In this document: positions 1 through 64,000 of the stretch, one piece after another
Layout of the letters: every line of letters starts with the position of its first letter
Position numbering within the stretch: position 1 is the stretch's first letter
IMG/VR virus record: IMGVR_UViG_3300035158_000222
Coordinates: 35,955 to 99,954 of that record
From: a virus
Reading direction: 5' to 3' (one strand)
DNA: 64,000 nucleotides
The notes under the pieces: generated by a model
Told to the model about the DNA's origin: nothing
Database searches by the model: none
What the model saw: only the letters and a program-made list of their open reading frames with translations
Position numbers and translations under genes: made by a program

Positions 1-251
1 CCGGCTCCCCAGAATTTGAAGTTGGTAACCTGAGTGTCTGGCTCAGTAGTACCTAATTCAAAGTGTAACCACTTCTCGTAAGAGTAAGCGTAACCCGCAC
101 TTGGGATGGTGATCGGATTGGATGTTCTGTTTCCAGAACTGTTGGTGCAGTTATCGGCTGTGATAAAGTCGATACCTGTACCGGTAATATCCGTTTCCGT
201 AGGACCAGCGCCAAAGTTACAAGTTAAGTTTACATCAGCTGGACTTGCCAT
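1..251 (-). CDS. probable virion structural protein (runs off window edge)
   Basis: ATG at 251, open to the edge: MASPADVNLTCNFGAGPTETDITGTGIDF...YSYEKWLHLEL...VTNFKFW. T/G/N-rich, lies in the tail operon. Confidence 0.6.
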   Translation of the reverse strand, partial: MASPADVNLTCNFGAGPTETDITGTGIDFITADNCTNSSGNRTSNPITIPSAGYAYSYEKWLHFELGTTEPDTQVTNFKFWGA

Positions 252-294
252 AGTTTTGGTTCACTATGTTAATTAATAAATAAAACCGTACGGC

Positions 295-495
295 CTACTT
301 CGGCCCTACAGTCTTTTGAGCTGGAAATTCAGCAGCATCATTGCTGATGACCTCGAATAACCCGCCCTTGCCTTCAGCAACAATAGCGTCATACCGAGAA
401 TTCGGCATAGATACTATGTTACCCTTTGAGGCGTGAAACTCAGGACACATGAAACTCGCGTGCTGAGCGTCGCCTTTGAATCTTGCTTTTACCAT
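295..495 (-). CDS. hypothetical protein
   Basis: 66-aa ORF co-oriented with its neighbours, AT-rich start context. Confidence 0.55.
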   Translation of the reverse strand: MVKARFKGDAQHASFMCPEFHASKGNIVSMPNSRYDAIVAEGKGGLFEVISNDAAEFPAQKTVGPK

Positions 496-623
496 ATGTG
501 TTACAGATAAATTAAAAACTGCCTGTCGGCAGCTGATACGAGCAAGTAGAGCAACGTATCAGTTGCCTATAAACTTGCTCCGACGACTAATCGCAGGAGT
601 CCACACATTATACTTTAATTATA

Positions 624-992
624 TCACAGTTTTGCGTCAAACTCAATATGGCACTTCTTACATACGGGCTTATAATCATCTAGATTGCGCCTGTACTTGT
701 GATCTATATTGGACCACTGAGTTGCCATGTTGTCGCAGTATGTGCATTTGTGAGTTCTGGCAGCGCCCTTATGGCGGCCTACCCACATATGTATAGCTTT
801 ATATTTAGCATCACTTCCTTTCCATTTAGAGCTATTACTGCTCTGCATATGGGGCCGAGATATTCCTTTAGTAGGATTATTCTTCCCCTTCCAATAACTC
901 GTGCGTCCTTTGCACGAATTACTTATCTTTTCTTTGGTTTTGGCAGAATGCTTTCTGCCTAGATTTGTTTTGTGACCCTTTTGAAAAGCCAT
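624..992 (-). CDS. NUMOD3-HNH homing endonuclease
   Basis: NUMOD3-like GRKHSAKTKEKIS, WKG repeats, YKAIHMWV, CTYC...WSNIDH...CKKCH. Confidence 0.85.
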   Translation of the reverse strand: MAFQKGHKTNLGRKHSAKTKEKISNSCKGRTSYWKGKNNPTKGISRPHMQSSNSSKWKGSDAKYKAIHMWVGRHKGAARTHKCTYCDNMATQWSNIDHKYRRNLDDYKPVCKKCHIEFDAKL

Positions 993-1035
993 AAATATAA
1001 GTAGTTATAATATGTTCCACACATTGTTACTTATA

Positions 1036-1485
1036 TTATATCAAAGATTTGTCCTGTGGACAACTTATGCCCTTCCGCAATATCTCTTTATTGAACAGAC
1101 CTTTGTCAATTTTATTCACTAATGCATGTAAAGGAAAGTAATTTATTGACGTATTTCCTATCTTATCTACCCTAACTTCAAGGACAAACCGCCTATCTAC
1201 ATTGATTCCTGCAATGATTTTAGCCTGTAATTTCTGGTCACCGATCTCTAATTTGCCTCCGGATGATATAACGGAAGCTACTGCCTCGTTTAGAAAATAG
1301 TAATAGTGATACTTTCTTATGCTAATCTTAGGCGTTATCCGTGATTTATTAACGAATGTTGAGACCGGATGAGTCAATGCCAGTGCAGATATTGACACAT
1401 CGGCAGGAATGTCTTCCCATGTAAAAGGCTTGTCCCCCGTGTTTTCCACAAACCTTCGGTTATCATTAGTGTAAGCAATAAACAT
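1036..1485 (-). CDS. hypothetical protein
   Basis: 149-aa ORF in operon orientation. Confidence 0.6.
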   Translation of the reverse strand: MFIAYTNDNRRFVENTGDKPFTWEDIPADVSISALALTHPVSTFVNKSRITPKISIRKYHYYYFLNEAVASVISSGGKLEIGDQKLQAKIIAGINVDRRFVLEVRVDKIGNTSINYFPLHALVNKIDKGLFNKEILRKGISCPQDKSLI

Positions 1486-1543
1486 ATTTTAGCTAGGATT
1501 AGTGTAATTCACCTTAGTGAATGAAATTGTCCTATGGAAGTTA

Positions 1544-1557
1544 CGAACTTAAGTTCG
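1544..1557. promoter_or_regulatory. palindromic site CGAACTTAAGTTCG, copy 1 of 7 perfect copies
   Basis: Perfect 14-bp palindrome. Other copies at 21997, 29188, 30226, 31506, 53113 and 59389, with a variant at 29461. Confidence 0.75.
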
Positions 1558-1564
1558 CACTTTA

Positions 1565-2200
1565 TTAAGTGGTTATCCCCATCTCTGGGGCGTCTACTGT
1601 ACCGGATTCCGGTAGGGTTAACTTATATGGCCCGGCACTCCAGTCCGTCCCGGCATTGCAGTATCGCACGCCGTGTGTTCCTGGAGTAAACTCAGTCCAT
1701 GTAGGGCTGGCCTCTGTCCCTTCGTTTGCATAGAAGCTAATAGAAGGAGTTGACCCCGAATATCTGTATCGGATCTGTATTACGTGTGCCAGTGAACTTG
1801 TACTAGGAACGGCCGCATCATACGGTACTTCCGCGCCTAGGTTAAAATATATAGACTCACCAGCGCTAGGAGTAACACTAGCTTCAACATAATTTGTATC
1901 TCCCATAAGGCGGTTAGGACTAGCAGCACCGGCCGTGGCGGCAGCTGGCTTCCAGTCGTCACCAGGCGATGTAGATGTCGTGTCAACAGCATAGAGCATT
2001 GGTATGTTCCCATTACCGGTTGTTCCGATAAAAATCTCTTTGGCCACAGATGCGCCGGGTGTAGTCTGCGCAGGGAAGGTTAATGCATTGTCCCATGCCT
2101 CTACGTATGGAGCTACGGATAAGGATTGAGAGAATGTAACCTTGAATACGTATCGCGCGTTCTGGTTACCGGCTCCTGTGATTTGTAATGGAATAGCCAT
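1565..2200 (-). CDS. probable virion structural protein
   Basis: 211 aa, A/T/G/P-rich beta-type composition, tail operon. Confidence 0.6.
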   Translation of the reverse strand: MAIPLQITGAGNQNARYVFKVTFSQSLSVAPYVEAWDNALTFPAQTTPGASVAKEIFIGTTGNGNIPMLYAVDTTSTSPGDDWKPAAATAGAASPNRLMGDTNYVEASVTPSAGESIYFNLGAEVPYDAAVPSTSSLAHVIQIRYRYSGSTPSISFYANEGTEASPTWTEFTPGTHGVRYCNAGTDWSAGPYKLTLPESGTVDAPEMGITT

Positions 2201-2273
2201 AGGTTTAGGTCTTGTATGTTAGTAAAGTGCGGACCCCGCCCCGACCTTTAGACGCAGGGCCCGCGTAAGATGT

Positions 2274-2642
2274 TTAGCCATCTTGCCTTGGGACGTTGTC
2301 GAATCTCAAGGATTTCTTAGTCTTCTGTCTGTTTTTATCCCGTACGATCTTCTCAGCTTTTAGAAAGTGTTGAAGAGCTTCAGGATCGGAACAGTTAGGC
2401 ATAGCCAGGTCGTCCCTGGTAAGCTTAGCAACGCGTTCCCGCATCTCTTTGGGTACGTGCTCAAGCTTCTCTTTCATTCCTACTATATCGGATGAAAGAT
2501 CTACTTCCTTTACTGTGTCAGTCTCAGGCGCGGGTATAACCCTGTCCTGAGGATTGTTGTCAGGATTTTTAATCTCCCGACCGTCGACGTTTGGAGCGCC
2601 ACCTGCTTGGGCCTCCATGTCTAATGGTTGTCCTTTTGACAT
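2274..2642 (-). CDS. hypothetical protein
   Basis: 122-aa ORF with GACCACTTATG start context. Confidence 0.6.
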   Translation of the reverse strand: MSKGQPLDMEAQAGGAPNVDGREIKNPDNNPQDRVIPAPETDTVKEVDLSSDIVGMKEKLEHVPKEMRERVAKLTRDDLAMPNCSDPEALQHFLKAEKIVRDKNRQKTKKSLRFDNVPRQDG

Positions 2643-2650
2643 AAGTGGTC

Positions 2651-2953
2651 TTAGTTATTGTTTATAAAGTCTAGTAGTCGGCCGACTACTACAGCCATGA
2701 ATGAGGAGTTGCCATCAATGACCTTCTCAAGGAATTCGACATCTTCCTTGGTAAGCTCTAGCTCTTCCTTCGCATCCAGGATCTTACCGCCAAGACTATA
2801 AGCCCTAACGTTTTCTCCTGAACCAGGCTGGCCCTGATGCGTCTCACAAGCAGACACAAGGGCTGATCGATAAGTCATCGCCGCTGTCGGCGTTAACATT
2901 ATCTTGCCACCGTTTAGGGTGGTCATCTCTTGATCAAGATTTTTTAATTTCAT
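2651..2953 (-). CDS. hypothetical protein (tail-fibre associated, chaperone-like)
   Basis: 100-aa ORF downstream of the tail fibre, GACCACTATG start context. Confidence 0.55.
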   Translation of the reverse strand: MKLKNLDQEMTTLNGGKIMLTPTAAMTYRSALVSACETHQGQPGSGENVRAYSLGGKILDAKEELELTKEDVEFLEKVIDGNSSFMAVVVGRLLDFINNN

Positions 2954-2969
2954 AGTGGTCTATATTAAT

Positions 2970-3254
2970 CTAGACGTCGGTCGCTCCAGCGAAGTCGTCT
3001 AGTGTTTTAAGCCATGTATAAAGGTCTGCTCTACTCTCTTTCGATTCGTCCTCGCATATATATTTGCGTGTCTCTAAATAGTCACGCTCGTCTGCATTTC
3101 TGGCATCTTCGTTAAAGTAGAATGCGACCATCACTGAGTTGCCGACAGGATCATTGGGATTAGTAGAGCCTATATAAATTATCTCTACTATTCTGGCATA
3201 AGAAGAATTGGCCACGACTCCTTTGTCTAGTGTTGTGTCTAATTGTAGTGCCAT
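2970..3254 (-). CDS. tail-fibre associated protein
   Basis: Likely start MALQL. C-terminal LYTWLKTLDDFAGATDV resembles small proteins encoded after phage tail fibres. Confidence 0.6.
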   Translation of the reverse strand: MALQLDTTLDKGVVANSSYARIVEIIYIGSTNPNDPVGNSVMVAFYFNEDARNADERDYLETRKYICEDESKESRADLYTWLKTLDDFAGATDV

Positions 3255-3258
3255 ATGT

Positions 3259-5601
3259 TTATGAGGCGCCAAGTACCCATTTGCCAAGACCGAAGTCCCA
3301 TATAGGCGTATAGGTTTTGCCACCTACTTTAATAGCAGCAGTAGAACACTCCAGAAAACCGGAGCACCTTACGCTGCCTGTTACGTATAATTCTTTATTA
3401 AAATATATTGTGCCAAATGAATAGTGCATTCTTCCCTGTTGCGAGACCCCAAACTCTACAGCTCCCTCTGCCCTAAGATCTCCCTGCGTCCAGATATTAT
3501 CATCAACAACCGCAGCCCACTGTGCTCCGCGCCTGAACGCAAAGTCAATATTACTTGGTACATATAATATCATACTATTTGGATAAGATCCTTCACGATA
3601 GATTTTATAGTCTGGCCTTGAGCCTACATATACATCAGCAGTAGAAGACCAGTTTGTTCCTCCTGTACAGTACATCATATCATGCGCATTCCCGGCCGGG
3701 AGTGCGGCACCGCCTCCTATGTCTGCCCACCCGGTATCATATCTCACTCTTACCTGATTAGTAGAATCATTGTAATACATTGCACCTATAGTATTGCCCT
3801 GGTCGGACGAGTTTGTATATAGTGCCAGGTTACCGAATAGGTCAAGTGAATATTCCCCGTCAGGTGTTCCGTTGAATCTGGCAATCGCTCCACTACCACT
3901 ATTCTCGATCTTAAGAAAATTACTTGTCGATAAGCTAAGGACATTCTGGTACCCCCAGGAAGTATATGAAGTATCTACATACATTTGGAAGTATAAGCTT
4001 CCGGTATTGTCGGCAGCTGAGAATGCTTTACCCCAGGCTGTACGCACACCAGTATTCAGAATTCGCACAGTATTGTTTGCGATTGATATATCATCTATGT
4101 TAAATAGCGTTTGTGATCCACCTGTCTCACCTTGGATATGTCCTACTTCATTCTCATTCTCATCAAAGAAGTATAGTCCCTCAGAATTAAGCATGACTCT
4201 CTTCTTAGATACTGATCCCTCTGCCCGGTAGATATCGAGACGTGGTAGCGGTGTTCCGCCAGGATCGCTTGAGTCACCCTGCGTAATCTGGACAAGATCG
4301 ATTGGGTTTCCAGGATGCGTCCAACTTCCATTATGAGAATATGCTGCCTGAATATGTCCACGTGAAGAGCCCGGACCTATGCACATTTGAATTCTCGTTT
4401 CTCCAGAGCCTACAGTCTTGTCCTTTGTAAGACAGGCAGAGCTCATTACCCATCCTGCTATATCTCCGTAGTCAGCCTGAAGATATTTACCTGATATATA
4501 TAGGGAGTTGATCTCATCACCTGTTATGGTATTGGCCGCAATCTCATTGGCAGTAATCGTATTTGCAAAGATCTCATTAGCTGTAATTGTATTTGATGCT
4601 ATGTTATCTGCTGTTATGAATACATTTTGACCATCGCTTCCAAATACCTGGAACACGGCTTTCTTGCTTGCCTCTGCATTGGCCTTGGCTACACAGATCA
4701 ATATCTTCCCGCTTCCTACTGCTGTCTCAGGATCAGTAGTTACGCTGAGTGTGGATGATCCACTGTAGTAGATATAATATACAGTACCTCCGGTCATGTT
4801 GCCCGTATTGCCTGAGTTGATAGAATAATCCGTACCATCCATCAGATGTATCTCTCCACTTGTCCACTCTACAGTATCGTTATCGGTGGCTGAGAATACC
4901 ATGTCATGGCTCCAACCCTGGATAGATGGCTCAGATCCTGATAGTAGTCCTGTTAACTGTACGTTGTCTATATCTCCGCCTAGGATTCTTATATCGTTGA
5001 AGTATCCTATTCCGGTAAGGTATTCAAGTTTGTAGCCCGGCGGATAGCCGTCAGACTCTATATCACCCTGGACGATAATGTCACCCTTGATGTATAGCTT
5101 TCCTTCGCTGTCATTCCAGAGAATGAACTCGTCAGAATTTATATCACCGATTATAACATCGCCTTTGTCCAGATTCTCTGCCGGGGATGTTCTCCACTGA
5201 ACGTTTGTGTTCTTAATGTAGAATGCGAATATGTTATCCCTACCGGAAAAGCCCAACATACCTTCGTCACTCATTATAAGAGAAGGATTAGACTCCATTG
5301 GTTTCTCTCCGATAGAGATGAATCTGTTAACCCCGTCTAGCTTGATAGTATCGCCTATCGTGATAACCGTGTTCGCGTGCAAAGCTCCGGTCCGGATAGA
5401 TGCAGGATCGGTAGACGGCCCGCCCGTATAGTCCTCTGCGCCGCTTGCGATGATCTTACTTCCGGGAGTATTTGATATCATCCACCTTTCGAACCCAGGC
5501 ATCTGCATAATCAAACGCCCCCTCGTATCCCTTTTGAATTCGGGCTTGTAGGGATCAATCTCTACATCTTTGATTGCATGTACGTTTTTATGCTTCGCCA
5601 T
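3259..5601 (-). CDS. tail fibre / receptor-binding protein
   Basis: 780 aa, G/S/T-rich, tandem (A)NTITANEI repeats, GDIAGW motif. Confidence 0.75.
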   Translation of the reverse strand: MAKHKNVHAIKDVEIDPYKPEFKRDTRGRLIMQMPGFERWMISNTPGSKIIASGAEDYTGGPSTDPASIRTGALHANTVITIGDTIKLDGVNRFISIGEKPMESNPSLIMSDEGMLGFSGRDNIFAFYIKNTNVQWRTSPAENLDKGDVIIGDINSDEFILWNDSEGKLYIKGDIIVQGDIESDGYPPGYKLEYLTGIGYFNDIRILGGDIDNVQLTGLLSGSEPSIQGWSHDMVFSATDNDTVEWTSGEIHLMDGTDYSINSGNTGNMTGGTVYYIYYSGSSTLSVTTDPETAVGSGKILICVAKANAEASKKAVFQVFGSDGQNVFITADNIASNTITANEIFANTITANEIAANTITGDEINSLYISGKYLQADYGDIAGWVMSSACLTKDKTVGSGETRIQMCIGPGSSRGHIQAAYSHNGSWTHPGNPIDLVQITQGDSSDPGGTPLPRLDIYRAEGSVSKKRVMLNSEGLYFFDENENEVGHIQGETGGSQTLFNIDDISIANNTVRILNTGVRTAWGKAFSAADNTGSLYFQMYVDTSYTSWGYQNVLSLSTSNFLKIENSGSGAIARFNGTPDGEYSLDLFGNLALYTNSSDQGNTIGAMYYNDSTNQVRVRYDTGWADIGGGAALPAGNAHDMMYCTGGTNWSSTADVYVGSRPDYKIYREGSYPNSMILYVPSNIDFAFRRGAQWAAVVDDNIWTQGDLRAEGAVEFGVSQQGRMHYSFGTIYFNKELYVTGSVRCSGFLECSTAAIKVGGKTYTPIWDFGLGKWVLGAS

Positions 5602-6280
5602 ATATTTTCTTTTTACCGTATATAGAATTACGCAACTTCTTATGTCTAGTTAATGCCGGGTGTATCTTCGGCTCACGTTTTCTCGCAGCCAGTCTTGCTC
5701 GCATAGCCTCTATCTTTCTGAACTCAGCTTCGCTATCCCTGATCTCGGGGCCAACAGTACCAGGAATTCTTCTCTCGAATACCTCTGGTATATCTCTCGC
5801 GAATAGTCTTGCTACTCCACCGTAGATCTCTGTATCCCACCAGATAACAACTTTGCCTCCGTTAGGATTTCCATTTGGTATTGTCGGTACTCCGCCTTCG
5901 TATATCGTATAGCCAGCCATCAGCCAATATGCTTTCTTCAACTGATCGCTATCCCTATTCATCGTATGCCAGTATGTACCAAATACCTCTATGTATATAT
6001 TACAATCGGGTAGCTCGAAGTCTGGGATCCAGACGTCTTCCGGGTTGTATGTTCCCGGGTTATCCGGCATATGGTATTGGAAGTTGAAATTAACACGAAG
6101 TCTTACGAGATGATTATACACCATCTTCTCCGGGACGGTTCCTGGAACCTGCCCGGTAATGTCAAAGAATGACCAGCTGTCAACCTCAGCTATCACATCT
6201 CTTTGTTGTAGGCCTCTTTCATCGCTAAGGTTCTTCGGCCTTTTATATGTTCTGATGTATCTTCGTGATCGTATAGACAT
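5588..6280 (-). CDS. PD-(D/E)xK family (Vsr/DUF559-like) nuclease
   Basis: PEKMVY...WIPDFEL...IYIEVFGTYWH motif order. Start uncertain; the ORF extends to 6376. Confidence 0.65.
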   Translation of the reverse strand: MSIRSRRYIRTYKRPKNLSDERGLQQRDVIAEVDSWSFFDITGQVPGTVPEKMVYNHLVRLRVNFNFQYHMPDNPGTYNPEDVWIPDFELPDCNIYIEVFGTYWHTMNRDSDQLKKAYWLMAGYTIYEGGVPTIPNGNPNGGKVVIWWDTEIYGGVARLFARDIPEVFERRIPGTVGPEIRDSEAEFRKIEAMRARLAARKREPKIHPALTRHKKLRNSIYGKKKIYGEA

Positions 6281-6383
6281 ATAGTTGGTGGAGGACTCGA
6301 ACCTCTTCTTGCTTTGGGTAATGAATTTAGGTACATTACTTATTCGCAGAGTAGTACACCCCACTACCAGCACCAACGTATTA

Positions 6384-6662
6384 CTATAAGACAGCGTCTT
6401 TCAAAGCTTTTTGGATTCTGAATTTAACTACTGTTTTGGCAGGAATCTTGATAGATTCGCCGGTCGCTGGGTTTCTACCCATGCGTGCTTTGCGGAAAGC
6501 TTTCACTAACTTGCCGAAGCCAGGTAGTGTGAACTCGCCGTCTTCCTTGACGTACTCGTACGCCATGGCTGTCAGCCCGTCGAGGACTTTCTGAACGGTC
6601 TTCTTGTCCACCTCGGTTAAGGTTGACAAGTTGTCCGTCAGTTGCGACTTTGTCATTGACAT
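6384..6662 (-). CDS. hup: HU family DNA-binding protein
   Basis: MTKSQL...LPGFGKL...RKARMGRNPATGESIKIPAKTVVKFR signature. Confidence 0.95.
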   Translation of the reverse strand: MSMTKSQLTDNLSTLTEVDKKTVQKVLDGLTAMAYEYVKEDGEFTLPGFGKLVKAFRKARMGRNPATGESIKIPAKTVVKFRIQKALKDAVL

Positions 6663-6699
6663 GTTTTTGTGTCCTGCCTTCCCCAGCAGGAATCAATTT

Positions 6700-9297
6700 T
6701 TAAGCTTCTCGAAGCCTGACCTGTAATCGGTCAGAGCCTCTACCATCAAGTGACTGCTTGGTTTGACTAGGAGAGCCGGACTCCATAATCACGGTATGGA
6801 TATCTGATCCAACCATGACATAGCTTTCGGCACTCTTAATCTCAAGGTCATTGCGAGGCTCCATATCGTGCGCGCTGCGACTATCCTCCTGGTCCCTATG
6901 GACAGAGCACGAGTAATCGCCTAGGCCATCGAAATAGTCGGAGACCTCTTTGATAGTTTTATCTTTATAGACGTAGCTGGTATCAGGTGTACCATCTACG
7001 GCCGTAGATATCAGATAATTGGTTCTATCTATCGTACAGATGCATGATGTCCCTGCACCGTCATAGCTTAGTTTCAGCCCAACCTCACTATTATTATCAG
7101 GACCTATGAAGTTCAGGACCTGCTTGAGGCCCGCGCTTGCATTAAGATCGCTTATGATTTCCTCTCTTGTTCTCGGGAATTCCCTGTCCTTATATAGGAC
7201 CTGTTTGTCACCAAGATTATCTTCAAGCCAGTCTTCTGCCAGAATGGTAAAGTTGAATGATCTCTTAACTAGAACATCCTCTGACGGTTTCTCCAGAATG
7301 TATTTCCAGAGAAGATCAGTGACTACCGGAGTCTTGTCAGTATCTGTTGTCTCAAGAGTATTCTTGATTTGAATTCTGTTTCCTACGGTCGGATTAGGAA
7401 GTTCGTATACGCTCTCTGCGGTAGAGCCATCACCACTGTATACACTTGAGTCTGTCCAGCTGGAACCTATGGCAGCCGAACAGTCTGTGTCTTTTCTAAA
7501 TGATAGTTTCGAAGTTGTATCTGTCGGGAACGCATCGTATATCACAGATACATTCGAATAGAGCTTCATGATCTTCACGAGGTTCTCGTCGATTATAGAT
7601 GTGACATAGTATCCGCTCGACACATGGGGTCCGTCAACCTTATTGAATGTTTCCCATGTATTGTCTGAATAGAAGATAAATACTTTCTCCGGATCCCAGC
7701 CTGCCATATGTACAGGTTCCTTCGCCAGTTGCTTCACGATCCACCAGTATTTAGGCTGACCCTGGTAGTTCAGGTTCGCGCGCAATAAATACCAAGTGCT
7801 GCCATCATTAGATACACATGCGTATACATCGTTACCAGAGGTATGTATGTGCCGGCCAGACTTAAAGGTGAACCCTTCCTCTAGGTGTGTAAAAGCTGTG
7901 GGGAAAAGCTGTGAACCATCTGTGTAAAAGATACCCTGTTCTTCTACTGTAAATATTGCGAAAGCATTCCATCGCTCCATTCCTCTGAAGTTATTGGCGT
8001 TTATGTAGTCAGGAAAGTGCCAGATATTAAGTCCGGAGCTTCCACCTACGAATGCCCACAGTCCTCTATCGGTACCGGCTATAAAGCTCTTAGGAATAGC
8101 TGTTGCATTTAATACAGTACCTTCTCCGCTTGGCACTACCCACAGTGGATCAGGCGGCTCTGGAGTCCAGTTATATCCGTCAGTAGATTGTCTGATACCA
8201 TCATTGAACCAGCCGAATGCGTAGTCTGACTCAACCATTACGTAATAGAGCTTATCTATGGTATCTCTCTTAAGAACAAACTGGAAGTCACTATTGTCCC
8301 TGTCCTCCCATTCTGTGGTATAGGTTAATGCATTACCTTCTGCATAGGCAGCTTTAGATCCGTCAGTCCTGCCCCAATGGTAGCAGTTAGAGCTATCTCC
8401 TCCGGAGTATGTAGCATGGATAAAGTATTTTAGTCCGGCCCTCAGATCAAACTGTGTGGTATTATACGGAGCTTTTTCAACCCATGTATATGTCCCGCTG
8501 ACATCACCGGGTGCTATATTGAAGTGAGTTACTTCAGCTGAAGTATCGGGTAGGCCTCTGTTCTCCGTGTCTTCTTCGTAGATAGTCACCACTAGATTCC
8601 CTGGAGGAGAACCTGTTTTTCTTAATTTGAGTCCTAATGTATAGAAAGTATCCCCGCTCATGGGGACCCTGAATGACTGCGCGAATTGAGATCCGCTATG
8701 TATATGAGTATCTGTATCTGGTGTATGGTCAAAATCCGGTAGAGGGAACTGGGTCGATATTGCAATCTTCGTCCATGTATCACCCGAGTCTGGGGTTTCA
8801 TTTACGTACGTAAAGCCGTTCCCCAGTGCTGCAAATAGCCTTCCCCCTATCTCGTAGAATTCTGTAATAGTTTTATCCGTATCTGTAATTGTATGAACTA
8901 TACTAAAACTTGTACCGTTCGTGGATTTGATGATATGGCCCTGGTCGTCACCCAGATAGAGTTCGTTTCGTCTTCGGTGATGCGCGGTTATATTCCCGAT
9001 ACTGAGTCCGTGAGAGAATGATTCGGTATCGCGCTCTAGTTTATATTCACCGGGCTTGGATAGATCAAGGCCCTGGCAGTAGAATCCCATTGCTGGATCT
9101 ACTAGGAACTTCTGGTTCATCCCCTTAGAGAACTCTGTCATAGCGCCGACATTCCAGAAGTCCATACTGGAATACTCTCTCCTACCGGTATTCATCCTCG
9201 TACCCATAAGAGTAGACGGAGATGACCGGAAGGATCTATCTTCTATTTTATAACCCTTGTAGTCTAAATAGACATCAAAGCGGTTTTGTAATTCCAT
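6700..9297 (-). CDS. tail nozzle / stabilisation-like virion protein
   Basis: 865 aa with repeated S.DG..W (BNR-like) propeller motifs, located between the adaptor-like gene and the fibre. Confidence 0.55.
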   Translation of the reverse strand: MELQNRFDVYLDYKGYKIEDRSFRSSPSTLMGTRMNTGRREYSSMDFWNVGAMTEFSKGMNQKFLVDPAMGFYCQGLDLSKPGEYKLERDTESFSHGLSIGNITAHHRRRNELYLGDDQGHIIKSTNGTSFSIVHTITDTDKTITEFYEIGGRLFAALGNGFTYVNETPDSGDTWTKIAISTQFPLPDFDHTPDTDTHIHSGSQFAQSFRVPMSGDTFYTLGLKLRKTGSPPGNLVVTIYEEDTENRGLPDTSAEVTHFNIAPGDVSGTYTWVEKAPYNTTQFDLRAGLKYFIHATYSGGDSSNCYHWGRTDGSKAAYAEGNALTYTTEWEDRDNSDFQFVLKRDTIDKLYYVMVESDYAFGWFNDGIRQSTDGYNWTPEPPDPLWVVPSGEGTVLNATAIPKSFIAGTDRGLWAFVGGSSGLNIWHFPDYINANNFRGMERWNAFAIFTVEEQGIFYTDGSQLFPTAFTHLEEGFTFKSGRHIHTSGNDVYACVSNDGSTWYLLRANLNYQGQPKYWWIVKQLAKEPVHMAGWDPEKVFIFYSDNTWETFNKVDGPHVSSGYYVTSIIDENLVKIMKLYSNVSVIYDAFPTDTTSKLSFRKDTDCSAAIGSSWTDSSVYSGDGSTAESVYELPNPTVGNRIQIKNTLETTDTDKTPVVTDLLWKYILEKPSEDVLVKRSFNFTILAEDWLEDNLGDKQVLYKDREFPRTREEIISDLNASAGLKQVLNFIGPDNNSEVGLKLSYDGAGTSCICTIDRTNYLISTAVDGTPDTSYVYKDKTIKEVSDYFDGLGDYSCSVHRDQEDSRSAHDMEPRNDLEIKSAESYVMVGSDIHTVIMESGSPSQTKQSLDGRGSDRLQVRLREA

Positions 9298-9658
9298 ATT
9301 TTTTTCTTAGCTTCTTGATGCGCTGGCGCACTCTGTAGTTGTGCATCCATACGCGATTGTATTCCTTACGCGATGGGTTGGGAGGCATCTCCCATATCGT
9401 GAGGTCTAGCTTCCTTCCCCTTATTCTAATTTCAGTACCCGTGATCTCTATTACAGGTTTCTTTGGTTTAGGCTTCCAGCCGTTCTTTGGGAGCTTGCTA
9501 AGTTCGTCTCTCGGAATCTGTTTAAGATTCTTTTTTCTTCCGAAGCCAGTCATCTTTGGAGATGGCTTCAGCGAACCGTCTTCCTTGAATACCGGTCCGT
9601 ACGTTTTCGGATCACGCTTTCTTGCCTCCCTACAGTACTGTTTGTAAGTTTTTCCCAT
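9275..9658 (-). CDS. basic hypothetical protein
   Basis: ATG at 9658 abuts the upstream stop; K/R-rich. Confidence 0.5.
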   Translation of the reverse strand: MGKTYKQYCREARKRDPKTYGPVFKEDGSLKPSPKMTGFGRKKNLKQIPRDELSKLPKNGWKPKPKKPVIEITGTEIRIRGRKLDLTIWEMPPNPSRKEYNRVWMHNYRVRQRIKKLRKKYGITKPL

Positions 9659-9659
9659 G

Positions 9660-10304
9660 TTAGAATACCTTGACAGGATTTGAGTTAGTAAGCTTACGTT
9701 TCTCCAGTTCGATCTCTGAAGTAAGATCTCTGTAAATAGCCAGCAGCTCATAGCTGTTAGCTCTGCCTACCAGAGTTCTGTATCGGTCAAGCTTAATGTT
9801 GTCCATTAGAATCCGCATGATTCCTTCCTTCCTGCAGACCTTTCTGAACAAACCAAACTCTGCCTTATCAAGGTTGATTGAACCATCACCGGCTGTATCC
9901 GGAATATTACTTAGCCAATGTATCTCTATCGTAGGATAGGATGAGGACGGCTTAAGGTCCTGCTCGGCATAAGTCTTAGGATCCAGTCTCAGCATCTTGA
10001 GTTCTTTGTCAAATACCCAGTTGATATACAGCCATCGCTTTCCGTTAGCGTCAATCAGATACACGTTCTTTATATCCTGCAATCCTTCGTAGGTAGTGGC
10101 GCTTGACATATCTATCTCGTGTGTATCTGTATCCACAGTGCTATACGCTATCTGTGCAGTATTTACGAACATCACTTCTGGGGATAACTCACTGCCGGTT
10201 TGGTTGACAATATCCAACCATTCTGTCGAAGTTACGACTACCATGGTCGGATCTTTAGTGGCCTGGGCTAGATCTTCTATGAATTTTTTGACAGTAATTG
10301 CCAT
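9660..10304 (-). CDS. probable head-tail adaptor (gatekeeper-like) protein
   Basis: 214 aa, helical N-terminus plus beta core. Size and position fit podovirus adaptors (inference). Confidence 0.45.
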   Translation of the reverse strand: MAITVKKFIEDLAQATKDPTMVVVTSTEWLDIVNQTGSELSPEVMFVNTAQIAYSTVDTDTHEIDMSSATTYEGLQDIKNVYLIDANGKRWLYINWVFDKELKMLRLDPKTYAEQDLKPSSSYPTIEIHWLSNIPDTAGDGSINLDKAEFGLFRKVCRKEGIMRILMDNIKLDRYRTLVGRANSYELLAIYRDLTSEIELEKRKLTNSNPVKVF

Positions 10305-10321
10305 ATGTTTACACTTATTAC

Positions 10322-13300
10322 TTATATTTTAGCACGTTCAGGAACTCTGGTCAAAACCTTCCGGTCTTCCAGAGTATTACTGAATTCCTCGTTCGTGAAT
10401 GCGATAACGTTTGTTACAATGAATGGATTCACGTCGCCCCAGCCTTTTAGCGGCTTAGGCAGGGTTGACAATGGGTATCTGCGCATAACTCTCAGTAGTT
10501 CTGACCTTAGCAGCGGTAGTTCCTCGAGATCCTTCTGTCTCAGTGCATTGACTCTGGCTATTCTGGCTTCCCACCATTGATCCCATTGCGCGTCTGTCCA
10601 GACTGATCTGTCTTGCCAAGTGCCTCGCTTCACAAGAATATCCTCTACTTGCTTCTTAATATCAAATGGGATATTTTTTCTGAACTTGTTTTGCTGTCTC
10701 ACAGCCCATGCCTGGTCAGGCCTTTTGTTGTCTTCGATGCGTAAGCCCTCTTCCATTTGTCTACCTAGGGACAGATAGGACAGGAACTTCTTCTCTGGAT
10801 GGCGCTTAAAGTATTCATTGCGCAACCAGGATGGTAGCATCTTGAAATAATATGTTGACATGAACGTGCCAAACGTTGTGGCCCATGTGCTCATAGCTCT
10901 CCCGTACAGCTTGTTTAACAGCCATCTGCCTTCCTCGGTTCTAGTATCCGGTACGGCAGGAAGAAGATCTTTGAACTTCTCTGCGCTTCTCCATTGCTTC
11001 TGCTCTACAGCTTCGAAGAACTTCTCAGCCTTACTAAACTTGTTGCGTGTAGTATCGAACTTTGATCTGTCTGTCCAGTATGATGTAGGCATCTTGGATA
11101 CTTCCCAGTATTCCTCTAGCTCTGGATATCTATCCAGGAATGTCTGTCTCAATTCGTATTGCTTATCAGAATCTTCGTGCTCGATCTTAAAGTAGGCTCT
11201 CTGAAGTAGGCGTATTCTCCGTATCCCCGGAGGAACCTGGAGTAGCAGATAGCGATCTAAGTCTTCATGTTCTAATAGGAATTCGCGCCTCTCGCTGTCG
11301 TAATCGAGGGCGTTGTATTGCTCCATGAGCGTGTCCATAGCCTGCTGCTTGGGAGTGCGTGTTATTTCCCTATCGGATTTAAACCACTGTTCGAATTCAG
11401 GGTTGTCATCAAAATACTTCTGAGCTTTAGCCCGGGCCTCAAAATAGTCAAGGTAGTACTGCCGACCTTTACCATCAGCCTCGACCTTGTCTATTATCGT
11501 ATAATATATTTCACGTTGTAAATTAAATGCGACTTCTTCTTCGCTTATATCCTTGTCGCGATCCCACCATTCTCTGAGCTTAGGATTCTCTCGCAGGAAT
11601 TCTCTCCGTTCTTTCCGGCCTTCCCACGACTCTCTGTCTATAGCTTCGTACTGTTTCCATAGAGTATATGCTTCGATAGCTCCTGGGTTTGCACTATCGT
11701 GGCGTAGTCTGTAGTCCTTGTTGGCATCAGAGAAGTAGAACTCAAGCGCAGCAGCACGTCCGTCTTTCTCTTTGATATTGTTATGATCGTACCAGAACTT
11801 GTAGTATCCGACTATTCCCGGCTTATCTCTCTCCCATGCGTCTCTTTGAGTTTTGTTTTCGGCTTTGAAGAAGTATCCTAACCTGTCTTGGAATTCCTCA
11901 AACTCCTGCATCTTAAGAGCCATAGGATAGTATACCTTCCTGTCAGGGTGGATATCAAAGTATCTGTTCCGGAACCATTCTTCCTGGTCGTATACGAATT
12001 GGTAGATAATGCCTGGATCTTTCTCAAACTTGTCAGCTGCGTCTTTCCATACTCGCTGGTAATCTACTACAGAGTGTACTCCGTCTATCTTCTTGTTCTC
12101 ATGATAGGTCTCTCTTGCTTTCTTATTCTTTTCTGACCAGAACCAGACTGTGGCCAGGTTAGTTCTTTTTCCGGTAAGGAGTTCGTTCTCTTCGTCGCGC
12201 TTCTGTAGCTCCAGCCAGGTACGGACATACGGATACGTGATTCGTTTCCATGTGTTATGTTCCTTACTGAAATAGAATTCTCGGAAGTCATCCCATCCTT
12301 TGTTGCCCTTCTTCTGGAAGAACAGGTCGAAATATATCGTACTATCGTCCACCTCTCTTGCCTTGGTCAGGCCGTCATACAGTTGCTTCAGTTTGTCATA
12401 GTAGTTATATGTTCCCGGTCTTCTTCTGTCCCAGGCCTTGAGTGCGTTCTGATTCTTCCAGATATAATCGTATAGGCCTTTCCAGTCTGCTGGATCGAAT
12501 CCGGTTTTATCCTGGGTATCTACTATCTTCTGGCGCCTGATATTAGTCTCCTGTACTAACGGGAAGTACAGTCTAGCATCAGGATTGGAAAGATAGTACC
12601 ACTTCCTGAACCAGCCAGGCTTGGCATTGAACCAGTTAAAGAAGTCTGTGTCTTCTTCACGCTCTATGCGCTGAATCATTTCTCCCCACCAATTACCGTA
12701 TTGTACACGCTTCTCATAGTATTCACGCTGCCACGGCGGCATCTCGTCAAGATATCTTTGCTTCCACTTAGGTATGCTAAGGATAAGATCTTCTAACCTC
12801 TTGTTATATTTATCCCAGTACTTATTAGCTTCCTCATCTGGGAGTTCGTCTAGGTTATCCGGTAGGGTAGCAAATACCAGAGACATGCGTCCGTAGAAAC
12901 GCGCATCTTCATCTCGCGCCTGTTCCTGCGCCTCCAGGCCTAGGGCCTGCCATCTTTGGTAATCAACTTCGGCTTCTTCCTTGTATATTTGAGGATCAAG
13001 GAATGTAACTATAGCATCATACTTCTCGAGTATTTTAACAACCTCGTCAATATTCTTGACTTTCAAGTTTCCAAATTTATCGAATAGTTCAGCGCGCAGC
13101 TCCGCCTCCTTGAACGGCTTCTTGAACGGATGTGAGATACCGGCCAGATTCATTCTGGCTATCTTGTTTTGATCTACATCTCTCGTAGTCGTTAGCATCT
13201 TCCTTATGGATGCTTCAACCTGGGCCATCTCGAACTTACGCTTACCGAGTATCTGCTTAGACGTAATGCCGTATTGTTTCTCAAGATCATCAAAGTGCTT

Positions 13301-16300
13301 TTCTACTATGTGCTTGATATCAGGATTCTGTGCCAGCCACACGTCACCTGATCCGTCTTTCTCCCACTCCTTCTCGAAGTAGACCTGGATAACAATAAAC
13401 TTATGAAGATCATATATCTTTTGTTCTTTAGATTTTCCCTTGGCTTTGTTGATCCGGTCCATCTGCAAGAGCATGTTATATTGCTGGAAGTACTTCCATA
13501 GATCCGGGTTCTCTGCCTCAAGTGACCGCTTGAATAGATCTCTCTCATGAGGAGGAAGTTTGTTCAATGAGTCCCAAACGAATGCTACGTCCTCGAGCTC
13601 AAGATAGTTCAGACCGAACCATTTGAATATAGCCCGCACCTTCTTGGAATTATACCAGGCAGTACCTCTAAGCTGGACAGCATAATCAGTTTCGAATATT
13701 GATTCCATAACTCTTAGCGGAGGAAGGTATGCCATCATGAACGTCACAAGAGCACTGGGCTCATCGGAATATGTTAGCTCGTCTGTAAATCTTGAAGCAT
13801 CTCTCTCTTTGTATCTTCTTTGTTCCTCGGCAAACCAACCATACTTACCGAAGTCACGCATAAGCGGACCAGTCTCGTGGAATCCCCTCTTGCCTACAAG
13901 CTCGATTCCTCCCGCGAAGAACGGTCCCCACCCGAGAGCGAATGACATCTTTAGCGGATTATCAGCGAACTTCTTCAGCGACTCGAATGGATCTACTATC
14001 ACCCTTAGGTATTCAAGAACACCAAAGTGAGGCAGTACCCATATCTTGTCACCGAACGGAACTCTTTCCTTGAACTGGTCAGGCATGTCAGCAGACAGCT
14101 TGTCATATGCATCAAGCAGAGCGTTAGAGGCCTGATATACGCCAGGACCATACTTGATCATAGCTCCGAGATACAGTCCGATGGACTTAGCAGTAAACGC
14201 GTAGAACGGGAAGAATGTTCTGAAGAATCTTCCTGCAAGTGTCAGATCACGATAGTCGTATAGGAACTTCTTAACCTTGATCTCTGTCTTGGCCTTATTG
14301 AAAGCCTTCCTGTACATCAGGTCATGAGCCATGATTACCCTACGCATATTCTCTAGTTGTGCTGCCATGGATACATAGTCCGCGAAGAATACTCTGCCTG
14401 CAAGCTTGAGCTTACGCGCAGTTTTTCTGGCTACTACAAAATTGTTCAAAGGTTCAGAGTCCATGTAATCTCTCAGAACACGTACGTGCCCTTCGGCTTT
14501 CTTCGGATCAGCCAGGTACTGCACAAGACCTGCTGATGTAATACTCTCCCAGTCTCCCAGCTCAATAGCTTCGTTAACCAGGTTCTTATTTCTAGGCTTG
14601 ATAGACTCCATGTATGCTTTACGTACGCGCTTACTTCTCAGCATTCCAGGTATACTTCTGGAGTCTTTCTTTGCCTTCAAGTATGCCTCGAGATTGTACA
14701 CACCAATGTCTGCCTCCTTGCCGATCATTAGCTTAGTGAACTCACGAACATTGATCAAGTGCTTCTTCATCCGTAATGCAGTTGCCTCTGCCTGTAGCCT
14801 ACTGATATCAATAAACAGCCTTACATTTCTGGTTCCCATTATTACTCTCATGGAGTCACCAAGATAGTTCCAGAGTAGCCAGCCCGGTCTCAACATAAGT
14901 ACTGACCATATGAATGTACTGAATGCTGTCCGCCTTATTGTCTTCTGTACCTGGTTAACATCCGGTAAGGTCTTTAGGAATAACTTATTGGCCCGCTCAT
15001 AGTACCTCAGATTTCTCGGCACCTCACCTACAAGCTGTTCGTGAATGCCGTTGAACGTATCGTCAAACTCTTGTCTCTGTCTCTCGTGAAGATAGAACAT
15101 GTGATTAGCCATCTTACGCTTGAAGCTTTCGATAAGTCTGCTAGGCATATCGAATTTGAAAACATATCTCTTGATGTTCTTTGATATCTCAATGGCCTGT
15201 CTGTGGTGTTCGTCGATCAAACGTTCCTGCCAGTCGAGTAACGGCTTACCATTATTCTGTTCCATAAACCCCTTTCTTATCTCATCTCTGTATTCTTTCA
15301 TGGCTGAGTCTATCCCCTTATCGAATTTTTCCTTTAACTCCTGACGTCCCTTGATAGATGCCCAGTCCACCATGATATCCTTAATAGGTTTCTGGAAGTA
15401 TGAGTTATGGTACATGTTCATCTTGTCTGTAATAAACCATGGCGGGAACTTGTTCGGATCACCCATCCACTTGCTGACAGATTCTTGTAGCTCCTGCCTA
15501 AGCTTAGCTTTTATGAGCTCTTCGTGCTTTAGAATATTAACAGTACCAGGCAGACTAAACTTTTCGTATAGGTCTCTCATCGCCTTGGTTCTGAACTGTC
15601 TGGTGGTCGGGAACATCAGGTCAACATGCTTGGCCTTAGTCACCGTCTTCTTTAACTTGGGGTCGCGCATAGATATCTTAACCGGATTACCGTTACGTAT
15701 AGCCATGATATTCTTCTCGTTAAAACTCATGAACGCCACCTTGCTATTAGGTAGAGATGATACGAATTCGAATACAGCCTTTTCGCCGGGCATCATCTTG
15801 ACTCCATTGAATACGAACCTTGTTCCATTATTGTATCCATACATGATAGCCTTTCTCTGGTCTGGATTCAGGAACGTACTCCGTCCTCCGACTACAAGTA
15901 TATTAGAACCTCTGACAAACTTCTTATAGTCAGCAGCTTCTCCAACGCCCACGTTATGTCTGATCATATCCGCCTCTAATCCAGCCAGCGCCATATCTCT
16001 GGCAGATCTCTCGGCTATCTGTGGTCTAGATTCCAATAGAGAGTCAATCGTTATATTGCCTTTCTTGTCAACACCGAAGAACTCGGACGCAAAACTATCC
16101 GGATCTACGGGGAAGTGACCCGGGAATCCAGGCTTAGGATCGGCTGCGGCACGCACTATCTGGTCAAAGTCTTCTCTCATTAAGTTGTGCATAGCTCTGT
16201 CCTCGGGTAGCATTCCCTTACCATACATAGAATTCTTAAGGTGCCACGGGCTAGCCAGCTCACTACTCTCACCGAATATCCAGATAGCACCACGCTCTTT

Positions 16301-19300
16301 CATCTTGTCGACCATCTTTGTTACAGCCCTGGCCTCCACATCGTTCATACCAAAGCCTTCACCGACTAGGATTCGGCCCAGGTTGTCGGGGTGGAAATCA
16401 GGATCTACAATGACAGTCATGTTTTTAATATATCCCCTTACTTCGTTGGCTTGTCTTATCAGTTCTTCTTTCTGTGCGCCTACCATTCTTGTAGAACGTC
16501 TCTCTAGGTCTTTCCGGAAGGAGTCAAGAGTTTCCTTTAGGGTCCCGCTCATATCGAAGACCACCGGGAAATCCTTCTCCCGCCCAGTCTTTCTGAACAG
16601 TCCTTTAATAGCCGCGTGTACTTCCGTCATGCTTCTCGCATTGCCTACCTGCACTATATCAGCCTTCATAATTTTTATCTGGCCTAGATCTTTGGCAGAC
16701 GGTAGCTTGTCGTAGAATTGTTTTTTAATATCTGCTGCAGTAATGCGCGGCACTTCAGTAGTTGGATGAGTAACGGTCGGGACACCGATTTCCTTCAGGC
16801 CCTCTCTTGTTAAGAGTTTGTCGCCCATGTCTGCGATAGCATTGTGTAGTGCGCCCATCGCGGCTCCCATCTCAGGAGTGATATGTCCCTTGTCCGCCCA
16901 GTATACTCCATCTATCGGAATAGGAATATGATTATGTCTGGCTACAGCCATTGGAATTACAGACTTCTTGATAGCCTTTAGTCTGACCAGAGCCTCTTGA
17001 TTTGTTCTATAGTTGAATAGTATATCGTTATAGTCTATGTCAGGATCGCCTGTCCTTAGAGTTTTCTCCTGTCTCTTCATAGAATCCTGTACTCGCTTTA
17101 TCTCCCTATCAAGTTCGTCGTAGACATGTCTGGCTATAGTAGTATTTATGTTCCCATCCTTATCCACAATCTTTCCGTCCGGAGTATCACCGGTCAGAAG
17201 GAATCTCTCTACAGACATATCGTGTCTCATTCTATTTTCGACAGCAGCAAGATCAGTAGAAACTTCGTCTACCTTCTTGTCCAGTTTCTTGATCTTGGCA
17301 TCTCGTTCTTTCTTGAGTATGTCTATACCATCGCGTATCTGCTTTCTCTTAACTGTAAACTCTATAGCAGATTCGGCAACGATCTTTCTCATGCCAGCTC
17401 TTGCCTTCGGATCTTTTTCTTTATCGATCATCTTCTTAGCTTTCTCTCTTTGTCTATTGTATAGAGCCTGTCCATCTTCGATAACCTTATACTCACCGTT
17501 GATTCGCTTCTCGTAATCTCGCTCTATCTTTCTCGTCTGATTCGACAGGTCTTCAAGCTGGTCATTCAAACCTTTGATCTGTTTTCTATAGTCTGCCTTG
17601 TCAGACTTATCGTTGACCCACCTAGCCAGATCGTCTGGACCTATCTTATTCGCAACGTCAAATGCCACTCCAAGATTCTTCACGAGCTCTTCTGCAGAGA
17701 AATCTCTGATAGCCTTAGGAAGTTTCTTGGGCTTGAATGCTTCGCGCGCGGACTTGCTCAGGAGGTGTTTACCTATAACGTTACCACCAACCTGGTTAAG
17801 CTTGGACACTTCGGCAGCAGCTTTCGCATCCTCGGACGGACGCCTTGTGACTTTCCATTCCCAGTCATCAAACTTCTCTCTTGATATAGCTAGCTGTCTC
17901 TTTCTATATTCGTCACCCTTCTTGACTATCTTCTTCTTCTTAATCCGTTCCATGGCACTAGGATTCTCGCCCACATCATCAATCATCTTCTGGAATCTAG
18001 GAATAGGACCGTCTGTCATGTCGTCTAGATCAACGCGGATAAGAGGGGTTCTGGACCATCGAGGAGTTTCGAATGATACCTTAGCGCCCTTAATCTTCTT
18101 GAGCTTGGTATAGAATACTCCAGGATTAGCAATGTCTGGTTTTGTCTCCATTGTCTCCTTGCCGGTTCTTAAATCTACAGTCTTCTTACGCGGACCAACA
18201 TAATCTCCTCTACCATTGACCCAGTTAGAATGCTCCCTCTGCAATAATTTAGAGAATGCTTTTCCCTCTGGAAGCGAAGACTTTATTTCTCCGGACAATA
18301 TCCCGCTAAATATAGTTGCAGTTGAATCAACTACGTCTGCTAGCATCCCAAACTTTCTTAGTTCATCTATGCCACCATGTGCATCTTGCCAGGCAGCATA
18401 AGCCTTGTATAGAGCACGCTCTGCCGGAGGAACTTGCTTTTCTAGGAACTGCTTACCGAACTCGCCTATATTTATCTTGTGTCCTCTCATCATATCCCAT
18501 ATTTCTCTACCAAAATGTTTATAGTTCAGCTCAGCAGATTCTTCTACAGTATAGTAAAGCTTGCTTGCGAGACTATTTCCCTCAATAAGATCTGATGCCT
18601 TTCCGGTAGGAAGATATACAGACCGGTATCCCTCGGCCTTCTTGTTGTACAGCGCATGGCGTATTGTAATATCAAACCAGCTATCATAGAGATCGGCATA
18701 CCGCTTGTACACATCATAGTCCGCGATCTTCCTGCCCTTGACCGCCTTGTTAGATAGGATATCCATGAATGTAGTTCTGTATCTCTTCTCTTGACCCTGA
18801 TAGTAATCTATAATCTTCTTCGCAGAGTCCAGGTTTTTATATAGACCTCTTTTAAATTCGAGTCTACCTATCTTTACCTTCAGCGTACGACCAGCTTTGA
18901 AGTTAGCATTTAGATCAACTATGTTCTTGTAATACTTTCTATCGAGGTCATACAGTAGCTTACCGGTAGTAGTATCGGTACCAAGGCGCTTTGACTGCTC
19001 CTCTACGAATGCTAATACATAGTCTGCCATTGGATCGTGCGGTCCGAACTGTTTTTTTCTTAGCTTAGAGAGCTCGCCAAGTCTTGGCATAGTTTTTAGT
19101 TTACCTGCATCAAGCTTTGAATTCAGCTCTGCTATACCAAGGATAGTAGCATTAAGATCTCCTCTTGCCTCCGGTTCATACTTATACACGCTGTCTATCC
19201 GGCTGAATATACCCTTGTCCTTCGCGCCTGCTATTAAATCAGAAGTAAGTTTGTGTTTCTCTAGCCACTTGATAATATTCTTGCCTGCCTCATTTCTACG

Positions 19301-22300
19301 ATACAGACTGGTATTTTGTTCGATAAATATTTGTCCCTGCTTTGCCGCTAACTCCTTCGCAGGAATTTTTTCCGCTTCACTTTCGAGCCTGGCAAACTCT
19401 GCCTTATAGTCTTCTGCGAATTTAGCTATGTCTTTTCTCTGCTGCGTATTGCCATCGAAGTACATTCTAATAAGTTTATTCTCTATCTTGTTCGAGGTGA
19501 CATCGAAGGTTATGTCCCTATTAGCTTTTATATTCAGATCAATCTCATGAACAGCTTTCTCACTCGCCTTAGCAACATCATTGTAATTATCCATGGCACT
19601 CATCAGTTCCAGATCATTCTTATATTTAGCCAGCATTGATACTCTATTTTTTGCTTCTCTCTTCGCGACCTCTTCTATACCGGTAATACCGCCAGCTATC
19701 TCGTAGTCTCCATTAACAAAAGACTTCTTGATTTCCGGCAGAATGTCAGACTGGAACTCATGGATAAACACATCGTCCCCGATCTTAAACTCGGCATACC
19801 AACCAATACCATTGTATCGCTTCTTTGCCTCGCGGATACCAAACCTGTGGGCATTGGTTATAACTGCATCATCGACAAACAGCCTGCGCTTGTACTCTAT
19901 CGGAACCTTCTTCTTTTGTATATCTGTCATAGGCCCGATAGGAATAAGATTTTTAATTCCATACATTTCATGCCCAGTAACATCTACTACTCCAAGATCA
20001 TATCTTTGTCTCAGCCAATTTCTGTATGCATCGGCAAGCTCTGATGCTGGCATGGACTTTTCCTTGGTTGTCTCCAATAGATCCTTCCTGAATAATTCCA
20101 TGGCCTCAAGCTCGGCCTTCTTAATGCCCTCAAACTTAAATGGAGATGTAAGGGCTATGGCAGTGTCCGGCTTCTTCTCACCTAGCCAGTCTACAAATTT
20201 ATATTTAAGCTCGACAGGGTTCACTCTCTTAGATATGGCTTTCATGTCTGCGTCCTTTTGATTGAGCAGTTTTCTTTTTACTTTGAATCCGGAGAATGAT
20301 CCGTCAGTAAGGGCCCTGTCAAGATTGTCAACCGTTCTGGTTCTTGGATTATACGGACCCTGTGGCAGCACATACATTCTATCTACATACATATCTGCTC
20401 TCTGTTCAGCAGTAAGGTTGGTACCCAGCTCACGCTCTATAGCATCATCTACGGCAGAGTACTTTGCTGCATCGCCTATATCTACCTTACGTTTCTCGAG
20501 TGCAATAAGATTACCGATATCCTCCAGTGTAAGATCCGGCCTTAGTTCTCCTGGTCTGATCACTTCTCTCTTTCCAAACATAACATTAAAGTAATCGGCT
20601 ACTCTATCCAGGAGCTCTCTGACTTTACTAATGAGTCTTTGTCCCGTAGTAAGGGAGATTTTATCGGCAGCATACCTACCGATTGCCTCGGCAATACCCT
20701 CCTTATAGAAGTCTTCACTCCCGACTTTGATCTCAGGATACTTCTTCTCAATGTATTTAAGTATCTCGCCCTCGGTATCTAGTTCCTTCTTGAGGGCTTT
20801 ATAGAGATCAACATTCTCGCGAGAAATTACTTCTATGAATGGGTGAGCTATCTCATGGAATGGCGTTGAGGCCTTTGCGTAGGCACGGTTAATGTAGACC
20901 TGGCCATTTACGAATTGACCAGCCCATTTCATTTCCCTCCGATTAATTACTTTTACCTTCACGCCGAATCTGCTTGCGACTTGATAAGACGCACTGTCTA
21001 TCGCATACCTAGACATCTTCTTACCATAGGCCTGCTTCTCCAGCTTAGTCTTAGGCGGAGGGAGCAATAGAACCTCAGGCGGGGCCGGGTCTACGTTTAT
21101 TGTCTTGGGCCTTCTTGCTTCCGGATCTCTTACGAATCTAACTATATCAATAGCACCAAGTTCTTTCTTGGCGGCATAGAACGCAGCATTCCATTCCCGC
21201 AGCTTATCAAGATATTTCTCATAGGAAAGGATTTCTCTCGGGCTCTTGATATCTCTCAGCAGCGCTCCCACCTCTTCAGGCGTCAGCTTCTCGAACGCTT
21301 CCTCTCTGTCTACTTTATTTCTGTAGTCACGGGTCACGCGCTTACCACCGCTTCTCTCGCGTCTTAGTCTGGTTGCCTCGCGGGCTATACCCTCCTCAGA
21401 GAGTCCTACTAACATTCTTTGTTCTATATCCGATAGTTCAGTAAATTCCAACAGGAGCTCCATGGCAGTCTTAGTCTTCACGATGGATCCTGTCTCATCA
21501 CGTATACCTACAATCGGAGTAGCCAGAGCCTTCTCAAAGTTCCTTAGATAGTACTCAGGATTCTCTGCAGCCTTAACCGGATCAACAGACTGTGAGATCA
21601 GGTGGATAGAGTCATTGGCTCGGAACCCAGAACCGGCAGGAAGTCTGTCCTCCAGGATCGCATATACGATTGGATCATACGTTCCCTTGGCACGGAGCCT
21701 TTGCATGATCTCGGCAGATGTAAGAGTTTCTTCTATCTTAGCTTGAGGTGCAAGAACTTCGAAGTGTGTATCTTCGACAAAGCTCGGATGCTCTCTCATG
21801 TAATTGATAATGGCACGCTCTTCCGCGCTGTCACCAAACCACGCGAACTTCTTTCCATACCATGGGTTCGGCTTTCCCTTAGCATCAGTGGGATGCAGAA
21901 TAATCTCCAGCTCTCTCGCCAGCTCAGGAGTTACAAAGTAGTCCTCTGAGACATGCTTCTGCTTAGAGATTCTTCTATCTGGAGTTACTCTGTCGACGAA
22001 CTTAAGTTCGGGAACTGCCATCTTCTTTGCGTAGTCTTTGCCAACATCCTGGAGTTTTTTCCACTCTACTCTTTTGGCTTCGTATGCTTTCTGCCACTTA
22101 TCTATCGTGGCCTTGCTTCTCTTTTTCTTCTTGGCTATGTTTAGTTTCTCCTGAGTCACAAGCATATCTATCTTTGCCTGTGCCGCTCTTTGCTCCATTT
22201 CATTCAGCTTATCTATAACCGCTCTGTCTACAAGTCTGGGCTCAAGAACCTTCCAGACACGAGACCGCTGGTTATTCTCGAATACATCCTGCATGATCTT

Positions 22301-25300
22301 CGGGATAGATCTGGTTGTGGCACCGGGCTCCTTATCCATCTTCATTAGAATATCAAGGCCACCCTTTTGGATCTCCTTCGTGAACTTGTTGAACTTCTCC
22401 GTGAAGGCTTCCTTCGGGACCTTACGCCTCAGGATATAGGAAACTTGCTTGTTGAGTTTTCGCTCCGCGAACCAGAATTCATAATCATTCCATAGCTCAG
22501 ACATCTTGCGCACTTGTTCGTCAGTGTACTTCTCAAAGCTCCAGCCCTTGTTGCCCCCCTCCTTCTCGGGCACCATACCAGGCCATTCCTTCAGCTTATC
22601 CTTTAGGGTAGTGAATTGATTAGCATCTTTAGTCTTATTTAATTCGAATTTAGTATACAGAGCAAACTCCTTCTTGGTAGTTTCGTATAGGGCAGCGTCA
22701 GTTCTGGCCTTCAGGATATCGTCCCTTCTGGTAACAGCCCACATCGTACCAAGAGTATTGAAGTTTCTAAGTAGTTCGTTAATATTCTGATCAGTTAAAT
22801 ATCTACCTCTCATTATCATCTCTACGATATTGTACGGAGCCTTCGGGAAGAACGCTGGCTTGTCACCGCCAAGTTTCATCAGGAAGTATACCAGCTCATC
22901 AGCCGGGGTAAGTTTGAACGGGGCATCCGGTCTGTCTATCCAGATCTTCTTCTCCCTGTCCCACATCTTGGTAACCTGATACGATCTGTCTAGAACATTC
23001 CTTAGCTTCGCGTATAGGTTAGGATTAGTATAGTATAGATTTTCTAATCCGATAGCAGAGGAAAATACCAAGTCGACTTCGGGATCATACGGGGTGTACC
23101 TTCCTTCACCGATCTCATGAACACCGGTACGCTTCCACATTTCACGCACACCGGTCTTCGGATCTTTGATGCCGCCCTCGTAAGTTCTCTGTACAACATC
23201 CTGGATAGGATAAAGTTCGGACATTTGCTTTGTCCATACTACTTGCTTTTTATTTTTAACGACATCGAACTTGCCCAGTATGCTGGTAAGCTCTCCTCTC
23301 TGAGCGCTGTTCAGGAACTGATGGTACCACCCAACCTTCGGGTTTAGGTATGCTGTACGCAAAAGATTGTATACAACGACCGGCCCCATCTCACCTCTAT
23401 TCTTGGCAGCCTCAACATACTCGATAATAGTTTTGGTCTTACCCTTTGATGTGGCAGTAAGTTTCCTTGTCTTAGGATCGAATTGGAACTTCTGATTCTT
23501 CTCAAAGAACAGTGTCTTCCAGTTATCAGATATCTTACCTATCGTAAACCGTCTTGAGTTCTCTATCTGCTGCTGTGCAATAGCTGTGAATGCACCAAGA
23601 AGATCTCCGGACAATCCCATTCTTGTCTTTCTTGTACGTCTGTACATTACCCTGTACACGCCAGTATCAGGGTCCCTGAGGATCAGATTCTGATTATTTT
23701 TCCATAACGCCTGATCGTGTGGGTGAAGGGCACTGAAGTCGTCAGGAGTAATCCCGTAGAAGACAAAGTCATCAGTTACCTTTATCGGAACAGCCTGGTC
23801 TGCTTCAACCATTCTGCGGAAGAAGTCATCACGCTTCCTGTATATATCAGCAGCCTCAACAGCTCTGTCTATTGATCCATGATATTTCTTTGGATAGTCT
23901 TCATAGAGTTTCTTCTTAACCCTGTCCAGCTCTTCGGTTGTTTTAATCATACGTTCTCTTTTAATAACCTTACCGTCCTTGTCTACCTTCTCTATTACCC
24001 TGAACAGATCAAGTAATGCCTGTCGTCCAACCTTGTCCAAGTTTGCAACCTGCTCTCCATAGTAGACAAGTTCGAACCGCCCAAGGTTTCTGGATTCAAA
24101 TATCCTCTGCCTGAATTCTTTCAGGAAGTTGTCCGGAGACACTATTACTCCTACTCCTCGAGAGATGTTGTTCGGATCAAAGGCTTCACCATAAAGTCCG
24201 CGATTAAGTTCTACAACTTCATTGAACAAATCAGTATCAGCCTTGATCTCATCACTGACAAGATCCTTAAGTTTGGTCTTATCCTTCTTCACGAGAACTC
24301 TTTTGTAATAGGTCTCCGGGAACATTTGCATCAATCGTCTGATGTCCTCTGTCGCCAGGCCCATAGTTTCGTTGAATTTCCAGAAGACATCTTCAGCATC
24401 TGCGCTGGCTCTGATAGGATCTGCAACGTACTCCCTGAGATAGTTCTTTACCCTGGTGGCCGGGAGGTCGAATTCCCCGGATACCTTAGCCACTGCTTCT
24501 ATGAACTTAACTTCATTCTGCGCACGCAAAACTCCCAGCTCCTGATCGGTTAACTGGGTAATCTTTTTTCCTTTGTACGGAAGTAGTTTAGCTAGTGAGA
24601 TACCTCGCCACTTCATCGAAGCAACGGTTAAGGTATTGAGATTTATCTTATTGGGCTCAAAAGTTGTTAAGAGTTCACGGAATGTTGTCGCATCCTGCGG
24701 GGAGTAGAACCTCTCGGTCGGAACTTTCCCCTTCCGGATAACGTTATCCAGGCTCCAGATAAATTCGAATGTCCCGAGCGCGGCGCGCTTAAATCCTGTG
24801 CGCTCTGCATCGTCAAGAAGCTTGTATGCGATCTTCTGTCCCAGTGGTCTCATCAATCTTCTTGTCCCCCTACCAACCGGATACCACAATAGATCAATGG
24901 GGTCAGTCACAATCATCAAGGCTTCATCGAGAAGCTCAGTAAAAACAGGATAGTTGTTCTGCAACTTAACCCTGGTCTGGTCATTAAGTATGTTTAGGAA
25001 TGATATATCGTCCTCTCTTGTGATAGGAATCTTGATCTCTGTACCGGCCGGTATCTTTGTAATATCTTTGATTCCCATTGCATACAGGTCATTACGCATT
25101 TGAATATCAGCAATGATCTTCATTCTGTCAGGACCGGCAGGCACTATATCCATGAGGCTGCCTTCTTTTTCAAACCTATATTTAAACTCGTTGCGCGCGT
25201 CACGCATCCAGTTGTATGTCTTCTCCCAGTTCTTCATGATCTGCGGAACATCTTTAGCTCCTTTGTATAGCAGGATTTCTGTTCCTATCGGAATCTTATC

Positions 25301-28153
25301 AAAGTCTTTGATGTGAGGATTCAGTTTCTTAACGGCTTCTATCCGCTCCTCGGGTGTAGGCTCTACGAATCCGACAACGGCATCCAGGTCCCATGGATCC
25401 ATGAATGATTCTAGTGGACCCTCGAACTCTGTCACGATCTTTCTGTCGTCAAGCCTGCTCCAGAGTTGCTCCTGATCTACAGTATGGTCGGGATAATTCA
25501 ACCATCGTCTTACCATCCGGATAGACATTAGTGCCTTGTCTATGGGCCCTGCATCGTCAGGCTCCATAATAACCTGGCCAAGTTTAAATTCATTCGGCAT
25601 ACCAAGAGACTTCATCTTCTTGTTAAGGAAGTTATCGGTCTCCATACCGATCCACTGCAGGAAGTTTTCGAATTCATTTACTGTAGCTAGCGTGGCTGGC
25701 CAAGCCTCTTTGAACAGGAGATTGTTATACTTCATTAGACCTTCGAATACGACCTGTGACGGTTTCCATTTGACTTCCTTGCCGGTAACCTTACCCCACA
25801 ACTTTCTTGGTCCCCAGGTAATGCCATCCGCAGTATATAGCGGAGCCTTAATGTATGGAGATATAATAACCGCATCGAATAGAGCCCAGGCTCTGCTACC
25901 CAACAGATCATATGTCAGACGTGCTCTTGATGGAGCCTCCCTATATGCCTCAATGATGCTGGTCGGCTTTACTAACCTTGCCTTCTCGAATGCCGCATGT
26001 TGCTTAGATTCATTATTTAATTCTTCGATCTCCTGGAATTGTCTTGCCCTGGCTTCCATCTCATTGGCTTCATCTATCTTCTTAAACGAATCAAGCAGCT
26101 TATTATAGAACCGGTCCAGTTCCTCGTTATATGATTTAAGTTCATTGTCATATTGCTCCTGGAGATCGGTAAGCTTTTGATTATCTGTCTGGACTCTTGA
26201 GTAGTTGTTTCTGATCCAGGATTCATTCTCTCTATATGAGGCTGCTATCTTCTGTGCATTGCTAAGCTCTCCGGCATTCATGATCTTACCTGCGATAACC
26301 GCATCCTGGAATGTAGGATTATTAACAAGGTCTTCAAGCCTTGGTCCGATATTATTCAGGATGGTTTCCTTCACATTGATTCTCTCTGCTATCTTATTTC
26401 CTTTTGTTACTTCGAGATTATATTTATCTAGAGTGCTGTGAAACTTTTGGGCCAGATCGTTGATCTTGATTATCCTATCCCTGTTCAGCATCCCATATGT
26501 CGTATGTGTCATCTGTTCGAACTCTGTCATCGCATCGAATCTGTAGCTATCCTCGATATACTTGTCCATCTCAGGATCAATCAATGAGTCAAGCTCTGCC
26601 TTCTGATCCAGCATCTCGTCCATCATCTCGTCAGCAGATTTAGACACGTCATCAAATTCGCTGGTAAGTATCTTAACTTCTTCCGATGTGGCAGATATAT
26701 CCGATAGGGATTCTGCGATATCGCCCATCTCTGATATCGTCTCTTCGATCACGCGGTGCTTCTCTTCGGGCACAGTGGTAAGGTCCAGCTTATACATCTT
26801 ATCCGTAGCATCCCTGGATAGCTGCAGGAGATCGGCTATATCATTGAACTTCCGCGTAGTTCTGTCCTGCACCTGGTATAGCGGGCTATCTTCCGGAAGG
26901 GCAAACATCTCTGCTTTCCTTTCCATTTCTTTTAATGCTTCCTCTCCCATCTTTTCCATGTCATATAGGGGCCTTCCTTTCTCATCTATCGGAATTGCAA
27001 TCCCAAGCTTCTTGGCTTCTTCAAGTGCTGGGCCTCTAAGCCAATCGAACTCAGCCTGTCGTGTTGACTCGGCTTTCTGCTGTTCTATCTCAAATGCCTT
27101 AGGGGCTGTGGTCTTTCTGATTCTCTGTACCTCTCCCTTCTGGGATACAAGAGTAAAATCATATTGGTTGTATATATCGAGAACCTCTTCGTAGCCCTTG
27201 CCCTGTTTGATTGCTTCATCGATTCTATCTTTCAGTTCTTCAATCTTCTTATCGGTTACTGGCTTGTTTAGGAAGTTCTTAACCGCATCGTCTATTCTAA
27301 CTTCCTCCTCGGCATCAAGCATAGTCTTAACTGCATTACCGAATCCCTTGCGGATCTTGTCCTGGACCGTTGCCTCTGGGGCATTGGTTCTGATACCGAT
27401 GCTCGGAAAATAAGTGTTTGTTACAGGAATAAAGTAGTCGGTCATTCCTTCTCTGATTTTTTGTTTAAGACCTTCGAACTTCTTTGCATCTTCCGGGGCC
27501 TTGGGTTGGAAGAATTCATCGAATCTCTCTCCGAGTTTATCCATCTGTTCGGTCACGTCTACTCCGAATATACTAAAAAAAGACCTGGCCTCGTCCGGTT
27601 CAGGGACGGGTTCAGGTCTCTTTTCGGGAGCCCTTGGTCTAAGCTCTGGGGGAACTTCAGCTTCTGGAATGATATCTACTCTGGGTTCGGGAACTTCCGG
27701 CTCTACAACTTCCACCTCTACAGCCTCTGGAGGAGGTACAATCTCCACCTTGGGCTCTGGAATTTCCGGCTCAACTACTTCTACTTTCGCCTCTGGGAAC
27801 TCGGGTTCAACAACCTCTACCTTTTGCTTCTTGGCTAGGTAGCGTTCGTATGCGCCTTCTTCGCGCCATTCTTTCCCCAGGTCTTTATCGATTTGTTCGT
27901 CTGCTACGTTTGGGAAACGTGCCTTCACTTCGTTCCATACCGGACCCCAGTCAACTCCTGTTTGCAACTTTCGTATACCCTCTTTGATAGCATCATCGTA
28001 TTGAGTGGCCGGGACAACAACCTCCTGCCCTACTTTAATCACATTGGGATCTGTTATGTCTTTATTCAGTTGAAGGACAGTGTTAAGATCCGACCCATAT
28101 TGTTTTGCAATATTGGTCAAAGTCTCGCCACCTTTAACGACATGGCGTATCAT
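10322..28153 (-). CDS. giant (5943 aa) LysM-containing polyvalent probable internal virion / ejection protein
   Basis: Uninterrupted 17.8-kb ORF. N-terminal LysM (HVVKGGETL..IAKQYG...LN.DI.DPNVIKVGQ), VEVVEPE repeats, further LysM-like half motifs, TPFHEIAHPF zincin motif, IHEFQSD motif, helical C-terminus. Confidence 0.85.
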   Translation of the reverse strand: MIRHVVKGGETLTNIAKQYGSDLNTVLQLNKDITDPNVIKVGQEVVVPATQYDDAIKEGIRKLQTGVDWGPVWNEVKARFPNVADEQIDKDLGKEWREEGAYERYLAKKQKVEVVEPEFPEAKVEVVEPEIPEPKVEIVPPPEAVEVEVVEPEVPEPRVDIIPEAEVPPELRPRAPEKRPEPVPEPDEARSFFSIFGVDVTEQMDKLGERFDEFFQPKAPEDAKKFEGLKQKIREGMTDYFIPVTNTYFPSIGIRTNAPEATVQDKIRKGFGNAVKTMLDAEEEVRIDDAVKNFLNKPVTDKKIEELKDRIDEAIKQGKGYEEVLDIYNQYDFTLVSQKGEVQRIRKTTAPKAFEIEQQKAESTRQAEFDWLRGPALEEAKKLGIAIPIDEKGRPLYDMEKMGEEALKEMERKAEMFALPEDSPLYQVQDRTTRKFNDIADLLQLSRDATDKMYKLDLTTVPEEKHRVIEETISEMGDIAESLSDISATSEEVKILTSEFDDVSKSADEMMDEMLDQKAELDSLIDPEMDKYIEDSYRFDAMTEFEQMTHTTYGMLNRDRIIKINDLAQKFHSTLDKYNLEVTKGNKIAERINVKETILNNIGPRLEDLVNNPTFQDAVIAGKIMNAGELSNAQKIAASYRENESWIRNNYSRVQTDNQKLTDLQEQYDNELKSYNEELDRFYNKLLDSFKKIDEANEMEARARQFQEIEELNNESKQHAAFEKARLVKPTSIIEAYREAPSRARLTYDLLGSRAWALFDAVIISPYIKAPLYTADGITWGPRKLWGKVTGKEVKWKPSQVVFEGLMKYNNLLFKEAWPATLATVNEFENFLQWIGMETDNFLNKKMKSLGMPNEFKLGQVIMEPDDAGPIDKALMSIRMVRRWLNYPDHTVDQEQLWSRLDDRKIVTEFEGPLESFMDPWDLDAVVGFVEPTPEERIEAVKKLNPHIKDFDKIPIGTEILLYKGAKDVPQIMKNWEKTYNWMRDARNEFKYRFEKEGSLMDIVPAGPDRMKIIADIQMRNDLYAMGIKDITKIPAGTEIKIPITREDDISFLNILNDQTRVKLQNNYPVFTELLDEALMIVTDPIDLLWYPVGRGTRRLMRPLGQKIAYKLLDDAERTGFKRAALGTFEFIWSLDNVIRKGKVPTERFYSPQDATTFRELLTTFEPNKINLNTLTVASMKWRGISLAKLLPYKGKKITQLTDQELGVLRAQNEVKFIEAVAKVSGEFDLPATRVKNYLREYVADPIRASADAEDVFWKFNETMGLATEDIRRLMQMFPETYYKRVLVKKDKTKLKDLVSDEIKADTDLFNEVVELNRGLYGEAFDPNNISRGVGVIVSPDNFLKEFRQRIFESRNLGRFELVYYGEQVANLDKVGRQALLDLFRVIEKVDKDGKVIKRERMIKTTEELDRVKKKLYEDYPKKYHGSIDRAVEAADIYRKRDDFFRRMVEADQAVPIKVTDDFVFYGITPDDFSALHPHDQALWKNNQNLILRDPDTGVYRVMYRRTRKTRMGLSGDLLGAFTAIAQQQIENSRRFTIGKISDNWKTLFFEKNQKFQFDPKTRKLTATSKGKTKTIIEYVEAAKNRGEMGPVVVYNLLRTAYLNPKVGWYHQFLNSAQRGELTSILGKFDVVKNKKQVVWTKQMSELYPIQDVVQRTYEGGIKDPKTGVREMWKRTGVHEIGEGRYTPYDPEVDLVFSSAIGLENLYYTNPNLYAKLRNVLDRSYQVTKMWDREKKIWIDRPDAPFKLTPADELVYFLMKLGGDKPAFFPKAPYNIVEMIMRGRYLTDQNINELLRNFNTLGTMWAVTRRDDILKARTDAALYETTKKEFALYTKFELNKTKDANQFTTLKDKLKEWPGMVPEKEGGNKGWSFEKYTDEQVRKMSELWNDYEFWFAERKLNKQVSYILRRKVPKEAFTEKFNKFTKEIQKGGLDILMKMDKEPGATTRSIPKIMQDVFENNQRSRVWKVLEPRLVDRAVIDKLNEMEQRAAQAKIDMLVTQEKLNIAKKKKRSKATIDKWQKAYEAKRVEWKKLQDVGKDYAKKMAVPELKFVDRVTPDRRISKQKHVSEDYFVTPELARELEIILHPTDAKGKPNPWYGKKFAWFGDSAEERAIINYMREHPSFVEDTHFEVLAPQAKIEETLTSAEIMQRLRAKGTYDPIVYAILEDRLPAGSGFRANDSIHLISQSVDPVKAAENPEYYLRNFEKALATPIVGIRDETGSIVKTKTAMELLLEFTELSDIEQRMLVGLSEEGIAREATRLRRERSGGKRVTRDYRNKVDREEAFEKLTPEEVGALLRDIKSPREILSYEKYLDKLREWNAAFYAAKKELGAIDIVRFVRDPEARRPKTINVDPAPPEVLLLPPPKTKLEKQAYGKKMSRYAIDSASYQVASRFGVKVKVINRREMKWAGQFVNGQVYINRAYAKASTPFHEIAHPFIEVISRENVDLYKALKKELDTEGEILKYIEKKYPEIKVGSEDFYKEGIAEAIGRYAADKISLTTGQRLISKVRELLDRVADYFNVMFGKREVIRPGELRPDLTLEDIGNLIALEKRKVDIGDAAKYSAVDDAIERELGTNLTAEQRADMYVDRMYVLPQGPYNPRTRTVDNLDRALTDGSFSGFKVKRKLLNQKDADMKAISKRVNPVELKYKFVDWLGEKKPDTAIALTSPFKFEGIKKAELEAMELFRKDLLETTKEKSMPASELADAYRNWLRQRYDLGVVDVTGHEMYGIKNLIPIGPMTDIQKKKVPIEYKRRLFVDDAVITNAHRFGIREAKKRYNGIGWYAEFKIGDDVFIHEFQSDILPEIKKSFVNGDYEIAGGITGIEEVAKREAKNRVSMLAKYKNDLELMSAMDNYNDVAKASEKAVHEIDLNIKANRDITFDVTSNKIENKLIRMYFDGNTQQRKDIAKFAEDYKAEFARLESEAEKIPAKELAAKQGQIFIEQNTSLYRRNEAGKNIIKWLEKHKLTSDLIAGAKDKGIFSRIDSVYKYEPEARGDLNATILGIAELNSKLDAGKLKTMPRLGELSKLRKKQFGPHDPMADYVLAFVEEQSKRLGTDTTTGKLLYDLDRKYYKNIVDLNANFKAGRTLKVKIGRLEFKRGLYKNLDSAKKIIDYYQGQEKRYRTTFMDILSNKAVKGRKIADYDVYKRYADLYDSWFDITIRHALYNKKAEGYRSVYLPTGKASDLIEGNSLASKLYYTVEESAELNYKHFGREIWDMMRGHKINIGEFGKQFLEKQVPPAERALYKAYAAWQDAHGGIDELRKFGMLADVVDSTATIFSGILSGEIKSSLPEGKAFSKLLQREHSNWVNGRGDYVGPRKKTVDLRTGKETMETKPDIANPGVFYTKLKKIKGAKVSFETPRWSRTPLIRVDLDDMTDGPIPRFQKMIDDVGENPSAMERIKKKKIVKKGDEYRKRQLAISREKFDDWEWKVTRRPSEDAKAAAEVSKLNQVGGNVIGKHLLSKSAREAFKPKKLPKAIRDFSAEELVKNLGVAFDVANKIGPDDLARWVNDKSDKADYRKQIKGLNDQLEDLSNQTRKIERDYEKRINGEYKVIEDGQALYNRQREKAKKMIDKEKDPKARAGMRKIVAESAIEFTVKRKQIRDGIDILKKERDAKIKKLDKKVDEVSTDLAAVENRMRHDMSVERFLLTGDTPDGKIVDKDGNINTTIARHVYDELDREIKRVQDSMKRQEKTLRTGDPDIDYNDILFNYRTNQEALVRLKAIKKSVIPMAVARHNHIPIPIDGVYWADKGHITPEMGAAMGALHNAIADMGDKLLTREGLKEIGVPTVTHPTTEVPRITAADIKKQFYDKLPSAKDLGQIKIMKADIVQVGNARSMTEVHAAIKGLFRKTGREKDFPVVFDMSGTLKETLDSFRKDLERRSTRMVGAQKEELIRQANEVRGYIKNMTVIVDPDFHPDNLGRILVGEGFGMNDVEARAVTKMVDKMKERGAIWIFGESSELASPWHLKNSMYGKGMLPEDRAMHNLMREDFDQIVRAAADPKPGFPGHFPVDPDSFASEFFGVDKKGNITIDSLLESRPQIAERSARDMALAGLEADMIRHNVGVGEAADYKKFVRGSNILVVGGRSTFLNPDQRKAIMYGYNNGTRFVFNGVKMMPGEKAVFEFVSSLPNSKVAFMSFNEKNIMAIRNGNPVKISMRDPKLKKTVTKAKHVDLMFPTTRQFRTKAMRDLYEKFSLPGTVNILKHEELIKAKLRQELQESVSKWMGDPNKFPPWFITDKMNMYHNSYFQKPIKDIMVDWASIKGRQELKEKFDKGIDSAMKEYRDEIRKGFMEQNNGKPLLDWQERLIDEHHRQAIEISKNIKRYVFKFDMPSRLIESFKRKMANHMFYLHERQRQEFDDTFNGIHEQLVGEVPRNLRYYERANKLFLKTLPDVNQVQKTIRRTAFSTFIWSVLMLRPGWLLWNYLGDSMRVIMGTRNVRLFIDISRLQAEATALRMKKHLINVREFTKLMIGKEADIGVYNLEAYLKAKKDSRSIPGMLRSKRVRKAYMESIKPRNKNLVNEAIELGDWESITSAGLVQYLADPKKAEGHVRVLRDYMDSEPLNNFVVARKTARKLKLAGRVFFADYVSMAAQLENMRRVIMAHDLMYRKAFNKAKTEIKVKKFLYDYRDLTLAGRFFRTFFPFYAFTAKSIGLYLGAMIKYGPGVYQASNALLDAYDKLSADMPDQFKERVPFGDKIWVLPHFGVLEYLRVIVDPFESLKKFADNPLKMSFALGWGPFFAGGIELVGKRGFHETGPLMRDFGKYGWFAEEQRRYKERDASRFTDELTYSDEPSALVTFMMAYLPPLRVMESIFETDYAVQLRGTAWYNSKKVRAIFKWFGLNYLELEDVAFVWDSLNKLPPHERDLFKRSLEAENPDLWKYFQQYNMLLQMDRINKAKGKSKEQKIYDLHKFIVIQVYFEKEWEKDGSGDVWLAQNPDIKHIVEKHFDDLEKQYGITSKQILGKRKFEMAQVEASIRKMLTTTRDVDQNKIARMNLAGISHPFKKPFKEAELRAELFDKFGNLKVKNIDEVVKILEKYDAIVTFLDPQIYKEEAEVDYQRWQALGLEAQEQARDEDARFYGRMSLVFATLPDNLDELPDEEANKYWDKYNKRLEDLILSIPKWKQRYLDEMPPWQREYYEKRVQYGNWWGEMIQRIEREEDTDFFNWFNAKPGWFRKWYYLSNPDARLYFPLVQETNIRRQKIVDTQDKTGFDPADWKGLYDYIWKNQNALKAWDRRRPGTYNYYDKLKQLYDGLTKAREVDDSTIYFDLFFQKKGNKGWDDFREFYFSKEHNTWKRITYPYVRTWLELQKRDEENELLTGKRTNLATVWFWSEKNKKARETYHENKKIDGVHSVVDYQRVWKDAADKFEKDPGIIYQFVYDQEEWFRNRYFDIHPDRKVYYPMALKMQEFEEFQDRLGYFFKAENKTQRDAWERDKPGIVGYYKFWYDHNNIKEKDGRAAALEFYFSDANKDYRLRHDSANPGAIEAYTLWKQYEAIDRESWEGRKERREFLRENPKLREWWDRDKDISEEEVAFNLQREIYYTIIDKVEADGKGRQYYLDYFEARAKAQKYFDDNPEFEQWFKSDREITRTPKQQAMDTLMEQYNALDYDSERREFLLEHEDLDRYLLLQVPPGIRRIRLLQRAYFKIEHEDSDKQYELRQTFLDRYPELEEYWEVSKMPTSYWTDRSKFDTTRNKFSKAEKFFEAVEQKQWRSAEKFKDLLPAVPDTRTEEGRWLLNKLYGRAMSTWATTFGTFMSTYYFKMLPSWLRNEYFKRHPEKKFLSYLSLGRQMEEGLRIEDNKRPDQAWAVRQQNKFRKNIPFDIKKQVEDILVKRGTWQDRSVWTDAQWDQWWEARIARVNALRQKDLEELPLLRSELLRVMRRYPLSTLPKPLKGWGDVNPFIVTNVIAFTNEEFSNTLEDRKVLTRVPERAKI

Positions 28154-28328
28154 ATTTTTAAACAGGGTAACTAACTACCCCCTCAACACGTTATAACTAC
28201 ATCGGCCTCAATAGGCATCTATCGTGGCTGGCCCACGTTGAGGGGTACGGCTCCATCCATAACGGAGGGATGTCCGCGCAAAAGATATGGGGCACCTACG
28301 CCAAGCCTCATGTAGAGGGGGCAATCAG

Positions 28329-28742
28329 TTATTCCCACATCATGAATGATTTGATCTTGTTAACGTTTGGAGCAAATGCTCCCTTCTCTTTCTTCTCCTT
28401 CTCGAGAGTGATAACCTCTCTCGACAGACCAAGTTTACCGTAATACAACTTGGTCAGATCGTATGCATTCGTGATGATCTTCCTATGCCTGTAGATTCCT
28501 TTGTCATCTTTAACCGGGTCGTAGACGAAGGGGAAGTTAAGTTTTCCCAGATCGATTCCATGGTTCTTGTTGTGAATGACGGTCAGGTCCGGGTCAACTT
28601 CGTGTACGAGTTTCTTCAGTTTCTTCAGATCCTTTTCAAAATAATGCAGTACATCAGCCTTGTTATCGGAGATGTTTATATGCCTCGTAGCTATGAAGGC
28701 ACAGAAGAATGATTCTTGTGGATAAATATTTACTGTGGTCAT
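28329..28742 (-). CDS. hypothetical protein
   Basis: 137-aa ORF in operon orientation. Confidence 0.6.
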   Translation of the reverse strand: MTTVNIYPQESFFCAFIATRHINISDNKADVLHYFEKDLKKLKKLVHEVDPDLTVIHNKNHGIDLGKLNFPFVYDPVKDDKGIYRHRKIITNAYDLTKLYYGKLGLSREVITLEKEKKEKGAFAPNVNKIKSFMMWE

Positions 28743-28850
28743 ATCTACAGTATATCACAAAAAGAAAACGAACGCAATTATGCGCTCGCCTTCTTAGTGG
28801 CCTTATCAATATCGAAGGTCTTTCTCTCGAAAAACTCTGCTTGCTTTCCG

Positions 28851-29162
28851 TCATTCCACTGGCTTACTGGTCTCAGATACCCCGTCACTCGGCTGTACAC
28901 TTCGCACTTCGTTCTCTTTTTTTCGTTCTTCATCTTGTTTCTGCCTACGTTCAGCCTCTATAGTTTTCAGTGGTCTATAGTCGCGAAAGGTTTCGGGGAC
29001 TGTAAATCCCTTGGCTTTGTTCTCTTTCGCGATTTCGACATTGGCTTCAAAGATAGCTTTGCGCCCTGCCGTTGTTCTGCACGTCTTACAGTACATAGCT
29101 TTCGAGCCATAGCGCTCGCCGCAATATGTACATTCGAAGATACCGCCAGAATAGTTTGACAT
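28851..29162 (-). CDS. zinc-ribbon hypothetical protein
   Basis: CTYC...CKTC. Confidence 0.6.
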   Translation of the reverse strand: MSNYSGGIFECTYCGERYGSKAMYCKTCRTTAGRKAIFEANVEIAKENKAKGFTVPETFRDYRPLKTIEAERRQKQDEERKKENEVRSVQPSDGVSETSKPVE

Positions 29163-29331
29163 AAACGTATTTTTATTTTATAAGTCACGAACTTAAGTTC
29201 GTAAAATAAAAACAGACCGGGGGGCCAGCCTGCTTTTAGGAAGCGACTAGGTTGTACAGGCAATAAAAAGTATTGGTTTTATAGCCTCTATTACGTAGTC
29301 GCTTATCCACAGGCTCTCTAGCCTTATTGTA

Positions 29332-29360
29332 ATTTTAGCACGCCCTGTGTGGAGTGTCAA
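29332..29360 (-). promoter_or_regulatory. sigma70-type promoter for the leftward operon
   Basis: Minus strand TTGACA-17 bp-TAAAAT with extended -10 TG. Confidence 0.75.
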
Positions 29361-29949
29361 GCAAAATGTTTCTATACTGTCAAGTTTCCTATCCGATAGG
29401 AAGGAATAGGAGCTGGTATTCGATTCTCGATAGTTCCCCTATTTACATCCCCTCGGTTTACGAACCTGAAGTTCGTAAAAGTAGGGTCATCCCCAAAGTA
29501 AATATCTTTTAGTATATAGAAAGACATAGTTACACTATATATATTAATATATATATATAATACTATATGTAGCTTGATTAGGCCATGGAATACCCCGGCC
29601 GTCAAGGACAACAAGGACATGAAAATACCGTCATTACCGACATATCGCCAACTGCTCCGGGGGAATACAAGCTTATTATCTAATACTAGCCAAGGATCGG
29701 TTGTTGTGATGGCGCATGGATTTGTGAGGGCGCTGATCAATATCGACGTACTGCCGCAATACGGCATAAAAGGTTCGAATCCATGGGCCCCCCATGAACT
29801 ACCGGTAGTTGTTAAAGTTAGTATATAACTACAACAAAGCATGAACTACCAGTGTTGCTTGTGCTAGGATTAGCCACATTCTTCTCGGCCGATGTAGAAT
29901 TGGCACATAACAAGTAAACAAATTAGATCAAAAATCGTCTTAGGTTCTA

Positions 29950-30012
29950 AATTTAAAAAAAGGTATCAGGCGAGGGGGACGAATTTAAAAAATGGTATTA
30001 GGCAAGGGGGAC
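29950..30012 (+). repeat. 31-bp tandem direct repeat (2 copies, 3 mismatches)
   Basis: AATTTAAAAAAAGGTATCAGGCGAGGGGGAC (29950-29980) and AATTTAAAAAATGGTATTAGGCAAGGGGGAC (29982-30012). Confidence 0.85.
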
Positions 30013-30586
30013 CCTTAATTTCACACTCTCTTTTTTGCCTTCGGGGGGAATCACTTATATATATTAACTAATATTAGTAGGTATCATGCTACGCATGTCT
30101 CATACCACGGTACTGTATGCAGGGAGCATTCTATGCTCTCATTTAAAATATTCGTCTAACGGCCGCAGGAAGTCTCTACCCACGGTCATGACGGCGGTGT
30201 GTTTTCTGATGACACAAGAAAAAAACGAACTTAAGTTCGTCAAAGGTCGAACTTGTGTCGCGCTAAAACTTAATATACCCGTGCGTATGAACAAGATTAG
30301 CATGTATCAAACTGTCCCTGAATGGGCCCTCAAACGAGGTGTCACCATCCATGGTTGGCACGTACTTGAGAGGATTTTCAGGACAGTTCCCGAAGATATG
30401 CACAAAGACGCTATCTTCGACAATATGCCATATGAAGACGCCTGTTGCATAAATCAGGCCAGAATATATGGCAGAGACAAGGGTTTGCTTTAAACCCGCT
30501 TAAATTACGTAGTTTAAGCTAAATTAACATGATTGCCCTACTTCAGAGGCTCTGAGGAGTCATGGACTGGACAATCCACTAAGATT

Positions 30587-30928
30587 ATGGCTTTAATACA
30601 CATGATCCAAGAAAACACTAATAATAGTAAAGGAACTCCCCGAAAAGAGGAAGTTTCCGTGTTAATCGGCAAGGCTTGGCCTAAAGAGGACGGTAGATTT
30701 ACAATGTCTCCCCTATCGGAACCAGTAGAGGGAAAGAAAGGCGAATTCAAGGTATCAGATGTCTATCCTCTGATCCTAACTGCATATACTCGCCTAACCT
30801 TCGGTGTGAATAAGAATTGTAACAAAGAGAAGAATCAGAACACCCATTGGGCGTTTCTGAACATAGAGAAAGACAGAATCGATGAGTATAAGGAGCTTTG
30901 CTCTAAGATTGGCCAAACAATCGATTAG
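30587..30928 (+). CDS. hypothetical early protein
   Basis: ATG in AT-rich context, followed by a terminator. Confidence 0.6.
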   Translation: MALIHMIQENTNNSKGTPRKEEVSVLIGKAWPKEDGRFTMSPLSEPVEGKKGEFKVSDVYPLILTAYTRLTFGVNKNCNKEKNQNTHWAFLNIEKDRIDEYKELCSKIGQTID

Positions 30929-30953
30929 GAAAGTAAGTAAGCTGTGTTGATGG

Positions 30954-30991
30954 AAAGAGAGAGGTCGGTTCACTCCGGCCTCTTTTCTTTT
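30954..30991 (+). terminator. intrinsic terminator
   Basis: GAGGTCGG-loop-CCGGCCTC followed by TTTTCTTTT. Confidence 0.75.
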
Positions 30992-31279
30992 CACGTCAGG
31001 TAGGAATAAATCTCTCCCCACGGTCCTGTTGGCGGTATTGCAGGCCGCCCTGCCTTAAATAAATAGAATATATTAGTGTATGTATCTGTTCGGTAGAATG
31101 TGTGTGTATGTGTAATGTAATGTGTGAGTGAGACTCACTCCTCTACTAACCTGCCCCATTTCTCTGGGGTTCTGGGCATGATCCCCTCTACCGGATAAGA
31201 TACTATAAAGGTCTATACACTTCTCTATTATATATTCTATAGGCATATTCATTAACCGGCCGAAGGAGGTCGTAAAACT

Positions 31280-31483
31280 ATGGGTAAAGATGAAGGTGCC
31301 AGGAACTTCCGATATAGCAGGAAGATATACCTGGCTAATTACCAGCCCAAGAAGAAGTATGAATCCGAAGAGTTCGCTTGCGAACATGATTCATTCGAAG
31401 AGGCCCGGGCTGTTGTAGAAGAGGCCGTTAAGAACAGGATCGCTGAGCTCACGGGTATGAAGGAGGTCCCCACGAAAGAATAG
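31280..31483 (+). CDS. hypothetical protein
   Basis: 67-aa ORF with AAAACTATG start context. Confidence 0.6.
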   Translation: MGKDEGARNFRYSRKIYLANYQPKKKYESEEFACEHDSFEEARAVVEEAVKNRIAELTGMKEVPTKE

Positions 31484-31587
31484 TGAGGTATCAAAGTTCG
31501 TTTCGCGAACTTAAGTTCGTCACTGTTTTGACATGATTGGCTAATATTAGTTAATCATGATTTTATTCATGTAATTGTGATGTACCT

Positions 31588-33690
31588 ATGAGTTTCATGC
31601 GATTTATAATTAATTTCCAGCGTAGAATTGGTGGTCCTTCCAAGCGTATACGAAAGCACAGAATGCGTAGGATTGTCAAGAGAACCTGGGCTAAGCACAG
31701 GATCAAGGAACCACTCGTGACTGCAGAGCGCATAGCGTTTCTAGTCATCGCAATTATAATAATCCTTGGTGCTGTAACGTTCTGTTCTCATCTAGCTGGA
31801 GCCATGCAGCAATGATAGTCAAGTACTACAAGTTTATGTTCTTTAACAATGAATTTAGACTGGTCATGCATGATCTTGAGCATTATGCCAAGCGATACGG
31901 TACGTATGGTTATCATGGTATGATACTGAAGCATGATGAAAGATTTGTTGTAGCTATGGAGCGAAACTACAAAGATAGAAACTTCGGCACTAAATTAAAC
32001 TGGATGTTTTTCCAATATGTTCCTGTTCTTAAGCTACCCAGGCTATGTGTGTCGCCAGTCTCAGCTCTTGTTATTTATAACGAGACGCTTAATAAGCTTA
32101 AGTCTGCGATGAAGTATCGTCCAGACATGTATCAACCATATGACTATAGTCGTAAGGAGCAACAAAAAACCCGCCGGTCGGTCAGAGTACATGACCGTCA
32201 CGGGTAAGGTCCTAAGTAAAGAAGCAGGACCAGAAGAGAATACGTTCTGGCTAAAACAAAATACTAACAAGTCATCGGACTGGGCCCAGCTAGCCCGTAA
32301 AGGTCATGAAGTCTTCCACCTTATGAATACCAATAGGTTTGGCAGGGCTTCAGGGTTTGCCGGTAAGATCAGGATCGATGGCAAAGTAATGTCTTATGAC
32401 GAAGCGAGAGATAAGTACGGGTGCTAGGATGAACGAACACGATCTGTTTAAATATAACGGTAATTCATCCAAGATAGTCATGAGAAGGAAGATCATGAAT
32501 CGTACGTTTGTTGTTCATGAGATAGATCGTGGCAAAATGTACGGTACCATTGAATTCATGAAGGATGATATGTTCAAGAAAGCTAAGATGGTGCGTCATA
32601 AGATATTAGAATCAAAGGTCGAAGCACTTGTCCTTTGTGCCAAGTGGTACAAATGGACTAGGATTCAAGTAATATTTGGACTCTCGATGATGGCAGCAGC
32701 TGTGTCTTTGCCTATCATTGGAGCAATATTCAGCTATGATTGAGCCAAAGAACATGTCCGATGATGAGCTGATAGTTCATCACCGTGACGTAGTAGATGA
32801 AATTAAACGAAGAGCAGCTAGAGACTTGCCCGAGCACAATCGCAAGCGTAAACTATGCAAAGGCTGTGTGAATAATGAGATATTCACGATCTGCCCGAAG
32901 CTAGAGGTCGCTACGCTTGAGCGAGGTAAGCTCAACTGCTTTAAAGCAATAATATATGGATGTTGATAAGAAATGGACTACGCTCGAGCATCGGCATATG
33001 ATGAAGTATACGATTCATAAAAGACGGCTCGGAGCAATGTATTTTCTTATTCTGGCATATCCTGCACACCATCTCAATGGAGCAAGGCGCAACATTACTG
33101 AGTATGATGTCAGAAGATTTAGACTAGAACATGACGACAAGATGGTCGATCGTATGACATGGGGTCCGTATAGGACAAAGATCGAAGCCATGGTCAAGTT
33201 TAGCAGGATATACAGAGTAGCTCTGCTGCAGTATAGAGTTGCCGTAGGTGGCATGATCCTTGGATTTGCTATCTGCGTCATAACACTAATATGTTCGATG
33301 TTAAAGGGCTAAGCGACGACGAGCTCGTAGCTTTCTACCGACTGGCGATCAAGGAGATAAGGCGCCGGGTCGCTGAGAGCGTGAGAATACGTGAGTTTAT
33401 TTCTTCTCATCGGGCTAAGCGAAATGAACGAAGTAAAGAGCGAGGCAATTAACGTAGATTATTGGATCGTTATGGAGAAGATAGATATAGATGGCTGGGA
33501 TGAGGTAAATAGATATCCCACTAAGTGGTTGTATCAAATCAGGATATGTAAAATGACAAAGTATTTCATGAATGATGACAGAATGCAGAGGTTTGAATTC
33601 AGAGCGGGTGATACTATCTATGACGTACGCACAAATAATCTACTTGAGGCTCATGTAATCTATACTAAGCTCAAAGAAAAATATGCCTGA
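31588..33690 (+). other. block of tightly coupled small hypothetical CDSs (31588-31815, 31812-32207, 32140-32427, 32429-32743, 32736-32966, 32956-33312, 33291-33452, 33424-33690)
   Basis: Overlapping stop/start codons. Several share an (E/S)A(L/M/H)V motif, two share SDDEL...EI.RR, and some have C-terminal transmembrane helices. Confidence 0.65.
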
Positions 33691-33895
33691 CAAACATAAA
33701 GTCAAAACGCTTCTTGACAATCTCCCCGTTCTATCGGACGCTCCGTCTGATAATAAGGGTAATCTGGATGTCAAGGCGTATAATAAAACCAAGGAGGTTA
33801 AATGGGTTATTCGTAAGCTCAAAGAAGAGAACGTAGACGGAGCCTGGCTCCGTGGCAACGGCTTTTTGATAGCTGCGATGATCCTGGATATATAA
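33683..33895 (+). CDS. hypothetical protein directly upstream of the RAMP-like gene
   Basis: 70-aa ORF ending 2 bp before 33898. Confidence 0.6.
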   Translation: MPDKHKVKTLLDNLPVLSDAPSDNKGNLDVKAYNKTKEVKWVIRKLKEENVDGAWLRGNGFLIAAMILDI

Positions 33896-33897
33896 TT

Positions 33898-34485
33898 ATG
33901 AAAAAGATAAATGTAACAGTAAAAGGACTATGTCCTATTCTCCATGCTAGGCATCCTACTCCCAAAGAGGAAGCCGAGATACTAAAGCGCAAGTCAAATC
34001 CTAAGTTTAAGGTGAAGGACATGACCGACGAAGAAAAATTTGAGATGCATTCATATAAGGTAGCGAAGAAGTTTGTCCTACCTAGTGAGATGTTCGAGGC
34101 AACCATGGTAAAGGCTGCTGTTCAGGTTAAGATGGAAGGAAAGAAGACGTATAAGGATGCATTCAAGGGAGGGATAATAGTTAATCCGGAAATGATCCCA
34201 TTCAAAACACAGAAGGTAGTAATGAAAGACACTCCGCAGAAGGGTGCATGGTGGATGTTTGGTAAATGGGGCCGCAATCCGAGCACTCGTGGTGCTATGT
34301 GGATTGTTAGGCCAAGATTGGATGAATGGGAATTAGACTTTACTATAGATCTGCTCATGGATGAGCTGATCCCCGTCGATGTAGTAAAAGGCGTATTAAC
34401 ATTCGCAGGAATGTATATTGGAGTTGGTGCTTGGCGTCCGAAGTTCGGTCGCTTTGAGGTTACCAAGTTCAAGGTACAAAAGTAA
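33898..34485 (+). CDS. stand-alone RAMP/Cas7-like RNA-binding protein
   Basis: N-terminal strand INVTVKGLCPILH, then FVLPSEMFEATM (the iPgsslKG-like position), RPRLDEWELDFTI, and a C-terminal glycine-rich loop AGMYIGVGAWRPKFGRFEV. Motif recognition only. Confidence 0.7.
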   Translation: MKKINVTVKGLCPILHARHPTPKEEAEILKRKSNPKFKVKDMTDEEKFEMHSYKVAKKFVLPSEMFEATMVKAAVQVKMEGKKTYKDAFKGGIIVNPEMIPFKTQKVVMKDTPQKGAWWMFGKWGRNPSTRGAMWIVRPRLDEWELDFTIDLLMDELIPVDVVKGVLTFAGMYIGVGAWRPKFGRFEVTKFKVQK

Positions 34486-34487
34486 TT

Positions 34488-34787
34488 ATGTTTAGGAAAC
34501 CCAAAAAGGAACCTAAGACTAGGTTCGCTCCCGACAATCTTAAGACTCTGAAAGGCAGTGACATGATTCAAATGTCACGTGAGCTTCTCGACGCAGCCGT
34601 GCGTTCGACAGAGATACTTAAGCTTAAACCTGGAGAGATGACTCCTGAAAAATTGAAGGAGGCCAAAGTTGTTCTTGGCTATGTTAATGCTACGAATAAT
34701 GTCATGAAGACTAGGATAAATATCCTAAAGATGACTGGTATTCAAGCAAAATGCAAAGCTATCAAGAGCAAATCAAAATCACTTTAG
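34488..34787 (+). CDS. helical basic hypothetical protein between the RAMP-like gene and the array
   Basis: 99 aa, starts 2 bp after the RAMP-like gene and ends 6 bp before the array. Confidence 0.65.
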   Translation: MFRKPKKEPKTRFAPDNLKTLKGSDMIQMSRELLDAAVRSTEILKLKPGEMTPEKLKEAKVVLGYVNATNNVMKTRINILKMTGIQAKCKAIKSKSKSL

Positions 34788-34793
34788 GCACAT

Positions 34794-35202
34794 ACAGTAT
34801 AGCTTCTGAAGTTCAGTCAGGTTCAGTGCCGTAAACTGATGTTCAGTGGACTCAAGTAGCGTGATGTATAGTAATGCTTCTATAGTCCAGTTGTGTCTAG
34901 TATCGTATTGTGAACTGGTGTGAACTTTTGTCTTGCAAAGTGAAGTAATGTAATGCTTCTGCAGTTTAGTGGCGTGTTGTGGTCTAGTGTTGTGTGCAGT
35001 TCAGCAAAGTGATGTAGTTTAATGTACAGTAATGCTTCTTCAGTACAGCAAGGTGTTGTAAACTTGTGTTTTGTGGACTAGCGTAATGTGAAGTAAAGTA
35101 ATGCTTCTGAAGTCTTGTCTAGTTATGTCAACTAATCTGTTGTTCAGTGATGTGTTGTGAGGTGAACTAATGTAAAGTATAGATCGTAGATTTAACTACG
35201 AT
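34794..35202 (+). ncRNA. pentamer-periodic (NN-WGT) array of five units with AATGCTTCT linkers; candidate guide-RNA array
   Basis: Units 34808-34872, 34882-34951, 34961-35030, 35040-35099 and 35109-35178 (13, 14, 14, 12 and 14 pentamers). Linkers at 34873, 34952, 35031 and 35100, plus variant ATAGCTTCT at 34799. Terminal hairpin ATCGTAG/CTACGAT at 35183-35202. No long ORF. Confidence 0.8.
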
Positions 35203-35245
35203 AAAATAAAACAAACACTAAAAGTTTAATTATTACAGGAAGTTT

Positions 35246-35467
35246 ATGAAAAATCTAAGAGCAAGCAGGTTCTACAAACAGCTTGATAGCTACAAGGCCA
35301 TCGCATATGCCGAAGGCTTCTGCGAGGGCGAAGGAGCTAGTGAGTATGAACAGCTCTGTGCCTGGCAGTATCTAGTAGATAAAAGGTTGACTGGCCAGCT
35401 ACAGGGATGGTTCGGTAGAACTGCACAATCATTAATTCATTCTGGCCATATTAGGCCACCCAAATAA
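35246..35467 (+). CDS. hypothetical protein
   Basis: 73 aa containing AWQYLVD...LQGWFGRTAQSLI, a phage-type small protein. Confidence 0.7.
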   Translation: MKNLRASRFYKQLDSYKAIAYAEGFCEGEGASEYEQLCAWQYLVDKRLTGQLQGWFGRTAQSLIHSGHIRPPK

Positions 35468-35518
35468 TTATGACTAGAGGTAGACCAAAAATCCCAACTG
35501 GATCAAGAAGCTGGACAT

Positions 35519-37559
35519 ATGCAGAAGTATAAATCAATAAAGACTATCTGGCCGTTCCAGCATGGCTATGGTGTATACTTTAAGCGTGCAGGAAATAAGA
35601 TACTGATCTGTGATGGCTGGACCAAGGCCGAGGCAGATGAGTATGCCAGACAGCTAAACAACAATGAGAAACCCGAGAGCGACAAAGTTCTACAAAGAGT
35701 TAACTCCGTATCTCGCCACAGCCTATGCAGAAGGTTTCTGCGAGGGCGAAGGAGCTAGTGAGCTGGAATGAGGAAGAATAGTATGGCTAAGAAAAGGGGT
35801 GCATCTAAGCATCAAGTTAAACAAGATCAATATGTCTAAACGAAGAATATTTACTGTTGGTCAGTTGATCGAACAGTTAAAGGAGTACAAGGAAGATCAC
35901 ATCGTTATCATGTCATCGGATGCTGAGGGCAATCAGTATTCTCCATTCTCTGCTATAGAGCATGGACTGTATGAGGAAAATCTCCCATACAGCGGTGAGC
36001 GAGTTGATAGTGTAGACGGAGAGATATGTCCGGACGAAGAACAGCCTGATGGCGAACATGCTGTCTTCTTGTACCCACTGAATTGATATGACCAAAGTAA
36101 AACTAATCAGGCTATGGGATCTTAAGAAGGGTGCCAAGATCCATGGCCTTAAGACATCGCTCAATGAGGGCGATTCATTCAAGGACAGGGTGATCACTTT
36201 TGACCATGTCGATGGCATGTATTCGTATAATACTGTCACTGACAGCAAGGGAGAGAAGCATGTATTACATCTTCGCAACTCCATGTGGTTGAAGAAGGTC
36301 GATGATCACTATGAAATGGCATCCGATAAGGAGATAGAAAAATATGCGCCTAGTGAGTAGTGTTTACTTCCACTTCTTTAACCAGTGGAAGTATATCCTC
36401 GGCAAGGAATATAGATTTACTAAACTAGATCTACTTAGAATCCATGTCGAGGAGAAGAATCAGGGTATACTGAGCTTATCCTTGACTGTACTGGGCTTGC
36501 AGTTTTCCATCAATTATGTCAAGTAAAAAAGTAATCATCACCGTCGAAGGCGGTTGCGTAACAGATGTCTCCGGCTTGCCGGAAGACTATGATTACGAGA
36601 TCGTTGACATGGACGTTGATGAGATAGGTTGTTATGCCCAAACAAATCAAGCCGAAGGCGAAGCCCAGGAAAAAACTGACTAAATCTCAGAGGGAGAAAC
36701 TTGAAGTTGTCCTGGCTTGGTATAATTTTGCCTGGACCATGGAACAGGATAGGCATAGGGATAGTCAGAAGAAACTGGGCAATAAGGCCACAGAGATGAT
36801 CGAAGAGATTATTCTCTGATTAAGTAAATAAACAATGTAACAGGCCCTATTAAGGGTGCTAATGAACACTATGAGCAAACTAAAAGAGAAGAAACAAGAC
36901 CTGACACTCGATGACTTCAAGTTCTTGAGTGCAGGCAAGCTGCGTAAGATGGAGATTAGATTTAACTCCAACACCAGCAACAAACTCATGGCCAAAGCCT
37001 CATTCATTATCGAGAACGAAAGGGAGGACACTGAAGTGGCAATCTATACCAAGGGTAAAGATTTCGAAGAGGTAATGAGAAAGGTCCATGACTGGCATGA
37101 GAATTATTACAAGAATATAAAGGTATTCGGTAAGTTGACTGGCAGGGAGAAGGACGAGGAGGCGTCGAAGAGTTCGATGCCGTTCTAGTCCGGCCCAATT
37201 CATTCTTCTACCGGATCATAACCCATATGGGTTGTCTAACTAAAGATGAATTCAAAGTTGTTGAAGCCATGCGAGAGCAGGGCGGCAGCTTTGTTCAAGC
37301 CTTAGCGGAATGCTTCCATAGAGCAGACATGTATAATAAGTCTAAGCTCAAGGCAGCATTTCCTGTCTACTGGAGACAGTATGAACAGCTCGCTGGTATC
37401 AATCCAGAGCTTCCTCAACCTGAGGGAACAAAGGGATATCAGACAAATGTTGACGAGCACATAGCCAATGCTGACAGTAAGTGGGATCCCAATATGGCAG
37501 AACAGGCCAACCAAGATTTCAAGGAAGGCCAGTTCTCTGGTGATGCTCACCTAGTTTAA
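35519..37559 (+). other. block of small hypothetical CDSs (35519-35758, ~35832-36086, 36088-36360, 36344-36526, 36516-36683, 36634-36819, ~36862-37188, 37227-37559)
   Basis: Co-directional, tightly packed ORFs with phage-like small-protein motifs such as SSDAEGNQYSP, ITVEGGCV and GGSFVQALA...AD..N. Confidence 0.6.
35664..35771 (+). pseudogene. truncated paralogue of 35246-35467
   Basis: MRNPRATKFYKELTPYLATAYAEGFCEGEGASELE*; 27 nt identical to 35318-35344. Confidence 0.65.
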
Positions 37560-37624
37560 TTTGTTCGTAACCGAGACCTGAAATAATATAGCTTATTTCA
37601 TTTCCGGTTACTCACTAAGATCTT

Positions 37625-38653
37625 ATGAAGATCAAAATTAGATGGAGAAAAACAAGACTCTCCACAGATGATCTGGGCCTGGCTAACAGCGTAATGGCTC
37701 ACATCAAAAATGTAACAAAGCAGGAGAAGATTCTGGAAGGAATGCGCTCTATTGCCAAGGGCATGAGAGAGGTCCTGACAGACATGGAGAAGCTGGCCGA
37801 TGACTTGAAGAATGTATCAAAAGAAAAGGCTGATTCAGTTGGTGATAAGCTCACCAAGATGGCTGAAGAGAATATCGGTAAGGTCAAAGTCGTGCCGGTT
37901 ACTCTAAGCAAGAAGGGAGTGGAACTTCATGAAGCCATGAATCCTGAGGAGGTCACTGATCTGCCTATGGCTCTCAGTAAGACTGAGCCCACCGAAGAGG
38001 AAACATTGACTACTGTTAAGCACGCTACTCACGGAACCAAGAGGACCAGTAAGAACTGGACAATTGACGAGGATAAGTACATCGTCAAGCATCTTCACCT
38101 GGATCCGAGAGAACTGGCTACCCATGACTTCCTTCTGAAACGCCATACTACTAATGCTATTCGCTGCAGGCAGTCCGTAATCAAGTGCCGGAACTTCAAG
38201 AAGCTCGGCAGAGGCAGAGGTAGAGTTCTCAAGAAACATATGGATCGTGGCTACAATGTACGAAGAAAGAAGAAGGCTCCTGATTTCTGGGGAAAAGAAG
38301 AAGAACGATACCTTCTGGATAATTCCCATGAGCCGATCTCTACTCTAATGAAGGCCCTGCCCGGCAGGACCAGGTCAGCTATTACTTCTAAGCGTAATAG
38401 TATGAAGAAGAAACAGGCAAAGGAGACAGCCAACGGAAGAGCTCGTGTTAGCAAGCTCTTGAAGAAACGAGACGAGACTAAGGGACACAGGCCATGGAAC
38501 CAGCTCGAGAAGAACTTTGTTGTTGATAATCTGAACAAGAGTCCGAAGTGGCTGGCCAAACAGGATATTCTGAAGGGACGTTCATTGAATGCTATCGGAG
38601 TGATGAAATGTAATTTAAAGAGGGAACAGAAAAAGCTAGCCGGTACAGGCTAA
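37625..38653 (+). CDS. Myb/SANT-like repeat DNA-binding protein
   Basis: Three repeats: WTIDED..., WGKEEE...GRTRSAI, WNQLEK...GRSLNAI. Confidence 0.6.
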   Translation: MKIKIRWRKTRLSTDDLGLANSVMAHIKNVTKQEKILEGMRSIAKGMREVLTDMEKLADDLKNVSKEKADSVGDKLTKMAEENIGKVKVVPVTLSKKGVELHEAMNPEEVTDLPMALSKTEPTEEETLTTVKHATHGTKRTSKNWTIDEDKYIVKHLHLDPRELATHDFLLKRHTTNAIRCRQSVIKCRNFKKLGRGRGRVLKKHMDRGYNVRRKKKAPDFWGKEEERYLLDNSHEPISTLMKALPGRTRSAITSKRNSMKKKQAKETANGRARVSKLLKKRDETKGHRPWNQLEKNFVVDNLNKSPKWLAKQDILKGRSLNAIGVMKCNLKREQKKLAGTG

Positions 38654-38669
38654 TCCCTCGTACTAACTT

Positions 38670-39281
38670 ATGAAGAGTAACTTAAGAAGACTGCTCGAGG
38701 AATTTCTTCCTGATGATGTCATAGACAGTATTGAGCAGCGTGCTAAAGAGATGAGCTTAAAGACTGGTACGGTCAAGCCAAAAGGCAGAAAGGCAAAGCA
38801 GATGCAGAAGCTACTGGAAGCCCGTGGCAGACGCTGTCAAATATGCGGGACAGAAGATCGTCTTCTTACTATAGATCACATCATCCCGAAGCAGCTGCTT
38901 CTGGATATGGGTCTCGAAGATTTCTTCTGGGATGAAGATAACTTCGAACTGATGTGCAAGGAATGTAATGTGAAGAAGTCAAACAGATTGGACTTCGATA
39001 ATTCGAAGACCGTAGCTCTGTTGGAGAAATATCTTAAGCTCTTCAAAGCCAGGCAATATGAGTCATCGAAGAAAGATCCTGTCGCAGATCGACAAGATCA
39101 AGCAATCGAAGATACGATTCAAGAATCAGGGCGGGTTCGTCATGCATCTTTGGATGAAGACGAAAGAGAACCAGAACTACCTGATGGATCAACTTGTCAA
39201 AGCCATCCCACATGCGGAGGCAAAGGACAAGATTGTAATCATAGCAGTTCAGCGCCCGAATGTAATCCTCTCAAAGAATGA
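38670..39281 (+). CDS. HNH endonuclease
   Basis: CQICG...LTIDHIIPK...N...CKECNVKK. Confidence 0.85.
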   Translation: MKSNLRRLLEEFLPDDVIDSIEQRAKEMSLKTGTVKPKGRKAKQMQKLLEARGRRCQICGTEDRLLTIDHIIPKQLLLDMGLEDFFWDEDNFELMCKECNVKKSNRLDFDNSKTVALLEKYLKLFKARQYESSKKDPVADRQDQAIEDTIQESGRVRHASLDEDEREPELPDGSTCQSHPTCGGKGQDCNHSSSAPECNPLKE

Positions 39282-39920
39282 GAAGGACTACAGATTCCTG
39301 GTTGAGTATTCTTTCGTTTGCAGAATGTGCCATAAGACAGTCTTGAATACTGTCAATGCATATTCTCTGGACTCTGGCTTTCCCATAGTCTGCGAGTTCT
39401 GCGTTGACAGACTGCAGTAGCATGGCAATAACAAAGTATAAGGATCGTCATAAGAATACTATAATAATCAGGGAGATGGACGACGGTCATCTCATGAACG
39501 CTTATTACTACTTCATTGATAGGCGTGAAGATATGATAGATGCTAAACGATCCGGCGTCGATCTGTTCCACATCTCCCTGCTAATCAATGCTCTCCTTCA
39601 AGAAATAAGCAGGAGAGGATTGTTCGAGTATTGATATGACTAAACATATCTGGGAAAAACTCAAGGACAAATTAGGCAAGTTTGAATGTCATTCTTGCTG
39701 TAAAAAGGTCGATAATAAGGAGGCAGTTAAGAATAAAGTTTACTTTGAACGATGGTATGGTGACAATCCTGGATCCGCAGTCGAAGCTCATCTCTGCGAT
39801 GAATGTGCTGCACCGATTATCCCTATCCTCAAGAGGGCTAGGGCTAATCAGTCTATACTCAAGAAGCAGAAGGAGCTGGATCCACATGATCAGAAGAAGC
39901 CATATCACTTCGACAACTAA
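39058..39920 (+). other. small hypothetical CDSs (39058-39420, 39421-39634, 39636-39920), two with CxxC pairs
   Basis: Co-directional ORFs with CxxC motifs and an IREMDDGHL.N motif. Confidence 0.5.
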
Positions 39921-39922
39921 TT

Positions 39923-40630
39923 ATGACTATCAAGATTAGATCAAACAAGCCTAAACCTGAACGTCTCATAGTAGATTCTACTGATCTACTCTTTGAGATC
40001 AAGCAGGAAGTAGTTAAATGTACCAAGTGCGAGCTACACAAGAGCCGTCGTATTCCGGTAGTGGGCGTAGGAAATCACAATGCCGACGTATTATTCGTCG
40101 GAGAAGCGCCCGGAGAAGAGGAAGAGAAGGTCGGTATCCCGTTCGTTGGTCCAGCTGGACGTGTCCTTGACCAGCTGCTGAAGAACATCAAGCTCAAGAG
40201 AGATGATGTTTACATCGCAAACACAGTGAAGTGTCGTCCTCCTCTGAATCGTGATCCCAGCGCTGAAGAGAAGGAGGCCTGTGTTAATTATCTTCTGGCT
40301 CAGATCACAGCCATCAAGCCCAAGGTCATAGTCTGCTTAGGCAGGAATGCGGTTCAATCTGTATTTCCACACTATGGCCTGGTCGAGGAGCCAAAGCTCC
40401 CGATGCGGGATCTTCATGGCATGGTGTATGAACCAGATCAGCTGTTCATTGACAACTCAAGGCGTCTAGGTGATGATGCTATGGCTGATATTAAGCTCAT
40501 GGTGTGTTATCATCCAGCCTATGCATTACATAATTCAGCTGGACTTCCCGCTATCAAGGCGGATTTCCAGAAGTTAAGAGATTACCTTGATGGAAAGGTC
40601 GGAGGTAATCAGACACAAATATGCGTGTAG
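39923..40630 (+). CDS. udg: uracil-DNA glycosylase, family 4 (Fe-S)
   Basis: C..C.L...R, VGEAPG..E...G.PFVG.AG, NTVKCRPP.NRDP, YHPA. Confidence 0.95.
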   Translation: MTIKIRSNKPKPERLIVDSTDLLFEIKQEVVKCTKCELHKSRRIPVVGVGNHNADVLFVGEAPGEEEEKVGIPFVGPAGRVLDQLLKNIKLKRDDVYIANTVKCRPPLNRDPSAEEKEACVNYLLAQITAIKPKVIVCLGRNAVQSVFPHYGLVEEPKLPMRDLHGMVYEPDQLFIDNSRRLGDDAMADIKLMVCYHPAYALHNSAGLPAIKADFQKLRDYLDGKVGGNQTQICV

Positions 40631-42373
40631 CAATACCAACATTAAGAGAACTCCTGGCCCTTGGGCTAGTTGCGAAGGCAGACGAATATTCTATCAAGAG
40701 CCTTTTCCGATGCATTGGACGTCCGTTTCCACAAGCTAGGGCTATCCTTTATGATACCTTGGAAAACTTTGACTGTTTTGTAAGCTTTGAAATGGGTTAC
40801 AACTCAAGATGTGTGACTTTTGAATCTGTCGTACTTAGAGATCATTTCAAGAGAGTGGCAGATTTATTCAGGGAATGGCGACAGCATAGTGAGAAAGATA
40901 GTTCGACCCAGTATCAGCGTTGGTATGACAATGTTCCTAAGCCAGCCGGACAAAGCCGCAAGTATTTCGAAAACCCCAGGTATAAGGACACTCCTCTTCC
41001 CTATCGGATAAGGATGTCCACCTGGTGGTACTATCGCTAGTATGTCTAAGAATATAAAGAGAGTCTCAGTAGGTGACTACATTATTGTCGTGTATGACAG
41101 TGAGGATAACTTTAGTATGATGACCGAGAGATACCAGGTTATGGTTATCTTCAAAGATATGGAAGCTAATCCGTACGTAGTTCTGAAGGAGATCTATAAT
41201 TATCGTAATATAATCGAAGCTCTTGTGAAGTTCGAGAAATGTATACAGGAAGCAAAGAAGAAGCCTGCTGTCTTTGATTTCGATAAGTGGCAATTCTCTA
41301 AGAGAAAGCTGGCGATAAAGCAGTCTGCACTAGCTAAAATAATGAACCAAGCATATGGTGTACCCGATGAAATCCTTGACGAAGAACCAGAAGAGAGCAT
41401 GTAAGATGTTCTCGGATGCGTGTGTTGATGAGTTTCATATCAGACCTGAGGATGACGATAACCTTATACTCCAGTCCGCATTGCGGTTCCAGGAGTTTAT
41501 AGGCGGGTTCACGAGTCTGAACGTTGATACTGATTGGCATCGCAACTTTGTCGAGGTCAAAATTAAATACGCGCTTAAAGGTCTATACGAGACCATGAGA
41601 GAAAAGTATGGGAGTTATGAAGAATATTCTTATAGAAGCTCAAGGCAATATCAAGAAAGCCGAAAAGCTTCTAAAGCAAAGAGCCTATGAAAAAACCAGA
41701 AAAGGAACTGCCAAGGTGGCAGATAGTAGCAATCCGGATAGATATCTGGACTTACCTGAGGATAAGCAAAGTGATAATCTGGATAGCTCACAAGACAAAC
41801 AAACACAAACATAAACAAATGGTCTTCCTGTTATCGGCCGTACTCGTAGCTTTGTTCACGAACGTGGGTAGCTGGCTTATAATAGATGAGGCCCTAGGTA
41901 TCGAGCTATTCTTTGTGGCAATCATCGTTTCTATCTTCATAGCAATAATTGTTTGGAAGCTTGCTTTCCACTTGAAGAAAACCGAGAAGTATAATCCAAT
42001 CTGGGAGGATCGTAAGAACCCGAACCATCAGAAGATTGGGACGGAGACTGCAGCATTAATGCTGGTAGTTCATGCTAGATCTCGATGCATCACTGTACCG
42101 CTCCTGCATTTGATCGTGTTTTATTTCATGACCATAATGGGAGCACTTGCACTATCCGGAGACATCGGTGGCATTCTAAGTCTACTACTGTTCTTCTTCT
42201 GGTTCAGTGCTAACTATCTTGAGGTCTACATTGATTGCATATGTGACCTAGGTGACCCCCCAAAAAAGAAAGACAAATCAAAAGCAAAATCAAAACAAGC
42301 TCTTACAAATTTACAACAGAAGGTTTGGGACAAGCTTGTCGGAGACATGGCTCCTGCCCCAAGCCCCTGCTAA
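40621..42373 (+). other. hypothetical CDSs 40621-41040, 41042-41404, ~41406-41690 and multi-TM membrane protein 41687-42373
   Basis: Coupled ORFs; 41687-42373 has about 4 hydrophobic helices. Confidence 0.6.
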
Positions 42374-42379
42374 AGAACT

Positions 42380-43504
42380 ATGAAAAAGACTGTAAACCTG
42401 CAGCAGGTTAACATCAGACAGCTCAAATCCGTGCTCCCCCACTTTTTCTTCAACAGGATACCGTTGTATCTCTGGGGCAGGCCGTCAACTGGGAAGACCA
42501 GTGCCGTAAGGCAGTTCGCCCAGGAGGAGGCAAAGCGCCGAGGTCTTAAGTATTCTGAGGATAAGTTCGGAGAGAAGTTCTTTACCATGAAGGTCATTAC
42601 TCTATCCCAGTTCGATTCTCCCGATCTCAGAGGAATGCCAGAGGTAGTAGAGACTGATCACGGGAAGGTCACTGAATTCGTACCAACTGCTGAACTTCCA
42701 AGGGAAGGCCAGGGAATATTATTCTTTGATGAAATGAATCTGGCGGATGATACCACCCGTGCGGCGTGCTATCAGATTATCCTCGAGGGCAGATATGGTT
42801 CCCTACCGGCAGTAAAGAATAAGAACGGAAAGGATTCTTACTGGAGAGTAGCTGCCAGTAATACAGAGAATGATTTCTGCAGCGTAAATGTGACATCTCT
42901 CGCACTGCTCCGGAGGTTTTCACATCTCGAGGTAATGCTGAATGTGGATGAAGTAGTGCAGTATTTCATGAGAAAAGGTCATGACCCCCGTGTAGTGGCA
43001 TTCATGAAGAACTTCGCTGAAGATCTTTTCCCGCAGAAATGGGATGAGAAACTCCTGGATAATAAAGCCAATCCGTTTCCCAGTACCTGGGAGAATCTGG
43101 CTACTATGATCCCGAATATCCAGGACGACGAGATGCTGTTTCACCTTGCAGCATCATGCGTCGGTGCCCCAGTAGCGTCAAAGTTCGTTGACTATGCTAA
43201 GCTTATCCAGACCCTGGATATGAAGAAGATCCTTTCTGACCCCAAGAAAGAGATCGGTAAGCTTAAGAAGCATGGCGACAGGGCATCCTTGCTTTATGCC
43301 GTGATATTTAATATCGCAAACCGGTGGCATAAGAAGGAGAAGATTGTCACTGGCCAGAAGGTCATTGACATTGCCAACGAGCTGCCGGTCGAATTCGCAA
43401 CTTCTTTCGTCCAGAATGTAGCGAATACGCGGCTCAATGAACTGACCAAGGTTAAAGGATTTGATAATCTCTTAACGAAGTTTGGGCGATACTTCGACAT
43501 CTAG
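42380..43504 (+). CDS. MoxR-like AAA+ ATPase
   Basis: Walker A GRPSTGKT, DLRGMP, Walker B ILFFDEMN, AASN, ALLRRF. Confidence 0.9.
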   Translation: MKKTVNLQQVNIRQLKSVLPHFFFNRIPLYLWGRPSTGKTSAVRQFAQEEAKRRGLKYSEDKFGEKFFTMKVITLSQFDSPDLRGMPEVVETDHGKVTEFVPTAELPREGQGILFFDEMNLADDTTRAACYQIILEGRYGSLPAVKNKNGKDSYWRVAASNTENDFCSVNVTSLALLRRFSHLEVMLNVDEVVQYFMRKGHDPRVVAFMKNFAEDLFPQKWDEKLLDNKANPFPSTWENLATMIPNIQDDEMLFHLAASCVGAPVASKFVDYAKLIQTLDMKKILSDPKKEIGKLKKHGDRASLLYAVIFNIANRWHKKEKIVTGQKVIDIANELPVEFATSFVQNVANTRLNELTKVKGFDNLLTKFGRYFDI

Positions 43505-43505
43505 T

Positions 43506-43853
43506 ATGGGAAGTAGAAAACAAATTCTCCCAGATAATATAGACCAGTCAAAGAACAACGAACATACTGTATATAAGATCGAGATTGGATATCACAAGCT
43601 CTGTACTACTGATAAGGAGGCAGCATTCAAGGTCTGGCAGGCACTAGCAGATAATTTCTTTGAACTCAAGGACCTGAATAGCGGCGACTATAGTGGACCT
43701 AGGTTCAATCATCGTGATCCGGTAAACGTGAAGCTAGCAGGAGAGAGAGAAAAGATCTGGGATTCTTATGAAGATGCCAAGCGGGCACACGTTGCCTACT
43801 CGGCACTAAAGCCTCAGCCTGGAAAAGAAAAGGCTGACGATTCAACATCATGA
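43506..43853 (+). CDS. hypothetical protein
   Basis: ORF between the AAA and vWA genes. Confidence 0.6.
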   Translation: MGSRKQILPDNIDQSKNNEHTVYKIEIGYHKLCTTDKEAAFKVWQALADNFFELKDLNSGDYSGPRFNHRDPVNVKLAGEREKIWDSYEDAKRAHVAYSALKPQPGKEKADDSTS

Positions 43854-45037
43854 ACATCGAAGATAGAATCAAGAAAGCCAAGATCTGGCTGATCACCAAA
43901 CGTCCATGGTTCGGCCAGCTATCTTGTTATGTCAATGAGATCAAGAATGATAAGATTCCTACTGCGGCGATAGATCTCAAAGGCAACATGTATTACAACC
44001 CGGAGTGGATGGATAGTCTTAAAGACGAAGAGTTAAGGGGAGTGCTCATGCATGAGATCCTGCACTTGGCATTCCTGCATATCCCGAGGTGTGGGGACAG
44101 GGATAAATTAATCTGGAATGTAGTGGCTGATCTGAAAGTTAACATGGAAATCATAAACGAGCATGGCGTGGATATTTCCAAGGAAGCAATCAGACCTAAC
44201 CGCAACAGTGATTCTGCTATCCTGGATAACCACACTATACGCAAGGTTTCTGATAAGACTGCAGAGAATGTCTATACTGAAGTTCGCAGGAAGATGAAGA
44301 GTGCACCATCTAACTATGTGCCTGATCTGATCATTGTTGCCAACACGCCGCAAGAGGAAGAGGATCTCAAGAAGAAAGGCTTCAAACCGGTGAAAGCCTC
44401 TCAAGCTGGCAAGCTCAGCAGGAACTGGCAGTCTCGTGTCTTTTCCGCCAGCCAAACAGCTAAAGGAGACATGCCAGAAGGAGTAAAGCGAGAGCTATTT
44501 AAACTCGAGCAAGGTGAACTCCCGTGGCACAACATCCTTAAGACTAGATTCAGGAAGCTTGCAGTCAAGCATTCCTGGAAGAAGCCGAGCAAACGGTATC
44601 TGCCCTGGTACTTCCCTGGACGTACAAGGAACGAGGGAATAAAGGTCGTCGGGGCAATCGATACTTCAGGTTCGATGAGCAAGGACCAGATATCTAAAGC
44701 AGTAAATGAACTGTATGGACTGACCAGAGCATTCCAATTCCTGGATCTATGGGTGATGGACTGTGATGCGGCAGTGTATAATACAAAGAAGACAAAGCAG
44801 CATGAGCTGGCCAACCTGATCCTGCAAGGCGGCGGAGGAACTGACTTCCGTCCTGTGTTTAACTGGATCAAGAAGGAGCTAAGCGATGATATTGACTGTC
44901 TTCTGTTCTTCACTGATCTCTATGGAGATTTTCCAGGGAAGAAGCCGCCGTACGAAACCTTCTGGATCACTGATACGAAGAATCATGATATCCCGTTTGG
45001 CCGCAAGCTGATGCTTGAGGGCGATATAGAAAACTAA
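43850..45037 (+). CDS. DUF2201-type metallopeptidase / vWA domain protein
   Basis: HEILH zincin motif, MIDAS IDTSGSM, GGGGTDFRP, FTD.YG. Confidence 0.9.
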   Translation: MNIEDRIKKAKIWLITKRPWFGQLSCYVNEIKNDKIPTAAIDLKGNMYYNPEWMDSLKDEELRGVLMHEILHLAFLHIPRCGDRDKLIWNVVADLKVNMEIINEHGVDISKEAIRPNRNSDSAILDNHTIRKVSDKTAENVYTEVRRKMKSAPSNYVPDLIIVANTPQEEEDLKKKGFKPVKASQAGKLSRNWQSRVFSASQTAKGDMPEGVKRELFKLEQGELPWHNILKTRFRKLAVKHSWKKPSKRYLPWYFPGRTRNEGIKVVGAIDTSGSMSKDQISKAVNELYGLTRAFQFLDLWVMDCDAAVYNTKKTKQHELANLILQGGGGTDFRPVFNWIKKELSDDIDCLLFFTDLYGDFPGKKPPYETFWITDTKNHDIPFGRKLMLEGDIEN

Positions 45038-45087
45038 TATGCATGGTTCCCCGTCTGAGAGCAGGCGGGGAGCCTGCATTAAACCTT

Positions 45088-46077
45088 ATGAGCTTACATC
45101 AAAAGCTAATCGATATTCGTCTGGCCAAGGGTGAATATCACCATCTGCAGAAGAGATTCTACGCAGAGCTAGCTGTTAGATTCCCGTATATTATGACCAG
45201 GGATATGAAGAAGCTAAGCATGAAACTGTCCGAAGAGATGGATATATTCCTGTGTGCATGTCTGAAGTACAAGTCCACCAGGATTGAGCTGGAGACCGAG
45301 AAGAAGAAGTGGAGGGCCGGTACTCATGGAGTACTACCGGTGATTGTTTCAAGGAAGCCAGGAATGAGATACAAGCATTCAGAGATAAAAGACATTGATC
45401 TGATAGACCGCAGATTATTTTTTAAGTCACGGTTAAAGCTATATAGTAAGTACCTCAAGAAGGAAGACGACAGCATCTCTAAACGGATGATGGTTGACTT
45501 TATGCCCATGACTACTCATGGATCAGTGCACCAGGATAAGTTCCAGGACTTCGTAGATCTTCAGCATGATATAGTTAAGTCTCTTCCTGATATCTATGGG
45601 TATATCCCGTCCAGTGAGGACCATAATCTCAACAATCTATACTATTATAACCCATATCATTACAGTGACACTATGAACCCAAAGGAGATAGATGGAAAGA
45701 CCATTAATCAGTGCTACGGTGAGGCAGTAACTGATAATCTGATACTATATTTTCTCCCGAGGTCAATATGTTTCAACCTTCTATCGGATAAGAAGGACGA
45801 AGACGAGAGTAACTCGCACGAAGTAAGTATCAGATGTCCAATGGAGGGTATCACTGACTATGGTAGTGACGAGGAGATCGACTATTTGAAGCATAGGCCT
45901 ATGCAAAATCCTCTTCACACGATGCTAAAGGAGATCATCTCTAACTTCGACAGGATCCGGGAGATCATGGAGAAGACTGAAAAGCATAAGCAGGAGACCT
46001 ATGTCCAGTGTATGTCATATATGAAACGTGCTAAGAAAGTAACCACACCATTCAAGGTGTTAAACGAACTCTTATGA
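45088..46077 (+). CDS. hypothetical protein
   Basis: Long ORF coupled to the next gene. Confidence 0.65.
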   Translation: MSLHQKLIDIRLAKGEYHHLQKRFYAELAVRFPYIMTRDMKKLSMKLSEEMDIFLCACLKYKSTRIELETEKKKWRAGTHGVLPVIVSRKPGMRYKHSEIKDIDLIDRRLFFKSRLKLYSKYLKKEDDSISKRMMVDFMPMTTHGSVHQDKFQDFVDLQHDIVKSLPDIYGYIPSSEDHNLNNLYYYNPYHYSDTMNPKEIDGKTINQCYGEAVTDNLILYFLPRSICFNLLSDKKDEDESNSHEVSIRCPMEGITDYGSDEEIDYLKHRPMQNPLHTMLKEIISNFDRIREIMEKTEKHKQETYVQCMSYMKRAKKVTTPFKVLNELL

Positions 46078-46871
46078 AGGGAAAAATCGAGGATATCAAA
46101 AACAGGTATGAGCTGTATAGCCATAAATGCAGCATGAAGAATAAGCTTGAGTCAGAGATCGAACGACTGGATGATAAGATAACCAAGGGAATTAGAAGCC
46201 TCTTTTCCGAGGATGTAAAGAAGTTCGCGGACAACTATAAGGAGGGTAACTCAGTTATCGATGATGCCATTGATGGTATGCGGGACGAATGGCGCGTGCT
46301 TGCAGCGTCCTGCTGTGCTATCACGAAGTCATTCGAGATAAGCGATTGGAGAGGACGAGCTATCTATCTACATAAGGAATACGGCTTCAAGAGGTTCCGT
46401 GAGTATAGAGCCTGGGATCCGTTCCGGTACTCAATGCATACTGCCAGAAACAATGAGTATGATTTCAAGTGGGATAATTATATGCATATATTTACCAGGG
46501 ATAATCAGAAACTGGAGCTACATAAGATGGTTAATAATCCCAGAGTGAATCAGAAGAAGGCACAGGCATTGTTTACTATGACTAATACAATGTGCAAGCT
46601 TCTCATGGACTTGAATAAGCTATGCAGTAAGTACGAAGAGCAACTTCGGAATGCGAATCATTACCTGTCAGATAGTCTCTACTTCGATGATAGGGATGAC
46701 TTTAAAGCGATGATTAAGGATGCACAGAAAGCATCCAAGACTTTGACTAACGCGTTAGGAGAATTCAAGTCTCTCTCTAATGCCTGGCATACGGAGTGGG
46801 AATTCTACCGTAAATTCAATACAGAATATAAGGTTCTCATACAGTTGACTGGCAAAGAGCTCAAGTCATAA
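46074..46871 (+). CDS. hypothetical coiled-coil protein
   Basis: 265-aa ORF followed by a terminator. Confidence 0.65.
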   Translation: MKGKIEDIKNRYELYSHKCSMKNKLESEIERLDDKITKGIRSLFSEDVKKFADNYKEGNSVIDDAIDGMRDEWRVLAASCCAITKSFEISDWRGRAIYLHKEYGFKRFREYRAWDPFRYSMHTARNNEYDFKWDNYMHIFTRDNQKLELHKMVNNPRVNQKKAQALFTMTNTMCKLLMDLNKLCSKYEEQLRNANHYLSDSLYFDDRDDFKAMIKDAQKASKTLTNALGEFKSLSNAWHTEWEFYRKFNTEYKVLIQLTGKELKS

Positions 46872-46875
46872 GAAG

Positions 46876-46913
46876 GCAGGCGGGGTGTTTGATTACACCT
46901 CGCTTGTTTTTTT
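46876..46913 (+). terminator. intrinsic terminator ending the early region
   Basis: GCAGGCGGGGTGT / ACACCTCGCTTGT stem followed by a T run. Confidence 0.8.
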
Positions 46914-46923
46914 ATGAAAAGAA

Positions 46924-46932
46924 TGTTATACT
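46924..46932 (+). promoter_or_regulatory. extended -10 promoter for the packaging operon
   Basis: TGtTATACT just after the terminator. Confidence 0.5.
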
Positions 46933-46977
46933 ATAAGCAACCACGGTTTTATATTTAAAAACTACAGTCCACAAAAC

Positions 46978-47241
46978 ATGGATAAGAGCAAAGAAATAAA
47001 AGTCGTGCCTCCAAAGCCGACCAAGAAAAAGGGGAAGGCCAAGCCTAAGCATAAAGAGATCTACTTGCATTCACTTGTAGCTCTGGCAGCCCTCTGGCTA
47101 GCCATTTTTGTCTTAGTATCAATCATTCAAATGCCATGGTATATGCGCATTCTGGCTCTAATATTAGGGTCATTTTTAGTTTTCGACATACACCATTCTA
47201 TCAAGCATTATGTCAAATCCAGGGGACAAAGCTCTAATTAA
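46978..47241 (+). CDS. small two-TM membrane protein
   Basis: Basic N-terminus and two hydrophobic helices. Confidence 0.6.
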   Translation: MDKSKEIKVVPPKPTKKKGKAKPKHKEIYLHSLVALAALWLAIFVLVSIIQMPWYMRILALILGSFLVFDIHHSIKHYVKSRGQSSN

Positions 47242-47797
47242 ATACAAAGCGGAAGAGAAGAAGTTCTGGAACAGTAGCCAGAACCTAAATGTGTACAATC
47301 TTTTCGTCCAGGGTAAGGCGATAGTTGATATTGCAGGCACCCTGAAGATGCGCCCTGTAACTGTGGAAAAGATAATCACTAGGAGTTTTTTTGTCAAAAG
47401 ACTCGAGCATCACCTGCGTGGAGTCATGTTTACTACCCAGGTAGCACAGATACTGGCGAAGGACAACATCTTCTCTAAACTTTGGGAGCGAGTACGGGAT
47501 AATATCGAAGATATCCCGCCTGAGATTTGCTTAAAAGAACTAACCAAGCTCTTCCCTCAGAAGAAAGATGGATTAATAATCAATCCCAAGAACATGAACA
47601 TATTCATGAAGGTTATGCAGGATACTCCACCCGAGAAACTGGGTGAGAGGCTGGAAGAAATAGAGGACGACTTCGGTTTTGAGGGGCTGGATGAGGATGA
47701 CAAAGCTAAATATCCTGAGCTGGAAGGGCCTAAAGACGATGGTATCAAACAAGGGGATCCTGAAGTGGATCAAACAAAAACAAATAAGGACGAATAA
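47210..47797 (+). CDS. putative terminase small subunit
   Basis: HTH-like DIAGTLKMRPVTVEKII; lies immediately upstream of TerL. Confidence 0.5.
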   Translation: MSNPGDKALIKYKAEEKKFWNSSQNLNVYNLFVQGKAIVDIAGTLKMRPVTVEKIITRSFFVKRLEHHLRGVMFTTQVAQILAKDNIFSKLWERVRDNIEDIPPEICLKELTKLFPQKKDGLIINPKNMNIFMKVMQDTPPEKLGERLEEIEDDFGFEGLDEDDKAKYPELEGPKDDGIKQGDPEVDQTKTNKDE

Positions 47798-50231
47798 GGG
47801 TCTTCCGGTAGAGTTCAGAGACCACGGATTCCTCCTGGATTACGTGCGCGATCCGCACAACCGCATTGTTGTGCGTAAATGCACGCACCCAGATACAAGG
47901 GTTCTTAGGTCTGATCTTAAATGGGTTAAGATAAAGAATCTCAATAAAGGAGATTCTTTAGTGGGGATTACAGAGAGCGCACCATCTGGACGTGGAGCCA
48001 GAAGGAGGTTCGAAGATACTGTAGTGCTTGATAAGTGGATTACAAACAAGAGAGCATTTAAGATGACTCTCGAAGATGGAAGAAGTATAATAGTATCAGA
48101 GGATCATCTGTTCCTTGCAATGAAATCAAAAGGCAGGGCCGGTAACCAATATGACTGGCATGAGCTAAGAAATCTTGATCCCGGTGACTACGTTCGGGTA
48201 GTCTTTGATGTATGGGATGGTCCAAACTACGAATGTGGCTGGATAGCTGGCATACTTGATGGTGAAGGATCACTTAAGGTATCAAGGAAGTCCGGAGGAT
48301 CTGACCTGGTTATATCACAGAGACCCGGAATAGTGTCCGACAGGATAGATAGATACCTCAAGAGTCGTAAGTTCAAGTATCATGTACGTGATGATGATAA
48401 GCCAGATAGTAATGGTCCAGTACGTAGATTTGTTCTGTCCAGAACAAGTGAGATCATTAGGCTACTTGGCAAGACACAGCCATCAAGATGGATAGGAAAG
48501 AAGTTCTGGCTCACCATGGCACTTGGAATGGCAGGACCGAAATCAAAGATGAAGATAGCCTCGATAGAATCTGCCGGTAGAGCAGATCTTGTGGACATCG
48601 AGACAAGTAATCACACGTTTATAGCTGAGGGTATAGTCACTCACAACTGTACACAGGTGGGAGCATCCTTTTCCACTAACATAAAGATGCTGCACCTGGG
48701 AGACCAGGCGCCACTGACTACTATATACACATTGCCTACATCGTCCGAGGCCAAGAACTTCGTACTTACAAAGTTTGATCCCATGGTAGAGAGATCACCA
48801 GGACTTCTTGAGATGGTACAGAAAGTTATTCTCCGTGAGAAGATCCTATACAACAGCGTAGTTAAACGCATCGGGCCCAGCTATTACTTCTTCCGTGGAT
48901 CCTGGACCACGTGGGGCGCGCAGTCCATTGATGCTGACGTCCTCGTGGTAGACGAACTCGACTTCCAGAGAGAAGACGTAAGACAAATGTGGGAAGAGCG
49001 GACCGAGGGATCCGCATCGCAGGATATTATCTACTGGATTGGATATCCAAGCATTCCTAACTTCGGCATTGAAGAGCTGTATGATTCGTCCGATCAGCGC
49101 CACTGGTATATAGAATGCGGCCATTGCTTCAAGCGACAGACTCTTACATTCCCGGAAAATATAGACTTCGCTAAAGAAATCTTCCAATGCAAGTTCTGCG
49201 CCGGCGAACTGACGCCCGAGATGCGCCGAAGAGGAATATGGAAAGCCCACAAACCAGGCCGACAGATACACGGATACTGGATCAATAAGCTTATGGCCCC
49301 GTGGATAACAGCCCCTAAGATCATTCATAGATTTAAAAACGACACCCCAAAGAAGTTCCATAACTATACGCTGGGCCTACCATTCCAGGATAAAGAGACT
49401 GAGATTACTGACGAGGTAGTCGAAAGATCCCTAATGGAAGAGGACAAATACATGGCCTGCAAGAGAGATGAGAAAGCTAAGATAATCCTGGGCATTGACC
49501 AAGGTGATATCTTTCACATCCTGGTAGCCATTGCCCTACCGGATAGATTAGTAGTAGTAGGGGCCCACGAGGAGGATTCTGAAGATAAGCTTGAGAAGCG
49601 AATCAAGTTCTACAATCCTGATATGGTAGTCATGGATATGTTCCCCAACCGTCATACTGCCAAGAAGATGCGCAGAAAGATAGGGGAGAATAAGTTCTTC
49701 ATGGGTAAGGAGCGCAACTGGTCAGAGACGTCCAAGCAGCGTAACTATTGGAGCACTAACAGATCGATGGGTGAGATCGGCATAGAGAGGACTGAGTCTA
49801 TCGACGCCATGATGGAATACATCATGAAAGGCGCCATCAGATTCAGACGTTCTATTCCGAACTTACTGAGTAAGGACAAACATAACCCAGGTGTCATTCA
49901 ACATATTAGAAATCTGGTACCTGATACCCAGGAGCGTTTCGGTAAATTGCGCAGAGTTTGGAAGAAGACTGGCCCAGAGCACTACGCGCATTCACTGAAC
50001 TTCCTGGTTGTTGCCTGCCACACATTGTTTCCTGGCTGGCAGTCACGAGAGATGATAGTCCCATCCTCTGACTTACTGGCTGTACCAAAGCCTAAGCCAT
50101 GGTACGTTAAGGATTTCGAACGAAGGACTAGATCACTATCGGGAAATGACACTGTCATTATCCCACAGGGGAGCGACCCCGTGGAGCCCGAGGACATAGT
50201 TCCGAGGAATCCAGGTGATATTTATTGCTAA
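47739..50231 (+). CDS. terL: terminase large subunit (lambda gpA family) with intein
   Basis: Walker A (V)RK|CTQVGAS split by the intein, Walker B LVVDELD, CGHC/CKFC zinc ribbon, nuclease LGIDQG, EHYAHS. Confidence 0.9.
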   Translation: MVSNKGILKWIKQKQIRTNKGLPVEFRDHGFLLDYVRDPHNRIVVRKCTHPDTRVLRSDLKWVKIKNLNKGDSLVGITESAPSGRGARRRFEDTVVLDKWITNKRAFKMTLEDGRSIIVSEDHLFLAMKSKGRAGNQYDWHELRNLDPGDYVRVVFDVWDGPNYECGWIAGILDGEGSLKVSRKSGGSDLVISQRPGIVSDRIDRYLKSRKFKYHVRDDDKPDSNGPVRRFVLSRTSEIIRLLGKTQPSRWIGKKFWLTMALGMAGPKSKMKIASIESAGRADLVDIETSNHTFIAEGIVTHNCTQVGASFSTNIKMLHLGDQAPLTTIYTLPTSSEAKNFVLTKFDPMVERSPGLLEMVQKVILREKILYNSVVKRIGPSYYFFRGSWTTWGAQSIDADVLVVDELDFQREDVRQMWEERTEGSASQDIIYWIGYPSIPNFGIEELYDSSDQRHWYIECGHCFKRQTLTFPENIDFAKEIFQCKFCAGELTPEMRRRGIWKAHKPGRQIHGYWINKLMAPWITAPKIIHRFKNDTPKKFHNYTLGLPFQDKETEITDEVVERSLMEEDKYMACKRDEKAKIILGIDQGDIFHILVAIALPDRLVVVGAHEEDSEDKLEKRIKFYNPDMVVMDMFPNRHTAKKMRRKIGENKFFMGKERNWSETSKQRNYWSTNRSMGEIGIERTESIDAMMEYIMKGAIRFRRSIPNLLSKDKHNPGVIQHIRNLVPDTQERFGKLRRVWKKTGPEHYAHSLNFLVVACHTLFPGWQSREMIVPSSDLLAVPKPKPWYVKDFERRTRSLSGNDTVIIPQGSDPVEPEDIVPRNPGDIYC
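47880..48647 (+). mobile_element. intein (256 aa) with a LAGLIDADG motif in the TerL Walker A
   Basis: Starts CTHPDTRV, block B VSEDHLF, WIAGILDGEGS, ends LVDIET.NHTFIAEGIVTHN followed by Cys. Confidence 0.92.
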
Positions 50232-50245
50232 CTCGTACTTCGAGT

Positions 50246-52807
50246 ATGAATCTCAAAACATTATTTGCGCGTGTTATTCAGGCGCAAGAAAAACACATCA
50301 CCTTCTTAGACGCAACCCAGAAGAACCTGGCGTACTTCCTGTTCGGCAAGAACATTGATCTTGTCAAGAAGTACACCATCCCTAAGATAGATATTCTGGG
50401 AGTAGTCAACAGCTTCACTCCTGCACCGGACAATCCGTTGCATCACATCGTGGCTTCGTTCACTGATGAGATAGCAGCCTCTGAATTCAGGACCACTGTG
50501 AAGCCTCATCCGGTCCAGGGTAAGGAACCGTATGAGTCGTATGGTGAAATGCTGGAGACCCAGTTGGCCAGGGTCCACCAGTTAAGTAAACGAAGGCTGT
50601 ACCTAAAGCCTATGGTCTTCGAGCTACTTGCCCATGGCTACTTTGGATTATACTTTGACGGATTCAGGTACTATTACCTGACCGCGTATGATCTATTCCC
50701 TGGTGATCAGAACATACATGATATCCAGGATCAACAGTTCATAGTAAGAAAGACCTCGGTCAACAAGATGACCCTTCAAGTTGCGGGCATTGACCCGACC
50801 CAGGAGTCTCCTGAGCCGGCCGAGTATAGTCATCTCGATGATCTGGAGATGTTCACTCTGTATGATGTATACGTGAAGACACATGATCTGAACGTAGCCT
50901 TCACGCAGAAGGGAACAGTAGTTTACCAGCAGCCATTCAGGTATCCGAAGAGATTTCCAATTGCAGTAGCCAATACATCAGAGCTGATGACGTCATTCTA
51001 CAGTGTGCCGATCATCAGCCAGCTCATTCAAAAGCTTATCGACTATCAGAAAGCACGGACATCCATTAAGGAATCGTCCAGCTCTATCGCTAAGCCTATT
51101 CTGACTTACGATTCAGACTCCGGTATTGACGTCAATAAGCTGCACGCCGCCCTAAAGATGGGATACAAGCACGTCATTGTCGGTAAAAACAGGGAAGGAG
51201 ATATTAACTTTAAGCAACCGGGACATCTTCCGACGTATGCTCAGCAACTGCCTGATAATATTGAAGAGGATATTATGAAATTCCTGGGGCTTAATAAGAC
51301 CTTCATGGGAATGCCGAACGTAGGGGCCCGTGAGAGAGGCGCCCTTGCCAGGCTGTTAAAGACGTCATTCAGGAAGCTAGCATCTATCTCAGGTCTTGTT
51401 GAAGAATGCTTTAGCGATATGGACAAGTACATCATTGACTTCTGGAACGATCATCGCATCACTACCAGCAGACGCACAGGTCTTAACCTGGAGGAGATCT
51501 TCTCCTGTACATCCGGACACAACGTGGAGTACGTACCGTCCGAGCGGTTCAGAGCCTACTCTTCTGAGGACTCTCTTGAGAAGAAAGCTTTCGTCCTCAA
51601 TAAGTGGAAGGCTAAGATGATCCCGACTGAGGCTGCACTAGAACAGATGGGTGAAGACCAGCCACGCAAGCTTATTAAGCAAATGAAGAACCAGATGATG
51701 GATGACCAGGAATTCTCCATTGAGCTGGGACAAAAAGCACGGACAAAGATCTCCAAGTCTCTGTTTGACGAGGTCTCTGAGAGACTGAATGGACAGCTGA
51801 ACTGGAGATATTATCTTACCCCTGTGTCTGACGGTAAGCTTATGGTAAAGGTCCACATCGCAGAGGCTAAGCTGACATCATTCCTACTCTCTGACTTTTC
51901 CGATAAGGTAATGATAGACGCCTATGCTGACGATGTTGCCCCATCGGCAGAACAGATCACACCGGAGACTGCACCTGAACTGCCGCCAGCTCCACCGGAA
52001 GTTCCCGCTGAACCAACGGCAGCTGCTGCTGAACCGGTACCATCGGAGCCAGAGCGAAGAGGGAGACCGGCGCCTGTACCTCCTGTAGAAGAGCCGGTAA
52101 AAAAAGGAGAGGCGCCTGAAGCTTCGATTCCCACGGTCCCAGGAGAAGAAGAACCGGCGCCTGCACCAGTCGGAGAGGGATTCAGTGAGTCAAAGATCGA
52201 AGCATATGTAGCCAAATCAAAACCTATCTACAACTCCCAGAAATATTTTGACCTGCCTGGTATGTACATAGTAGAGCCGCACGCTAAGTGGGTATACCTT
52301 GGAAGAAAACTGGCCTTAGTATTAGGACAGGAAGCTCCCAACCAACTCAATAAGCCGATGCTCTTCTGTGGAAAACAAGTATATGGTGTTATAATCCTTC
52401 GTGAGATTGTCAGTCAGTTTGACTTTAAGGCTACGCAGCGATACCATATGGTATCCGATAAGGATAAAGCCAAATGGTGGGGCAGCAAGCCCGTGTTCCT
52501 TTATATGTTCGAGTTCTATCCGTTTAAGTTTGCCGTGGATTACAACAGAAAGCCTGGAGTAACCACGTTCTTCGGCGATGTAGAGATAGCTGAACAGCCT
52601 GAACCTCCATCAAAGATGCCAACGCTGAAAGGCGCTGATGTCGTTACGACTGAGACTAGTGAGGAAGAAGGGCATAAGCATACAGCTACCTTCTATCGGA
52701 ATTCAGGAAATGGTAGAACAAGTACGGACAAGGACCACTTTCATTTAATTAAAGAGTTTAAGATTCAAGAGTATCATAATCATACTCATGATCTGAACTA
52801 CGAATAG
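50246..52807 (+). CDS. portal protein with C-terminal extension
   Basis: Position between TerL and scaffold/MCP; helical core, then a Pro/Glu linker, an ASCH-like segment and a His-rich tail. Confidence 0.7.
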   Translation: MNLKTLFARVIQAQEKHITFLDATQKNLAYFLFGKNIDLVKKYTIPKIDILGVVNSFTPAPDNPLHHIVASFTDEIAASEFRTTVKPHPVQGKEPYESYGEMLETQLARVHQLSKRRLYLKPMVFELLAHGYFGLYFDGFRYYYLTAYDLFPGDQNIHDIQDQQFIVRKTSVNKMTLQVAGIDPTQESPEPAEYSHLDDLEMFTLYDVYVKTHDLNVAFTQKGTVVYQQPFRYPKRFPIAVANTSELMTSFYSVPIISQLIQKLIDYQKARTSIKESSSSIAKPILTYDSDSGIDVNKLHAALKMGYKHVIVGKNREGDINFKQPGHLPTYAQQLPDNIEEDIMKFLGLNKTFMGMPNVGARERGALARLLKTSFRKLASISGLVEECFSDMDKYIIDFWNDHRITTSRRTGLNLEEIFSCTSGHNVEYVPSERFRAYSSEDSLEKKAFVLNKWKAKMIPTEAALEQMGEDQPRKLIKQMKNQMMDDQEFSIELGQKARTKISKSLFDEVSERLNGQLNWRYYLTPVSDGKLMVKVHIAEAKLTSFLLSDFSDKVMIDAYADDVAPSAEQITPETAPELPPAPPEVPAEPTAAAAEPVPSEPERRGRPAPVPPVEEPVKKGEAPEASIPTVPGEEEPAPAPVGEGFSESKIEAYVAKSKPIYNSQKYFDLPGMYIVEPHAKWVYLGRKLALVLGQEAPNQLNKPMLFCGKQVYGVIILREIVSQFDFKATQRYHMVSDKDKAKWWGSKPVFLYMFEFYPFKFAVDYNRKPGVTTFFGDVEIAEQPEPPSKMPTLKGADVVTTETSEEEGHKHTATFYRNSGNGRTSTDKDHFHLIKEFKIQEYHNHTHDLNYE

Positions 52808-52808
52808 T

Positions 52809-53103
52809 ATGGCCCTATCAGAAAGAGAAACTAGCACGAAGCAGAAGTTTATCCTTCGTAAGAAGGCAGCGAAGAAGCTTCGTAAGAAGGTCATAAAGAG
52901 GGCCACTGCTAACTACTAAACATATGGCAAAGAAGTGGATTCAAAAAGCCTTTAAGGATATCAAGAAGCGTGGAACAGAGGGCGTCTGTACAGGAGCTAA
53001 GTTCGGCGGACCGACCTGTCCTCCGGGATCTAAGCGGTACAATATGGCCAAGACTTTGCGAAAGTTAGCGGCTAGACGCGTTCGTAAAGCACGCAAAGGA
53101 TAA
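52809..53103 (+). other. two small very basic CDSs (52809-52919, 36 aa; 52924-53103, 59 aa)
   Basis: MALSERE...RKKAAKKLRKK and MAKKWIQKAFKDIKKRG...AKTLRKL; both are below the ORF-track cutoff. Confidence 0.6.
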
Positions 53104-53130
53104 TCAGACTTGCGAACTTAAGTTCGTAGT

Positions 53131-53159
53131 TTGACGACCACTAATAATTATTATATAAT
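53131..53159 (+). promoter_or_regulatory. sigma70-type promoter for scaffold/capsid genes
   Basis: TTGACG-17 bp-TATAAT, with the palindrome at 53113-53126 directly upstream. Confidence 0.8.
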
Positions 53160-53174
53160 TAAAGCATGACCACT

Positions 53175-53318
53175 ATGAGAGACAAAGAAACTTACCAGAA
53201 GGCTGCGGGTATTATCCGTAAAGGCCTTCAGGCTAAGCCAAGTGGGGAAGGCACAAATAATCAACCTAATGATCCTCAGCCAGCTGACCCAAAGCCAGCG
53301 GGAGAGGAACAGAAGTAG
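53175..53318 (+). CDS. small protein in frame with the scaffold
   Basis: 47 aa ending PADPKPAGEEQK-TAG. Confidence 0.5.
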   Translation: MRDKETYQKAAGIIRKGLQAKPSGEGTNNQPNDPQPADPKPAGEEQK

Positions 53319-53324
53319 ACCACT

Positions 53325-54233
53325 ATGGATCCCAACAACCCACTAGATCCAAATGGTAACCCGTTACCGGATCCAAATGCTGCAGGTAATCCGCCAGCCG
53401 CGGACCCTCAGCCAGCTAATCCCCCAGCTGGAGATCCCCCAGCAGACCCAAAGCCTGCTGATCCTCCGGCGGGAGATCCTCCGGCAGATCCGAAACCTGC
53501 CGACCCCAAAGCAGGTGATCCCCCAGCGGATCCCAAACCTGCTGAAGATCCTAAAGATAAAAGGATCGACTCTCTTCAAGAGACGCTAGATGCGGCCCTG
53601 GAAGAGATTCAGAAGTTCACTACAAAGAAAGACGACGAACCTGAGATCAAGCCTGGCGATCCAAAGCCAGCAGATCCTGCTGACCCGAAACCGGCTGATC
53701 CTAAGCCGGCTGATCCAGCTCCCCAAGATCCGAAGCCTGCCGATCCTGCACCGCAGGACCCTAAGGCAGCTGACGATAAACCATGGAAAGCTGAGCTGCA
53801 GAAGATGAGAGAAGAGAATGAAGCTAAGTTCCACGAGATGGCTCTGCGTGACGAGATGGTCGGTATAACAGCCGAGCTCAAGTCCGCTATCGTAGCATAT
53901 CCTAGTGCTGACGAGAATAAGATTCTCTTGGAAGTTGAATCAGGTTCTGATAAGTCCATTATGGACTTGGCGAAAGCACAGCATGAAGCACACAATTCCT
54001 TAGTTGATAATATACGTAAGGAAGAAGCAGAGAAAGCCAAAGAGGCTCTTGCAAAAGAGAACGAGGGCAAGATTACAGTCCCTCAATCCTCTGGTTCTTC
54101 TGCGGCTCCAACAGGTACGCCTGACCCGAACCAACCCACCCAGCCGGGTGGACAAGGTTCACTCCACACCAAGCAGGCTCATGACCGCGCTTGGGCGGAT
54201 GCCACTAAGGCAGCGAAGGCAAACCTCCAGTGA
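53325..54233 (+). CDS. capsid scaffolding protein with Pro-Ala-Asp repeats
   Basis: DPKPA / GDPPA repeats and coiled coils, directly upstream of the MCP. Confidence 0.75.
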   Translation: MDPNNPLDPNGNPLPDPNAAGNPPAADPQPANPPAGDPPADPKPADPPAGDPPADPKPADPKAGDPPADPKPAEDPKDKRIDSLQETLDAALEEIQKFTTKKDDEPEIKPGDPKPADPADPKPADPKPADPAPQDPKPADPAPQDPKAADDKPWKAELQKMREENEAKFHEMALRDEMVGITAELKSAIVAYPSADENKILLEVESGSDKSIMDLAKAQHEAHNSLVDNIRKEEAEKAKEALAKENEGKITVPQSSGSSAAPTGTPDPNQPTQPGGQGSLHTKQAHDRAWADATKAAKANLQ

Positions 54234-54286
54234 GTATAAACCGTTGTTCTATTAATTACTAATTTCAACTATAATAGGACAACTAT

Positions 54287-56748
54287 ATGGCGGAAACCGT
54301 ACTTAACGAACTGCAGACCTCTACACATCAGAGGTTTATGCCGCTCGTTACAAACCAAATTTACGAGGGTTCCCCGATTACAGAACGTATCTTTAAAGCT
54401 TCGCAAGAGGGCGACTTCGGTCTAGCTCTTCCTAGCTTTGACGGTCGTGAAATCGTTGAGCCGCTCGAGGTTGGTTACGTTACAGCTCAAACCAAAGGTG
54501 GAGCTACTGACGTTACTGACTCCGTGGGTTCCTATCTCACCACAACCACTTGGGCTGCTGGTGAGCAAGACATTTTGTCAGGTGCCCATTATCCGTAAAC
54601 ATTTTCTGCGGATATAAAATCTGTCTTGATAAAGGGAAAGCTGAAATTGCTAATCCTTACCAAGCAGAGGACTTTATAAATTAACGCATGTTCAATTATG
54701 CACAAGAGTAAAATGGCACAAGTTGCCTATCTTGCTGGGATAGTTGATGGCGAGGGATCGTTCACGATCAGGAAGAAGACGTACTCCAATGGACGTACGC
54801 TCTATACTCCACGTATTACTATTGGTATGAACGATGCACGTCCGCTAGACCTGGCATACGGTATGTTCGGCGGGGCAATAAGGGCCCGACGGACCACCGG
54901 AACTAATGTACCATGCATCTTCCACTGGGAGATATCATGTACAAAGGCCAAGAAAGCAGCAAAGATATTGCTGCCATATCTACGGGTCAAGCCGGATCAA
55001 GCTCGATTACTTATCGATATGCAGACTAGGATAGAAATTGGAAAGAAGAATAGAACCTGGTCAATAAAGAGCGGTAAGAATTCTATAGATCCTTTGCCGG
55101 ATCATGAGCTACAAGTTCGTAAAGAGATGTGGCTCAAGATGAAAGAATTAAATTCCCCTCGCAATGTTAGTCCTCGTGCAGGTGCAGAGACTAAGCAGAC
55201 AGAACTAGAAGGTAAATATTCTAAACTTCTAGTAAGCGATAGTCCGAGCCCTAAGGAATAGAAACTTAGGGAAGGTACATTGGGAAGATATTTGCTAATG
55301 TTAGCCTATAACTTAGCAGATCATATAAATATTATATGGTATGTCGTTCCTTAAATCACTTTTAATTAAGGCAGAGGCTGAGATTGCTAATGCCTAGCAA
55401 GCAAAATGAAGAAAGATAAAGCTCTTCAAGTTGCTTATGCCGCAGGCCTATTCGATGGAGAGGGATGCATAGTCGCTCTCAACAGAACTGACAGAAAAGG
55501 ACACCATTATCGTATTGCTCTCCAGATATGGATGAGCTCAAGCGAATGGGTGGACCATATGATCGGAATGTTTGGTGGAAAGGTCAGGCTTTCATACGGC
55601 GGGACGAAGAAGCCCGGGTGGATCTGGGATCTACAGGGCTTACCCAAAGTAAAGAAAGCATTAAAGACCATGCTTCCATTCCTAAAGGTGAAACGAATAG
55701 AGGCAGAGCTGGCTATCAGACTAATAGACCGGATGATCGTAGCCCAACGTAGAAATACTAAAGGCGTACGATACAACAAAGGTTTGTCAAAACATGAGAT
55801 AGCACAGCGGCAGAAGTTACTTGACGCGATCAAGGATCGCAAACAGATCCAATTCGGTATACCTAAGTGCATACCAAGGGATCAGCATAAATTCATTTGT
55901 GCAGCTGTAGAGACTAAGTATAGTGACACTGTTAAATCAAAGACAGTGAGGCCATAGTCCGACACCAAGTTAAATCAAGCTTGGCTAAAACAGTTAGGTA
56001 TCACGTTACCATCAAGATTCATAACCTGCGTCTTGCTGAGAACCAAGGTGCTTCCCGGATCATTGACATCGCTGCTATTAAGCTGCGAAACGCTACAAAG
56101 CGATTAAGAAATGCCATCGTTGCCGACTTCTACGGAAGTCAGGTTGACGGCGATGCTTCTGGTAAGATGGTAGGACTTGGTGGCGCTGTCCAAGGCGACC
56201 CAGGATCTGAAACTCTTGTCGGCGGAATCGACATGGATACCAATTCATGGTGGAGAGGCTATGTTGACAGTTCAACAACTGTTCTGACATGGGATGCTCT
56301 TAATGCTATGTGGTACGACACTAAGAGATTTGGTGACCAAGATCCTCCAACGGTCATGGTCTGCTCTCCTGGTGTACTCGAAGCATATGAAAACAGTCTG
56401 AGTAAGGTAGTACCTACTGGCCCAATTGCTGGTGGAACAGCTTACTTCTCTGGCACTCGCTTCGGTTCAGACATTTCAAAGAGTCGTGTTGCTTTCGGTG
56501 GATATGATGGCTTTATCTTCAAGGGTATTCCGATGATCGAAGATCGTCACTGCCCGTCATCTCACCTTTTCATGATCAACGAGAACTACCTTAACTGGAG
56601 AGTTCTGCAGAACTTCATGAGCACAGGTTGGATGCAGCTGAAGTCACAAGGTAAGGACTACGTTCAGTTGACTATCAACGGATACGGTGCTCTTACTTTC
56701 AACGCACTGCAAAAGCACGGTAAGTTCAACAACATTACAGAAGCCTAG
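54287..56748 (+). CDS. major capsid protein, spliced: join(54287..54596, 55283..55289, 55998..56748), 355 aa
   Basis: Splicing restores ...AHYP-W-K-M-YHVTIKI in frame (1068 nt). Downstream motifs GLGG..., LVGGID..TNSWWR and FKGIPMIEDRHCP fit HK97-fold capsids. Confidence 0.85.
54597..55282 (+). mobile_element. group I intron 1 in the MCP
   Basis: P1 TATCCGT/GCGGATA with U-G at the splice site, P10 GGAAGAT/ATTTTCT, GAGACTAAG...ATAGTCC (P7), P9 CCCTAAG/CTTAGGG, terminal G. Confidence 0.88.
54698..55261 (+). CDS. intron-encoded LAGLIDADG homing endonuclease
   Basis: AYLAGIVDGEGSF...LLPYLRVK. Confidence 0.92.
   Translation: MHKSKMAQVAYLAGIVDGEGSFTIRKKTYSNGRTLYTPRITIGMNDARPLDLAYGMFGGAIRARRTTGTNVPCIFHWEISCTKAKKAAKILLPYLRVKPDQARLLIDMQTRIEIGKKNRTWSIKSGKNSIDPLPDHELQVRKEMWLKMKELNSPRNVSPRAGAETKQTELEGKYSKLLVSDSPSPKE
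55290..55997 (+). mobile_element. group I intron 2 in the MCP
   Basis: P1 GGAA-GAT|AT with ATGTC-g-TTCC (U-G), P10 GTATC/GGTAT, GAGACTAAG...ATAGTCC, P9 CCAAG/CTTGG, terminal G. Confidence 0.88.
55406..55957 (+). CDS. intron-encoded LAGLIDADG homing endonuclease
   Basis: AYAAGLFDGEGCI...MLPFLKVKR. Confidence 0.92.
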   Translation: MKKDKALQVAYAAGLFDGEGCIVALNRTDRKGHHYRIALQIWMSSSEWVDHMIGMFGGKVRLSYGGTKKPGWIWDLQGLPKVKKALKTMLPFLKVKRIEAELAIRLIDRMIVAQRRNTKGVRYNKGLSKHEIAQRQKLLDAIKDRKQIQFGIPKCIPRDQHKFICAAVETKYSDTVKSKTVRP

Positions 56749-56762
56749 TTGATATAGAAACT

Positions 56763-56797
56763 AAAAAAAGACTCACCTTTATCGGGTGGGTCTTTTT
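56763..56797. terminator. bidirectional intrinsic terminator between convergent operons
   Basis: A run-GACTCACC-loop-GGTGGGTC-T run. Confidence 0.85.
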
Positions 56798-56800
56798 GTA

Positions 56801-57079
56801 TTAGAGTTCTAAATCTTCTAGGCAGGATACTTTCTTGGGCCATTGCCATTGGCTTGGGCCCTCTCCCTCAAGGATTCCCTTGGCGAAGAAGATGCCGCCT
56901 GTATTGCTCATAACGAACAAGTCACAGACCAGGCATTTGTCACCAGTGCTCTCTATCTCACCCATTTCTACCTTTTGGATGATTGCTGGCGACTGGATAG
57001 GAGGATACTTTCCATCGGCTGATCCCGGATGGTTATATATCACAACCCTACCCATGCTAGGTAATTTGGTTGTATTCAT
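56801..57079 (-). CDS. hypothetical protein
   Basis: PSMGRVVIY...SPAII...WQWP, a phage-type small protein. Confidence 0.65.
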   Translation of the reverse strand: MNTTKLPSMGRVVIYNHPGSADGKYPPIQSPAIIQKVEMGEIESTGDKCLVCDLFVMSNTGGIFFAKGILEGEGPSQWQWPKKVSCLEDLEL

Positions 57080-57711
57080 ATTTCTAGTAAATTGCAGGCC
57101 TTTATATGTTTACACTTGAGCCGGTAGTCCATGTAAATCTTGTATCCCTTTGCTCCTGCGTTAACGCAGAAGTACATATCCTCTCCATACTCTACCATAC
57201 CATTGCTATCCTTCTGTGTTCTAAAGATGGGATGATAGAGTTTGGTAGCTCCCTTGGACAACATGACGCATCCGAAACCAACAGCGTCTACTCGTTCCAG
57301 TTTTTTACCCTCATAGCTGACGAAGCCGGAGCCTTTTTTCTTTAGCTTGTAGCCGTTCCATTTTTTCTCAAGGCACTTCTTATCAAAGTTAGGCTGTATT
57401 AGGGGACATGCAGCTGCTACTATATTCCTTGACTTCATTGCATCTACCATCTGATCTAAGGCCTCTACCGGAGGGACGATGTCGTCATCGATCATCATAA
57501 GATAATCATACGGCAGATTGTGAAAGTACTTCACGATCTTGTTTCGGCATACATCGATGGGCTGCGTGAATGGCTCGAAATGTATAGCTATACGATGATC
57601 TGATTTGTGGCTCCAATTAAGGAGACGCATCATCAGCTCAAAGTATACCTGGCCAGTCCTTGTAGGAATGGCTATAAAGACTCTTTTGATTTTATCTGTT
57701 TCGTCTTTCAT
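57076..57711 (-). CDS. GT-A fold (family 2-like) glycosyltransferase
   Basis: IAIPT, CRNKIV, YLMMIDDD, VDAVGFGC, GEDMYFC. Confidence 0.85.
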   Translation of the reverse strand: MKDETDKIKRVFIAIPTRTGQVYFELMMRLLNWSHKSDHRIAIHFEPFTQPIDVCRNKIVKYFHNLPYDYLMMIDDDIVPPVEALDQMVDAMKSRNIVAAACPLIQPNFDKKCLEKKWNGYKLKKKGSGFVSYEGKKLERVDAVGFGCVMLSKGATKLYHPIFRTQKDSNGMVEYGEDMYFCVNAGAKGYKIYMDYRLKCKHIKACNLLEI

Positions 57712-57832
57712 AGATATATTGAAAGGGGATCATAATTGATCCCCCTTCGATTGCCATATAATTCTTCATTCGGCAGTGACGGTTCCCTAATGGGACGTAT
57801 ATACCTGATGAGATGTACTCGAGAGTACTAGC

Positions 57833-58114
57833 TTACATACCACTGACGGCGGTACCAGGAGCGCTAGCTACATGCTCATCACCCTGATCTGGAGCAGCTT
57901 CTTTAGGAGCCTCTTCCTTCGGGGCTTCTTCGGCTGGCTGCTCGTCCTCCACGGGACTTCCATCTGGATTCACTGGCTTGCCTGTGTTGACATCAACACC
58001 TGGCATTTGTGGTCCAGCTGGTACTTCTACCCCCGGAGCTGAAGCTTCGGCTTGCGGCTGTTCCGCATCCTTTGCTTCTAAATTGGCGTCGCCATTTAAT
58101 TTTTCTTCAGACAT
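57833..58114 (-). CDS. acidic low-complexity protein
   Basis: E/P/A-rich ORF. Confidence 0.55.
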   Translation of the reverse strand: MSEEKLNGDANLEAKDAEQPQAEASAPGVEVPAGPQMPGVDVNTGKPVNPDGSPVEDEQPAEEAPKEEAPKEAAPDQGDEHVASAPGTAVSGM

Positions 58115-58125
58115 AAATCTTTTAA

Positions 58126-58383
58126 TTAGTCTTTTAAACATAGCTTTGTTAGCTTAGCTAAGTTATCTTCATCGTAACCTACTATATAATTGTAATCGTC
58201 CTCCTCAAGTTTATACTCTACAAGCGGCAACTGCTCGGTACCTGCTCTCTTCATAGACTTCAACGCTGTCTCAAGGTCTGCGTCAGCGTCTATAACCTCG
58301 AGGTCTACACCCCTGTTTAAGAGATATACTTTTACGAGGAGGCAAGACTTACAGCCTGCAACTGTGAAGAGTTTAACTTTCAT
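58126..58383 (-). CDS. glutaredoxin-like protein
   Basis: T..GCKSC...VK.YL...GV, QLP, IVGYD. Confidence 0.85.
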   Translation of the reverse strand: MKVKLFTVAGCKSCLLVKVYLLNRGVDLEVIDADADLETALKSMKRAGTEQLPLVEYKLEEDDYNYIVGYDEDNLAKLTKLCLKD

Positions 58384-58936
58384 ATATGGCTACGATCTGC
58401 CCCTTATAAATTACATGCCTAGCAGCAGTTCCGCATTTCTTATAAAAATCGGGAACTGACTCAAACACCTGTAGGTGTGCTGTATATGGCATATTCATGG
58501 GGCTGCTTATAATTACATTATAGCTTATTTTTCTGCACCTGTCTAATACTTCTTTCGGGTTTTCCAGGTGCTCCAGGACATCCAATAAAAAAGTAGCATC
58601 GAACTTTTGGTCTGGATGTGCTACTTCAAAGATGTACTGGTTCAAGTCCATTAGGAGATATTCAGGGCCGGGGTACCACTGACCTGCGCGATCCATTCGA
58701 ACTACCGAGTAATCCACGCCGGTTACTTTGTACTTCATCCTATCGGATAGATAAAAGGAGAACCTTCCGTCTCCACATCCGAGATCAAGTACCCTTCCTT
58801 TGTGTGGTATATCAGCTTTCAGCTGCCCAAGAACTTCCGGAATATCCTCGGGCGATAGCGCTGTACCGTAACCAGGATGTGAATTATAGTGGTCCTGTAG
58901 TTCCTTTTCCTTTTTGTTCTTGACTTTTATTTCCAT
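58373..58936 (-). CDS. class I SAM-dependent methyltransferase
   Basis: VLDLGCGDG, GVDYS, DVLEHL. Confidence 0.9.
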   Translation of the reverse strand: MEIKVKNKKEKELQDHYNSHPGYGTALSPEDIPEVLGQLKADIPHKGRVLDLGCGDGRFSFYLSDRMKYKVTGVDYSVVRMDRAGQWYPGPEYLLMDLNQYIFEVAHPDQKFDATFLLDVLEHLENPKEVLDRCRKISYNVIISSPMNMPYTAHLQVFESVPDFYKKCGTAARHVIYKGQIVAIYES

Positions 58937-59204
58937 CTATCATGATGACGATAGACTTATCGTCTTTAAATTTGTTAACCATATCATTGTAGGAAACAAG
59001 TGCATCCATGATGTTATCATAGTTCAAATGCTCCGCAAGAGGAAGAGAATGTACTCCGTCATAGCCATAGGCGTAGACGTTATACTCTGTCTTGCCCTTC
59101 AGGGAAATTGATTGAGTCATTGCGACTCTTACCTTGTTTCCCTTGCTTGCCAGGCTCTTGAAGTCCTGGTATGTTATTGTTTCTTCGACGTCTTTGAATG
59201 ACAT
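58884..59204 (-). CDS. hypothetical protein (EALV-motif paralogue family)
   Basis: NYDNIMDALVSYN matches NYRNIIEALVKFE of 41042-41404. Confidence 0.6.
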   Translation of the reverse strand: MSFKDVEETITYQDFKSLASKGNKVRVAMTQSISLKGKTEYNVYAYGYDGVHSLPLAEHLNYDNIMDALVSYNDMVNKFKDDKSIVIMIDGNKSQEQKGKGTTGPL

Positions 59205-59561
59205 GTAGTTTCCTTTTGATACGATAGCGCTCGGCCCTATCTGCCTGATGCTTCCTTTTCTTCCGTGTTCCCCAGCCGTCGCCTTTTTTGTATGACTTAG
59301 TTGAAAATGCCATATGAATTGGGGAAAAATTTGCTCACCCAGTGACACTTCCTTAATAGGCGGTATGGGTGGGTGTGTTTAGAGGCAACGAACTTAAGTT
59401 CGTGTGTGCCTTTTGCTTAACATGAGCCATAGACAGCGTCATCCGGTAGGATTAAGAATTAGAGGATGGGCTGACGAACCATGGGCTGGCTAGGCTCTAC
59501 ATGGTATTTCGGCGGTGCTCCTAATGGAACCCTATGGCAGTGTGTTGCTGCGCTTGCCTTA

Positions 59562-59657
59562 GACTGAAAGTGGGATTCGAACCCACGTTCCCGCCGGTTG
59601 CTGGTTCAATAACCGAGCGTTCCTTGCGGAGTCCTTACCGACTAGACGATTTCAGTC
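59562..59657 (-). ncRNA. atypical tRNA-like RNA with an expanded anticodon arm
   Basis: Acceptor (G)ACTGAAA/TTTCAGT(C), D arm, T arm GTGGG-TTCGAAT-CCCAC; CCGC/GCGG encloses 31 nt. Confidence 0.65.
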
Positions 59658-59704
59658 TGCTCACCCTAACTGAATAGAGCGGGCATCGTTTTCCCAAACG
59701 AGTG

Positions 59705-59776
59705 AGCATGTACAGGGAATCGAACCCTGCCCCTCTGGTTGGAAGCCAGACGTGCCGCCGTCAACACCTCACATGC
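59705..59776 (-). tRNA. tRNA-Gly(TCC)
   Basis: TCTGG-CT TCC AA-CCAGA, full cloverleaf. Confidence 0.9.
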
Positions 59777-59843
59777 GTTTATGACAGAGGTACTGTGGAA
59801 TACCCGGGTTCGCCACAAGCACTCGAGCCTCTCTCCTGTCCGG

Positions 59844-59915
59844 AGCCTCTAGTAAGAGTCGAACTCACGTCAACGGATTACAAATCCGCCGCTCTGCCAA
59901 TTGAGCTATAGAGGC
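59844..59915 (-). tRNA. tRNA-Thr(TGT)
   Basis: GCGGA-TT TGT AA-TCCGT. Confidence 0.9.
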
Positions 59916-60011
59916 TTATGTTCCTTCCTGTGACAGTCGGAACATAGTATAATACATTTCTTTATTTCTTCCATGATTCTTTCTCGTCCCCATCCAAGCC
60001 TTCTCGCATAG

Positions 60012-60215
60012 TTAGCAGCAGTCGCTCTCGTATCTCTTTTTAAAATGCTTTTTACGAACGACTTCGAAGTCTCTCATGCGTCCGTGTTCGTTAGTGACAT
60101 GGCTAGAGTAGTCATATGGACCATTCTCACCAGCATCATAAATGACACCTAGATAATCTTCTAGGTCTCGTACTCTTTGTAAGAGTTTTTTGTACTTGCT
60201 TTTTCTTCGGAACAT
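60012..60215 (-). CDS. hypothetical protein
   Basis: 67-aa ORF between tRNAs. Confidence 0.5.
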   Translation of the reverse strand: MFRRKSKYKKLLQRVRDLEDYLGVIYDAGENGPYDYSSHVTNEHGRMRDFEVVRKKHFKKRYESDCC

Positions 60216-60249
60216 AATGGCTGATACTCAATTATTATGTTAATAAGTG

Positions 60250-60323
60250 TCGGAGAGGTCGGATTCGAACCGACGACCTTACGGACCCAAACCGTACGCC
60301 CTACCAGACTAGGCCACACTCCG
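60250..60323 (-). tRNA. tRNA-Pro(TGG)
   Basis: TACGG-TT TGG GT-CCGTA. Confidence 0.9.
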
Positions 60324-60433
60324 AGGCTTTTCAGAGGACCATTCCTGCTTTTGTTTGCCTTCTTCCCATGTAGTAGTGCACCACATACCGGCCCTCTTAA
60401 CGTATTTAATTTTAGGTTTTCTTTTAATCATAG

Positions 60434-60507
60434 TTGGAACGGTAGGATTTGAACCTACGACTACACGGATATCAGCCGTGCGCTCTACCGGGCTGAGCTA
60501 CGCTCCA
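60434..60507 (-). tRNA. tRNA-Ile(GAT)
   Basis: CACGG-CT GAT AT-CCGTG. Confidence 0.9.
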
Positions 60508-60513
60508 TGGTAG

Positions 60514-60585
60514 TTCAGGAGGTAGGATTCGAACCTACGATCTTCTGGTCCAAAGCCAGATGACTTGCCGCTTGTCCACTCCTGA
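60514..60585 (-). tRNA. tRNA-Gln(TTG)
   Basis: TCTGG-CT TTG GA-CCAGA. Confidence 0.9.
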
Positions 60586-60591
60586 GTGCAG

Positions 60592-60666
60592 CCGAGAGAG
60601 TAGGATTCGAACCTACGACATCCGGTTTAGAAGACCGGTGCTCTATCCGGGCTGAGCTATCCCTCG
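60592..60666 (-). tRNA. tRNA-Arg(TCT)
   Basis: CCGGT-CT TCT AA-ACCGG. Confidence 0.9.
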
Positions 60667-60741
60667 TGGAAGCGACAAGGGGAATCGAACCCCTGCTTGC
60701 AAGGATGAAAACCTTGTGTCCTACCATTAGACCATGCCGCC
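60667..60741 (-). tRNA. tRNA-Glu(TTC)
   Basis: CAAGG-TT TTC AT-CCTTG; encoded CCA. Confidence 0.9.
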
Positions 60742-60747
60742 ATACTG

Positions 60748-60821
60748 TGGACAGTGCGGGAATCGAACCCACGACCTCCGGCTTGCAAAGCCGATGCTCT
60801 ACCAGCGTGAGCTAACCGCCC
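60748..60821 (-). tRNA. tRNA-Ala(TGC)
   Basis: TCGGC-TT TGC AA-GCCGG; G3-U70 pair. Confidence 0.9.
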
Positions 60822-60827
60822 TAGATG

Positions 60828-60900
60828 CTCCTAGGGCTGGGCTCGAACCAGCGGCCTCCTGGTTAACAGCCAGGCGTTCCACCAACTGAACTACCTAGGA
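60828..60900 (-). tRNA. tRNA-Asn(GTT)
   Basis: CCTGG-CT GTT AA-CCAGG. Confidence 0.9.
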
Positions 60901-61088
60901 TTATCCTTGTGTTTTATATAAAAACCAACAGCAAGAATTCCTACTATCATACCTATTAAGAATATTGATATATCTACGATTAAGTCCATAGGAAGTTCTA
61001 TTGTATATTGATTAATTTTGTATATGGTCCTCTCACAATTTTCCATAGTTTCTATGTCATATGCCCGAGTACGGGGATTTGAACCAAG

Positions 61089-61160
61089 CGCCTCAAGGGA
61101 GAATCGAACTCCCAGCACCTGGTAGACAGCCAAGTATGTTAGCCATTACACCATTGAGGC
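61089..61160 (-). tRNA. tRNA-Asp(GTC), nested replacement copy
   Basis: CTTGG-CT GTC TA-CCAGG; its 5' end overlaps the endonuclease stop codon. Confidence 0.88.
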
Positions 61161-61598
61161 TTTCCATCTGTATATAGTATTGTAGGATACGTTAATCTCT
61201 TTGCCTATTTCTCTATATGATAATCCCTTATTTAATAATTTATCTATTTGTTTTCCTCTCTTAGTATATTCTACTTCAGCTGCTTTGATGTCATGCTCTC
61301 TATCTTTAAGAATATTAAGCGCAGTTATAGCTTCTTGTTTCTTAACTTTCAAATGAGGAATTATCATTTCAAGAAATAGTATAAGATCTGATGACTTACT
61401 ATGATAATATGTCCATGCTTGCTTCCAATGTTTCTTTCTAGTCTTTACCTTAGTTATACCGCCATAGCCTAAGAACTCTTTGATCTCATTTAGTATTTCT
61501 TTATTTGTCTGTGATATCTGTATTCTAAATCTTTTGTTTCTTGCTCTAGTAATAGTACCTTCACCATCAAAGAATCCAGCTAAATATTGTATATTCAT
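61146..61598 (-). CDS. free-standing LAGLIDADG homing endonuclease with C-terminal HTH
   Basis: YLAGFFDGEGTI, ISQT, IIPHLKVKK, LSYREIGKEINVS. Confidence 0.92.
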   Translation of the reverse strand: MNIQYLAGFFDGEGTITRARNKRFRIQISQTNKEILNEIKEFLGYGGITKVKTRKKHWKQAWTYYHSKSSDLILFLEMIIPHLKVKKQEAITALNILKDREHDIKAAEVEYTKRGKQIDKLLNKGLSYREIGKEINVSYNTIYRWKASMV

Positions 61599-61672
61599 AT
61601 ATTCGTAGTTAATCCCCCGGATCTCCTGCGTGACAGGCAGGCGCTTTGAACCTGACTAAGCTACACCCGGTC

Positions 61673-61748
61673 TGGTGTCCCGGGCGGGAATTGAACCCGC
61701 TGCGCCTAGGGCTTCAACCTAGCGCTCTACCGGTGAGCTACACGAGAC
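61673..61748 (-). tRNA. tRNA-Phe(GAA)
   Basis: CTAGG-TT GAA GC-CCTAG; encoded CCA; one bulged nucleotide in the acceptor stem. Confidence 0.85.
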
Positions 61749-61828
61749 ATGTGGAAGGGGTAAGGAGATCACCTTCCACGGAGCAGTCTCTGAAAAGAGA
61801 CCGCGAAAACACCTTATCTATAAATGAA

Positions 61829-62182
61829 AGAACAAAGTGCAAGCGAGGTGGGATTACCATCACCCACAATCCTCGACGTACTATCAGCTTTTAGATTTGA
61901 GCCATCCATAGGCCCACCTATGGACTGCTGCCCTTGCCGTACGTGGCTTCTTGGGCAATCCGTACCACGGCGGCAGAGTTCTGGCCGAGGCCTTCGACCT
62001 TCCTCCACGTCCGTTCACGTTACGGAGCCAGATTCAGTTTATTTGCTGGCACTTTGCAACCAGTAGGTACAGTAATATTCTGCGAGAATGCACGCTAGCC
62101 CCTTTCTCACCTGTCGGGCGTCGCGCCGCACTAGGCCCTGATTCCTACAACCTTATTATGCGACTCACCTGCACTTTGTTCT
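61829..62182 (-). ncRNA. large multi-stem structured ncRNA candidate
   Basis: 13-bp terminal stem AGAACAAAGTGCA/TGCACTTTGTTCT enclosing many hairpins. Strand inferred from the flanking tRNAs. Confidence 0.7.
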
Positions 62183-62188
62183 CTATTG

Positions 62189-62260
62189 GGTGTCTAGAGA
62201 GAATCGAACTCTCGTTGACGGGGCCACATCCCGCTGTTCTACCATTGAACTATAGACACC
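62189..62260 (-). tRNA. tRNA-His(GTG)
   Basis: GCGGG-AT GTG GC-CCCGT; G-1:C73. Confidence 0.9.
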
Positions 62261-62265
62261 GTAGT

Positions 62266-62342
62266 TGGCACCGGGTCCGGGTGTTGCGCCCGGTACTTCG
62301 GTTTTGGAGACCGATGTGATAGCTGTCGTTCACCAACCCGGC
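62266..62342 (-). tRNA. tRNA-Trp(CCA), non-canonical T loop
   Basis: TCGGT-CT CCA AA-ACCGA; T loop CGCAACA; encoded CCA. Confidence 0.8.
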
Positions 62343-62348
62343 TTGTTG

Positions 62349-62419
62349 AGCTCTGGGTCGGGGTCGAACCGACGATTGATGGTCTGCAACCACCCGCCTT
62401 ACCACTTGGCCACCAGAGC
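62349..62419 (-). tRNA. tRNA-Cys(GCA)
   Basis: GGTGG-TT GCA GA-CCATC; U73. Confidence 0.9.
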
Positions 62420-62472
62420 CTGTGGGCCGGGTAGGACTCGAACCTACGATATCCCTGAGGGAGCCGGGACTG

Positions 62473-62555
62473 TGGGCAGTGAGAGAGTCGAACTCCCTGA
62501 GCCCGAAGGCAACTGGTTTACAGCCAGCACCGCTACCCCTACGGATTAACTGCCC
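62473..62555 (-). tRNA. tRNA-Tyr(GTA), nested replacement copy
   Basis: GCTGG-CT GTA AA-CCAGT, long variable arm; its 5' end overlaps the HNH stop codon. Confidence 0.88.
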
Positions 62556-63012
62556 TTGTTTGAGAGTGACAGTTTGGACAAAGTATCTGTAAGTTTTCAA
62601 GTCTGTTATCTGTATGATCCTCATTAAGATGATGAAGATGTAGTACTAGTTTGTTCTTATTCCAGATATTAGATTGTCCGCACTTTTCACACTCTTCTTT
62701 CTTTAGCTTGAACTTATATAGCTTTTCTTTAATCCTGTGACTTTTCCATCCAAGACCATTCTTGCATAATACATATTTCTTGAATGTTTCTACAGTATGT
62801 TCATTAGTTACATTTGCTTTGGTTGATGACCATCCACGTTTCTTGAAGTGAGAGGTATTTATTCCACATTCCTTGATGCGTTTGCATATCAAGTTATGGC
62901 TGCCACCTCCGACCCTTAGGCCAAGCTCTCTTACTATATCTGCTACGTTATTATGTTTGTTAACAAGCTTGGTTAGTAATTGCTTGGTATATTTTGATGA
63001 TCCTTTCTTCAT
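62539..63012 (-). CDS. HNH homing endonuclease
   Basis: CEKCG...W....LVLHLHHLNEDHTDNRLENLQILCPNCHSQT. Confidence 0.92.
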   Translation of the reverse strand: MKKGSSKYTKQLLTKLVNKHNNVADIVRELGLRVGGGSHNLICKRIKECGINTSHFKKRGWSSTKANVTNEHTVETFKKYVLCKNGLGWKSHRIKEKLYKFKLKKEECEKCGQSNIWNKNKLVLHLHHLNEDHTDNRLENLQILCPNCHSQTRAVNP

Positions 63013-63116
63013 AAGTTCTAAGTTAACCCGGAGTAATTGCCGCTATACGACCGACCCATTATAAAGCCTACTGGTTACACCAGTGATGATGGCTATAATA
63101 ATGTTGTCGGCTAGTA

Positions 63117-63470
63117 TTACGCATAGTTCATGGGTAGTTCGTACGGGTATGTCTTGCCAGGTTTTTTGCCCCTGTCAAGAAGATATACGAACTCTATATT
63201 ATATAATTCTGTTAAAGATTCTCTTAGTGTCCGGTAGGGAGCAATGGCCGCAATGATCACACTCTTCTTCTCTTCAACGCTGATCCTATAGGCCTCACGC
63301 CCGATCTCCAGGCAGTTAAGATACCGGCCGTTCTTAGACATATCACGGTTCTTTGTCTTTTTCCGGAAGTCGTCGCCGTCTATGATGACTGAATCGGGTA
63401 TTAATTTCGCTAGCTTCCGGGACAATGTTGTCTTACCGGAACCGCTATTACCTGTTATCCATAGGATCAT
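63117..63470 (-). CDS. adenylyl-sulfate kinase-like P-loop kinase
   Basis: ILWITGNSGSGKTT, IDGDDFR, IAPYR.LR. Confidence 0.75.
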   Translation of the reverse strand: MILWITGNSGSGKTTLSRKLAKLIPDSVIIDGDDFRKKTKNRDMSKNGRYLNCLEIGREAYRISVEEKKSVIIAAIAPYRTLRESLTELYNIEFVYLLDRGKKPGKTYPYELPMNYA

Positions 63471-63471
63471 A

Positions 63472-63806
63472 TTATTGGTTATACTCGACTAATCTAGCTA
63501 TCCACTGTTTAAATTCTCTATAGCTGTAAGAGTGTTTCGCTCTGTTGCATATAATACACGCGGTAACACAGTTGCTTTTAATATAGCCGAGTTTATTATT
63601 TACCCTATCGATACCATTATATGTAACGTCTTTGCCACCTGGATACTTTCTTTTAAGGGTTTGCCATGGCTGGCATCCACAATAATGACATGGTAGAGAT
63701 ATTAGTAATTTGAATCTTTCAAGGTATGGTCCTTGGCACTATCAGTCTTACTCAAGACTACCCAGTGCCCGAACTTCATCTTCTTTATATTTCTTAGCTT
63801 TGGCAT
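63472..63806 (-). pseudogene. internally deleted / frameshifted HNH endonuclease
   Basis: N-terminal MPKLRNIKKMKFGHWVVL in one frame. CHYCG...NGIDRVNNKLGY..SNCVTACIICNRAK lies in another frame, preceded by stops. Confidence 0.7.
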
Positions 63807-64000
63807 TTCTGATTCTTGTTCCAGATATAGATTCAAGCTCCGGTGATAGTCTGATTTGATGATAAGAATAGCCCGGGGTTCGTCCGACTACTACGCCCTC
63901 TATATCGGGAATAGTTATTATCTTTAATAAATTGTTTCCTCCAAAGGCCTTGCGTACCATCTTCTTTCGTTCCTTGTATGTATGCGGATTATCTTTGCTC
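63748..64000 (-). CDS. C-terminal part of a cytidylyltransferase-like nucleotidyltransferase (5' end outside window)
   Basis: SKDNPHTYKERKKMV...IPDI..VVVGR.PGY...ISGTRIR. Confidence 0.65.
   Translation of the reverse strand, partial: SKDNPHTYKERKKMVRKAFGGNNLLKIITIPDIEGVVVGRTPGYSYHQIRLSPELESISGTRIRNAKAKKYKEDEVRALGSLE

What the first reader, a model, noticed from the sequence alone, without database searches (positions are those of the whole stretch)
33683..35202. Candidate non-CRISPR RNA-guided system: stand-alone RAMP/Cas7-like protein plus a pentamer-coded multi-unit array
Seen: a tightly coupled gene run (70 aa, 195 aa, 99 aa) leads directly into about 400 nt of non-coding DNA with strict 5-nt periodicity. 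An invariant linker, AATGCTTCT, divides it into five 60-70 nt units, and a hairpin closes it. The 195-aa protein has RAMP-like motif order and a C-terminal glycine-rich loop (GMYIGVGAWRPKFGRFEV). No cas1, cas2, cas5, cas6 or canonical CRISPR repeat is present in the window. Established: Cas7/RAMP subunits polymerise on guide RNA with a fixed nucleotide footprint per subunit. Inference: the array is processed at the linkers into about 5 guide RNAs, one protein subunit binds each 5-mer through its conserved triplet, and the variable dinucleotides are displayed for target reading. From memory, and not verified here, phage RAMP systems with GGY-NN repeat RNAs (VIPR) have been reported. This locus would be a divergent variant with an (A/T)GT triplet and a different linker.
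Basis: partly seen in the sequence, partly recalled or inferred. Interest (0 to 1): 0.96.

Follow-up and report, generated by a model that had tools for sequence, protein, structure and literature searches.

The report
Phage VIPR system with WGT-NN guides
This uncultured ~100 kb phage carries a VIPR system, a CRISPR-like RNA-guided DNA-silencing system first described in 2026 preprints, in a variant that is already in print, so it is a clean new member rather than a new kind of system.

Summary
Window 34808-35178 (+) contains 67 pentamers of the form NN-[A/T]-G-T. Copies of GCTTCT divide them into five units, directly downstream of three tightly packed genes.

The 195-aa protein is a Vipr. A profile of its relatives hits PDB 36pp, "SUSP1 Vipr protein", at E 5e-25. 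Its AlphaFold model (pLDDT 91) matches Cas7/Csm3. About 73 of 80 related viral loci carry a period-5 tract next to the gene.

The locus is therefore a VIPR system as described in bioRxiv 10.64898/2026.04.26.720920 and .720927. The WGT/NN triplet variant is named in 10.64898/2026.10.21.760802. This scan has flagged VIPR loci many times before.

- The G-loop Asp that contacts the first G of GGY in SUSP1 is Ala here. The correlation is suggestive but not significant after correcting for phylogeny.
- Every unit is 5k+4 nt long and there is no long 3' tail.
- A 99-aa gene is conserved in the accessory (vap) position.
[quoted passage not shown] More than 120 genomes carry the match, about 95% of the named ones Patescibacteria.

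No targets were found for guides 2-5. Expression and RNA processing were not tested.

The parts
33683..33895 (+). 70-aa ORF, 2 nt upstream of vipr; probably not part of the system
   Evidence: ORF list. No family hit. No homologue beside vipr in 80+ related loci.
33898..34485 (+). vipr: 195-aa stand-alone RAMP (Vipr family), G-loop GVGAWRPKFGRF
   Evidence: phrog_4652, E 3.7e-18. 24% identity over 96% of the length to SUSP1 Vipr. A profile of 44 relatives hits PDB 36pp 'SUSP1 Vipr protein' at E 5.3e-25. AF2 pLDDT 91.4. Foldseek top hits are type VII Cas7 and Csm3, E 1.5e-6, TM 0.56.
34488..34787 (+). 99-aa candidate accessory gene in the vap position; small basic helical protein of unknown function
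   Evidence: Homologues (29-41% identity) lie downstream of vipr in L005-L009 and L017. No similarity to SUSP1 vap1. No Pfam or PHROG hit. AF2 pLDDT 66, three long helices plus a short N-terminal one.
34799..34807 (+). first linker copy (ATAGCTTCT), preceded by one or two pentamers
34808..34872 (+). vrRNA unit 1: 13 pentamers. Units 1-11 (34808-34862) spell the serine-integrase motif ESHSAKDSGQR under the 1-nt-skip rule
34873..34881 (+). linker AATGCTTCT
34882..34951 (+). vrRNA unit 2: 14 pentamers; no target found
34952..34960 (+). linker AATGCTTCT
34961..35030 (+). vrRNA unit 3: 14 pentamers; no target found
35031..35039 (+). linker AATGCTTCT
35040..35099 (+). vrRNA unit 4: 12 pentamers; only a chance-level hit
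35100..35108 (+). linker AATGCTTCT
35109..35178 (+). vrRNA unit 5: 14 pentamers; only a chance-level hit
35183..35202 (+). hairpin closing the array (7-bp stem, 6-nt loop), followed by A-rich sequence

Best explanation
The locus is a VIPR (Viral Interference Programmable Repeat) system on an uncultured ~100 kb phage. It comprises vipr (33898-34485), a conserved 99-aa gene in the accessory position (34488-34787) and an array of five guide (vrRNA) units (34799-35178) on the same strand.

The mechanism is inferred from the SUSP1 system, where it was shown biochemically and by cryo-EM. The array is transcribed with the operon and cut into RNAs of about 70-80 nt. One Vipr protomer binds each pentamer and sequesters the conserved triplet, here W-G-T in place of G-G-Y. 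The two variable bases are presented and pair with double-stranded DNA that reads NN-x-NN-x (one base skipped). The resulting filament blocks transcription.

The triplet change fits the protein. The residues that hold the second G in SUSP1 (R138, W178) and R179, which holds the pyrimidine, are kept. The two residues that read the first G (H17, D177) are Ala here.

Guide 1 most likely silences the large serine integrase of resident mobile elements, probably in Patescibacteria hosts. This parallels SUSP1 vrRNA4, which targets a satellite recombinase.

My odds: VIPR membership about 0.95; the SUSP1-like mechanism about 0.8; the integrase target of guide 1 about 0.75; a Patescibacteria host about 0.5.
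For: - Homology: pairwise alignment to SUSP1 Vipr runs end to end, both proteins 195 aa, with the shared motif GVGxWRPxFGRF. The profile hit to PDB 36pp has E 5.3e-25.
- Fold: AF2 pLDDT 91.4. The Foldseek top hits shown are all Cas7-family RAMP subunits, mainly type VII Cas7 and type III Csm3.
- Context: about 73 of 80 IMG/VR loci encoding relatives have a period-5 tract beside the gene, on the gene's strand. The closest relatives (L005-L007, 54-55% identity) share the WGT triplet and the GCTTYT linker.
- Locus order is the same as in SUSP1: vipr, small gene, array.
- Published mechanism and contact residues.
- Protein/RNA match: 51 of 54 loci with Asp at the D177 column have at least 50% G at triplet position 1, against 2 of 12 loci without Asp.
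- The guide units are not more structured than shuffles, z from -1.3 to +1.7.
- No self-targets occur in the phage's own genome.
- Guide 1: all 9 IMG/VR hits to units 2-10 lie in frame in large serine recombinase genes, with the skipped base at the wobble position. Units 1-11 match 22/22 wherever Arg is encoded AGR. More than 120 genome hits were returned; 89 of the 94 named ones are CPR lineages.
- Equally long patterns from the other guides gave 0, 0, 1 and 1 independent hits in IMG/VR and 0 and 0 in metagenomes.
- Published precedent for a recombinase target.
Against: - No expression, processing or binding data exist for this locus.
- No sigma-70-like promoter was found on the + strand.
- The long structured 3' tail that caps SUSP1-clade vrRNAs is absent.
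- The 99-aa protein has no detectable relation to any described Vap, and its model is poor.
- Only one of five guides has a plausible target. Its last two units never match.
- The guides of relatives do not hit the same integrase loci.
- The Asp-to-Ala correlation rests on about 5 changes on the tree and only 3 independent pairs, so it is not significant after allowing for relatedness.
- Host assignment rests on MAG labels and on the distribution of the target. The Vipr hits found in 6 of 401 sampled CPR genomes are distant ones.
Confidence: 0.85

Rival explanations
1. The locus is a VIPR system, but the match of guide 1 to serine integrases is coincidental. The real targets are unsampled phages or satellites, or the guide acts on something else.
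For: An 18-base pattern gives roughly 0.5-1 chance hit per IMG/VR scan. A single chance hit in a conserved motif is then multiplied across a large family. Units 12-13 never match. No other guide converges on these loci. Earlier target claims of this kind in the scan partly fell on later checks.
Against: The hit extends by 4 further specified bases (p about 1/256). It is wobble-aligned. It lies in the catalytic domain of the one target class shown experimentally for VIPR. It occurs in the same phylum that holds the named relatives of this Vipr.
Confidence: 0.2
2. The array is a decayed or inactive remnant. It may be untranscribed, or the protein may no longer bind it, since the D177A substitution abolishes silencing in SUSP1.
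For: D177A abolished GFP silencing in SUSP1. Ten of 67 pentamers have C at position 4. No promoter was detected.
Against: The Ala and the WGT triplet are shared by all close relatives (L005-L007). Their guide dinucleotides differ while the linker and the 5k+4 unit rule are kept, which indicates selection. The ORFs are intact and tightly coupled. An independent preprint reports WGT/NN arrays beside Vipr-like folds.
Confidence: 0.05
3. The periodic tract works as DNA, for example as protein-binding iterons or phased bent DNA, and not as a guide RNA gene.
For: Nothing specific was found beyond the lack of direct RNA evidence.
Against: Strand-specific association with a RAMP gene holds across dozens of loci. 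A 5-nt period matches the RNA footprint of Vipr rather than the DNA helical repeat. A tRNA gene sits inside the homologous array of L005, which implies transcription through it.
Confidence: 0.02

Closest known systems
Type II VIPR of Escherichia phage SUSP1 (Vipr ALH47069.1, PDB 36pp; bioRxiv 10.64898/2026.04.26.720920, .720927 and 10.64898/2026.10.15.759431)
   Same: Both have a 195-aa Vipr with the same G-loop and thumb Arg. The gene order is vipr, small gene, array, all on one strand. Both use pentamer repeats with two variable bases, are phage-borne and lack cas genes. One guide is aimed in frame at a serine recombinase catalytic domain.
   Different: Identity is only 24%. The triplet is WGT rather than GGY (D177 and H17 equivalents are Ala). 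A 9-nt linker replaces the ~40-nt pseudoknot tail. The accessory protein is unrelated to vap1. There is no upstream vrRNA. The host is probably not enterobacterial.
Non-canonical VIPR arrays (WGT/NN, TGH/NN and others) in bioRxiv 10.64898/2026.10.21.760802, and the YNNNG repeats and 'staggered' arrays noted in 10.64898/2026.04.26.720920
   Same: The repeat motif is the same, WGT/NN, which read from the T is YNNNG. A Vipr-like fold lies next to the array. Unit lengths of 5k+4 nt fit the legend describing vrRNAs that overlap by 1 nt.
   Different: Those reports give motifs and folds only. I could not see their figures or tables, so I cannot say whether this clade is among them. Residue-level reasoning, targets and host are not given in their main text.
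Class 1 CRISPR-Cas backbone subunits (Cas7 of type VII, Csm3 of type III-A)
   Same: Both have the RRM-based RAMP fold with a G-loop and a thumb, and polymerise on guide RNA with a fixed footprint.
   Different: There is no CRISPR repeat-spacer array and no Cas1. Cas2, Cas5, Cas6 and a large subunit were not searched for individually. The footprint is 5 nt with 3 bases flipped, against 6 nt with 1 flipped. Sequence identity is only 10-15%.

Membership tests
VIPR system | Protein homologous to Vipr | tested here: met
   Profile against PDB 36pp 'SUSP1 Vipr protein', E 5.3e-25, positions 1-176 of 181. Pairwise 24% identity over 96% of the length.
VIPR system | RAMP fold: RRM core, glycine-rich loop, thumb | tested here: met
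   AF2 pLDDT 91.4. Foldseek hits Cas7/Csm3 at E 1.5e-6, TM 0.5-0.56. The G-loop GxGxWRPxFGRF is invariant or nearly so in 44 relatives.
VIPR system | Adjacent same-strand tandem pentamers with a fixed triplet and variable NN | tested here: met
   67 pentamers, about 7 SD above background. The same arrangement occurs in about 73 of 80 related loci.
VIPR system | Canonical GGY triplet | tested here: not met
   The triplet is W-G-T, with G at its first position in only 6% of units. The papers accept related consensus motifs (YNNNG; WGT/NN) as VIPR, so this is a variant and not grounds for exclusion.
VIPR system | Minimal locus without cas genes or a CRISPR array; phage-borne | tested here: met
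   No Cas1 or Pfam RAMP hit in the record and no CRISPR-like repeat in the window. The record is an IMG/VR virus with a terminase and tRNAs.
VIPR system | Accessory vap gene | tested here: inconclusive
   The 99-aa gene is conserved in the vap position in 7 loci. It is unrelated to vap1 and no function can be read from it.
VIPR system | Targets follow the 1-nt-skip rule | tested here: inconclusive
   Guide 1 matches 22/22 specified bases in frame in serine integrase genes. Guides 2-5 have no convincing hit. Other skip lengths were compared only on small local sets.
VIPR system | vrRNAs are expressed and co-purify with Vipr; the complex represses DNA targets | not testable with these tools
VIPR type II (SUSP1 / P. 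fulva clade) | Invariant structured 3' tail (pseudoknot) after each repeat tract, and vap1 | tested here: not met
   Only a 9-nt linker separates units. The units are not structured beyond shuffles. There is no vap1 similarity. I therefore do not assign it to type II; the type could not be settled because the preprint's tables are not held.
CRISPR-Cas | Repeat-spacer array plus an adaptation module (Cas1-Cas2) | tested here: not met
   (Cas2 was not searched)

The most novel reading that the evidence does not exclude
This is a compact, tail-less VIPR lineage of phages that infect Patescibacteria (CPR). A natural Asp-to-Ala change in the G-loop has retuned the scaffold triplet from GGY to WGT, producing a Vipr/vrRNA pair orthogonal to SUSP1. 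Guide 1 immobilises resident CPR mobile elements by silencing their serine integrase. That would make it one of the first functional handles on phage-versus-mobile-element conflict in CPR bacteria.
Probability: 0.3. Interest if true: 0.55.

Novelty: new member of a known kind. Interest (0 to 1): 0.3.

Why it matters
The locus does not open a new class. VIPR, its skip rule, its structures, non-GGY triplets (WGT/NN by name) and a recombinase target are all in 2026 preprints, and this scan has met VIPR loci in hundreds of genomes.

Its value is as a well-resolved example of the non-canonical branch:
- It pairs a specific G-loop substitution with a specific triplet change. That gives a direct, cheap experiment on how Vipr reads its scaffold, and on whether orthogonal Vipr/guide pairs can be built for multiplexed silencing.
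- It shows a very short linker in place of the pseudoknot tail.
- It offers a testable link between an uncultured large phage, serine integrases and Patescibacteria.

Tried and rejected
- **Near-identical DNA in cultured phages:** none found. The terminase is only 24% identical to any cultured phage, so the host cannot be read from relatives.
- **Self-targeting:** the best score is 18-19 of 26-28 under skips of 0-2, which is background.
- **Targeting of other vipr loci:** background.
- **Guides 2 and 3:** 0 hits in IMG/VR and 0 in metagenome contigs. Guide 2 gave 0 of 301 CPR genomes with up to 2 mismatches.
- **Guides 4 and 5:** one independent hit each, with extensions at chance level.
- **Convergence on the integrase loci:** guides 2-5 and 18 guides from L005-L007 do not hit within about 4 kb of the integrase sites.
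- **Rfam:** nothing real. One sub-threshold miRNA hit; no hammerhead.
- **Promoter scan:** no + strand site.
- **Secondary structure of units:** not above shuffles. A small GAAGUA/UGCUUC hairpin appears in only two units and is not conserved in relatives.
- **99-aa protein:** Pfam, PHROGs, AF2 (pLDDT 66) and the ESM Atlas gave no usable lead. I did not run a fold search on so weak a model.
- **Asp/G1 covariation:** Fisher p 8e-8 uncorrected, but only 3 independent pairs on the tree, so it is reported as suggestive only.
- **Close Vipr relatives in sampled CPR genomes:** only distant family members, in 6 of 401.
Full report
**Observation**

The + strand carries three ORFs spaced 2 nt apart: 33683-33895 (70 aa), 33898-34485 (195 aa) and 34488-34787 (99 aa). 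The next gene starts at 35246.

Between them lie 67 pentamers in one phase per unit. Position 4 is G in 56 of 67, position 5 is T in 64 of 67, position 3 is A or T in 59 of 67, and positions 1-2 are nearly uninformative. Identity at lag 5 is 0.46 against about 0.2 at neighbouring lags. The tract is the strongest period-5 signal in the window (about 7 SD) and the only one in the whole 99,954-bp record.

GCTTCT occurs five times (34802, 34876, 34955, 35034, 35103) and splits the tract into units of 13, 14, 14, 12 and 14 pentamers. A hairpin with a 7-bp stem at 35183-35202 closes it. A-rich sequence follows the hairpin, so it is not a textbook terminator.

**What the protein is**

Pfam finds nothing. 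PHROGs places the 195-aa protein in phrog_4652, of unknown function.

A translated search of cultured phages finds 119 records, nearly all Felix-O1-like enterobacterial phages and including phiSUSP1, at 24% identity over 96% of the length. The SUSP1 gene is also 195 aa and aligns end to end. The C-terminal motif GVGxWRPxFGRF is shared.

SUSP1 is the model of the VIPR systems described in bioRxiv 10.64898/2026.04.26.720920. A profile of 44 metagenomic relatives hits PDB entry 36pp, "SUSP1 Vipr protein", at E 5.3e-25.

The AlphaFold model built on that alignment is confident (pLDDT 91.4, pTM 0.85). Its best matches among solved structures are Cas7 of type VII and Csm3 of type III-A complexes (E 1.5e-6, TM about 0.55).

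The record has no Cas1 or Pfam RAMP hit, and the window has no CRISPR-like repeat.

**The array belongs to the protein**

Among 80 IMG/VR loci that encode relatives, about 73 have a period-5 tract within a few hundred bases of the gene. In the loci read directly the fixed triplet lies on the gene's strand.

Most of these tracts are GGY-NN. The closest relatives (L005-L007, 54-55% identity) have the same W-G-T triplet and the same linker GCTT(C/T)T, while their variable dinucleotides differ.

Across the four loci every unit is 5k+4 nt long (54 to 79 nt). This is what one expects if whole-pentamer RNAs overlap by one base, as the legend of fig. S18 of the first preprint describes for "staggered" arrays. 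I could not see that figure.

The units fold no better than shuffled sequence (z -1.3 to +1.7). That fits a protein-coated single strand.

**How it most likely works**

The mechanism is shown for SUSP1, not here. There, one Vipr protomer binds each pentamer and flips out the GGY triplet. The NN bases pair with DNA that reads NN-x-NN-x, and the filament represses transcription.

The cryo-EM paper names the contacts:
- G1 is read by H17 and D177.
- G2 is held by R138 and W178.
- The pyrimidine is held by R179 among others.

In this protein R138, W179 and R180 are kept, while both G1-reading positions are Ala. The same is true, or nearly so, in L005-L007.

This mirrors the repeat. The G2 and Y3 positions are conserved as G and T, and the G1 position has relaxed to A/T.

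Across the loci, 51 of 54 with Asp at that column have at least 50% G at triplet position 1, against 2 of 12 without Asp (Fisher p 8e-8). On a tree this reduces to about 5 changes and 3 independent pairs, too few for significance. I treat it as a structurally sensible lead, not a result.

**Accessory genes**

The 99-aa gene has homologues in the same position in six other loci. It shows no similarity to SUSP1 vap1, has no family, and gives only a low-confidence helical model. It is a candidate Vap of unknown function.

The 70-aa gene is not conserved beside vipr, so I leave it out of the system.

**Targets**

I wrote each guide as NN-N-NN-N and searched with it.

- There is no self-target in the phage's own genome and no hit in other vipr loci.
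- Units 2-10 of guide 1 gave 9 IMG/VR hits. All lie in frame, with the skipped base at the wobble position, in large serine recombinase genes (Resolvase + Recombinase + zinc-ribbon domains; phrog_95 integrase). They fall on the motif ESHSAKDSGQR(P) of the catalytic domain.
- Units 1-11 match all 22 specified bases wherever Arg is encoded AGR. Units 12-13 never match, and these belong to the semi-constant 3' end shared by the five units.
Of the 94 with a lineage name, 89 are Patescibacteria/CPR, 47 of them Saccharibacteria.

Controls of equal length from the other guides gave 0, 0, 1 and 1 independent hits in IMG/VR and 0 and 0 in metagenomes. The extensions of those hits were at chance level.

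I estimate chance at roughly 0.02 or less before counting frame and gene class. The parallel with SUSP1 vrRNA4, which silences a satellite's serine recombinase at its catalytic core, raises my odds to about 0.75.

Three things argue for caution. Only one guide has a target. No other guide, from this array or from relatives, converges on these loci. Similar target claims elsewhere in this scan partly fell on later checks.

**Host**

The phage is far from any cultured phage. The three named database members of this Vipr clade sit in Patescibacteria MAGs, as do nearly all guide-1 targets. A sample of 401 CPR genomes held only distant Vipr relatives, in 6 genomes. A CPR host is plausible at about 0.5 but is not shown.

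**Comparison and novelty**

The locus meets the defining features of VIPR except the canonical GGY triplet. It lacks the pseudoknot tail and the vap1 of type II, so I do not assign a type.

Non-GGY repeats are already reported: YNNNG in the first preprint and "WGT/NN" by name in 10.64898/2026.10.21.760802. This scan has flagged VIPR loci in more than 300 genomes.

This is therefore a new member of a known kind. The modest additions are the residue-level rationale for the triplet, the 5k+4 tail-less layout seen in four loci, the conserved 99-aa partner, and the integrase/CPR lead.

**Limits**

The preprints' supplementary tables are not held.

Noticed in passing
L005:4033-4106: A tRNA-Gln(ttg) gene sits inside the vrRNA array of a close relative, between two guide units. 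RNase P/Z processing would cut the array transcript there, much like the ribozyme-interspersed arrays described for other VIPR types.
   Followed up: partly
L006:4554-4660 and 4982-5426: In this relative one guide unit lies between vipr and the 99-aa homologue, and the rest follow that gene. The accessory gene is therefore embedded in the array.
   Followed up: no
window 10322-28153 (-): A single open reading frame of 5,943 aa, with a further 2,307-aa ORF upstream of the window in the same record. These are unusually large proteins for a ~100 kb phage.
   Followed up: no
window 59561-62555 (-): A cluster of 15 tRNA genes, including two tRNA-Phe.
   Followed up: no
window 34850-34881, 34930-34960, 35080-35108: The last two or three pentamers before each linker are semi-constant (GA-W-GT, AA-W-GT, AATGC). 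In two units they can pair with the linker (GAAGUA with UGCUUC). This may be a minimal stand-in for the 3' tail.
   Followed up: partly
L088:5130-7168 and L092:432-4469: The serine integrase genes matched by guide 1 sit next to DNA methyltransferase, helicase and HNH genes on IMG/VR contigs. This is a mobile-element or defence-like setting.
   Followed up: partly

What the first reader, a model, noticed from the sequence alone, without database searches (positions are those of the whole stretch)
34794..35183. Grammar of the array: 67 modules of variable NN plus a constrained triplet, with the dinucleotide strings extracted
Seen (hand count): position 5 is a pyrimidine in 67/67 modules (T in 64). 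Triplets are AGT 23, TGT 22, ACT 8, CGT 5, GGT 3, TCT 2, AGC 2, TGC 1 and TTT 1, while positions 1-2 vary freely. The 9-nt linker (5+4) resets the phase by one base for each unit. NN strings: U1 GA TC CA TC GC AA GA TC GG CA AG GA AT; U2 AT CC TG CT AT AT GA GG GA TT CT AA GA AA; U3 GC TT GG GT GG AG TG GC TC AA GA AG AA AC; U4 TC AC AA GT AA TG TT GG AG AA GA AA; U5 GA CT CT TA CA AA GT TC GA GT GA GA AA AA. The units differ from one another at NN, so this is not a decayed satellite, but all drift to A/G-rich NN in the last 3-4 modules. Inference: about 10 informative dinucleotides per unit form a gapped address. If every third target base is skipped, recognition could be insensitive to codon-wobble mutation.
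Basis: partly seen in the sequence, partly recalled or inferred. Interest (0 to 1): 0.85.

Follow-up and report, generated by a model that had tools for sequence, protein, structure and literature searches.

The report
VIPR guide-RNA array in a phage
The 390-base array encodes five guide RNAs of a VIPR system, a phage RNA-guided DNA-silencing system first described in 2026 preprints, and one guide matches, codon by codon with the wobble base skipped, a conserved motif in the integrase genes of prophages of Patescibacteria (candidate phyla radiation, CPR).

Summary

It is also already published. The gene just upstream (33898-34485) is a Vipr protein: profile hit to PDB 36pp "SUSP1 Vipr protein", E=1.4e-24, with a Cas7/Csm3-like fold. 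Three 2026 bioRxiv preprints describe VIPR: Vipr coats vrRNAs made of GGY/NN pentamers, and the NN bases pair with DNA while skipping every third base.

- **Guide 1, modules 1-10, 1-nt skip:** 7 exact hits in viral contigs and more than 120 in prokaryote genomes (about 1 expected). All 87 examined are in frame on RESHSAK(D/E)SGQ of a large serine recombinase, with the skipped base at wobble. 55 of 59 taxon-labelled hits are Patescibacteria.
- **Guides 2-5:** no convincing target.

What differs from SUSP1:
- The first G of GGY is relaxed to A/T, and both SUSP1 residues that read that G (H17, D177) are Ala in this clade.
- The ~40-nt tail is replaced by a 9-nt handle.

This is a new member of a known kind.

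The parts
33898..34485 (+). vipr gene: 195-aa minimal RAMP (Cas7-like) protein, the predicted vrRNA-binding filament subunit
   Evidence: The profile of 30 homologs hits PDB 36pp_D 'SUSP1 Vipr protein' at E=1.4e-24. hhalign to SUSP1 Vipr gives probability 99.5%, E=3e-22. The AF2 model (pLDDT 86) has as top Foldseek hits type VII Cas7 and Csm3. It matches phrog_4652 and no Pfam family.
34488..34787 (+). candidate vap (vipr-accessory) gene: 99-aa basic helical protein
   Evidence: It starts 2 bp after vipr and ends 6 bp before the array. Homologs sit at the same place in L111-L115 and L123, and there is one database homolog, P0097. AF2 predicts a three-helix bundle at pLDDT 68 with no significant fold match. 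Its role is inferred from position only.
34794..34807 (+). array leader ending in the first copy of the handle (ATAGCTTCT)
   Evidence: Sequence read.
34808..34872 (+). vrRNA unit 1, 13 pentamers. Modules 1-10 (or 11) form the guide against a large serine recombinase motif.
34873..34881 (+). 9-nt linker/handle AATGCTTCT. Identical copies lie at 34952-34960, 35031-35039 and 35100-35108.
   Evidence: The GCTT(C/T)T core is conserved in arrays of relatives L111-L113, whose Vipr is about 55% identical.
34882..34951 (+). vrRNA unit 2, 14 pentamers; target not found
34961..35030 (+). vrRNA unit 3, 14 pentamers; target not found
35040..35099 (+). vrRNA unit 4, 12 pentamers; only chance-level hits
35109..35178 (+). 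vrRNA unit 5, 14 pentamers; one unreplicated 20/22 match in an rpoC gene
35183..35202 (+). 7-bp hairpin closing the array, possibly a 3' end or cap. It is not a canonical terminator on the + strand.

Best explanation
The array is the guide-RNA (vrRNA) array of a VIPR system (Viral Interference Programmable Repeat) carried by an uncultivated phage of about 100 kb. It is probably transcribed with the upstream vipr and vap-like genes and cut at or near the 9-nt GCTTCT handles into five vrRNAs. One Vipr protomer binds each pentamer, holding the constant W-G-Y bases and presenting the two variable bases. Those dinucleotides pair with one strand of double-stranded DNA while every third target base is skipped, and the bound filament blocks transcription. 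Guide 1 is aimed at codon positions 1-2 of the conserved peptide ESHSAK(D/E)SGQ in the catalytic domain of large serine recombinases (integrases) of temperate phages resident in Patescibacteria. Silencing would keep a competing prophage or satellite from excising, as shown experimentally for phage SUSP1. Shown here: protein homology and fold, array anatomy, conservation of the module in relatives, the target match and its codon phase, and the absence of self-targets. Inferred: transcription and processing, filament formation, silencing, and the biological outcome.
For: 1. Vipr identity: PDB 36pp_D 'SUSP1 Vipr protein' E=1.4e-24; hhalign probability 99.5%; Cas7/Csm3-like fold.
2. Repeat grammar: 12-14 pentamers per unit, within the published 9-16, with NN hypervariable (paper, which also list YNNNG variants).
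3. The module is conserved: 43 of 69 full-length vipr loci in IMG/VR carry a period-5 array within 1.5 kb, against 3 of 104 control loci. The closest relatives share vipr, a ~100-aa ORF and an array with the GCTT(C/T)T handle but different NN.
4. Target: guide 1 under the 1-nt skip rule gave 7 exact 20/20 hits in viral contigs, while the other four guides gave 0. It gave more than 120 hits in 596 Gb of genomes, where about 1 is expected. All 87 examined are in frame on RESHSAK[DE]SGQRPV[FY], with the skipped base at wobble showing all four bases. The gene has Resolvase, Recombinase and Zn_ribbon_recom domains. One element also carries TerL, TerS and an anti-repressor.
5. In 120 evenly sampled Patescibacteria genomes, 10 have a match with 2 or fewer mismatches: 15 places against 1 for the reversed-pattern control.
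6. Skip lengths 0, 2 and 3 give only background in the same loci. These loci were picked by skip-1 hits, so this is a weak control.
7. There is no self-target in the 99,954-bp genome, as the paper reports.
8. The guide has the sense of the mRNA, so it cannot act as an antisense RNA; a DNA target is implied.
9. The array RNA is no more structured than shuffles (z=0.06), as expected for a protein-coated guide.
10. Published precedent: SUSP1 vrRNA4 silences a satellite's excision recombinase.
Against: - Only one of five guides has a convincing target. My searches needed exact matches or 3 or fewer mismatches, and they covered few phages of these hosts.
- The constant triplet is WGY, not GGY.
- There is no ~40-nt structured tail like SUSP1's, so vrRNA ends and processing are unknown.
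- No sigma-70-like promoter was found on the + strand.
- No expression or binding data exist for this phage.
- The host is inferred only from where the targets and the Vipr homologs lie.
- The vap assignment rests on position alone.
Confidence: 0.9

Rival explanations
1. The array makes an RNA that only binds or titrates a ring- or filament-forming protein with a 5-nt step (TRAP-like or sponge-like), with no guide function. On this view the NN bases are unconstrained spacers.
For: Five-base periodicity with a constrained triplet resembles TRAP sites (own knowledge). Four of five units have no identified target.
Against: Unit 1's NN string matches one protein-coding motif more than 120 times, in frame, with the gaps on wobble. 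Unconstrained spacers would not do that. The adjacent protein is a Vipr homolog, not TRAP.
Confidence: 0.03
2. Some or all units act as decoy or anti-VIPR RNAs: they redirect or target rival phages' VIPR systems rather than silencing prophage genes, as described for satellite-borne and solo vrRNAs.
For: The second preprint reports solo vrRNAs that redirect VIPR to decoys or target relatives' vipr genes (abstract). Units 2-5 lack targets here.
Against: The array sits next to its own vipr gene. Units 1-5 gave nothing above shuffled-guide level in the 82 vipr loci and 104 control loci held. Unit 1 has a clear recombinase target.
Confidence: 0.05
3. The array is a DNA-level element, such as a replication origin, a packaging site or phased protein-binding DNA.
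For: In relative L109 an array lies directly upstream of a terminase large-subunit gene.
Against: In the window TerL is 12.5 kb away. A 5-bp step puts successive sites on opposite faces of duplex DNA. The strand is always that of vipr. The homologous SUSP1 arrays are shown to be expressed RNAs bound by Vipr.
Confidence: 0.01
4. The array is a decayed satellite repeat or a translated region with no function of its own.
For: None beyond the repetitiveness.
Against: There is no ORF of 40 aa or more on either strand. The conserved positions stay conserved while NN differs completely between units and between relatives. Period-5 information is far above the genome background.
Confidence: 0.01

Closest known systems
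Type II VIPR of Escherichia phage SUSP1 (bioRxiv 10.64898/2026.04.26.720920, .720927 and 2026.10.15.759431; PDB 36pp)
   Same: Both have a homologous ~195-aa Vipr followed by a small accessory ORF and an array of pentamer-repeat guide RNAs on the same strand. Repeat counts per guide are similar (12-14 here, 9-16 published). NN is variable, targets follow the 1-nt skip rule with the skip at wobble, one guide is aimed at a recombinase of a resident mobile element, and there is no self-targeting. The G2 and Y3 contact residues (R138, W178, R179) are conserved.
   Different: Vipr identity is only 24%. The constant triplet is WGY rather than GGY, and both G1-reading residues are replaced (H17 to A17, D177 to A178). 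Units are joined by a 9-nt handle instead of a 5' hairpin leader plus a ~40-nt pseudoknotted tail. The accessory protein has no detectable similarity in cultured phages. The host is probably Patescibacteria rather than E. coli. The target is a large serine recombinase of full temperate phages as well as other elements. The footprint is about 30 bp, against 18 bp for SUSP1 vrRNA4.
Class 1 CRISPR-Cas backbone (Cas7/Csm3 filament on crRNA)
   Same: The RAMP fold is shared (Foldseek E about 5e-6 to type VII Cas7 and Csm3). One subunit binds per fixed step of guide RNA, and a thumb periodically breaks guide-target pairing.
   Different: There is no repeat-spacer array and no cas1/cas2 or other cas genes nearby. 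The step is 5 nt with only 2 paired bases, rather than 6 nt with 5 paired. Guides are hard-wired in the phage genome rather than acquired.
TRAP (trp RNA-binding attenuation protein) binding sites
   Same: Both show triplets repeated with 2-3-nt spacers, giving a period of about 5 nt. This rests on my own knowledge and was not tested here.
   Different: No TRAP-like protein is present. The spacers carry sequence information that matches a target. There are five tandem units with a conserved handle.

Membership tests
VIPR system | A Vipr protein: a minimal RAMP homologous to SUSP1 Vipr | tested here: met
   Profile against the PDB: 36pp_D 'SUSP1 Vipr protein' E=1.4e-24, residues 1-173 of 180. 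hhalign probability 99.5%, E=3e-22, 169 columns.
VIPR system | RAMP architecture: RRM core, glycine-rich loop and thumb | tested here: met
   The AF2 model has pLDDT 86. The top 38 Foldseek hits at E<=1e-3 are almost all Cas7/Csm3 chains. The C-terminal G-loop G.G..RPKFGRF is conserved in the family, and the thumb arginine R138 is invariant.
VIPR system | vrRNAs made of 9-16 tandem pentamers with a constant GGY (or related) triplet alternating with hypervariable NN | tested here: met
   There are 12-14 pentamers per unit. The Y position is pyrimidine in 67/67 and the G2 position is G in 56/67. The G1 position is A/T in 59/67, which corresponds to the 'YNNNG' variant the paper mentions.
VIPR system | Protein residues that read the constant triplet | tested here: inconclusive
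   The G2 and Y3 contacts are kept (R138, W179, R180). The G1 contacts are lost (A17 for H17, A178 for D177). Across 84 loci, an Asp at this G-loop position goes with G1=G in nearly all cases, and the Ala clade has G1 mostly A/T. Exceptions are L115, L116 and L153. This is consistent with a relaxed first position, but it rests on alignment only.
VIPR system | A conserved 3' tail capping each vrRNA | tested here: inconclusive
   No ~40-nt structured tail is present. Instead there is a 9-nt handle conserved in relatives, plus 2-3 A/G-rich modules that do not pair with the target. The paper says array architectures vary between types.
VIPR system | An adjacent vap accessory gene | tested here: inconclusive
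   A conserved 99-aa helical ORF lies between vipr and the array. It has no fold or family match.
VIPR system | Natural targets under the 1-nt skip rule, in coding DNA with the skip at wobble | tested here: met
   Met for unit 1 only: 7 hits in viral contigs and more than 120 in genomes, with all 87 examined in frame. Units 2-5 found no convincing target.
VIPR system | No self-targeting | tested here: met
   The best matches in the phage's own 99,954-bp genome are at shuffled-guide level for skips 0-3.
VIPR system | vrRNA expression, Vipr-vrRNA complex formation and transcriptional silencing | not testable with these tools
   This needs small-RNA sequencing, pull-down and reporter assays.
CRISPR-Cas | A repeat-spacer array with contiguous spacers, and an adaptation module (cas1/cas2) | tested here: not met
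   The array is pentamer-coded, and the flanking ORFs have no Cas family hits in Pfam or PHROGs.

The most novel reading that the evidence does not exclude
This locus may represent a distinct VIPR subtype of phages infecting Patescibacteria (CPR bacteria). Loss of the two G1-reading residues (H17 and D177 to Ala) would have relaxed the constant triplet from GGY to WGY, and the long structured tail would be replaced by a 9-nt handle with an unknown processing route. One hard-wired guide reads a motif so conserved that it could silence the integrases of prophages across much of the phylum. That would be the first evidence of RNA-guided warfare between viruses of CPR bacteria, and a natural example that the 'constant' part of the VIPR code can itself be re-specified.
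Probability: 0.4. Interest if true: 0.6.

Novelty: new member of a known kind. Interest (0 to 1): 0.45.

Why it matters
- It shows that a reader working from raw sequence alone can recover the VIPR code, and that the code predicts a target in uncultivated viruses.
- The target points to a likely host group, Patescibacteria, for an orphan 100-kb phage.
- It extends the published strategy of freezing a rival by silencing its recombinase from E. coli satellites to prophages of CPR bacteria.
- The pairing of Ala substitutions at both G1-reading positions with a WGY repeat gives a testable rule for how Vipr reads its constant triplet. That rule would be useful for engineering orthogonal VIPR tools.
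- Many recombinase genes encode the module-2 serine with AGY instead of TCN, which suggests the one synonymous escape route left open by a wobble-skipping guide.

Tried and rejected
- Tandem Repeats Finder found nothing and Rfam gave only a chance miRNA hit.
- blastn of the locus against cultured phages found nothing.
- Searching the linker plus two GT steps in IMG/VR gave 104 single, unrelated chance hits.
- My early ideas were a TRAP-like ring-binding RNA, a pac site or origin, or primase sites. I dropped them once the Vipr hit appeared.
- Guide searches without a convincing target:
  - Units 2-5 as exact 10-module patterns in viral contigs: 0 hits.
  - Unit 3, 11 modules, in metagenomes: 0 hits.
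  - Unit 4, 9 modules, in metagenomes: 14 heterogeneous hits at chance level.
  - Unit 2, 12 modules, 3 or fewer mismatches, in 401 Patescibacteria genomes: 0 hits.
  - Units 3-5 in five genomes that carry unit-1 targets: only one hit, unit 5 matching 20/22 in an rpoC gene with the skip on codon position 1. It was not seen in 100 other genomes of the same order, so I treat it as probable chance.
  - Units 2-5 in the ±4-kb neighbourhoods of 87 unit-1 targets, and units 1-5 in 82 vipr loci plus 104 control loci: shuffled-guide level.
- The fold search of the vap model gave nothing.
- No supplementary files of the preprint are held, so I could not assign a VIPR type (I-VII).

Full report
**1. The observation**

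The region 34794-35183 lies in a 458-bp gap with no ORF of 40 aa or more on either strand.
- There are five units of 13, 14, 14, 12 and 14 pentamers.
- The triplets are AGT 23, TGT 22, ACT 8, CGT 5, GGT 3, TCT 2, AGC 2, TGC 1 and TTT 1.
- Position 5 is a pyrimidine in 67/67, and positions 1-2 vary.
- The linkers are AATGCTTCT four times, plus ATAGCTTCT before unit 1. Successive units start 4 mod 5 apart, so the phase shifts by one base per unit.

A period-5 information scan peaks here and nowhere else in the window or in the 99,954-bp genome. Tandem Repeats Finder and Rfam see nothing.

**2. Context**

The window is the right-hand 64 kb of an IMG/VR virus record of 99,954 bp. It carries 15 tRNA genes, a terminase large subunit at 47679-50231 and a 5943-aa ORF.

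Two genes lie directly upstream of the array, on the same strand:
- a 195-aa gene (33898-34485; phrog_4652, no Pfam family);
- a 99-aa gene (34488-34787).

**3. The array and the protein travel together**

The 195-aa protein has about 95 database homologs. An alignment of 30 of them (A1) retrieved 80 loci from IMG/VR.

A period-5 scan found pentamer arrays (NNGGT, NNGGC, NNGGA, NNWGT) on the gene's strand, usually just downstream. At a threshold of 5 bits, 43 of 69 full-length loci have an array within 1.5 kb, against 3 of 104 unrelated viral control loci.

The nearest relatives in IMG/VR (L111-L113, Vipr about 55% identical) show the same layout. They have vipr, a ~100-aa homolog of the 99-aa ORF, and an array whose units are joined by NNN-GCTT(C/T)T, with entirely different NN strings.

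**4. Identity**

- The A1 profile hits PDB entry 36pp, 'SUSP1 Vipr protein', at E=1.4e-24.
- hhalign against the SUSP1 gene product gives probability 99.5%.
- The AF2 model (pLDDT 86) matches Cas7 of type VII CRISPR and Csm3.

Three bioRxiv preprints from 2026 describe these VIPR systems.
- Vipr is a minimal RAMP. vrRNAs consist of 9-16 YNNGG pentamers plus a 3' tail. The NN dinucleotides pair with double-stranded DNA under a 1-nt skip rule, and the skipped base usually falls on codon wobble. Binding silences transcription. Seven types exist, with variant repeats (NNNGG, YNNNG, NNNNG) and variant array architectures (10.64898/2026.04.26.720920).
- Cryo-EM shows one protomer per repeat. G1 is read by H17 and D177, G2 by R138 and W178, and Y3 sits in a pocket that includes R179 (10.64898/2026.04.26.720927).
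- SUSP1 uses one guide to silence the excision recombinase of a satellite (10.64898/2026.10.15.759431).

**5. Target test**

I wrote each unit's first ten dinucleotides as NNxNNx... and scanned IMG/VR. Unit 1 gave 7 exact hits. Units 2-5 gave none.

About one is expected by chance, from 2 x 596e9 / 4^20.

All 87 hits I examined have these features:
- They are in frame on RESHSAK(D/E)SGQRPV(F/Y).
- The skipped base is always the third codon position, and all four bases occur there at four-fold sites.
- Modules 12-13 do not match. Module 11 (AG) matches only where Arg is AGA.

The effective guide is therefore 10-11 modules, and the A/G-rich 3' modules behave as part of the handle.

The gene is a ~445-aa large serine recombinase with Resolvase, Recombinase and Zn_ribbon_recom domains. 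One carrier, L197, also encodes TerL, TerS, an anti-repressor, ParB-like proteins and methyltransferases, so it is a temperate phage.

Of the first 80 genome hits, 55 of the 59 with a taxon label are Patescibacteria, including Saccharibacteria, Paceibacterota and Parcubacteria.

In an even sample of 120 Patescibacteria genomes, 10 carry a site with 2 or fewer mismatches. That is 15 places, against 1 for the reversed-pattern control. Eight of the 15 differ only because the serine at module 2 is coded AGY rather than TCN.

The guide is sense-identical to the mRNA, so the target must be DNA, not the transcript. The phage's own genome has no target.

**6. What differs from SUSP1**

- Vipr is only 24% identical to the SUSP1 clade, and no cultured phage has anything closer.
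- The constant triplet is WGY. In the alignment, both G1-reading residues are Ala here (A17, A178), while the G2 and Y3 residues are kept (R138, W179, R180).
- Across 84 loci, Asp at this G-loop position goes with G at G1 in nearly every array (0.83-1.0). The Ala clade has mostly A/T at G1. L115, L116 and L153 are exceptions. This structure-based rationale is inferred, not tested.
- SUSP1 vrRNAs are separated by a hairpin leader and a ~40-nt tail. Here only 9 nt separate the units.
- The array RNA is no more structured than shuffles (z=0.06). It ends in a 7-bp hairpin at 35183-35202.
- The 99-aa ORF is a predicted three-helix bundle with no fold match. Its role as a vap is positional inference.

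**7. Limits**

Units 2-5 have no convincing target; the searches and their results are listed under Tried and rejected. The unit-5 match of 20/22 in an rpoC gene of one Paceibacterota genome has its skip on codon position 1. It is absent from 100 other genomes of that order, so it is probably chance.

My searches were exact or allowed at most 3 mismatches. The preprint accepted 80% NN identity. The VIPR type could not be assigned because no supplements are held.

**8. Verdict**

This is a real, functional-looking VIPR locus. It is a new member, with a G1-relaxed repeat, a minimal handle and a predicted pan-Patescibacteria integrase target.

An earlier first-stage note of this scan (e1-5988622) had already called the same locus a RAMP-plus-pentamer-array guide system.

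Noticed in passing
L111:4012-4085: A tRNA-Gln(TTG) gene sits inside the vrRNA array of a relative, between two pentamer units. RNase P/Z cutting could release the flanking vrRNAs, much as the hammerhead-interspersed arrays in the preprint would.
   Followed up: partly
L109:297-470: 35 uninterrupted GGTNN pentamers with no visible linker lie directly between a vipr gene and a terminase large-subunit gene. This may be the 'staggered array' architecture mentioned in the preprint.
   Followed up: no
L110:600-1030: The array units of a distant relative are separated by three copies of a ~35-nt GC-rich hairpin (CCTC..GGGGCGATCAC.TTCAAA..GAGGGGG). This tail-like element is unlike both the SUSP1 tail and the 9-nt handle here.
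   Followed up: no
Patescibacteria genomes G026, G027, G054, G066, G079, G103 and G001:C2:195444-195472: Many recombinase copies encode one serine of the motif (module 2 in the sampled genomes, module 4 in G001) with AGY instead of TCN. This costs the guide two matches while keeping the protein unchanged, and it is the one synonymous escape route from a wobble-skipping guide.
   Followed up: partly
L339:1501-1532 (G002:C9:14084-14115): Unit 5 matches 20 of 22 read bases inside the RNA polymerase beta-prime (rpoC) gene of one Paceibacterota genome, with the skip on codon position 1. It is not seen in 100 other genomes of the same order, so it is probably chance.
   Followed up: yes
L172-L174, L181-L190: A group of 13 loci with partial Vipr-like matches (G-loop GLGTWRP) shows no detectable period-5 array within 1.5 kb.
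   Followed up: no
window 47679-50231: The terminase large subunit ORF is 850 aa, but the PHROG terminase match covers only residues 311-789. An N-terminal extension of about 310 aa is unexplained.
   Followed up: no
window 38670-39281 and 43850-45037: Two HNH endonuclease genes lie in the early/replication block downstream of the VIPR locus.
   Followed up: no

Follow-up and report, generated by a model that had tools for sequence, protein, structure and literature searches.

Homing endonucleases are, to our knowledge, thought to persist in essential genes only by means of self-splicing introns or inteins. The free-standing nuclease gene mobE splits nrdA in Aeromonas phage Aeh1, and the halves of the protein reassemble. 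The homodimeric, single-motif LAGLIDADG enzymes I-CreI, I-MsoI and I-CvuI are encoded by group I introns in rRNA genes and have no C-terminal HTH domain. Integrative islands and prophages that target tRNA genes carry an integrase and offset the damage with the displaced 3' segment only, by which the original gene is reconstituted at attL. Mobile group I introns are found in the anticodon loops of bacterial tRNA genes, including tRNA-Leu(UAA) and tRNA-fMet with I-Ssp6803I (PMC3984707), and the harm is undone by self-splicing of the RNA. In T4, SegB cuts the 3' end of tRNA genes at a 27-bp site that includes the T-psi-C motif, and its homing carries neighbouring tRNA genes along, replacing those of the recipient (PMC2330249); the co-localisation of SegB with tRNA genes is widespread (PMC13096335). 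LAGLIDADG insertions have also been described in the rRNA genes of Patescibacteria, in a report that does not mention tRNA (PMC11270868).

In the present study, we analysed a window of 64,000 nucleotides from a phage record, in which a tRNA-Asp(GTC) gene is split in its T stem by about 530 bp. The most probable account, in our judgement, is that a selfish cassette, consisting of a short leader, a LAGLIDADG-HTH gene and a foreign tRNA-Asp, was copied into the T stem of the resident tRNA-Asp gene. The literature searches found no description of such nuclease-plus-spare-tRNA cassettes, with T4 SegB as the closest known system. As in T4 and T6, the nuclease gene lies in a phage tRNA array without an intron, and SegB provides a precedent for a site in the T arm (PMC2330249); however, segB lies between intact tRNA genes, whereas here a tRNA gene is split. 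Moreover, SegB is a GIY-YIG enzyme, whereas the nucleases found here are of the LAGLIDADG-HTH and HNH types, and T4 has neither a tRNA of the same isotype fused to the nuclease ORF nor relic tRNA halves, both of which are present here. The locus resembles the tRNA group I introns in that a homing-endonuclease gene lies inside a tRNA gene, and relatives of a second, HNH nuclease are even found at U34/A35; in contrast to those introns, the insert lacks a ribozyme and breaks the gene in its T stem, with a complete second tRNA standing in the ribozyme's place. The predicted fold and the catalytic motif are like those of I-CreI, I-MsoI and I-CvuI, but the phage enzyme has an additional HTH. As in mobE/nrdA, a nuclease gene interrupts an essential gene and is housed in neither an intron nor an intein; there the halves reassemble, whereas here a spare cargo gene presumably supplies the function. 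The likeness to tRNA-gene islands and prophages is that a mobile element targets a tRNA gene and its own sequence offsets the damage, but the present insert has no integrase, leaves the old gene broken and supplies a different tRNA gene in full. The locus contributes the LAGLIDADG-HTH lineage, the T-stem site, a pair of cassettes that share their frame within a single array, and the link from a phage cassette to a large tRNA-His-linked family of ultra-small bacteria.

Results

The split tRNA-Asp gene and its insert

The tRNA array of the window lies on the minus strand, and all locus coordinates refer to that strand. The features of the Asp cassette are as follows, in 5' to 3' order.

61615..61670, minus strand: 5' part of the outer (resident) tRNA-Asp(GTC), with acceptor, D arm, anticodon arm, variable region and the 5' strand of the T stem, CGGGG (sequence, Rfam)
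61599..61614, minus strand: left junction with a 16-nt leader, GATTAACTACGAATAT, that precedes the ATG and whose first G may belong to either the tRNA or the insert (sequence)
61146..61598, minus strand: homing-endonuclease gene, 150 aa (ORF, Pfam, PDB matches, AlphaFold, Foldseek)
61089..61160, minus strand: nested, complete tRNA-Asp(GTC) (ARAGORN; Rfam, 56.1 bits)
61064..61088, minus strand: right junction (CTT, then GG) and 3' part of the outer tRNA-Asp (sequence)

The outer tRNA-Asp looks conventional in its sequence. Its 5' part, with acceptor CCGGGTG, anticodon arm CCTGC-CTGTCAC-GCAGG, variable region AGATC and T-stem strand CGGGG, gave by itself a partial Rfam tRNA match of 26.5 bits (61616-61670), and it shares 86% identity over 50 nt with tRNA-Asp from Gordonia phages. 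The 3' part (61083-61064) consists of the T loop TTCAAAT (61083-61077), the T-stem strand CCCCG, the acceptor strand TACTCGG and the discriminator G (61064), and it pairs with the 5' part at all five positions of the T stem and all seven of the acceptor stem, two of them as G-U. ARAGORN returned a tRNA-Asp(GTC) from the rejoined halves; as 2% of random 3' pieces also pass, the program is too lenient to serve as the sole test, and an explicit pairing pattern was therefore counted in its place. The combination of TTC.A.. with 5/5 and 7/7 pairing was matched exactly once on both strands of the 100-kb genome, whereas the stems alone are expected 4.3 times per shuffled genome and the stems with the loop motif about 0.02 times. 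Because the pattern is unique against this expectation, the split outer tRNA-Asp is real. The junction is ambiguous by 2-3 G, with GGGGG on the left (61618-61614) and GG on the right (61085-61084), so that the initial annotation, which had described a break in the T stem of about 530 bp with GG at both junctions, is borne out. A G, rather than a U, precedes the 5' junction, and the junction site is not centred on a palindrome.

The insert of about 530 bp is accounted for by the 16-nt leader, the ORF, the nested tRNA and a 3-nt spacer, with no base left over. The end of the nuclease ORF overlaps the first 15 nt of the nested tRNA, and the stop codon TAA (61148-61146) occupies tRNA positions 13-15, confirming the proposed placement of the stop within the 5' end of the new tRNA. 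Since the ORF runs into the tRNA, the two are, on sequence, one compact transcription unit inside the tRNA array. The leader motif TTAACT was considered as a -10 promoter box and ruled out, as it matches at three of six positions and lacks A2. The nested gene agrees with the outer tRNA-Asp at 41/76 positions (54%), its T arm differs from the outer one at about half of the positions, and no close match to it was found. The claim that the insert combines a LAGLIDADG-HTH ORF with a complete but divergent tRNA-Asp(GTC) thus agrees with Pfam, ARAGORN and the Rfam score, as well as with this degree of identity. The anticodon loop of the nested gene, CTGTCTA, has U at position 37, which is rare and unusual, and its function as a tRNA is accordingly only putative.

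Search for an intron or a splicing device

The insert offers no free sequence for a ribozyme core, and Intron_gpI and other Rfam introns were absent at E<=1 from positions 59000-64000; over the whole window, no Rfam intron was found at the gathering threshold. In group I introns, U precedes the 5' splice site. Here the last exon base is G, and no P3-P9 core is present. With every base of the insert assigned and no Rfam match, the annotated lack of room for a group I intron core was also corroborated. No bulge-helix-bulge was observed at the junctions in minimum-energy folds, and RtcB, a PF09414 RNA ligase and a splicing endonuclease (tRNA_int_endo) were not found in the phage record, which is linear and about 85% complete. 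A search with PF09511 gave no match in the phage, and the controls were silent too, making this search uninformative. A group I intron was set aside for want of free sequence and an Rfam match; a bulge-helix-bulge intron and enzymatic re-ligation were considered improbable, given that neither a bulge-helix-bulge in these folds nor a ligase or splicing endonuclease in the phage record was found. The features of a tRNA-targeting integrative element are likewise absent, as the insert has no integrase ORF and the outer tRNA-Asp is not restored; the nuclease ORF lies outside any intron or intein, as do free-standing genes of the Seg/Mob type. The resident tRNA-Asp is physically split, and no means of splicing it back was found in the insert or elsewhere in the phage genome, about 85% of which is covered by the record.

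The LAGLIDADG-HTH nuclease

The 150-residue protein consists of a single-motif, I-CreI-type LAGLIDADG core (residues 1 to ~100), a long helix and a C-terminal HTH (~117-146). Pfam matches include LAGLIDADG_3 (2.4e-10) and HTH_38 (1.9e-7), plus others, and among PDB sequences the core matches I-MsoI and I-CreI, and the HTH matches WhiA. The motif YLAGFFDGEG lies at residues 5-14 and includes the metal-binding acidic residue; A7, G8, F9, D11, G12, E13 and G14 do not vary among 34 relatives, and in a set of 67 their conservation is 98-100%. Across 34-67 relatives, AGFFDGEG, Q30 and K86 vary little if at all. The AlphaFold2 model, built on the alignment of the 34 relatives, has a pLDDT of 95.7 and an alpha-beta-beta-alpha-beta-beta-alpha core (H3-13, E14-19, E23-30, H33-43, E47-50, E62-66, H69-82), followed by the long helix and a three-helix end. 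The top Foldseek matches of this model were I-CreI, I-CvuI and I-MsoI, with E values from 4e-8 to 6e-6, about 110 residues superposed at 3-4 A, and 23-26% identity. The nuclease gene is intact, and the protein looks catalytically competent. The enzyme is a single-motif I-CreI-type nuclease with an added DNA-binding domain, presumably acting as a dimer.

A second cassette in the same array

A second cassette, which consists of an HNH gene and a tRNA-Tyr in a split class-II tRNA, was observed about 900 bp from the Asp cassette.

62423..63057, minus strand: the whole second cassette (sequence, Pfam, ARAGORN, Rfam)
63057-63025, minus strand: 5' part of the outer class-II tRNA (sequence)
63012-62539, minus strand: HNH ORF, 157 aa, after a 12-nt leader (Pfam HNH)
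62555-62472, minus strand: nested tRNA-Tyr(GTA), overlapping the end of the HNH ORF by 17 nt (ARAGORN, Rfam)
~62471-62423, minus strand: outer 3' part, with anticodon-stem strand, long variable arm, T arm, acceptor and A73 (sequence)

The outer halves pair at 7/7 acceptor and 5/5 T-stem positions, a combination that is unique in the genome. With its long variable arm and A73, this outer tRNA is likely to be a tRNA-Tyr or a tRNA-Leu, and no placement of the junction yields a sensible 7-nt anticodon loop. The nucleases of the two cassettes are unrelated (HNH versus LAGLIDADG-HTH), and the frame is common to both: a break, a short leader, an ORF whose stop codon falls within the D loop of the complete tRNA that follows, and then the rest of the broken tRNA. 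In addition, the 17-nt pattern TTAACT-NN-GAA-NN-TATG has only two matches on both strands of the genome, one at the 5' junction of each cassette.

Relatives of the LAGLIDADG-HTH enzyme

A large protein search gave few near relatives, the best with 45% identity. Pattern scans retrieved 80 loci from JGI metagenomes and 67 from GTDB species genomes, and a profile search retrieved 52 clusters at E<=1e-30 and 1548 at E<=1e-10. The full-length relatives are 35-47% identical and come mostly from Patescibacteria (Saccharibacteria, Nealsonbacteria, Falkowbacteria, Paceibacterota and others). At 65 loci, a tRNA-His(GTG) comes next after the gene in the same orientation, with the stop codon 2-25 nt before the tRNA or, in 11 of them, inside it (overlap 15-23 nt). 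The 5' half of a different tRNA-His was observed upstream at several loci (L003, L012, L027/L095, L085, L089, L091, L093, L097), and all of these halves end in ...TGTGG at position 37 of the anticodon loop. A relic of a T arm and acceptor directly follows the complete tRNA at others (L004, L028, L043, L096, L110). The matching 3' relic is absent from most Patescibacteria loci, so that no more than a minority directly show insertion into a tRNA gene. In 47 of the 65 loci, an inverted repeat, GTGG-N30-55-CCAC, surrounds promoter-like TTGACA/TATAAT boxes just upstream of the gene, and some tRNA-His loci retain only TGTGG, which is the left arm of this repeat; the phage copy has neither the repeat nor a promoter.

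The outer tRNA halves of the relatives were found at all stages of decay, and three decayed copies of the nuclease gene were identified. One further locus (L114; best local identity 58%), considered as a possible related phage, was rejected, as it is a decayed copy in a bacterial genome of about 0.9 Mb. The gene was present in only one of 81 genomes sampled in one order, and this patchy spread is as expected for a mobile gene, to judge from sequence distribution; the DNA of family-level relatives of one Patescibacteria carrier was too diverged to align across the site. Such behaviour is that of a mobile nuclease which moves together with a tRNA and inserts within or beside a gene for a tRNA of that isotype. 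The phage copy is a member of this lineage, tied to Asp rather than His and to the T stem rather than the anticodon loop.

An uninterrupted tRNA-Asp in related phages, which the initial annotation had proposed to look for, was not found: exact-pattern scans of IMG/VR gave no match to the T arm with its junction rejoined, to the 5' half of the outer tRNA or to the nested one. The phage terminase has no close kin in IMG/VR and is only about 25% identical to those of known phages. These scans yielded neither a relative of this phage nor an empty-site allele.

Relatives of the HNH enzyme

The HNH enzyme has 252 relatives in IMG/VR, and 78 of the 80 loci that were kept sit in tRNA arrays. About 20 of the relatives lie within tRNA-Leu(UAA) genes that are split by 670-930 bp between U34 and A35, the classical site of the tRNA-Leu group I intron. 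One of these loci (L182) has an Rfam Intron_gpI match of 61.4 bits between the ORF and the 3' exon, and Intron_gpI was not detected at E<=0.01 in the other split tRNA-Leu loci searched. In 17 other relatives, a complete tRNA lies within 40 nt of the gene or overlaps it (by 18 nt in L170 and L197), and relic tRNA-Leu 5' halves are found upstream in three loci (L178, L179, L200). The full nested layout, with an outer 5' part, the HNH gene, a nested tRNA-Cys and an outer T arm and acceptor, was observed in an unrelated IMG/VR phage (L169). The tRNA-Leu(UAA) loci with their one intron match, set beside the units of nuclease and tRNA, therefore show a single HNH family that occurs both in an apparent-intron form and in an intron-less form with a spare tRNA. 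The isotypes of relic and nested tRNA match in the Asp cassette and in the CPR tRNA-His loci.

Discussion

Taken together, we consider it likely that the tRNA-Asp gene was interrupted by an insertion whose cargo tRNA compensates for the loss. According to this reading, the outer pieces would be a young, dead relic, young because all of the stems are still perfect, and the nested tRNA would now provide Asp decoding for the phage. In a mixed infection, the nuclease might cleave a tRNA-Asp allele that has no insert, within the T arm or close to it. Repair would then use the genome with the cassette as template and the tRNA halves and neighbouring tRNA genes as homology, so that the nuclease and the spare tRNA would be copied together. 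The nested gene would escape cutting, as about half of its T-arm positions differ. Furthermore, since the stop codon lies inside the tRNA, processing of the tRNA by RNase P may remove the end of the nuclease message, leaving a message without a stop codon and keeping nuclease output low.

Whether the nuclease itself made the break is a separate matter, and here our confidence falls a little short of even. I-CreI-type dimers prefer palindromic sites, and LAGLIDADG cuts leave a 4-nt overhang. The lower estimate reflects the non-palindromic junction and a G repeat of 2-3 nt that is unlike such an overhang. The same two features would fit a history in which an ordinary free-standing nuclease with its target elsewhere was captured by accident, a break of whatever origin in the tRNA-Asp being patched by illegitimate, microhomology-driven copying of a nuclease and the next tRNA from another phage, so that the nesting would be a scar and not a strategy. 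Homing of the SegB type takes adjacent tRNA genes with it (PMC2330249), and nuclease genes are enriched in tRNA arrays generally (PMC13096335), both of which are in keeping with such a capture. However, the nested layout occurs twice in the array with a common frame and leader, relic and nested isotypes are equal in the Asp cassette as well as in the CPR tRNA-His loci, and the tRNA-His 5' relics all stop at one nucleotide, whereas accidents would scatter. The second cassette, the tRNA-His-linked relatives and the HNH relatives thus argue for design rather than accident, and we regard accidental capture as unlikely, although it is the rival that we take most seriously.

The remaining alternatives concern the RNA, the protein and the assembly. 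The outer tRNA-Asp might still be made through an unrecognised type of intron, host enzymes or a trans-paired split tRNA, given that every outer stem is still perfect, that the predicted fold of the whole precursor is still closed by the outer acceptor and T stems, and that HNH relatives of the second cassette occupy the classical group I site of tRNA-Leu(UAA), one of them with an Rfam intron match. Nevertheless, there is no space for a ribozyme, no Rfam intron match and G at the 5' junction, the junction folds have no bulge-helix-bulge, and RtcB, PF09414 and the splicing endonuclease were not found in the phage record; moreover, outer halves at all stages of decay in the relatives are difficult to reconcile with continued use, and we judge such removal or bypass at the RNA level to be highly improbable. 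Nearly as improbable, in our estimation, is a domesticated role for the LAGLIDADG-HTH protein, in which it would bind DNA in the manner of WhiA and regulate the downstream tRNA instead of acting as a nuclease; the linkage to tRNA genes would then be due to regulation. The C-terminal HTH does match WhiA, and the repeat around promoter-like boxes in 47/65 related loci resembles an operator, but no variation is seen at the metal-binding acidic residue, at Q30 or at K86, the gene is very patchily distributed, some copies are decayed, relic tRNA halves are present, and the phage copy lacks both the repeat and a promoter. Autorepression would in any case be compatible with homing-endonuclease activity; I-TevI is a homing endonuclease with autorepression. 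Finally, the contig is viral and metagenome-assembled, and a chimeric assembly might have put foreign sequence inside a tRNA gene. This possibility is the faintest of all, as both flanks continue the same tRNA in register, an independent second cassette with the same frame lies nearby, and similar layouts of nuclease and tRNA occur in many independent assemblies.

The initial annotation had proposed a further homing strategy, in which a nuclease is linked to a replacement isoacceptor. The insertion with a compensating tRNA gains support from the anatomy of the locus, from the intact nuclease and from the recurrence of the layout in the second cassette, in the unrelated IMG/VR phage and in several of the ~65 tRNA-His loci. 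The term isoacceptor is loose, since both tRNAs have the same GTC anticodon. In its broadest form, we offer the proposal tentatively, as an idea with somewhat less than an even chance of being correct: beside self-splicing elements and intergenic parking, a spare tRNA might be a general third way for homing endonucleases to occupy essential RNA genes, interchangeable with group I introns in the same nuclease lineages. One LAGLIDADG-HTH lineage would be at work both in Patescibacteria chromosomes, with tRNA-His, and in a phage, with tRNA-Asp, and the overlap of stop codon and tRNA would tie nuclease dosage to tRNA processing. If this were true, a cassette that breaks a gene and brings the replacement would represent a different solution for homing endonucleases; it would account for the puzzling tRNA fragments and the duplicated isotypes that are found in the tRNA arrays of phages and in ultra-small bacterial genomes, and nucleases would drive the replacement of tRNA genes and the horizontal transfer of tRNAs. 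As the locus defines both the substrate and the enzyme, this reading is directly testable in vitro. In addition, a compact enzyme of the I-CreI type that also carries an HTH may offer a new natural specificity.

Possible expression signals of the cassettes

Despite their unrelated nucleases, the LAGLIDADG-HTH and HNH cassettes have a common leader, TTAACT-NN-GAA-NN-TATG, placed directly at the break of the split tRNA gene (window 61599-61614 and 63013-63029, minus strand). No further copy of this pattern was observed in a search of the whole phage genome. The common leader might act in expression or mark a processing site, or it could be a joint left by recombination.

A different arrangement was observed among the tRNA-His-linked relatives of the LAGLIDADG-HTH nuclease (L002-L042 and L082-L111), in which 47 of 65 loci contain an inverted repeat, GTGG-N30-55-CCAC, positioned 40-100 nt before the nuclease gene begins. 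This repeat encloses a TTGACA/TATAAT promoter that lies 6-8 nt before the ATG, suggesting that the nuclease mRNA is leaderless at these loci. The left arm is what survives of the anticodon loop of the former tRNA-His, and the repeat might serve as an operator for the HTH domain of the nuclease.

Phage loci with HNH relatives

In the tRNA arrays of IMG/VR phages encoding HNH relatives, a tRNA-Leu(UAA) gene is split between U34 and A35 by an insert of 670-930 bp that carries the HNH gene (L151, L155, L158, L159, L161, L163-L168, L171, L182, L185, L190, L192, L193, L202, L207 and L215). This break is at the classical site of the tRNA-Leu group I intron, observed here in phages and together with a homing endonuclease gene. 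Among the split loci searched, only L182 reached the Rfam intron threshold. Some phages encoding HNH relatives also have tmRNA genes within their tRNA arrays, one of them of the permuted type:

L159:803-1340, tmRNA gene
L197:1473-1869, tmRNA gene
L202:1375-1630, tmRNA gene

Unusual features of the phage and its possible host

Several unusual features were also revealed in the phage itself:

G000:C1:1024-1261 (full phage contig, outside the window at the other contig end), three tRNA-Leu genes (TAA, TAG, CAA)
Window 59561-59657, minus strand, tRNA-Phe(GAA) of 97 nt (ARAGORN call; Rfam 43.6 bits)
Window 61749-62187, minus strand, a 439-nt GC-rich stretch flanked by tRNA-His and tRNA-Phe
Window 10322-28153, minus strand, single ORF of 5943 aa

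The tRNA-Leu genes are only 75 nt each and lack a long variable arm, features uncommon in bacterial-type tRNA-Leu. A long arm or a small intron could account for the approximately 20 extra nucleotides of the 97-nt gene, or its isotype may have been miscalled; a second, normal tRNA-Phe(GAA) is present at 61673-61748. The anticodon loop of the nested tRNA-Asp (61124-61130, minus strand) is CTGTCTA, with U at position 37, where a purine is nearly universal in tRNAs; that of the outer tRNA-Asp is CTGTCAC, the usual form.

The GC-rich stretch, which contains no convincing ORF and matched no Rfam family at E<=1, folds at -166 kcal/mol (z = -4.8 versus 100 shuffles) with a closing stem of approximately 20 pairs, and is a structured RNA within the tRNA array.

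A search of phage collections revealed no close relative of the phage, whose terminase shares approximately 25% identity with those of Bacillus and Staphylococcus myoviruses. Most of the LAGLIDADG-HTH nuclease relatives occur in Patescibacteria, a weak hint of a host in this group.

Follow-up and report, generated by a model that had tools for sequence, protein, structure and literature searches.

We found that a tRNA-Tyr gene of an uncultured phage is split at its anticodon loop by an insert of ~555 bp, which consists of a 14-nt leader, an intact HNH homing-endonuclease gene and a complete tRNA-Tyr(GTA). The cassette is a real feature and a variant form of free-standing homing endonuclease. 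Its best explanation, which we consider probable, is that a unit made of a nuclease gene and a foreign tRNA-Tyr broke the resident tRNA-Tyr gene and that the nested copy rescues the lost function, i.e., that the cassette is a ribozyme-free ‘home-and-rescue’ element. The window analysed here is the final 64 kb of a 99,954-bp IMG/VR virus record (a phage genome of ~100 kb, estimated completeness 85%). The coordinates of the cassette and of a sister cassette in the same window are collected in Table 1.

Results

Anatomy of the split tRNA-Tyr gene

The contig carries 22 tRNA genes, all located on the minus strand and clustered at both contig ends, among which the nested tRNA-Tyr is the sole intact tRNA-Tyr. 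Direct reading of the outer gene showed that both halves are intact and collinear, and the half coordinates and pairings of the original prediction were correct: the acceptor stem pairs over 7/7 positions (one G-U) and the anticodon stem over 5/5, as does the T stem (5/5). With any 2-nt filler between them, the halves form an ARAGORN-valid 85-nt class II tRNA, whereas if they are joined directly, the loop is non-canonical (G32, T37) and ARAGORN reads it as Leu(TAG). At most five of the seven anticodon-loop bases are assignable and the anticodon was destroyed by the insertion, so that no GTA is present, which the original prediction had stated and which reading of both junctions confirmed. The outer gene is therefore a pseudogene. 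It was not called by ARAGORN with introns allowed, because its anticodon loop is incomplete. As a chance control, our split-tRNA detector returned 0.11 matches per randomised genome. It required only an orphan T arm together with a matching 5' end bearing T8, A14 and GG, and the figure takes into account neither the anticodon-stem match nor the homology of the halves to real tRNA-Tyr genes.

Table 1 Features of the tRNA-Tyr cassette and of the neighbouring tRNA-Asp cassette (positions in the window).
Feature	Positions	Strand	Description	Evidence
Outer tRNA-Tyr, 5' half	63027-63057	minus	nt 1-31: acceptor 5' strand, D arm, anticodon-stem 5' strand	read directly
Leader	63013-63026	minus	14 nt before the HNH start codon (13-14 nt ahead of ATG)	read directly
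HNH homing-endonuclease gene	62539-63012	minus	157 aa	PF01844 E=1e-4; phrog_10822 E=7e-39
Nested tRNA-Tyr(GTA)	62473-62555	minus	complete	ARAGORN; Rfam tRNA 39.7 bits
Junction C-A-G-T	62469-62472	minus	4 nt, from nested tRNA discriminator to resumption of outer tRNA	read directly
Outer tRNA-Tyr, 3' half	62423-62468	minus	anticodon-stem 3' strand, long variable arm, T arm, acceptor 3' strand, A73	read directly
Sister Asp cassette	61062-61670	minus	tRNA-Asp(GTC) split at T stem/loop; 1 kb downstream of the Tyr cassette	
LAGLIDADG-HTH ORF of the Asp cassette	61146-61598	minus	stop inside nested tRNA-Asp	
Nested tRNA-Asp	61088-61160	minus	complete	

Another possibility is that the halves still yield a working tRNA, either joined after excision of the nested tRNA or annealed in trans in the style of archaeal split tRNAs. 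When the 635-nt transcript was folded in silico, both the minimum-energy and the centroid structure contained the acceptor helix and T arm of the outer gene, formed across the insert (thermodynamic model only). However, in addition to the missing anticodon and the non-canonical loop of a direct join, removal of the nested tRNA would leave nuclease mRNA on the 5' half, there is no ribozyme, and no bulge-helix-bulge logic was apparent from reading the junctions by eye. Archaeal split tRNA genes consist of separately transcribed halves with complementary leader and trailer, bulge-helix-bulge joining and a complete anticodon loop, whereas the halves in the window are collinear in one array, lack the anticodon and have no complementary extension beyond the stems. 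We thus regard working halves as very unlikely.

The outer gene derives from a tRNA-Tyr

Several lines of sequence comparison support the assignment of the outer gene as a broken bacterial-type class II tRNA-Tyr. It bears the marks of this class, namely a long variable arm, the G1-C72 pair and A73, and it is homologous to tRNA-Tyr genes. A motif covering the T arm and acceptor of the 3' half, with two degenerate positions, was found at 30 IMG/VR loci, comprising 25 intact tRNA-Tyr(GTA) genes, one tRNA-Val, one Leu-like tRNA at a locus edge and three loci of a second split tRNA-Tyr (see below), and the 26-mer of T arm plus acceptor is identical to that of intact tRNA-Tyr genes of other phages. 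When the outer gene was compared to ~1,100 distinct phage tRNAs, a set enriched in tRNA-Tyr as it was partly gathered by Tyr-directed scans, 15 of the nearest 20 were tRNA-Tyr. The best intact match over both halves was the tRNA-Tyr of locus L103, which has the same D arm and an almost identical T arm; the 5' half is identical to it at 23/31 positions, and the differences in the acceptor, D and anticodon stems are compensatory. The motif census and the L103 match indicate that both halves come from one functional tRNA-Tyr gene. The Tyr identity, originally argued from A73 and the variable arm, is thereby borne out by homology, and an origin of the halves from different tRNAs, which would have spoken against the prediction, was checked and not found, both halves matching one Tyr lineage.

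The insert combines a foreign nuclease gene with a tRNA-Tyr of another lineage

The HNH gene has an intact zinc-finger/HNH motif at residues 108-151 (CxxC, HH, N and CxxCH present), while no solved structure related to it by sequence was found. Its TAG stop codon (62541-62539) coincides with nt 15-17 of the nested tRNA, so that ORF and tRNA overlap by 17 nt; the predicted overlap of an HNH ORF with an intact tRNA-Tyr(GTA) was thus confirmed by ARAGORN, Rfam, PF01844 and the position of the stop. Because the stop codon lies inside the tRNA, processing by RNase P would sever the tRNA from the nuclease mRNA. The GC content of the ORF is foreign to the phage, with 35% compared to 44.5% for the genome, which places it in the lowest 0.3% of genome windows. 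In the neighbouring Asp cassette, the GC content of the LAGLIDADG ORF is 30%. Given this low GC, both nuclease ORFs look recently acquired.

The HNH gene lies in neither an intron nor an intein: only 13 nt precede its ATG, and at the other end its reading frame continues into the nested tRNA, which adjoins the 3' half. A search of positions 58500-64000 for group I introns (Rfam Intron_gpI) gave no match at E<=1, and the insert is too small to accommodate one. A search for promoters and terminators gave no signal that was specific to the cassette. In an alignment, the nested tRNA-Tyr and the outer gene fell into different lineages, and at this divergence the two would not be expected to share a cutting site. 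The idea that the nested lineage always travels with nucleases was rejected; the lineage is common and, in other phages, mostly has no nuclease ORF upstream.

The leader motif TTAACTnnGAAnnT has two exact matches only in the 64-kb window, at 63026-63013 and 61612-61599 (minus strand), both directly preceding the ATG of a nuclease ORF within a split tRNA, in the Tyr and the Asp cassette, respectively. We roughly estimate that two AT-rich 14-mers would match in this way by chance with a probability of ~0.002. The leader of a further split tRNA-Tyr (L137, see below) starts similarly (TTAAACT); in the other relatives the shared leader was looked for and was absent. The shared leader may mark the end of a cassette, act as an expression signal or be left over from an exchange of modules. 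The TT at its start (63026-63025) could alternatively represent nt 32-33 of the old anticodon loop, and their assignment to loop or cassette is uncertain because the leader motif is common to both cassettes. Of the TT...AGT that had been taken as the remnant of the loop, the bases themselves are thus present, but their origin as a remnant is uncertain, TT also being the start of the shared leader. The C-A-G-T junction at the other end may be filler, or else what is left of loop nt 36-38.

The HNH family inhabits phage tRNA arrays in intron, adjacent and nested forms

The window HNH has 252 relatives in IMG/VR, and the 80 that were fetched lie mostly in same-strand phage tRNA arrays. Three contexts were observed. 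In the intron form, 19 of 60 distinct relatives lie within 690-900-nt introns in the anticodon loops of tRNA-Leu genes (L012 1396-2200, L039 1368-2204, L079 1395-2205, L015 1309-2185 and ~15 more loci). These introns match Rfam Intron_gpI with 39-63 bits, and for L012, L039, L079 and, more weakly, L015, the group I core was placed after the end of the ORF and ahead of the 3' exon. The intron hosts found for the family were tRNA-Leu only, never tRNA-Tyr, and the insertion point in the window, the anticodon loop, is the tRNA position of the intron form. In the adjacent form, other relatives lie immediately upstream of, or overlap, an intact tRNA. The nested form was found a second time within the same family in L026, where an intact tRNA-Cys lies within a split tRNA-Cys, the HNH stop is inside the nested tRNA, and both the nested and the outer tRNA carry U73, the Cys discriminator. 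Judged by these sequence contexts, the family appears to target phage tRNA genes, and a group I intron would normally make its insertion harmless.

With 43% identity, the closest relative of the window HNH is that of L006, a phage with in-frame TAG codons. Its gene is free-standing, and its ORF ends in the same frame and at the same position inside a tRNA-Tyr of the window's nested lineage. Because this fusion matches, the window cassette is most simply an L006-type HNH-tRNA unit inside another tRNA-Tyr. In a tree of the HNH family, the intron, adjacent and nested contexts were intermixed and the window enzyme sat on a long branch whose position the tree did not settle; this tree came from a quick search and does not separate an intron-derived from a free-standing origin.

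An alternative explanation is decay in situ, in which the outer tRNA-Tyr would have held an HNH-bearing group I intron, the ribozyme would have been deleted and a tRNA-Tyr would have taken its slot. This is in line with the intron-borne relatives at the same tRNA position, whose ribozyme core fills the very slot, from ORF end to 3' exon, that the nested tRNA fills in the window. However, decay needs two precise deletions, of a 70-130-nt 5' intron part and of a ~200-nt core, plus a precise tRNA insertion, and the HNH-tRNA-Tyr fusion already exists free-standing in L006 with the same frame and stop position. Moreover, every intron host found is a tRNA-Leu and not a tRNA-Tyr, and the anticodon loop of the exons is incomplete in the window. 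Decay in situ is therefore an unlikely origin of the cassette.

Several phages of this set (among L006, L020-L024, L026 and L137) have in-frame TAG or TGA codons in nuclease ORFs together with suppressor-like tRNAs, which suggests that stop codons may be recoded in several of them.

A filled and an empty site in cultured phages

Members of the HNH family were also found in cultured phages, namely Vibrio phage D69, Agrobacterium phage Atu_ph07, the Pseudomonas phages phiPsa347 and PPSC2, and the Felixounaviruses pSJ21 and SP22. In the three records inspected (D69, phiPsa347 and pSJ21), the HNH gene lies in a tRNA array directly before a tRNA, which is annotated as tRNA-Leu in phiPsa347 and pSJ21. 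Most Felixounaviruses lack the HNH gene, and a comparison of Salmonella phage pSJ21 (L229 1175-1719) to Escherichia phage ekra (L231 1275-1351) provided a filled and an empty site with identical flanks. Only the first 11 nt of the resident tRNA-Leu(UAG) are left in pSJ21; its remainder to the 3' end is replaced, and the 11-nt stump is followed by the HNH gene and a different tRNA-Leu(UAG). This pair shows that HNH genes of the family move together with a tRNA and that the resident tRNA of the same anticodon is overwritten.

We also observed phage tRNA-Leu genes that are only 74-77 nt long and without the long variable arm that is expected of a tRNA-Leu (G000 contig 1024-1261, L229 1646-1719, L231 1275-1351).

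The nested design recurs with other nucleases

The nested design was found with five nuclease types. The original prediction of two nuclease families with the same architecture 1 kb apart was confirmed, with an HNH gene in the Tyr cassette and a LAGLIDADG gene in the Asp cassette. The outer pieces of the Asp cassette join to an ARAGORN-valid tRNA-Asp(GTC), and its LAGLIDADG protein has one IMG/VR relative only, which lies outside a tRNA context.

In a 388-kb phage (L004), an unrelated HNH gene and, behind it, a degenerate Tyr-like tRNA are inserted after the anticodon loop of a tRNA-Tyr gene whose acceptor and T arm are those of the window's outer gene, and this arrangement is present in three independent assemblies (L002, L003 and L004). 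The same L004 carries a second cassette (11366-12233, minus strand) with a 228-aa endonuclease (phrog_15137) and a nested CAT tRNA with an unusual C33, in which the TAG stop of the endonuclease is U8-A9-G10 of the nested tRNA; the outer gene of this cassette has a Gln-like D arm yet A73, and its isotype is not decidable. In L137, a PDDEXK_5 nuclease gene followed by a nested tRNA-Tyr interrupts a tRNA-Tyr at the same position of the loop. This nuclease is related to PDB 2OST, which we take to be I-Ssp6803I. The nested and the outer tRNA were of equal isotype in 5/5 decidable cases (window Tyr, window Asp, L026, L004 Tyr and L137). A recurrent class, as originally proposed, thus gains support from L026 (Cys), L004 (Tyr and CAT), L137 (Tyr) and the pSJ21/ekra pair; the design is nevertheless rare, with one further case in 109 loci (827 tRNAs).

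These cases bear on the possibility that the cassette is a passive scar, i.e., that array recombination joined a nuclease and a tRNA by chance, the nuclease being without specificity and the nested tRNA a mere passenger. Both junctions are indeed non-homologous, and tRNA fragments and nuclease remnants are common in such arrays. However, the agreement of isotypes in all decidable cases, with different nucleases, disfavours random capture; the insertion position is the one at which introns of the nuclease family insert; and the Felixounavirus pair is a like-for-like replacement. We consider a passive scar improbable as well.

It is also conceivable that the structure is an assembly chimera of two tRNA-Tyr alleles, as it comes from a metagenome assembly for which close relatives for comparison were not found. 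Against this, both junctions have unique sequence, the reading frame of the HNH gene continues into the nested tRNA, the layout recurs in the independent L002, L003 and L004 assemblies of another phage, and a related replacement layout is present in the finished genome of the cultured phage pSJ21. A chimera is thus extremely unlikely.

Searches for an empty-site allele of the window phage in IMG/VR and a metagenome collection did not find one. The exact 5' half of the outer tRNA had no match in IMG/VR, neither the 5' half nor a gapped empty-site pattern had a match in the metagenome collection, and the upstream kinase gene, used as a query for phage relatives in IMG/VR, found none. A degenerate 5'-half pattern matched only the split gene of L002-L004 and coding sequences by chance.

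Neighbouring features in the array

Directly upstream of the split tRNA lies a gene for a P-loop kinase of 117 aa (63117-63470, minus strand; Pfam APS kinase 7.5e-12), with weak matches to a tRNA ligase kinase domain and a polynucleotide-kinase PHROG and no relatives in IMG/VR; it might belong to RNA repair. The remnant of a third nuclease gene is located just upstream (63475-63836, minus strand), whose C-terminal 75 aa match endonuclease VII/HNH PHROGs (phrog_1035, E=2.5e-8). This C-terminal part and the N-terminal piece do not share a reading frame, so that the gene has been either frameshifted or degraded by decay. Within the array, we also observed a 97-nt ‘tRNA-Phe’ call (59561-59657, minus strand; Rfam 43.6 bits) that is over-long for a normal tRNA-Phe, and a GC-rich stretch of ~440 nt (61750-62190, minus strand) with no Rfam match at E<=1.

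Discussion

The reading of the cassette as an insertion with replacement is well supported, and we infer that its own enzyme made the break. According to this reading, a resident phage tRNA-Tyr would have been broken at the anticodon loop by a compact mobile unit made of a short leader, an HNH gene and a fused complete tRNA-Tyr(GTA) of a different lineage. The window HNH, or a recent ancestor, would have cut the outer tRNA-Tyr gene in the anticodon-loop region, and the unit would have been captured at the break through illegitimate joining; an illegitimate event is needed for the first insertion because both junctions are without homology. The nested allele, diverged from the outer gene, would resist cutting and supply the tRNA-Tyr. 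The element may now be able to home into intact alleles, with the halves and flanks serving as homology, and expression of the nuclease is perhaps limited to unprocessed transcripts. We counted against this explanation that the junctions lack homology, that the nested lineage is mostly nuclease-free, that the design is rare, that the HNH branch is long, that no phage relative was found and that the outer isotype of the L004 CAT cassette is unclear.

The closest characterised system is SegB of T4/T6, a free-standing GIY-YIG homing endonuclease encoded in a tRNA cluster that cleaves the tRNA genes of SegB-less relatives and spreads together with the adjacent tRNA genes, termed ‘intronless homing’ (PMC2330249). 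In T6, a unit of tRNA-Tyr plus segB was amplified as one piece (PMC13096335). Like the window HNH, segB is a nuclease gene amid phage tRNA genes. However, SegB is a GIY-YIG enzyme whose gene lies between intact tRNA genes with no split target, whereas the window HNH gene lies inside a split tRNA, and the SegB papers describe neither an overlap of ORF and tRNA nor a like-for-like nested replacement (PMC2330249, PMC13096335).

Intron-encoded tRNA endonucleases share the anticodon-loop insertion with the cassette, and the window HNH is homologous to those borne by tRNA-Leu introns. An example is I-Ssp6803I, cited in PMC3984707 as the endonuclease of a group I intron in a Synechocystis tRNA-fMet. 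It has its fold family in common with the L137 nuclease (PDDEXK_5, 2OST). With intron-borne endonucleases, function is restored by RNA splicing, whereas the window cassette would do so by a second gene at the DNA level. According to a 2014 review, all phage group I introns then known were located in protein-coding genes (PMC3984707). The tRNA-Leu group I introns reported here go beyond that review, since it had only phage introns of protein genes.

Two further systems resemble parts of the proposed logic. In Aeromonas phage Aeh1, nrdA is split by the free-standing nuclease gene mobE without intron or intein, and the pieces are still functional together. While both pieces work in that case, the pieces in the window are dead and a whole spare copy is carried. 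The synthetic HomeR gene drive, which uses Cas9 in insects, is placed inside a targeted, needed gene and carries a cleavage-resistant rescue copy (PMC7968924). The target-and-rescue logic is the same, but HomeR is engineered, whereas the window element is natural, resides in a phage and would rescue an RNA gene, with a putatively resistant rescue copy. In a search of the literature, we found no report of a nuclease cassette that lies within a split tRNA and brings along a like-for-like spare.

Only tentatively do we extend this reading to a general class of elements in phage tRNA arrays. Such ribozyme-free homing elements might use a spare cleavage-resistant tRNA in place of the group I intron, exchange unrelated HNH, LAGLIDADG and PD-(D/E)XK modules and drive the turnover of tRNA alleles, and the overlap of ORF and tRNA might couple nuclease expression to tRNA processing. 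The 14-nt leader shared by the two cassettes of the window hints at module exchange on a common chassis. With the Felixounaviruses of E. coli and Salmonella, to which the pSJ21 pair belongs, an experimentally tractable model is available in which the idea is directly testable.

To our knowledge, homing endonucleases have been thought to persist in useful genes only via introns or inteins, or beside their target. The cassette would represent a third solution, in which the small gene destroyed by the nuclease is carried along as a complete spare, so that a useful gene is occupied without cost. If confirmed, this would account for the duplicated, fragmentary and fast-changing tRNA genes in phage arrays, would show the intron-borne and intron-free forms of one nuclease family to be interchangeable, and would provide a natural example of the cleave-and-rescue logic of engineered gene drives.
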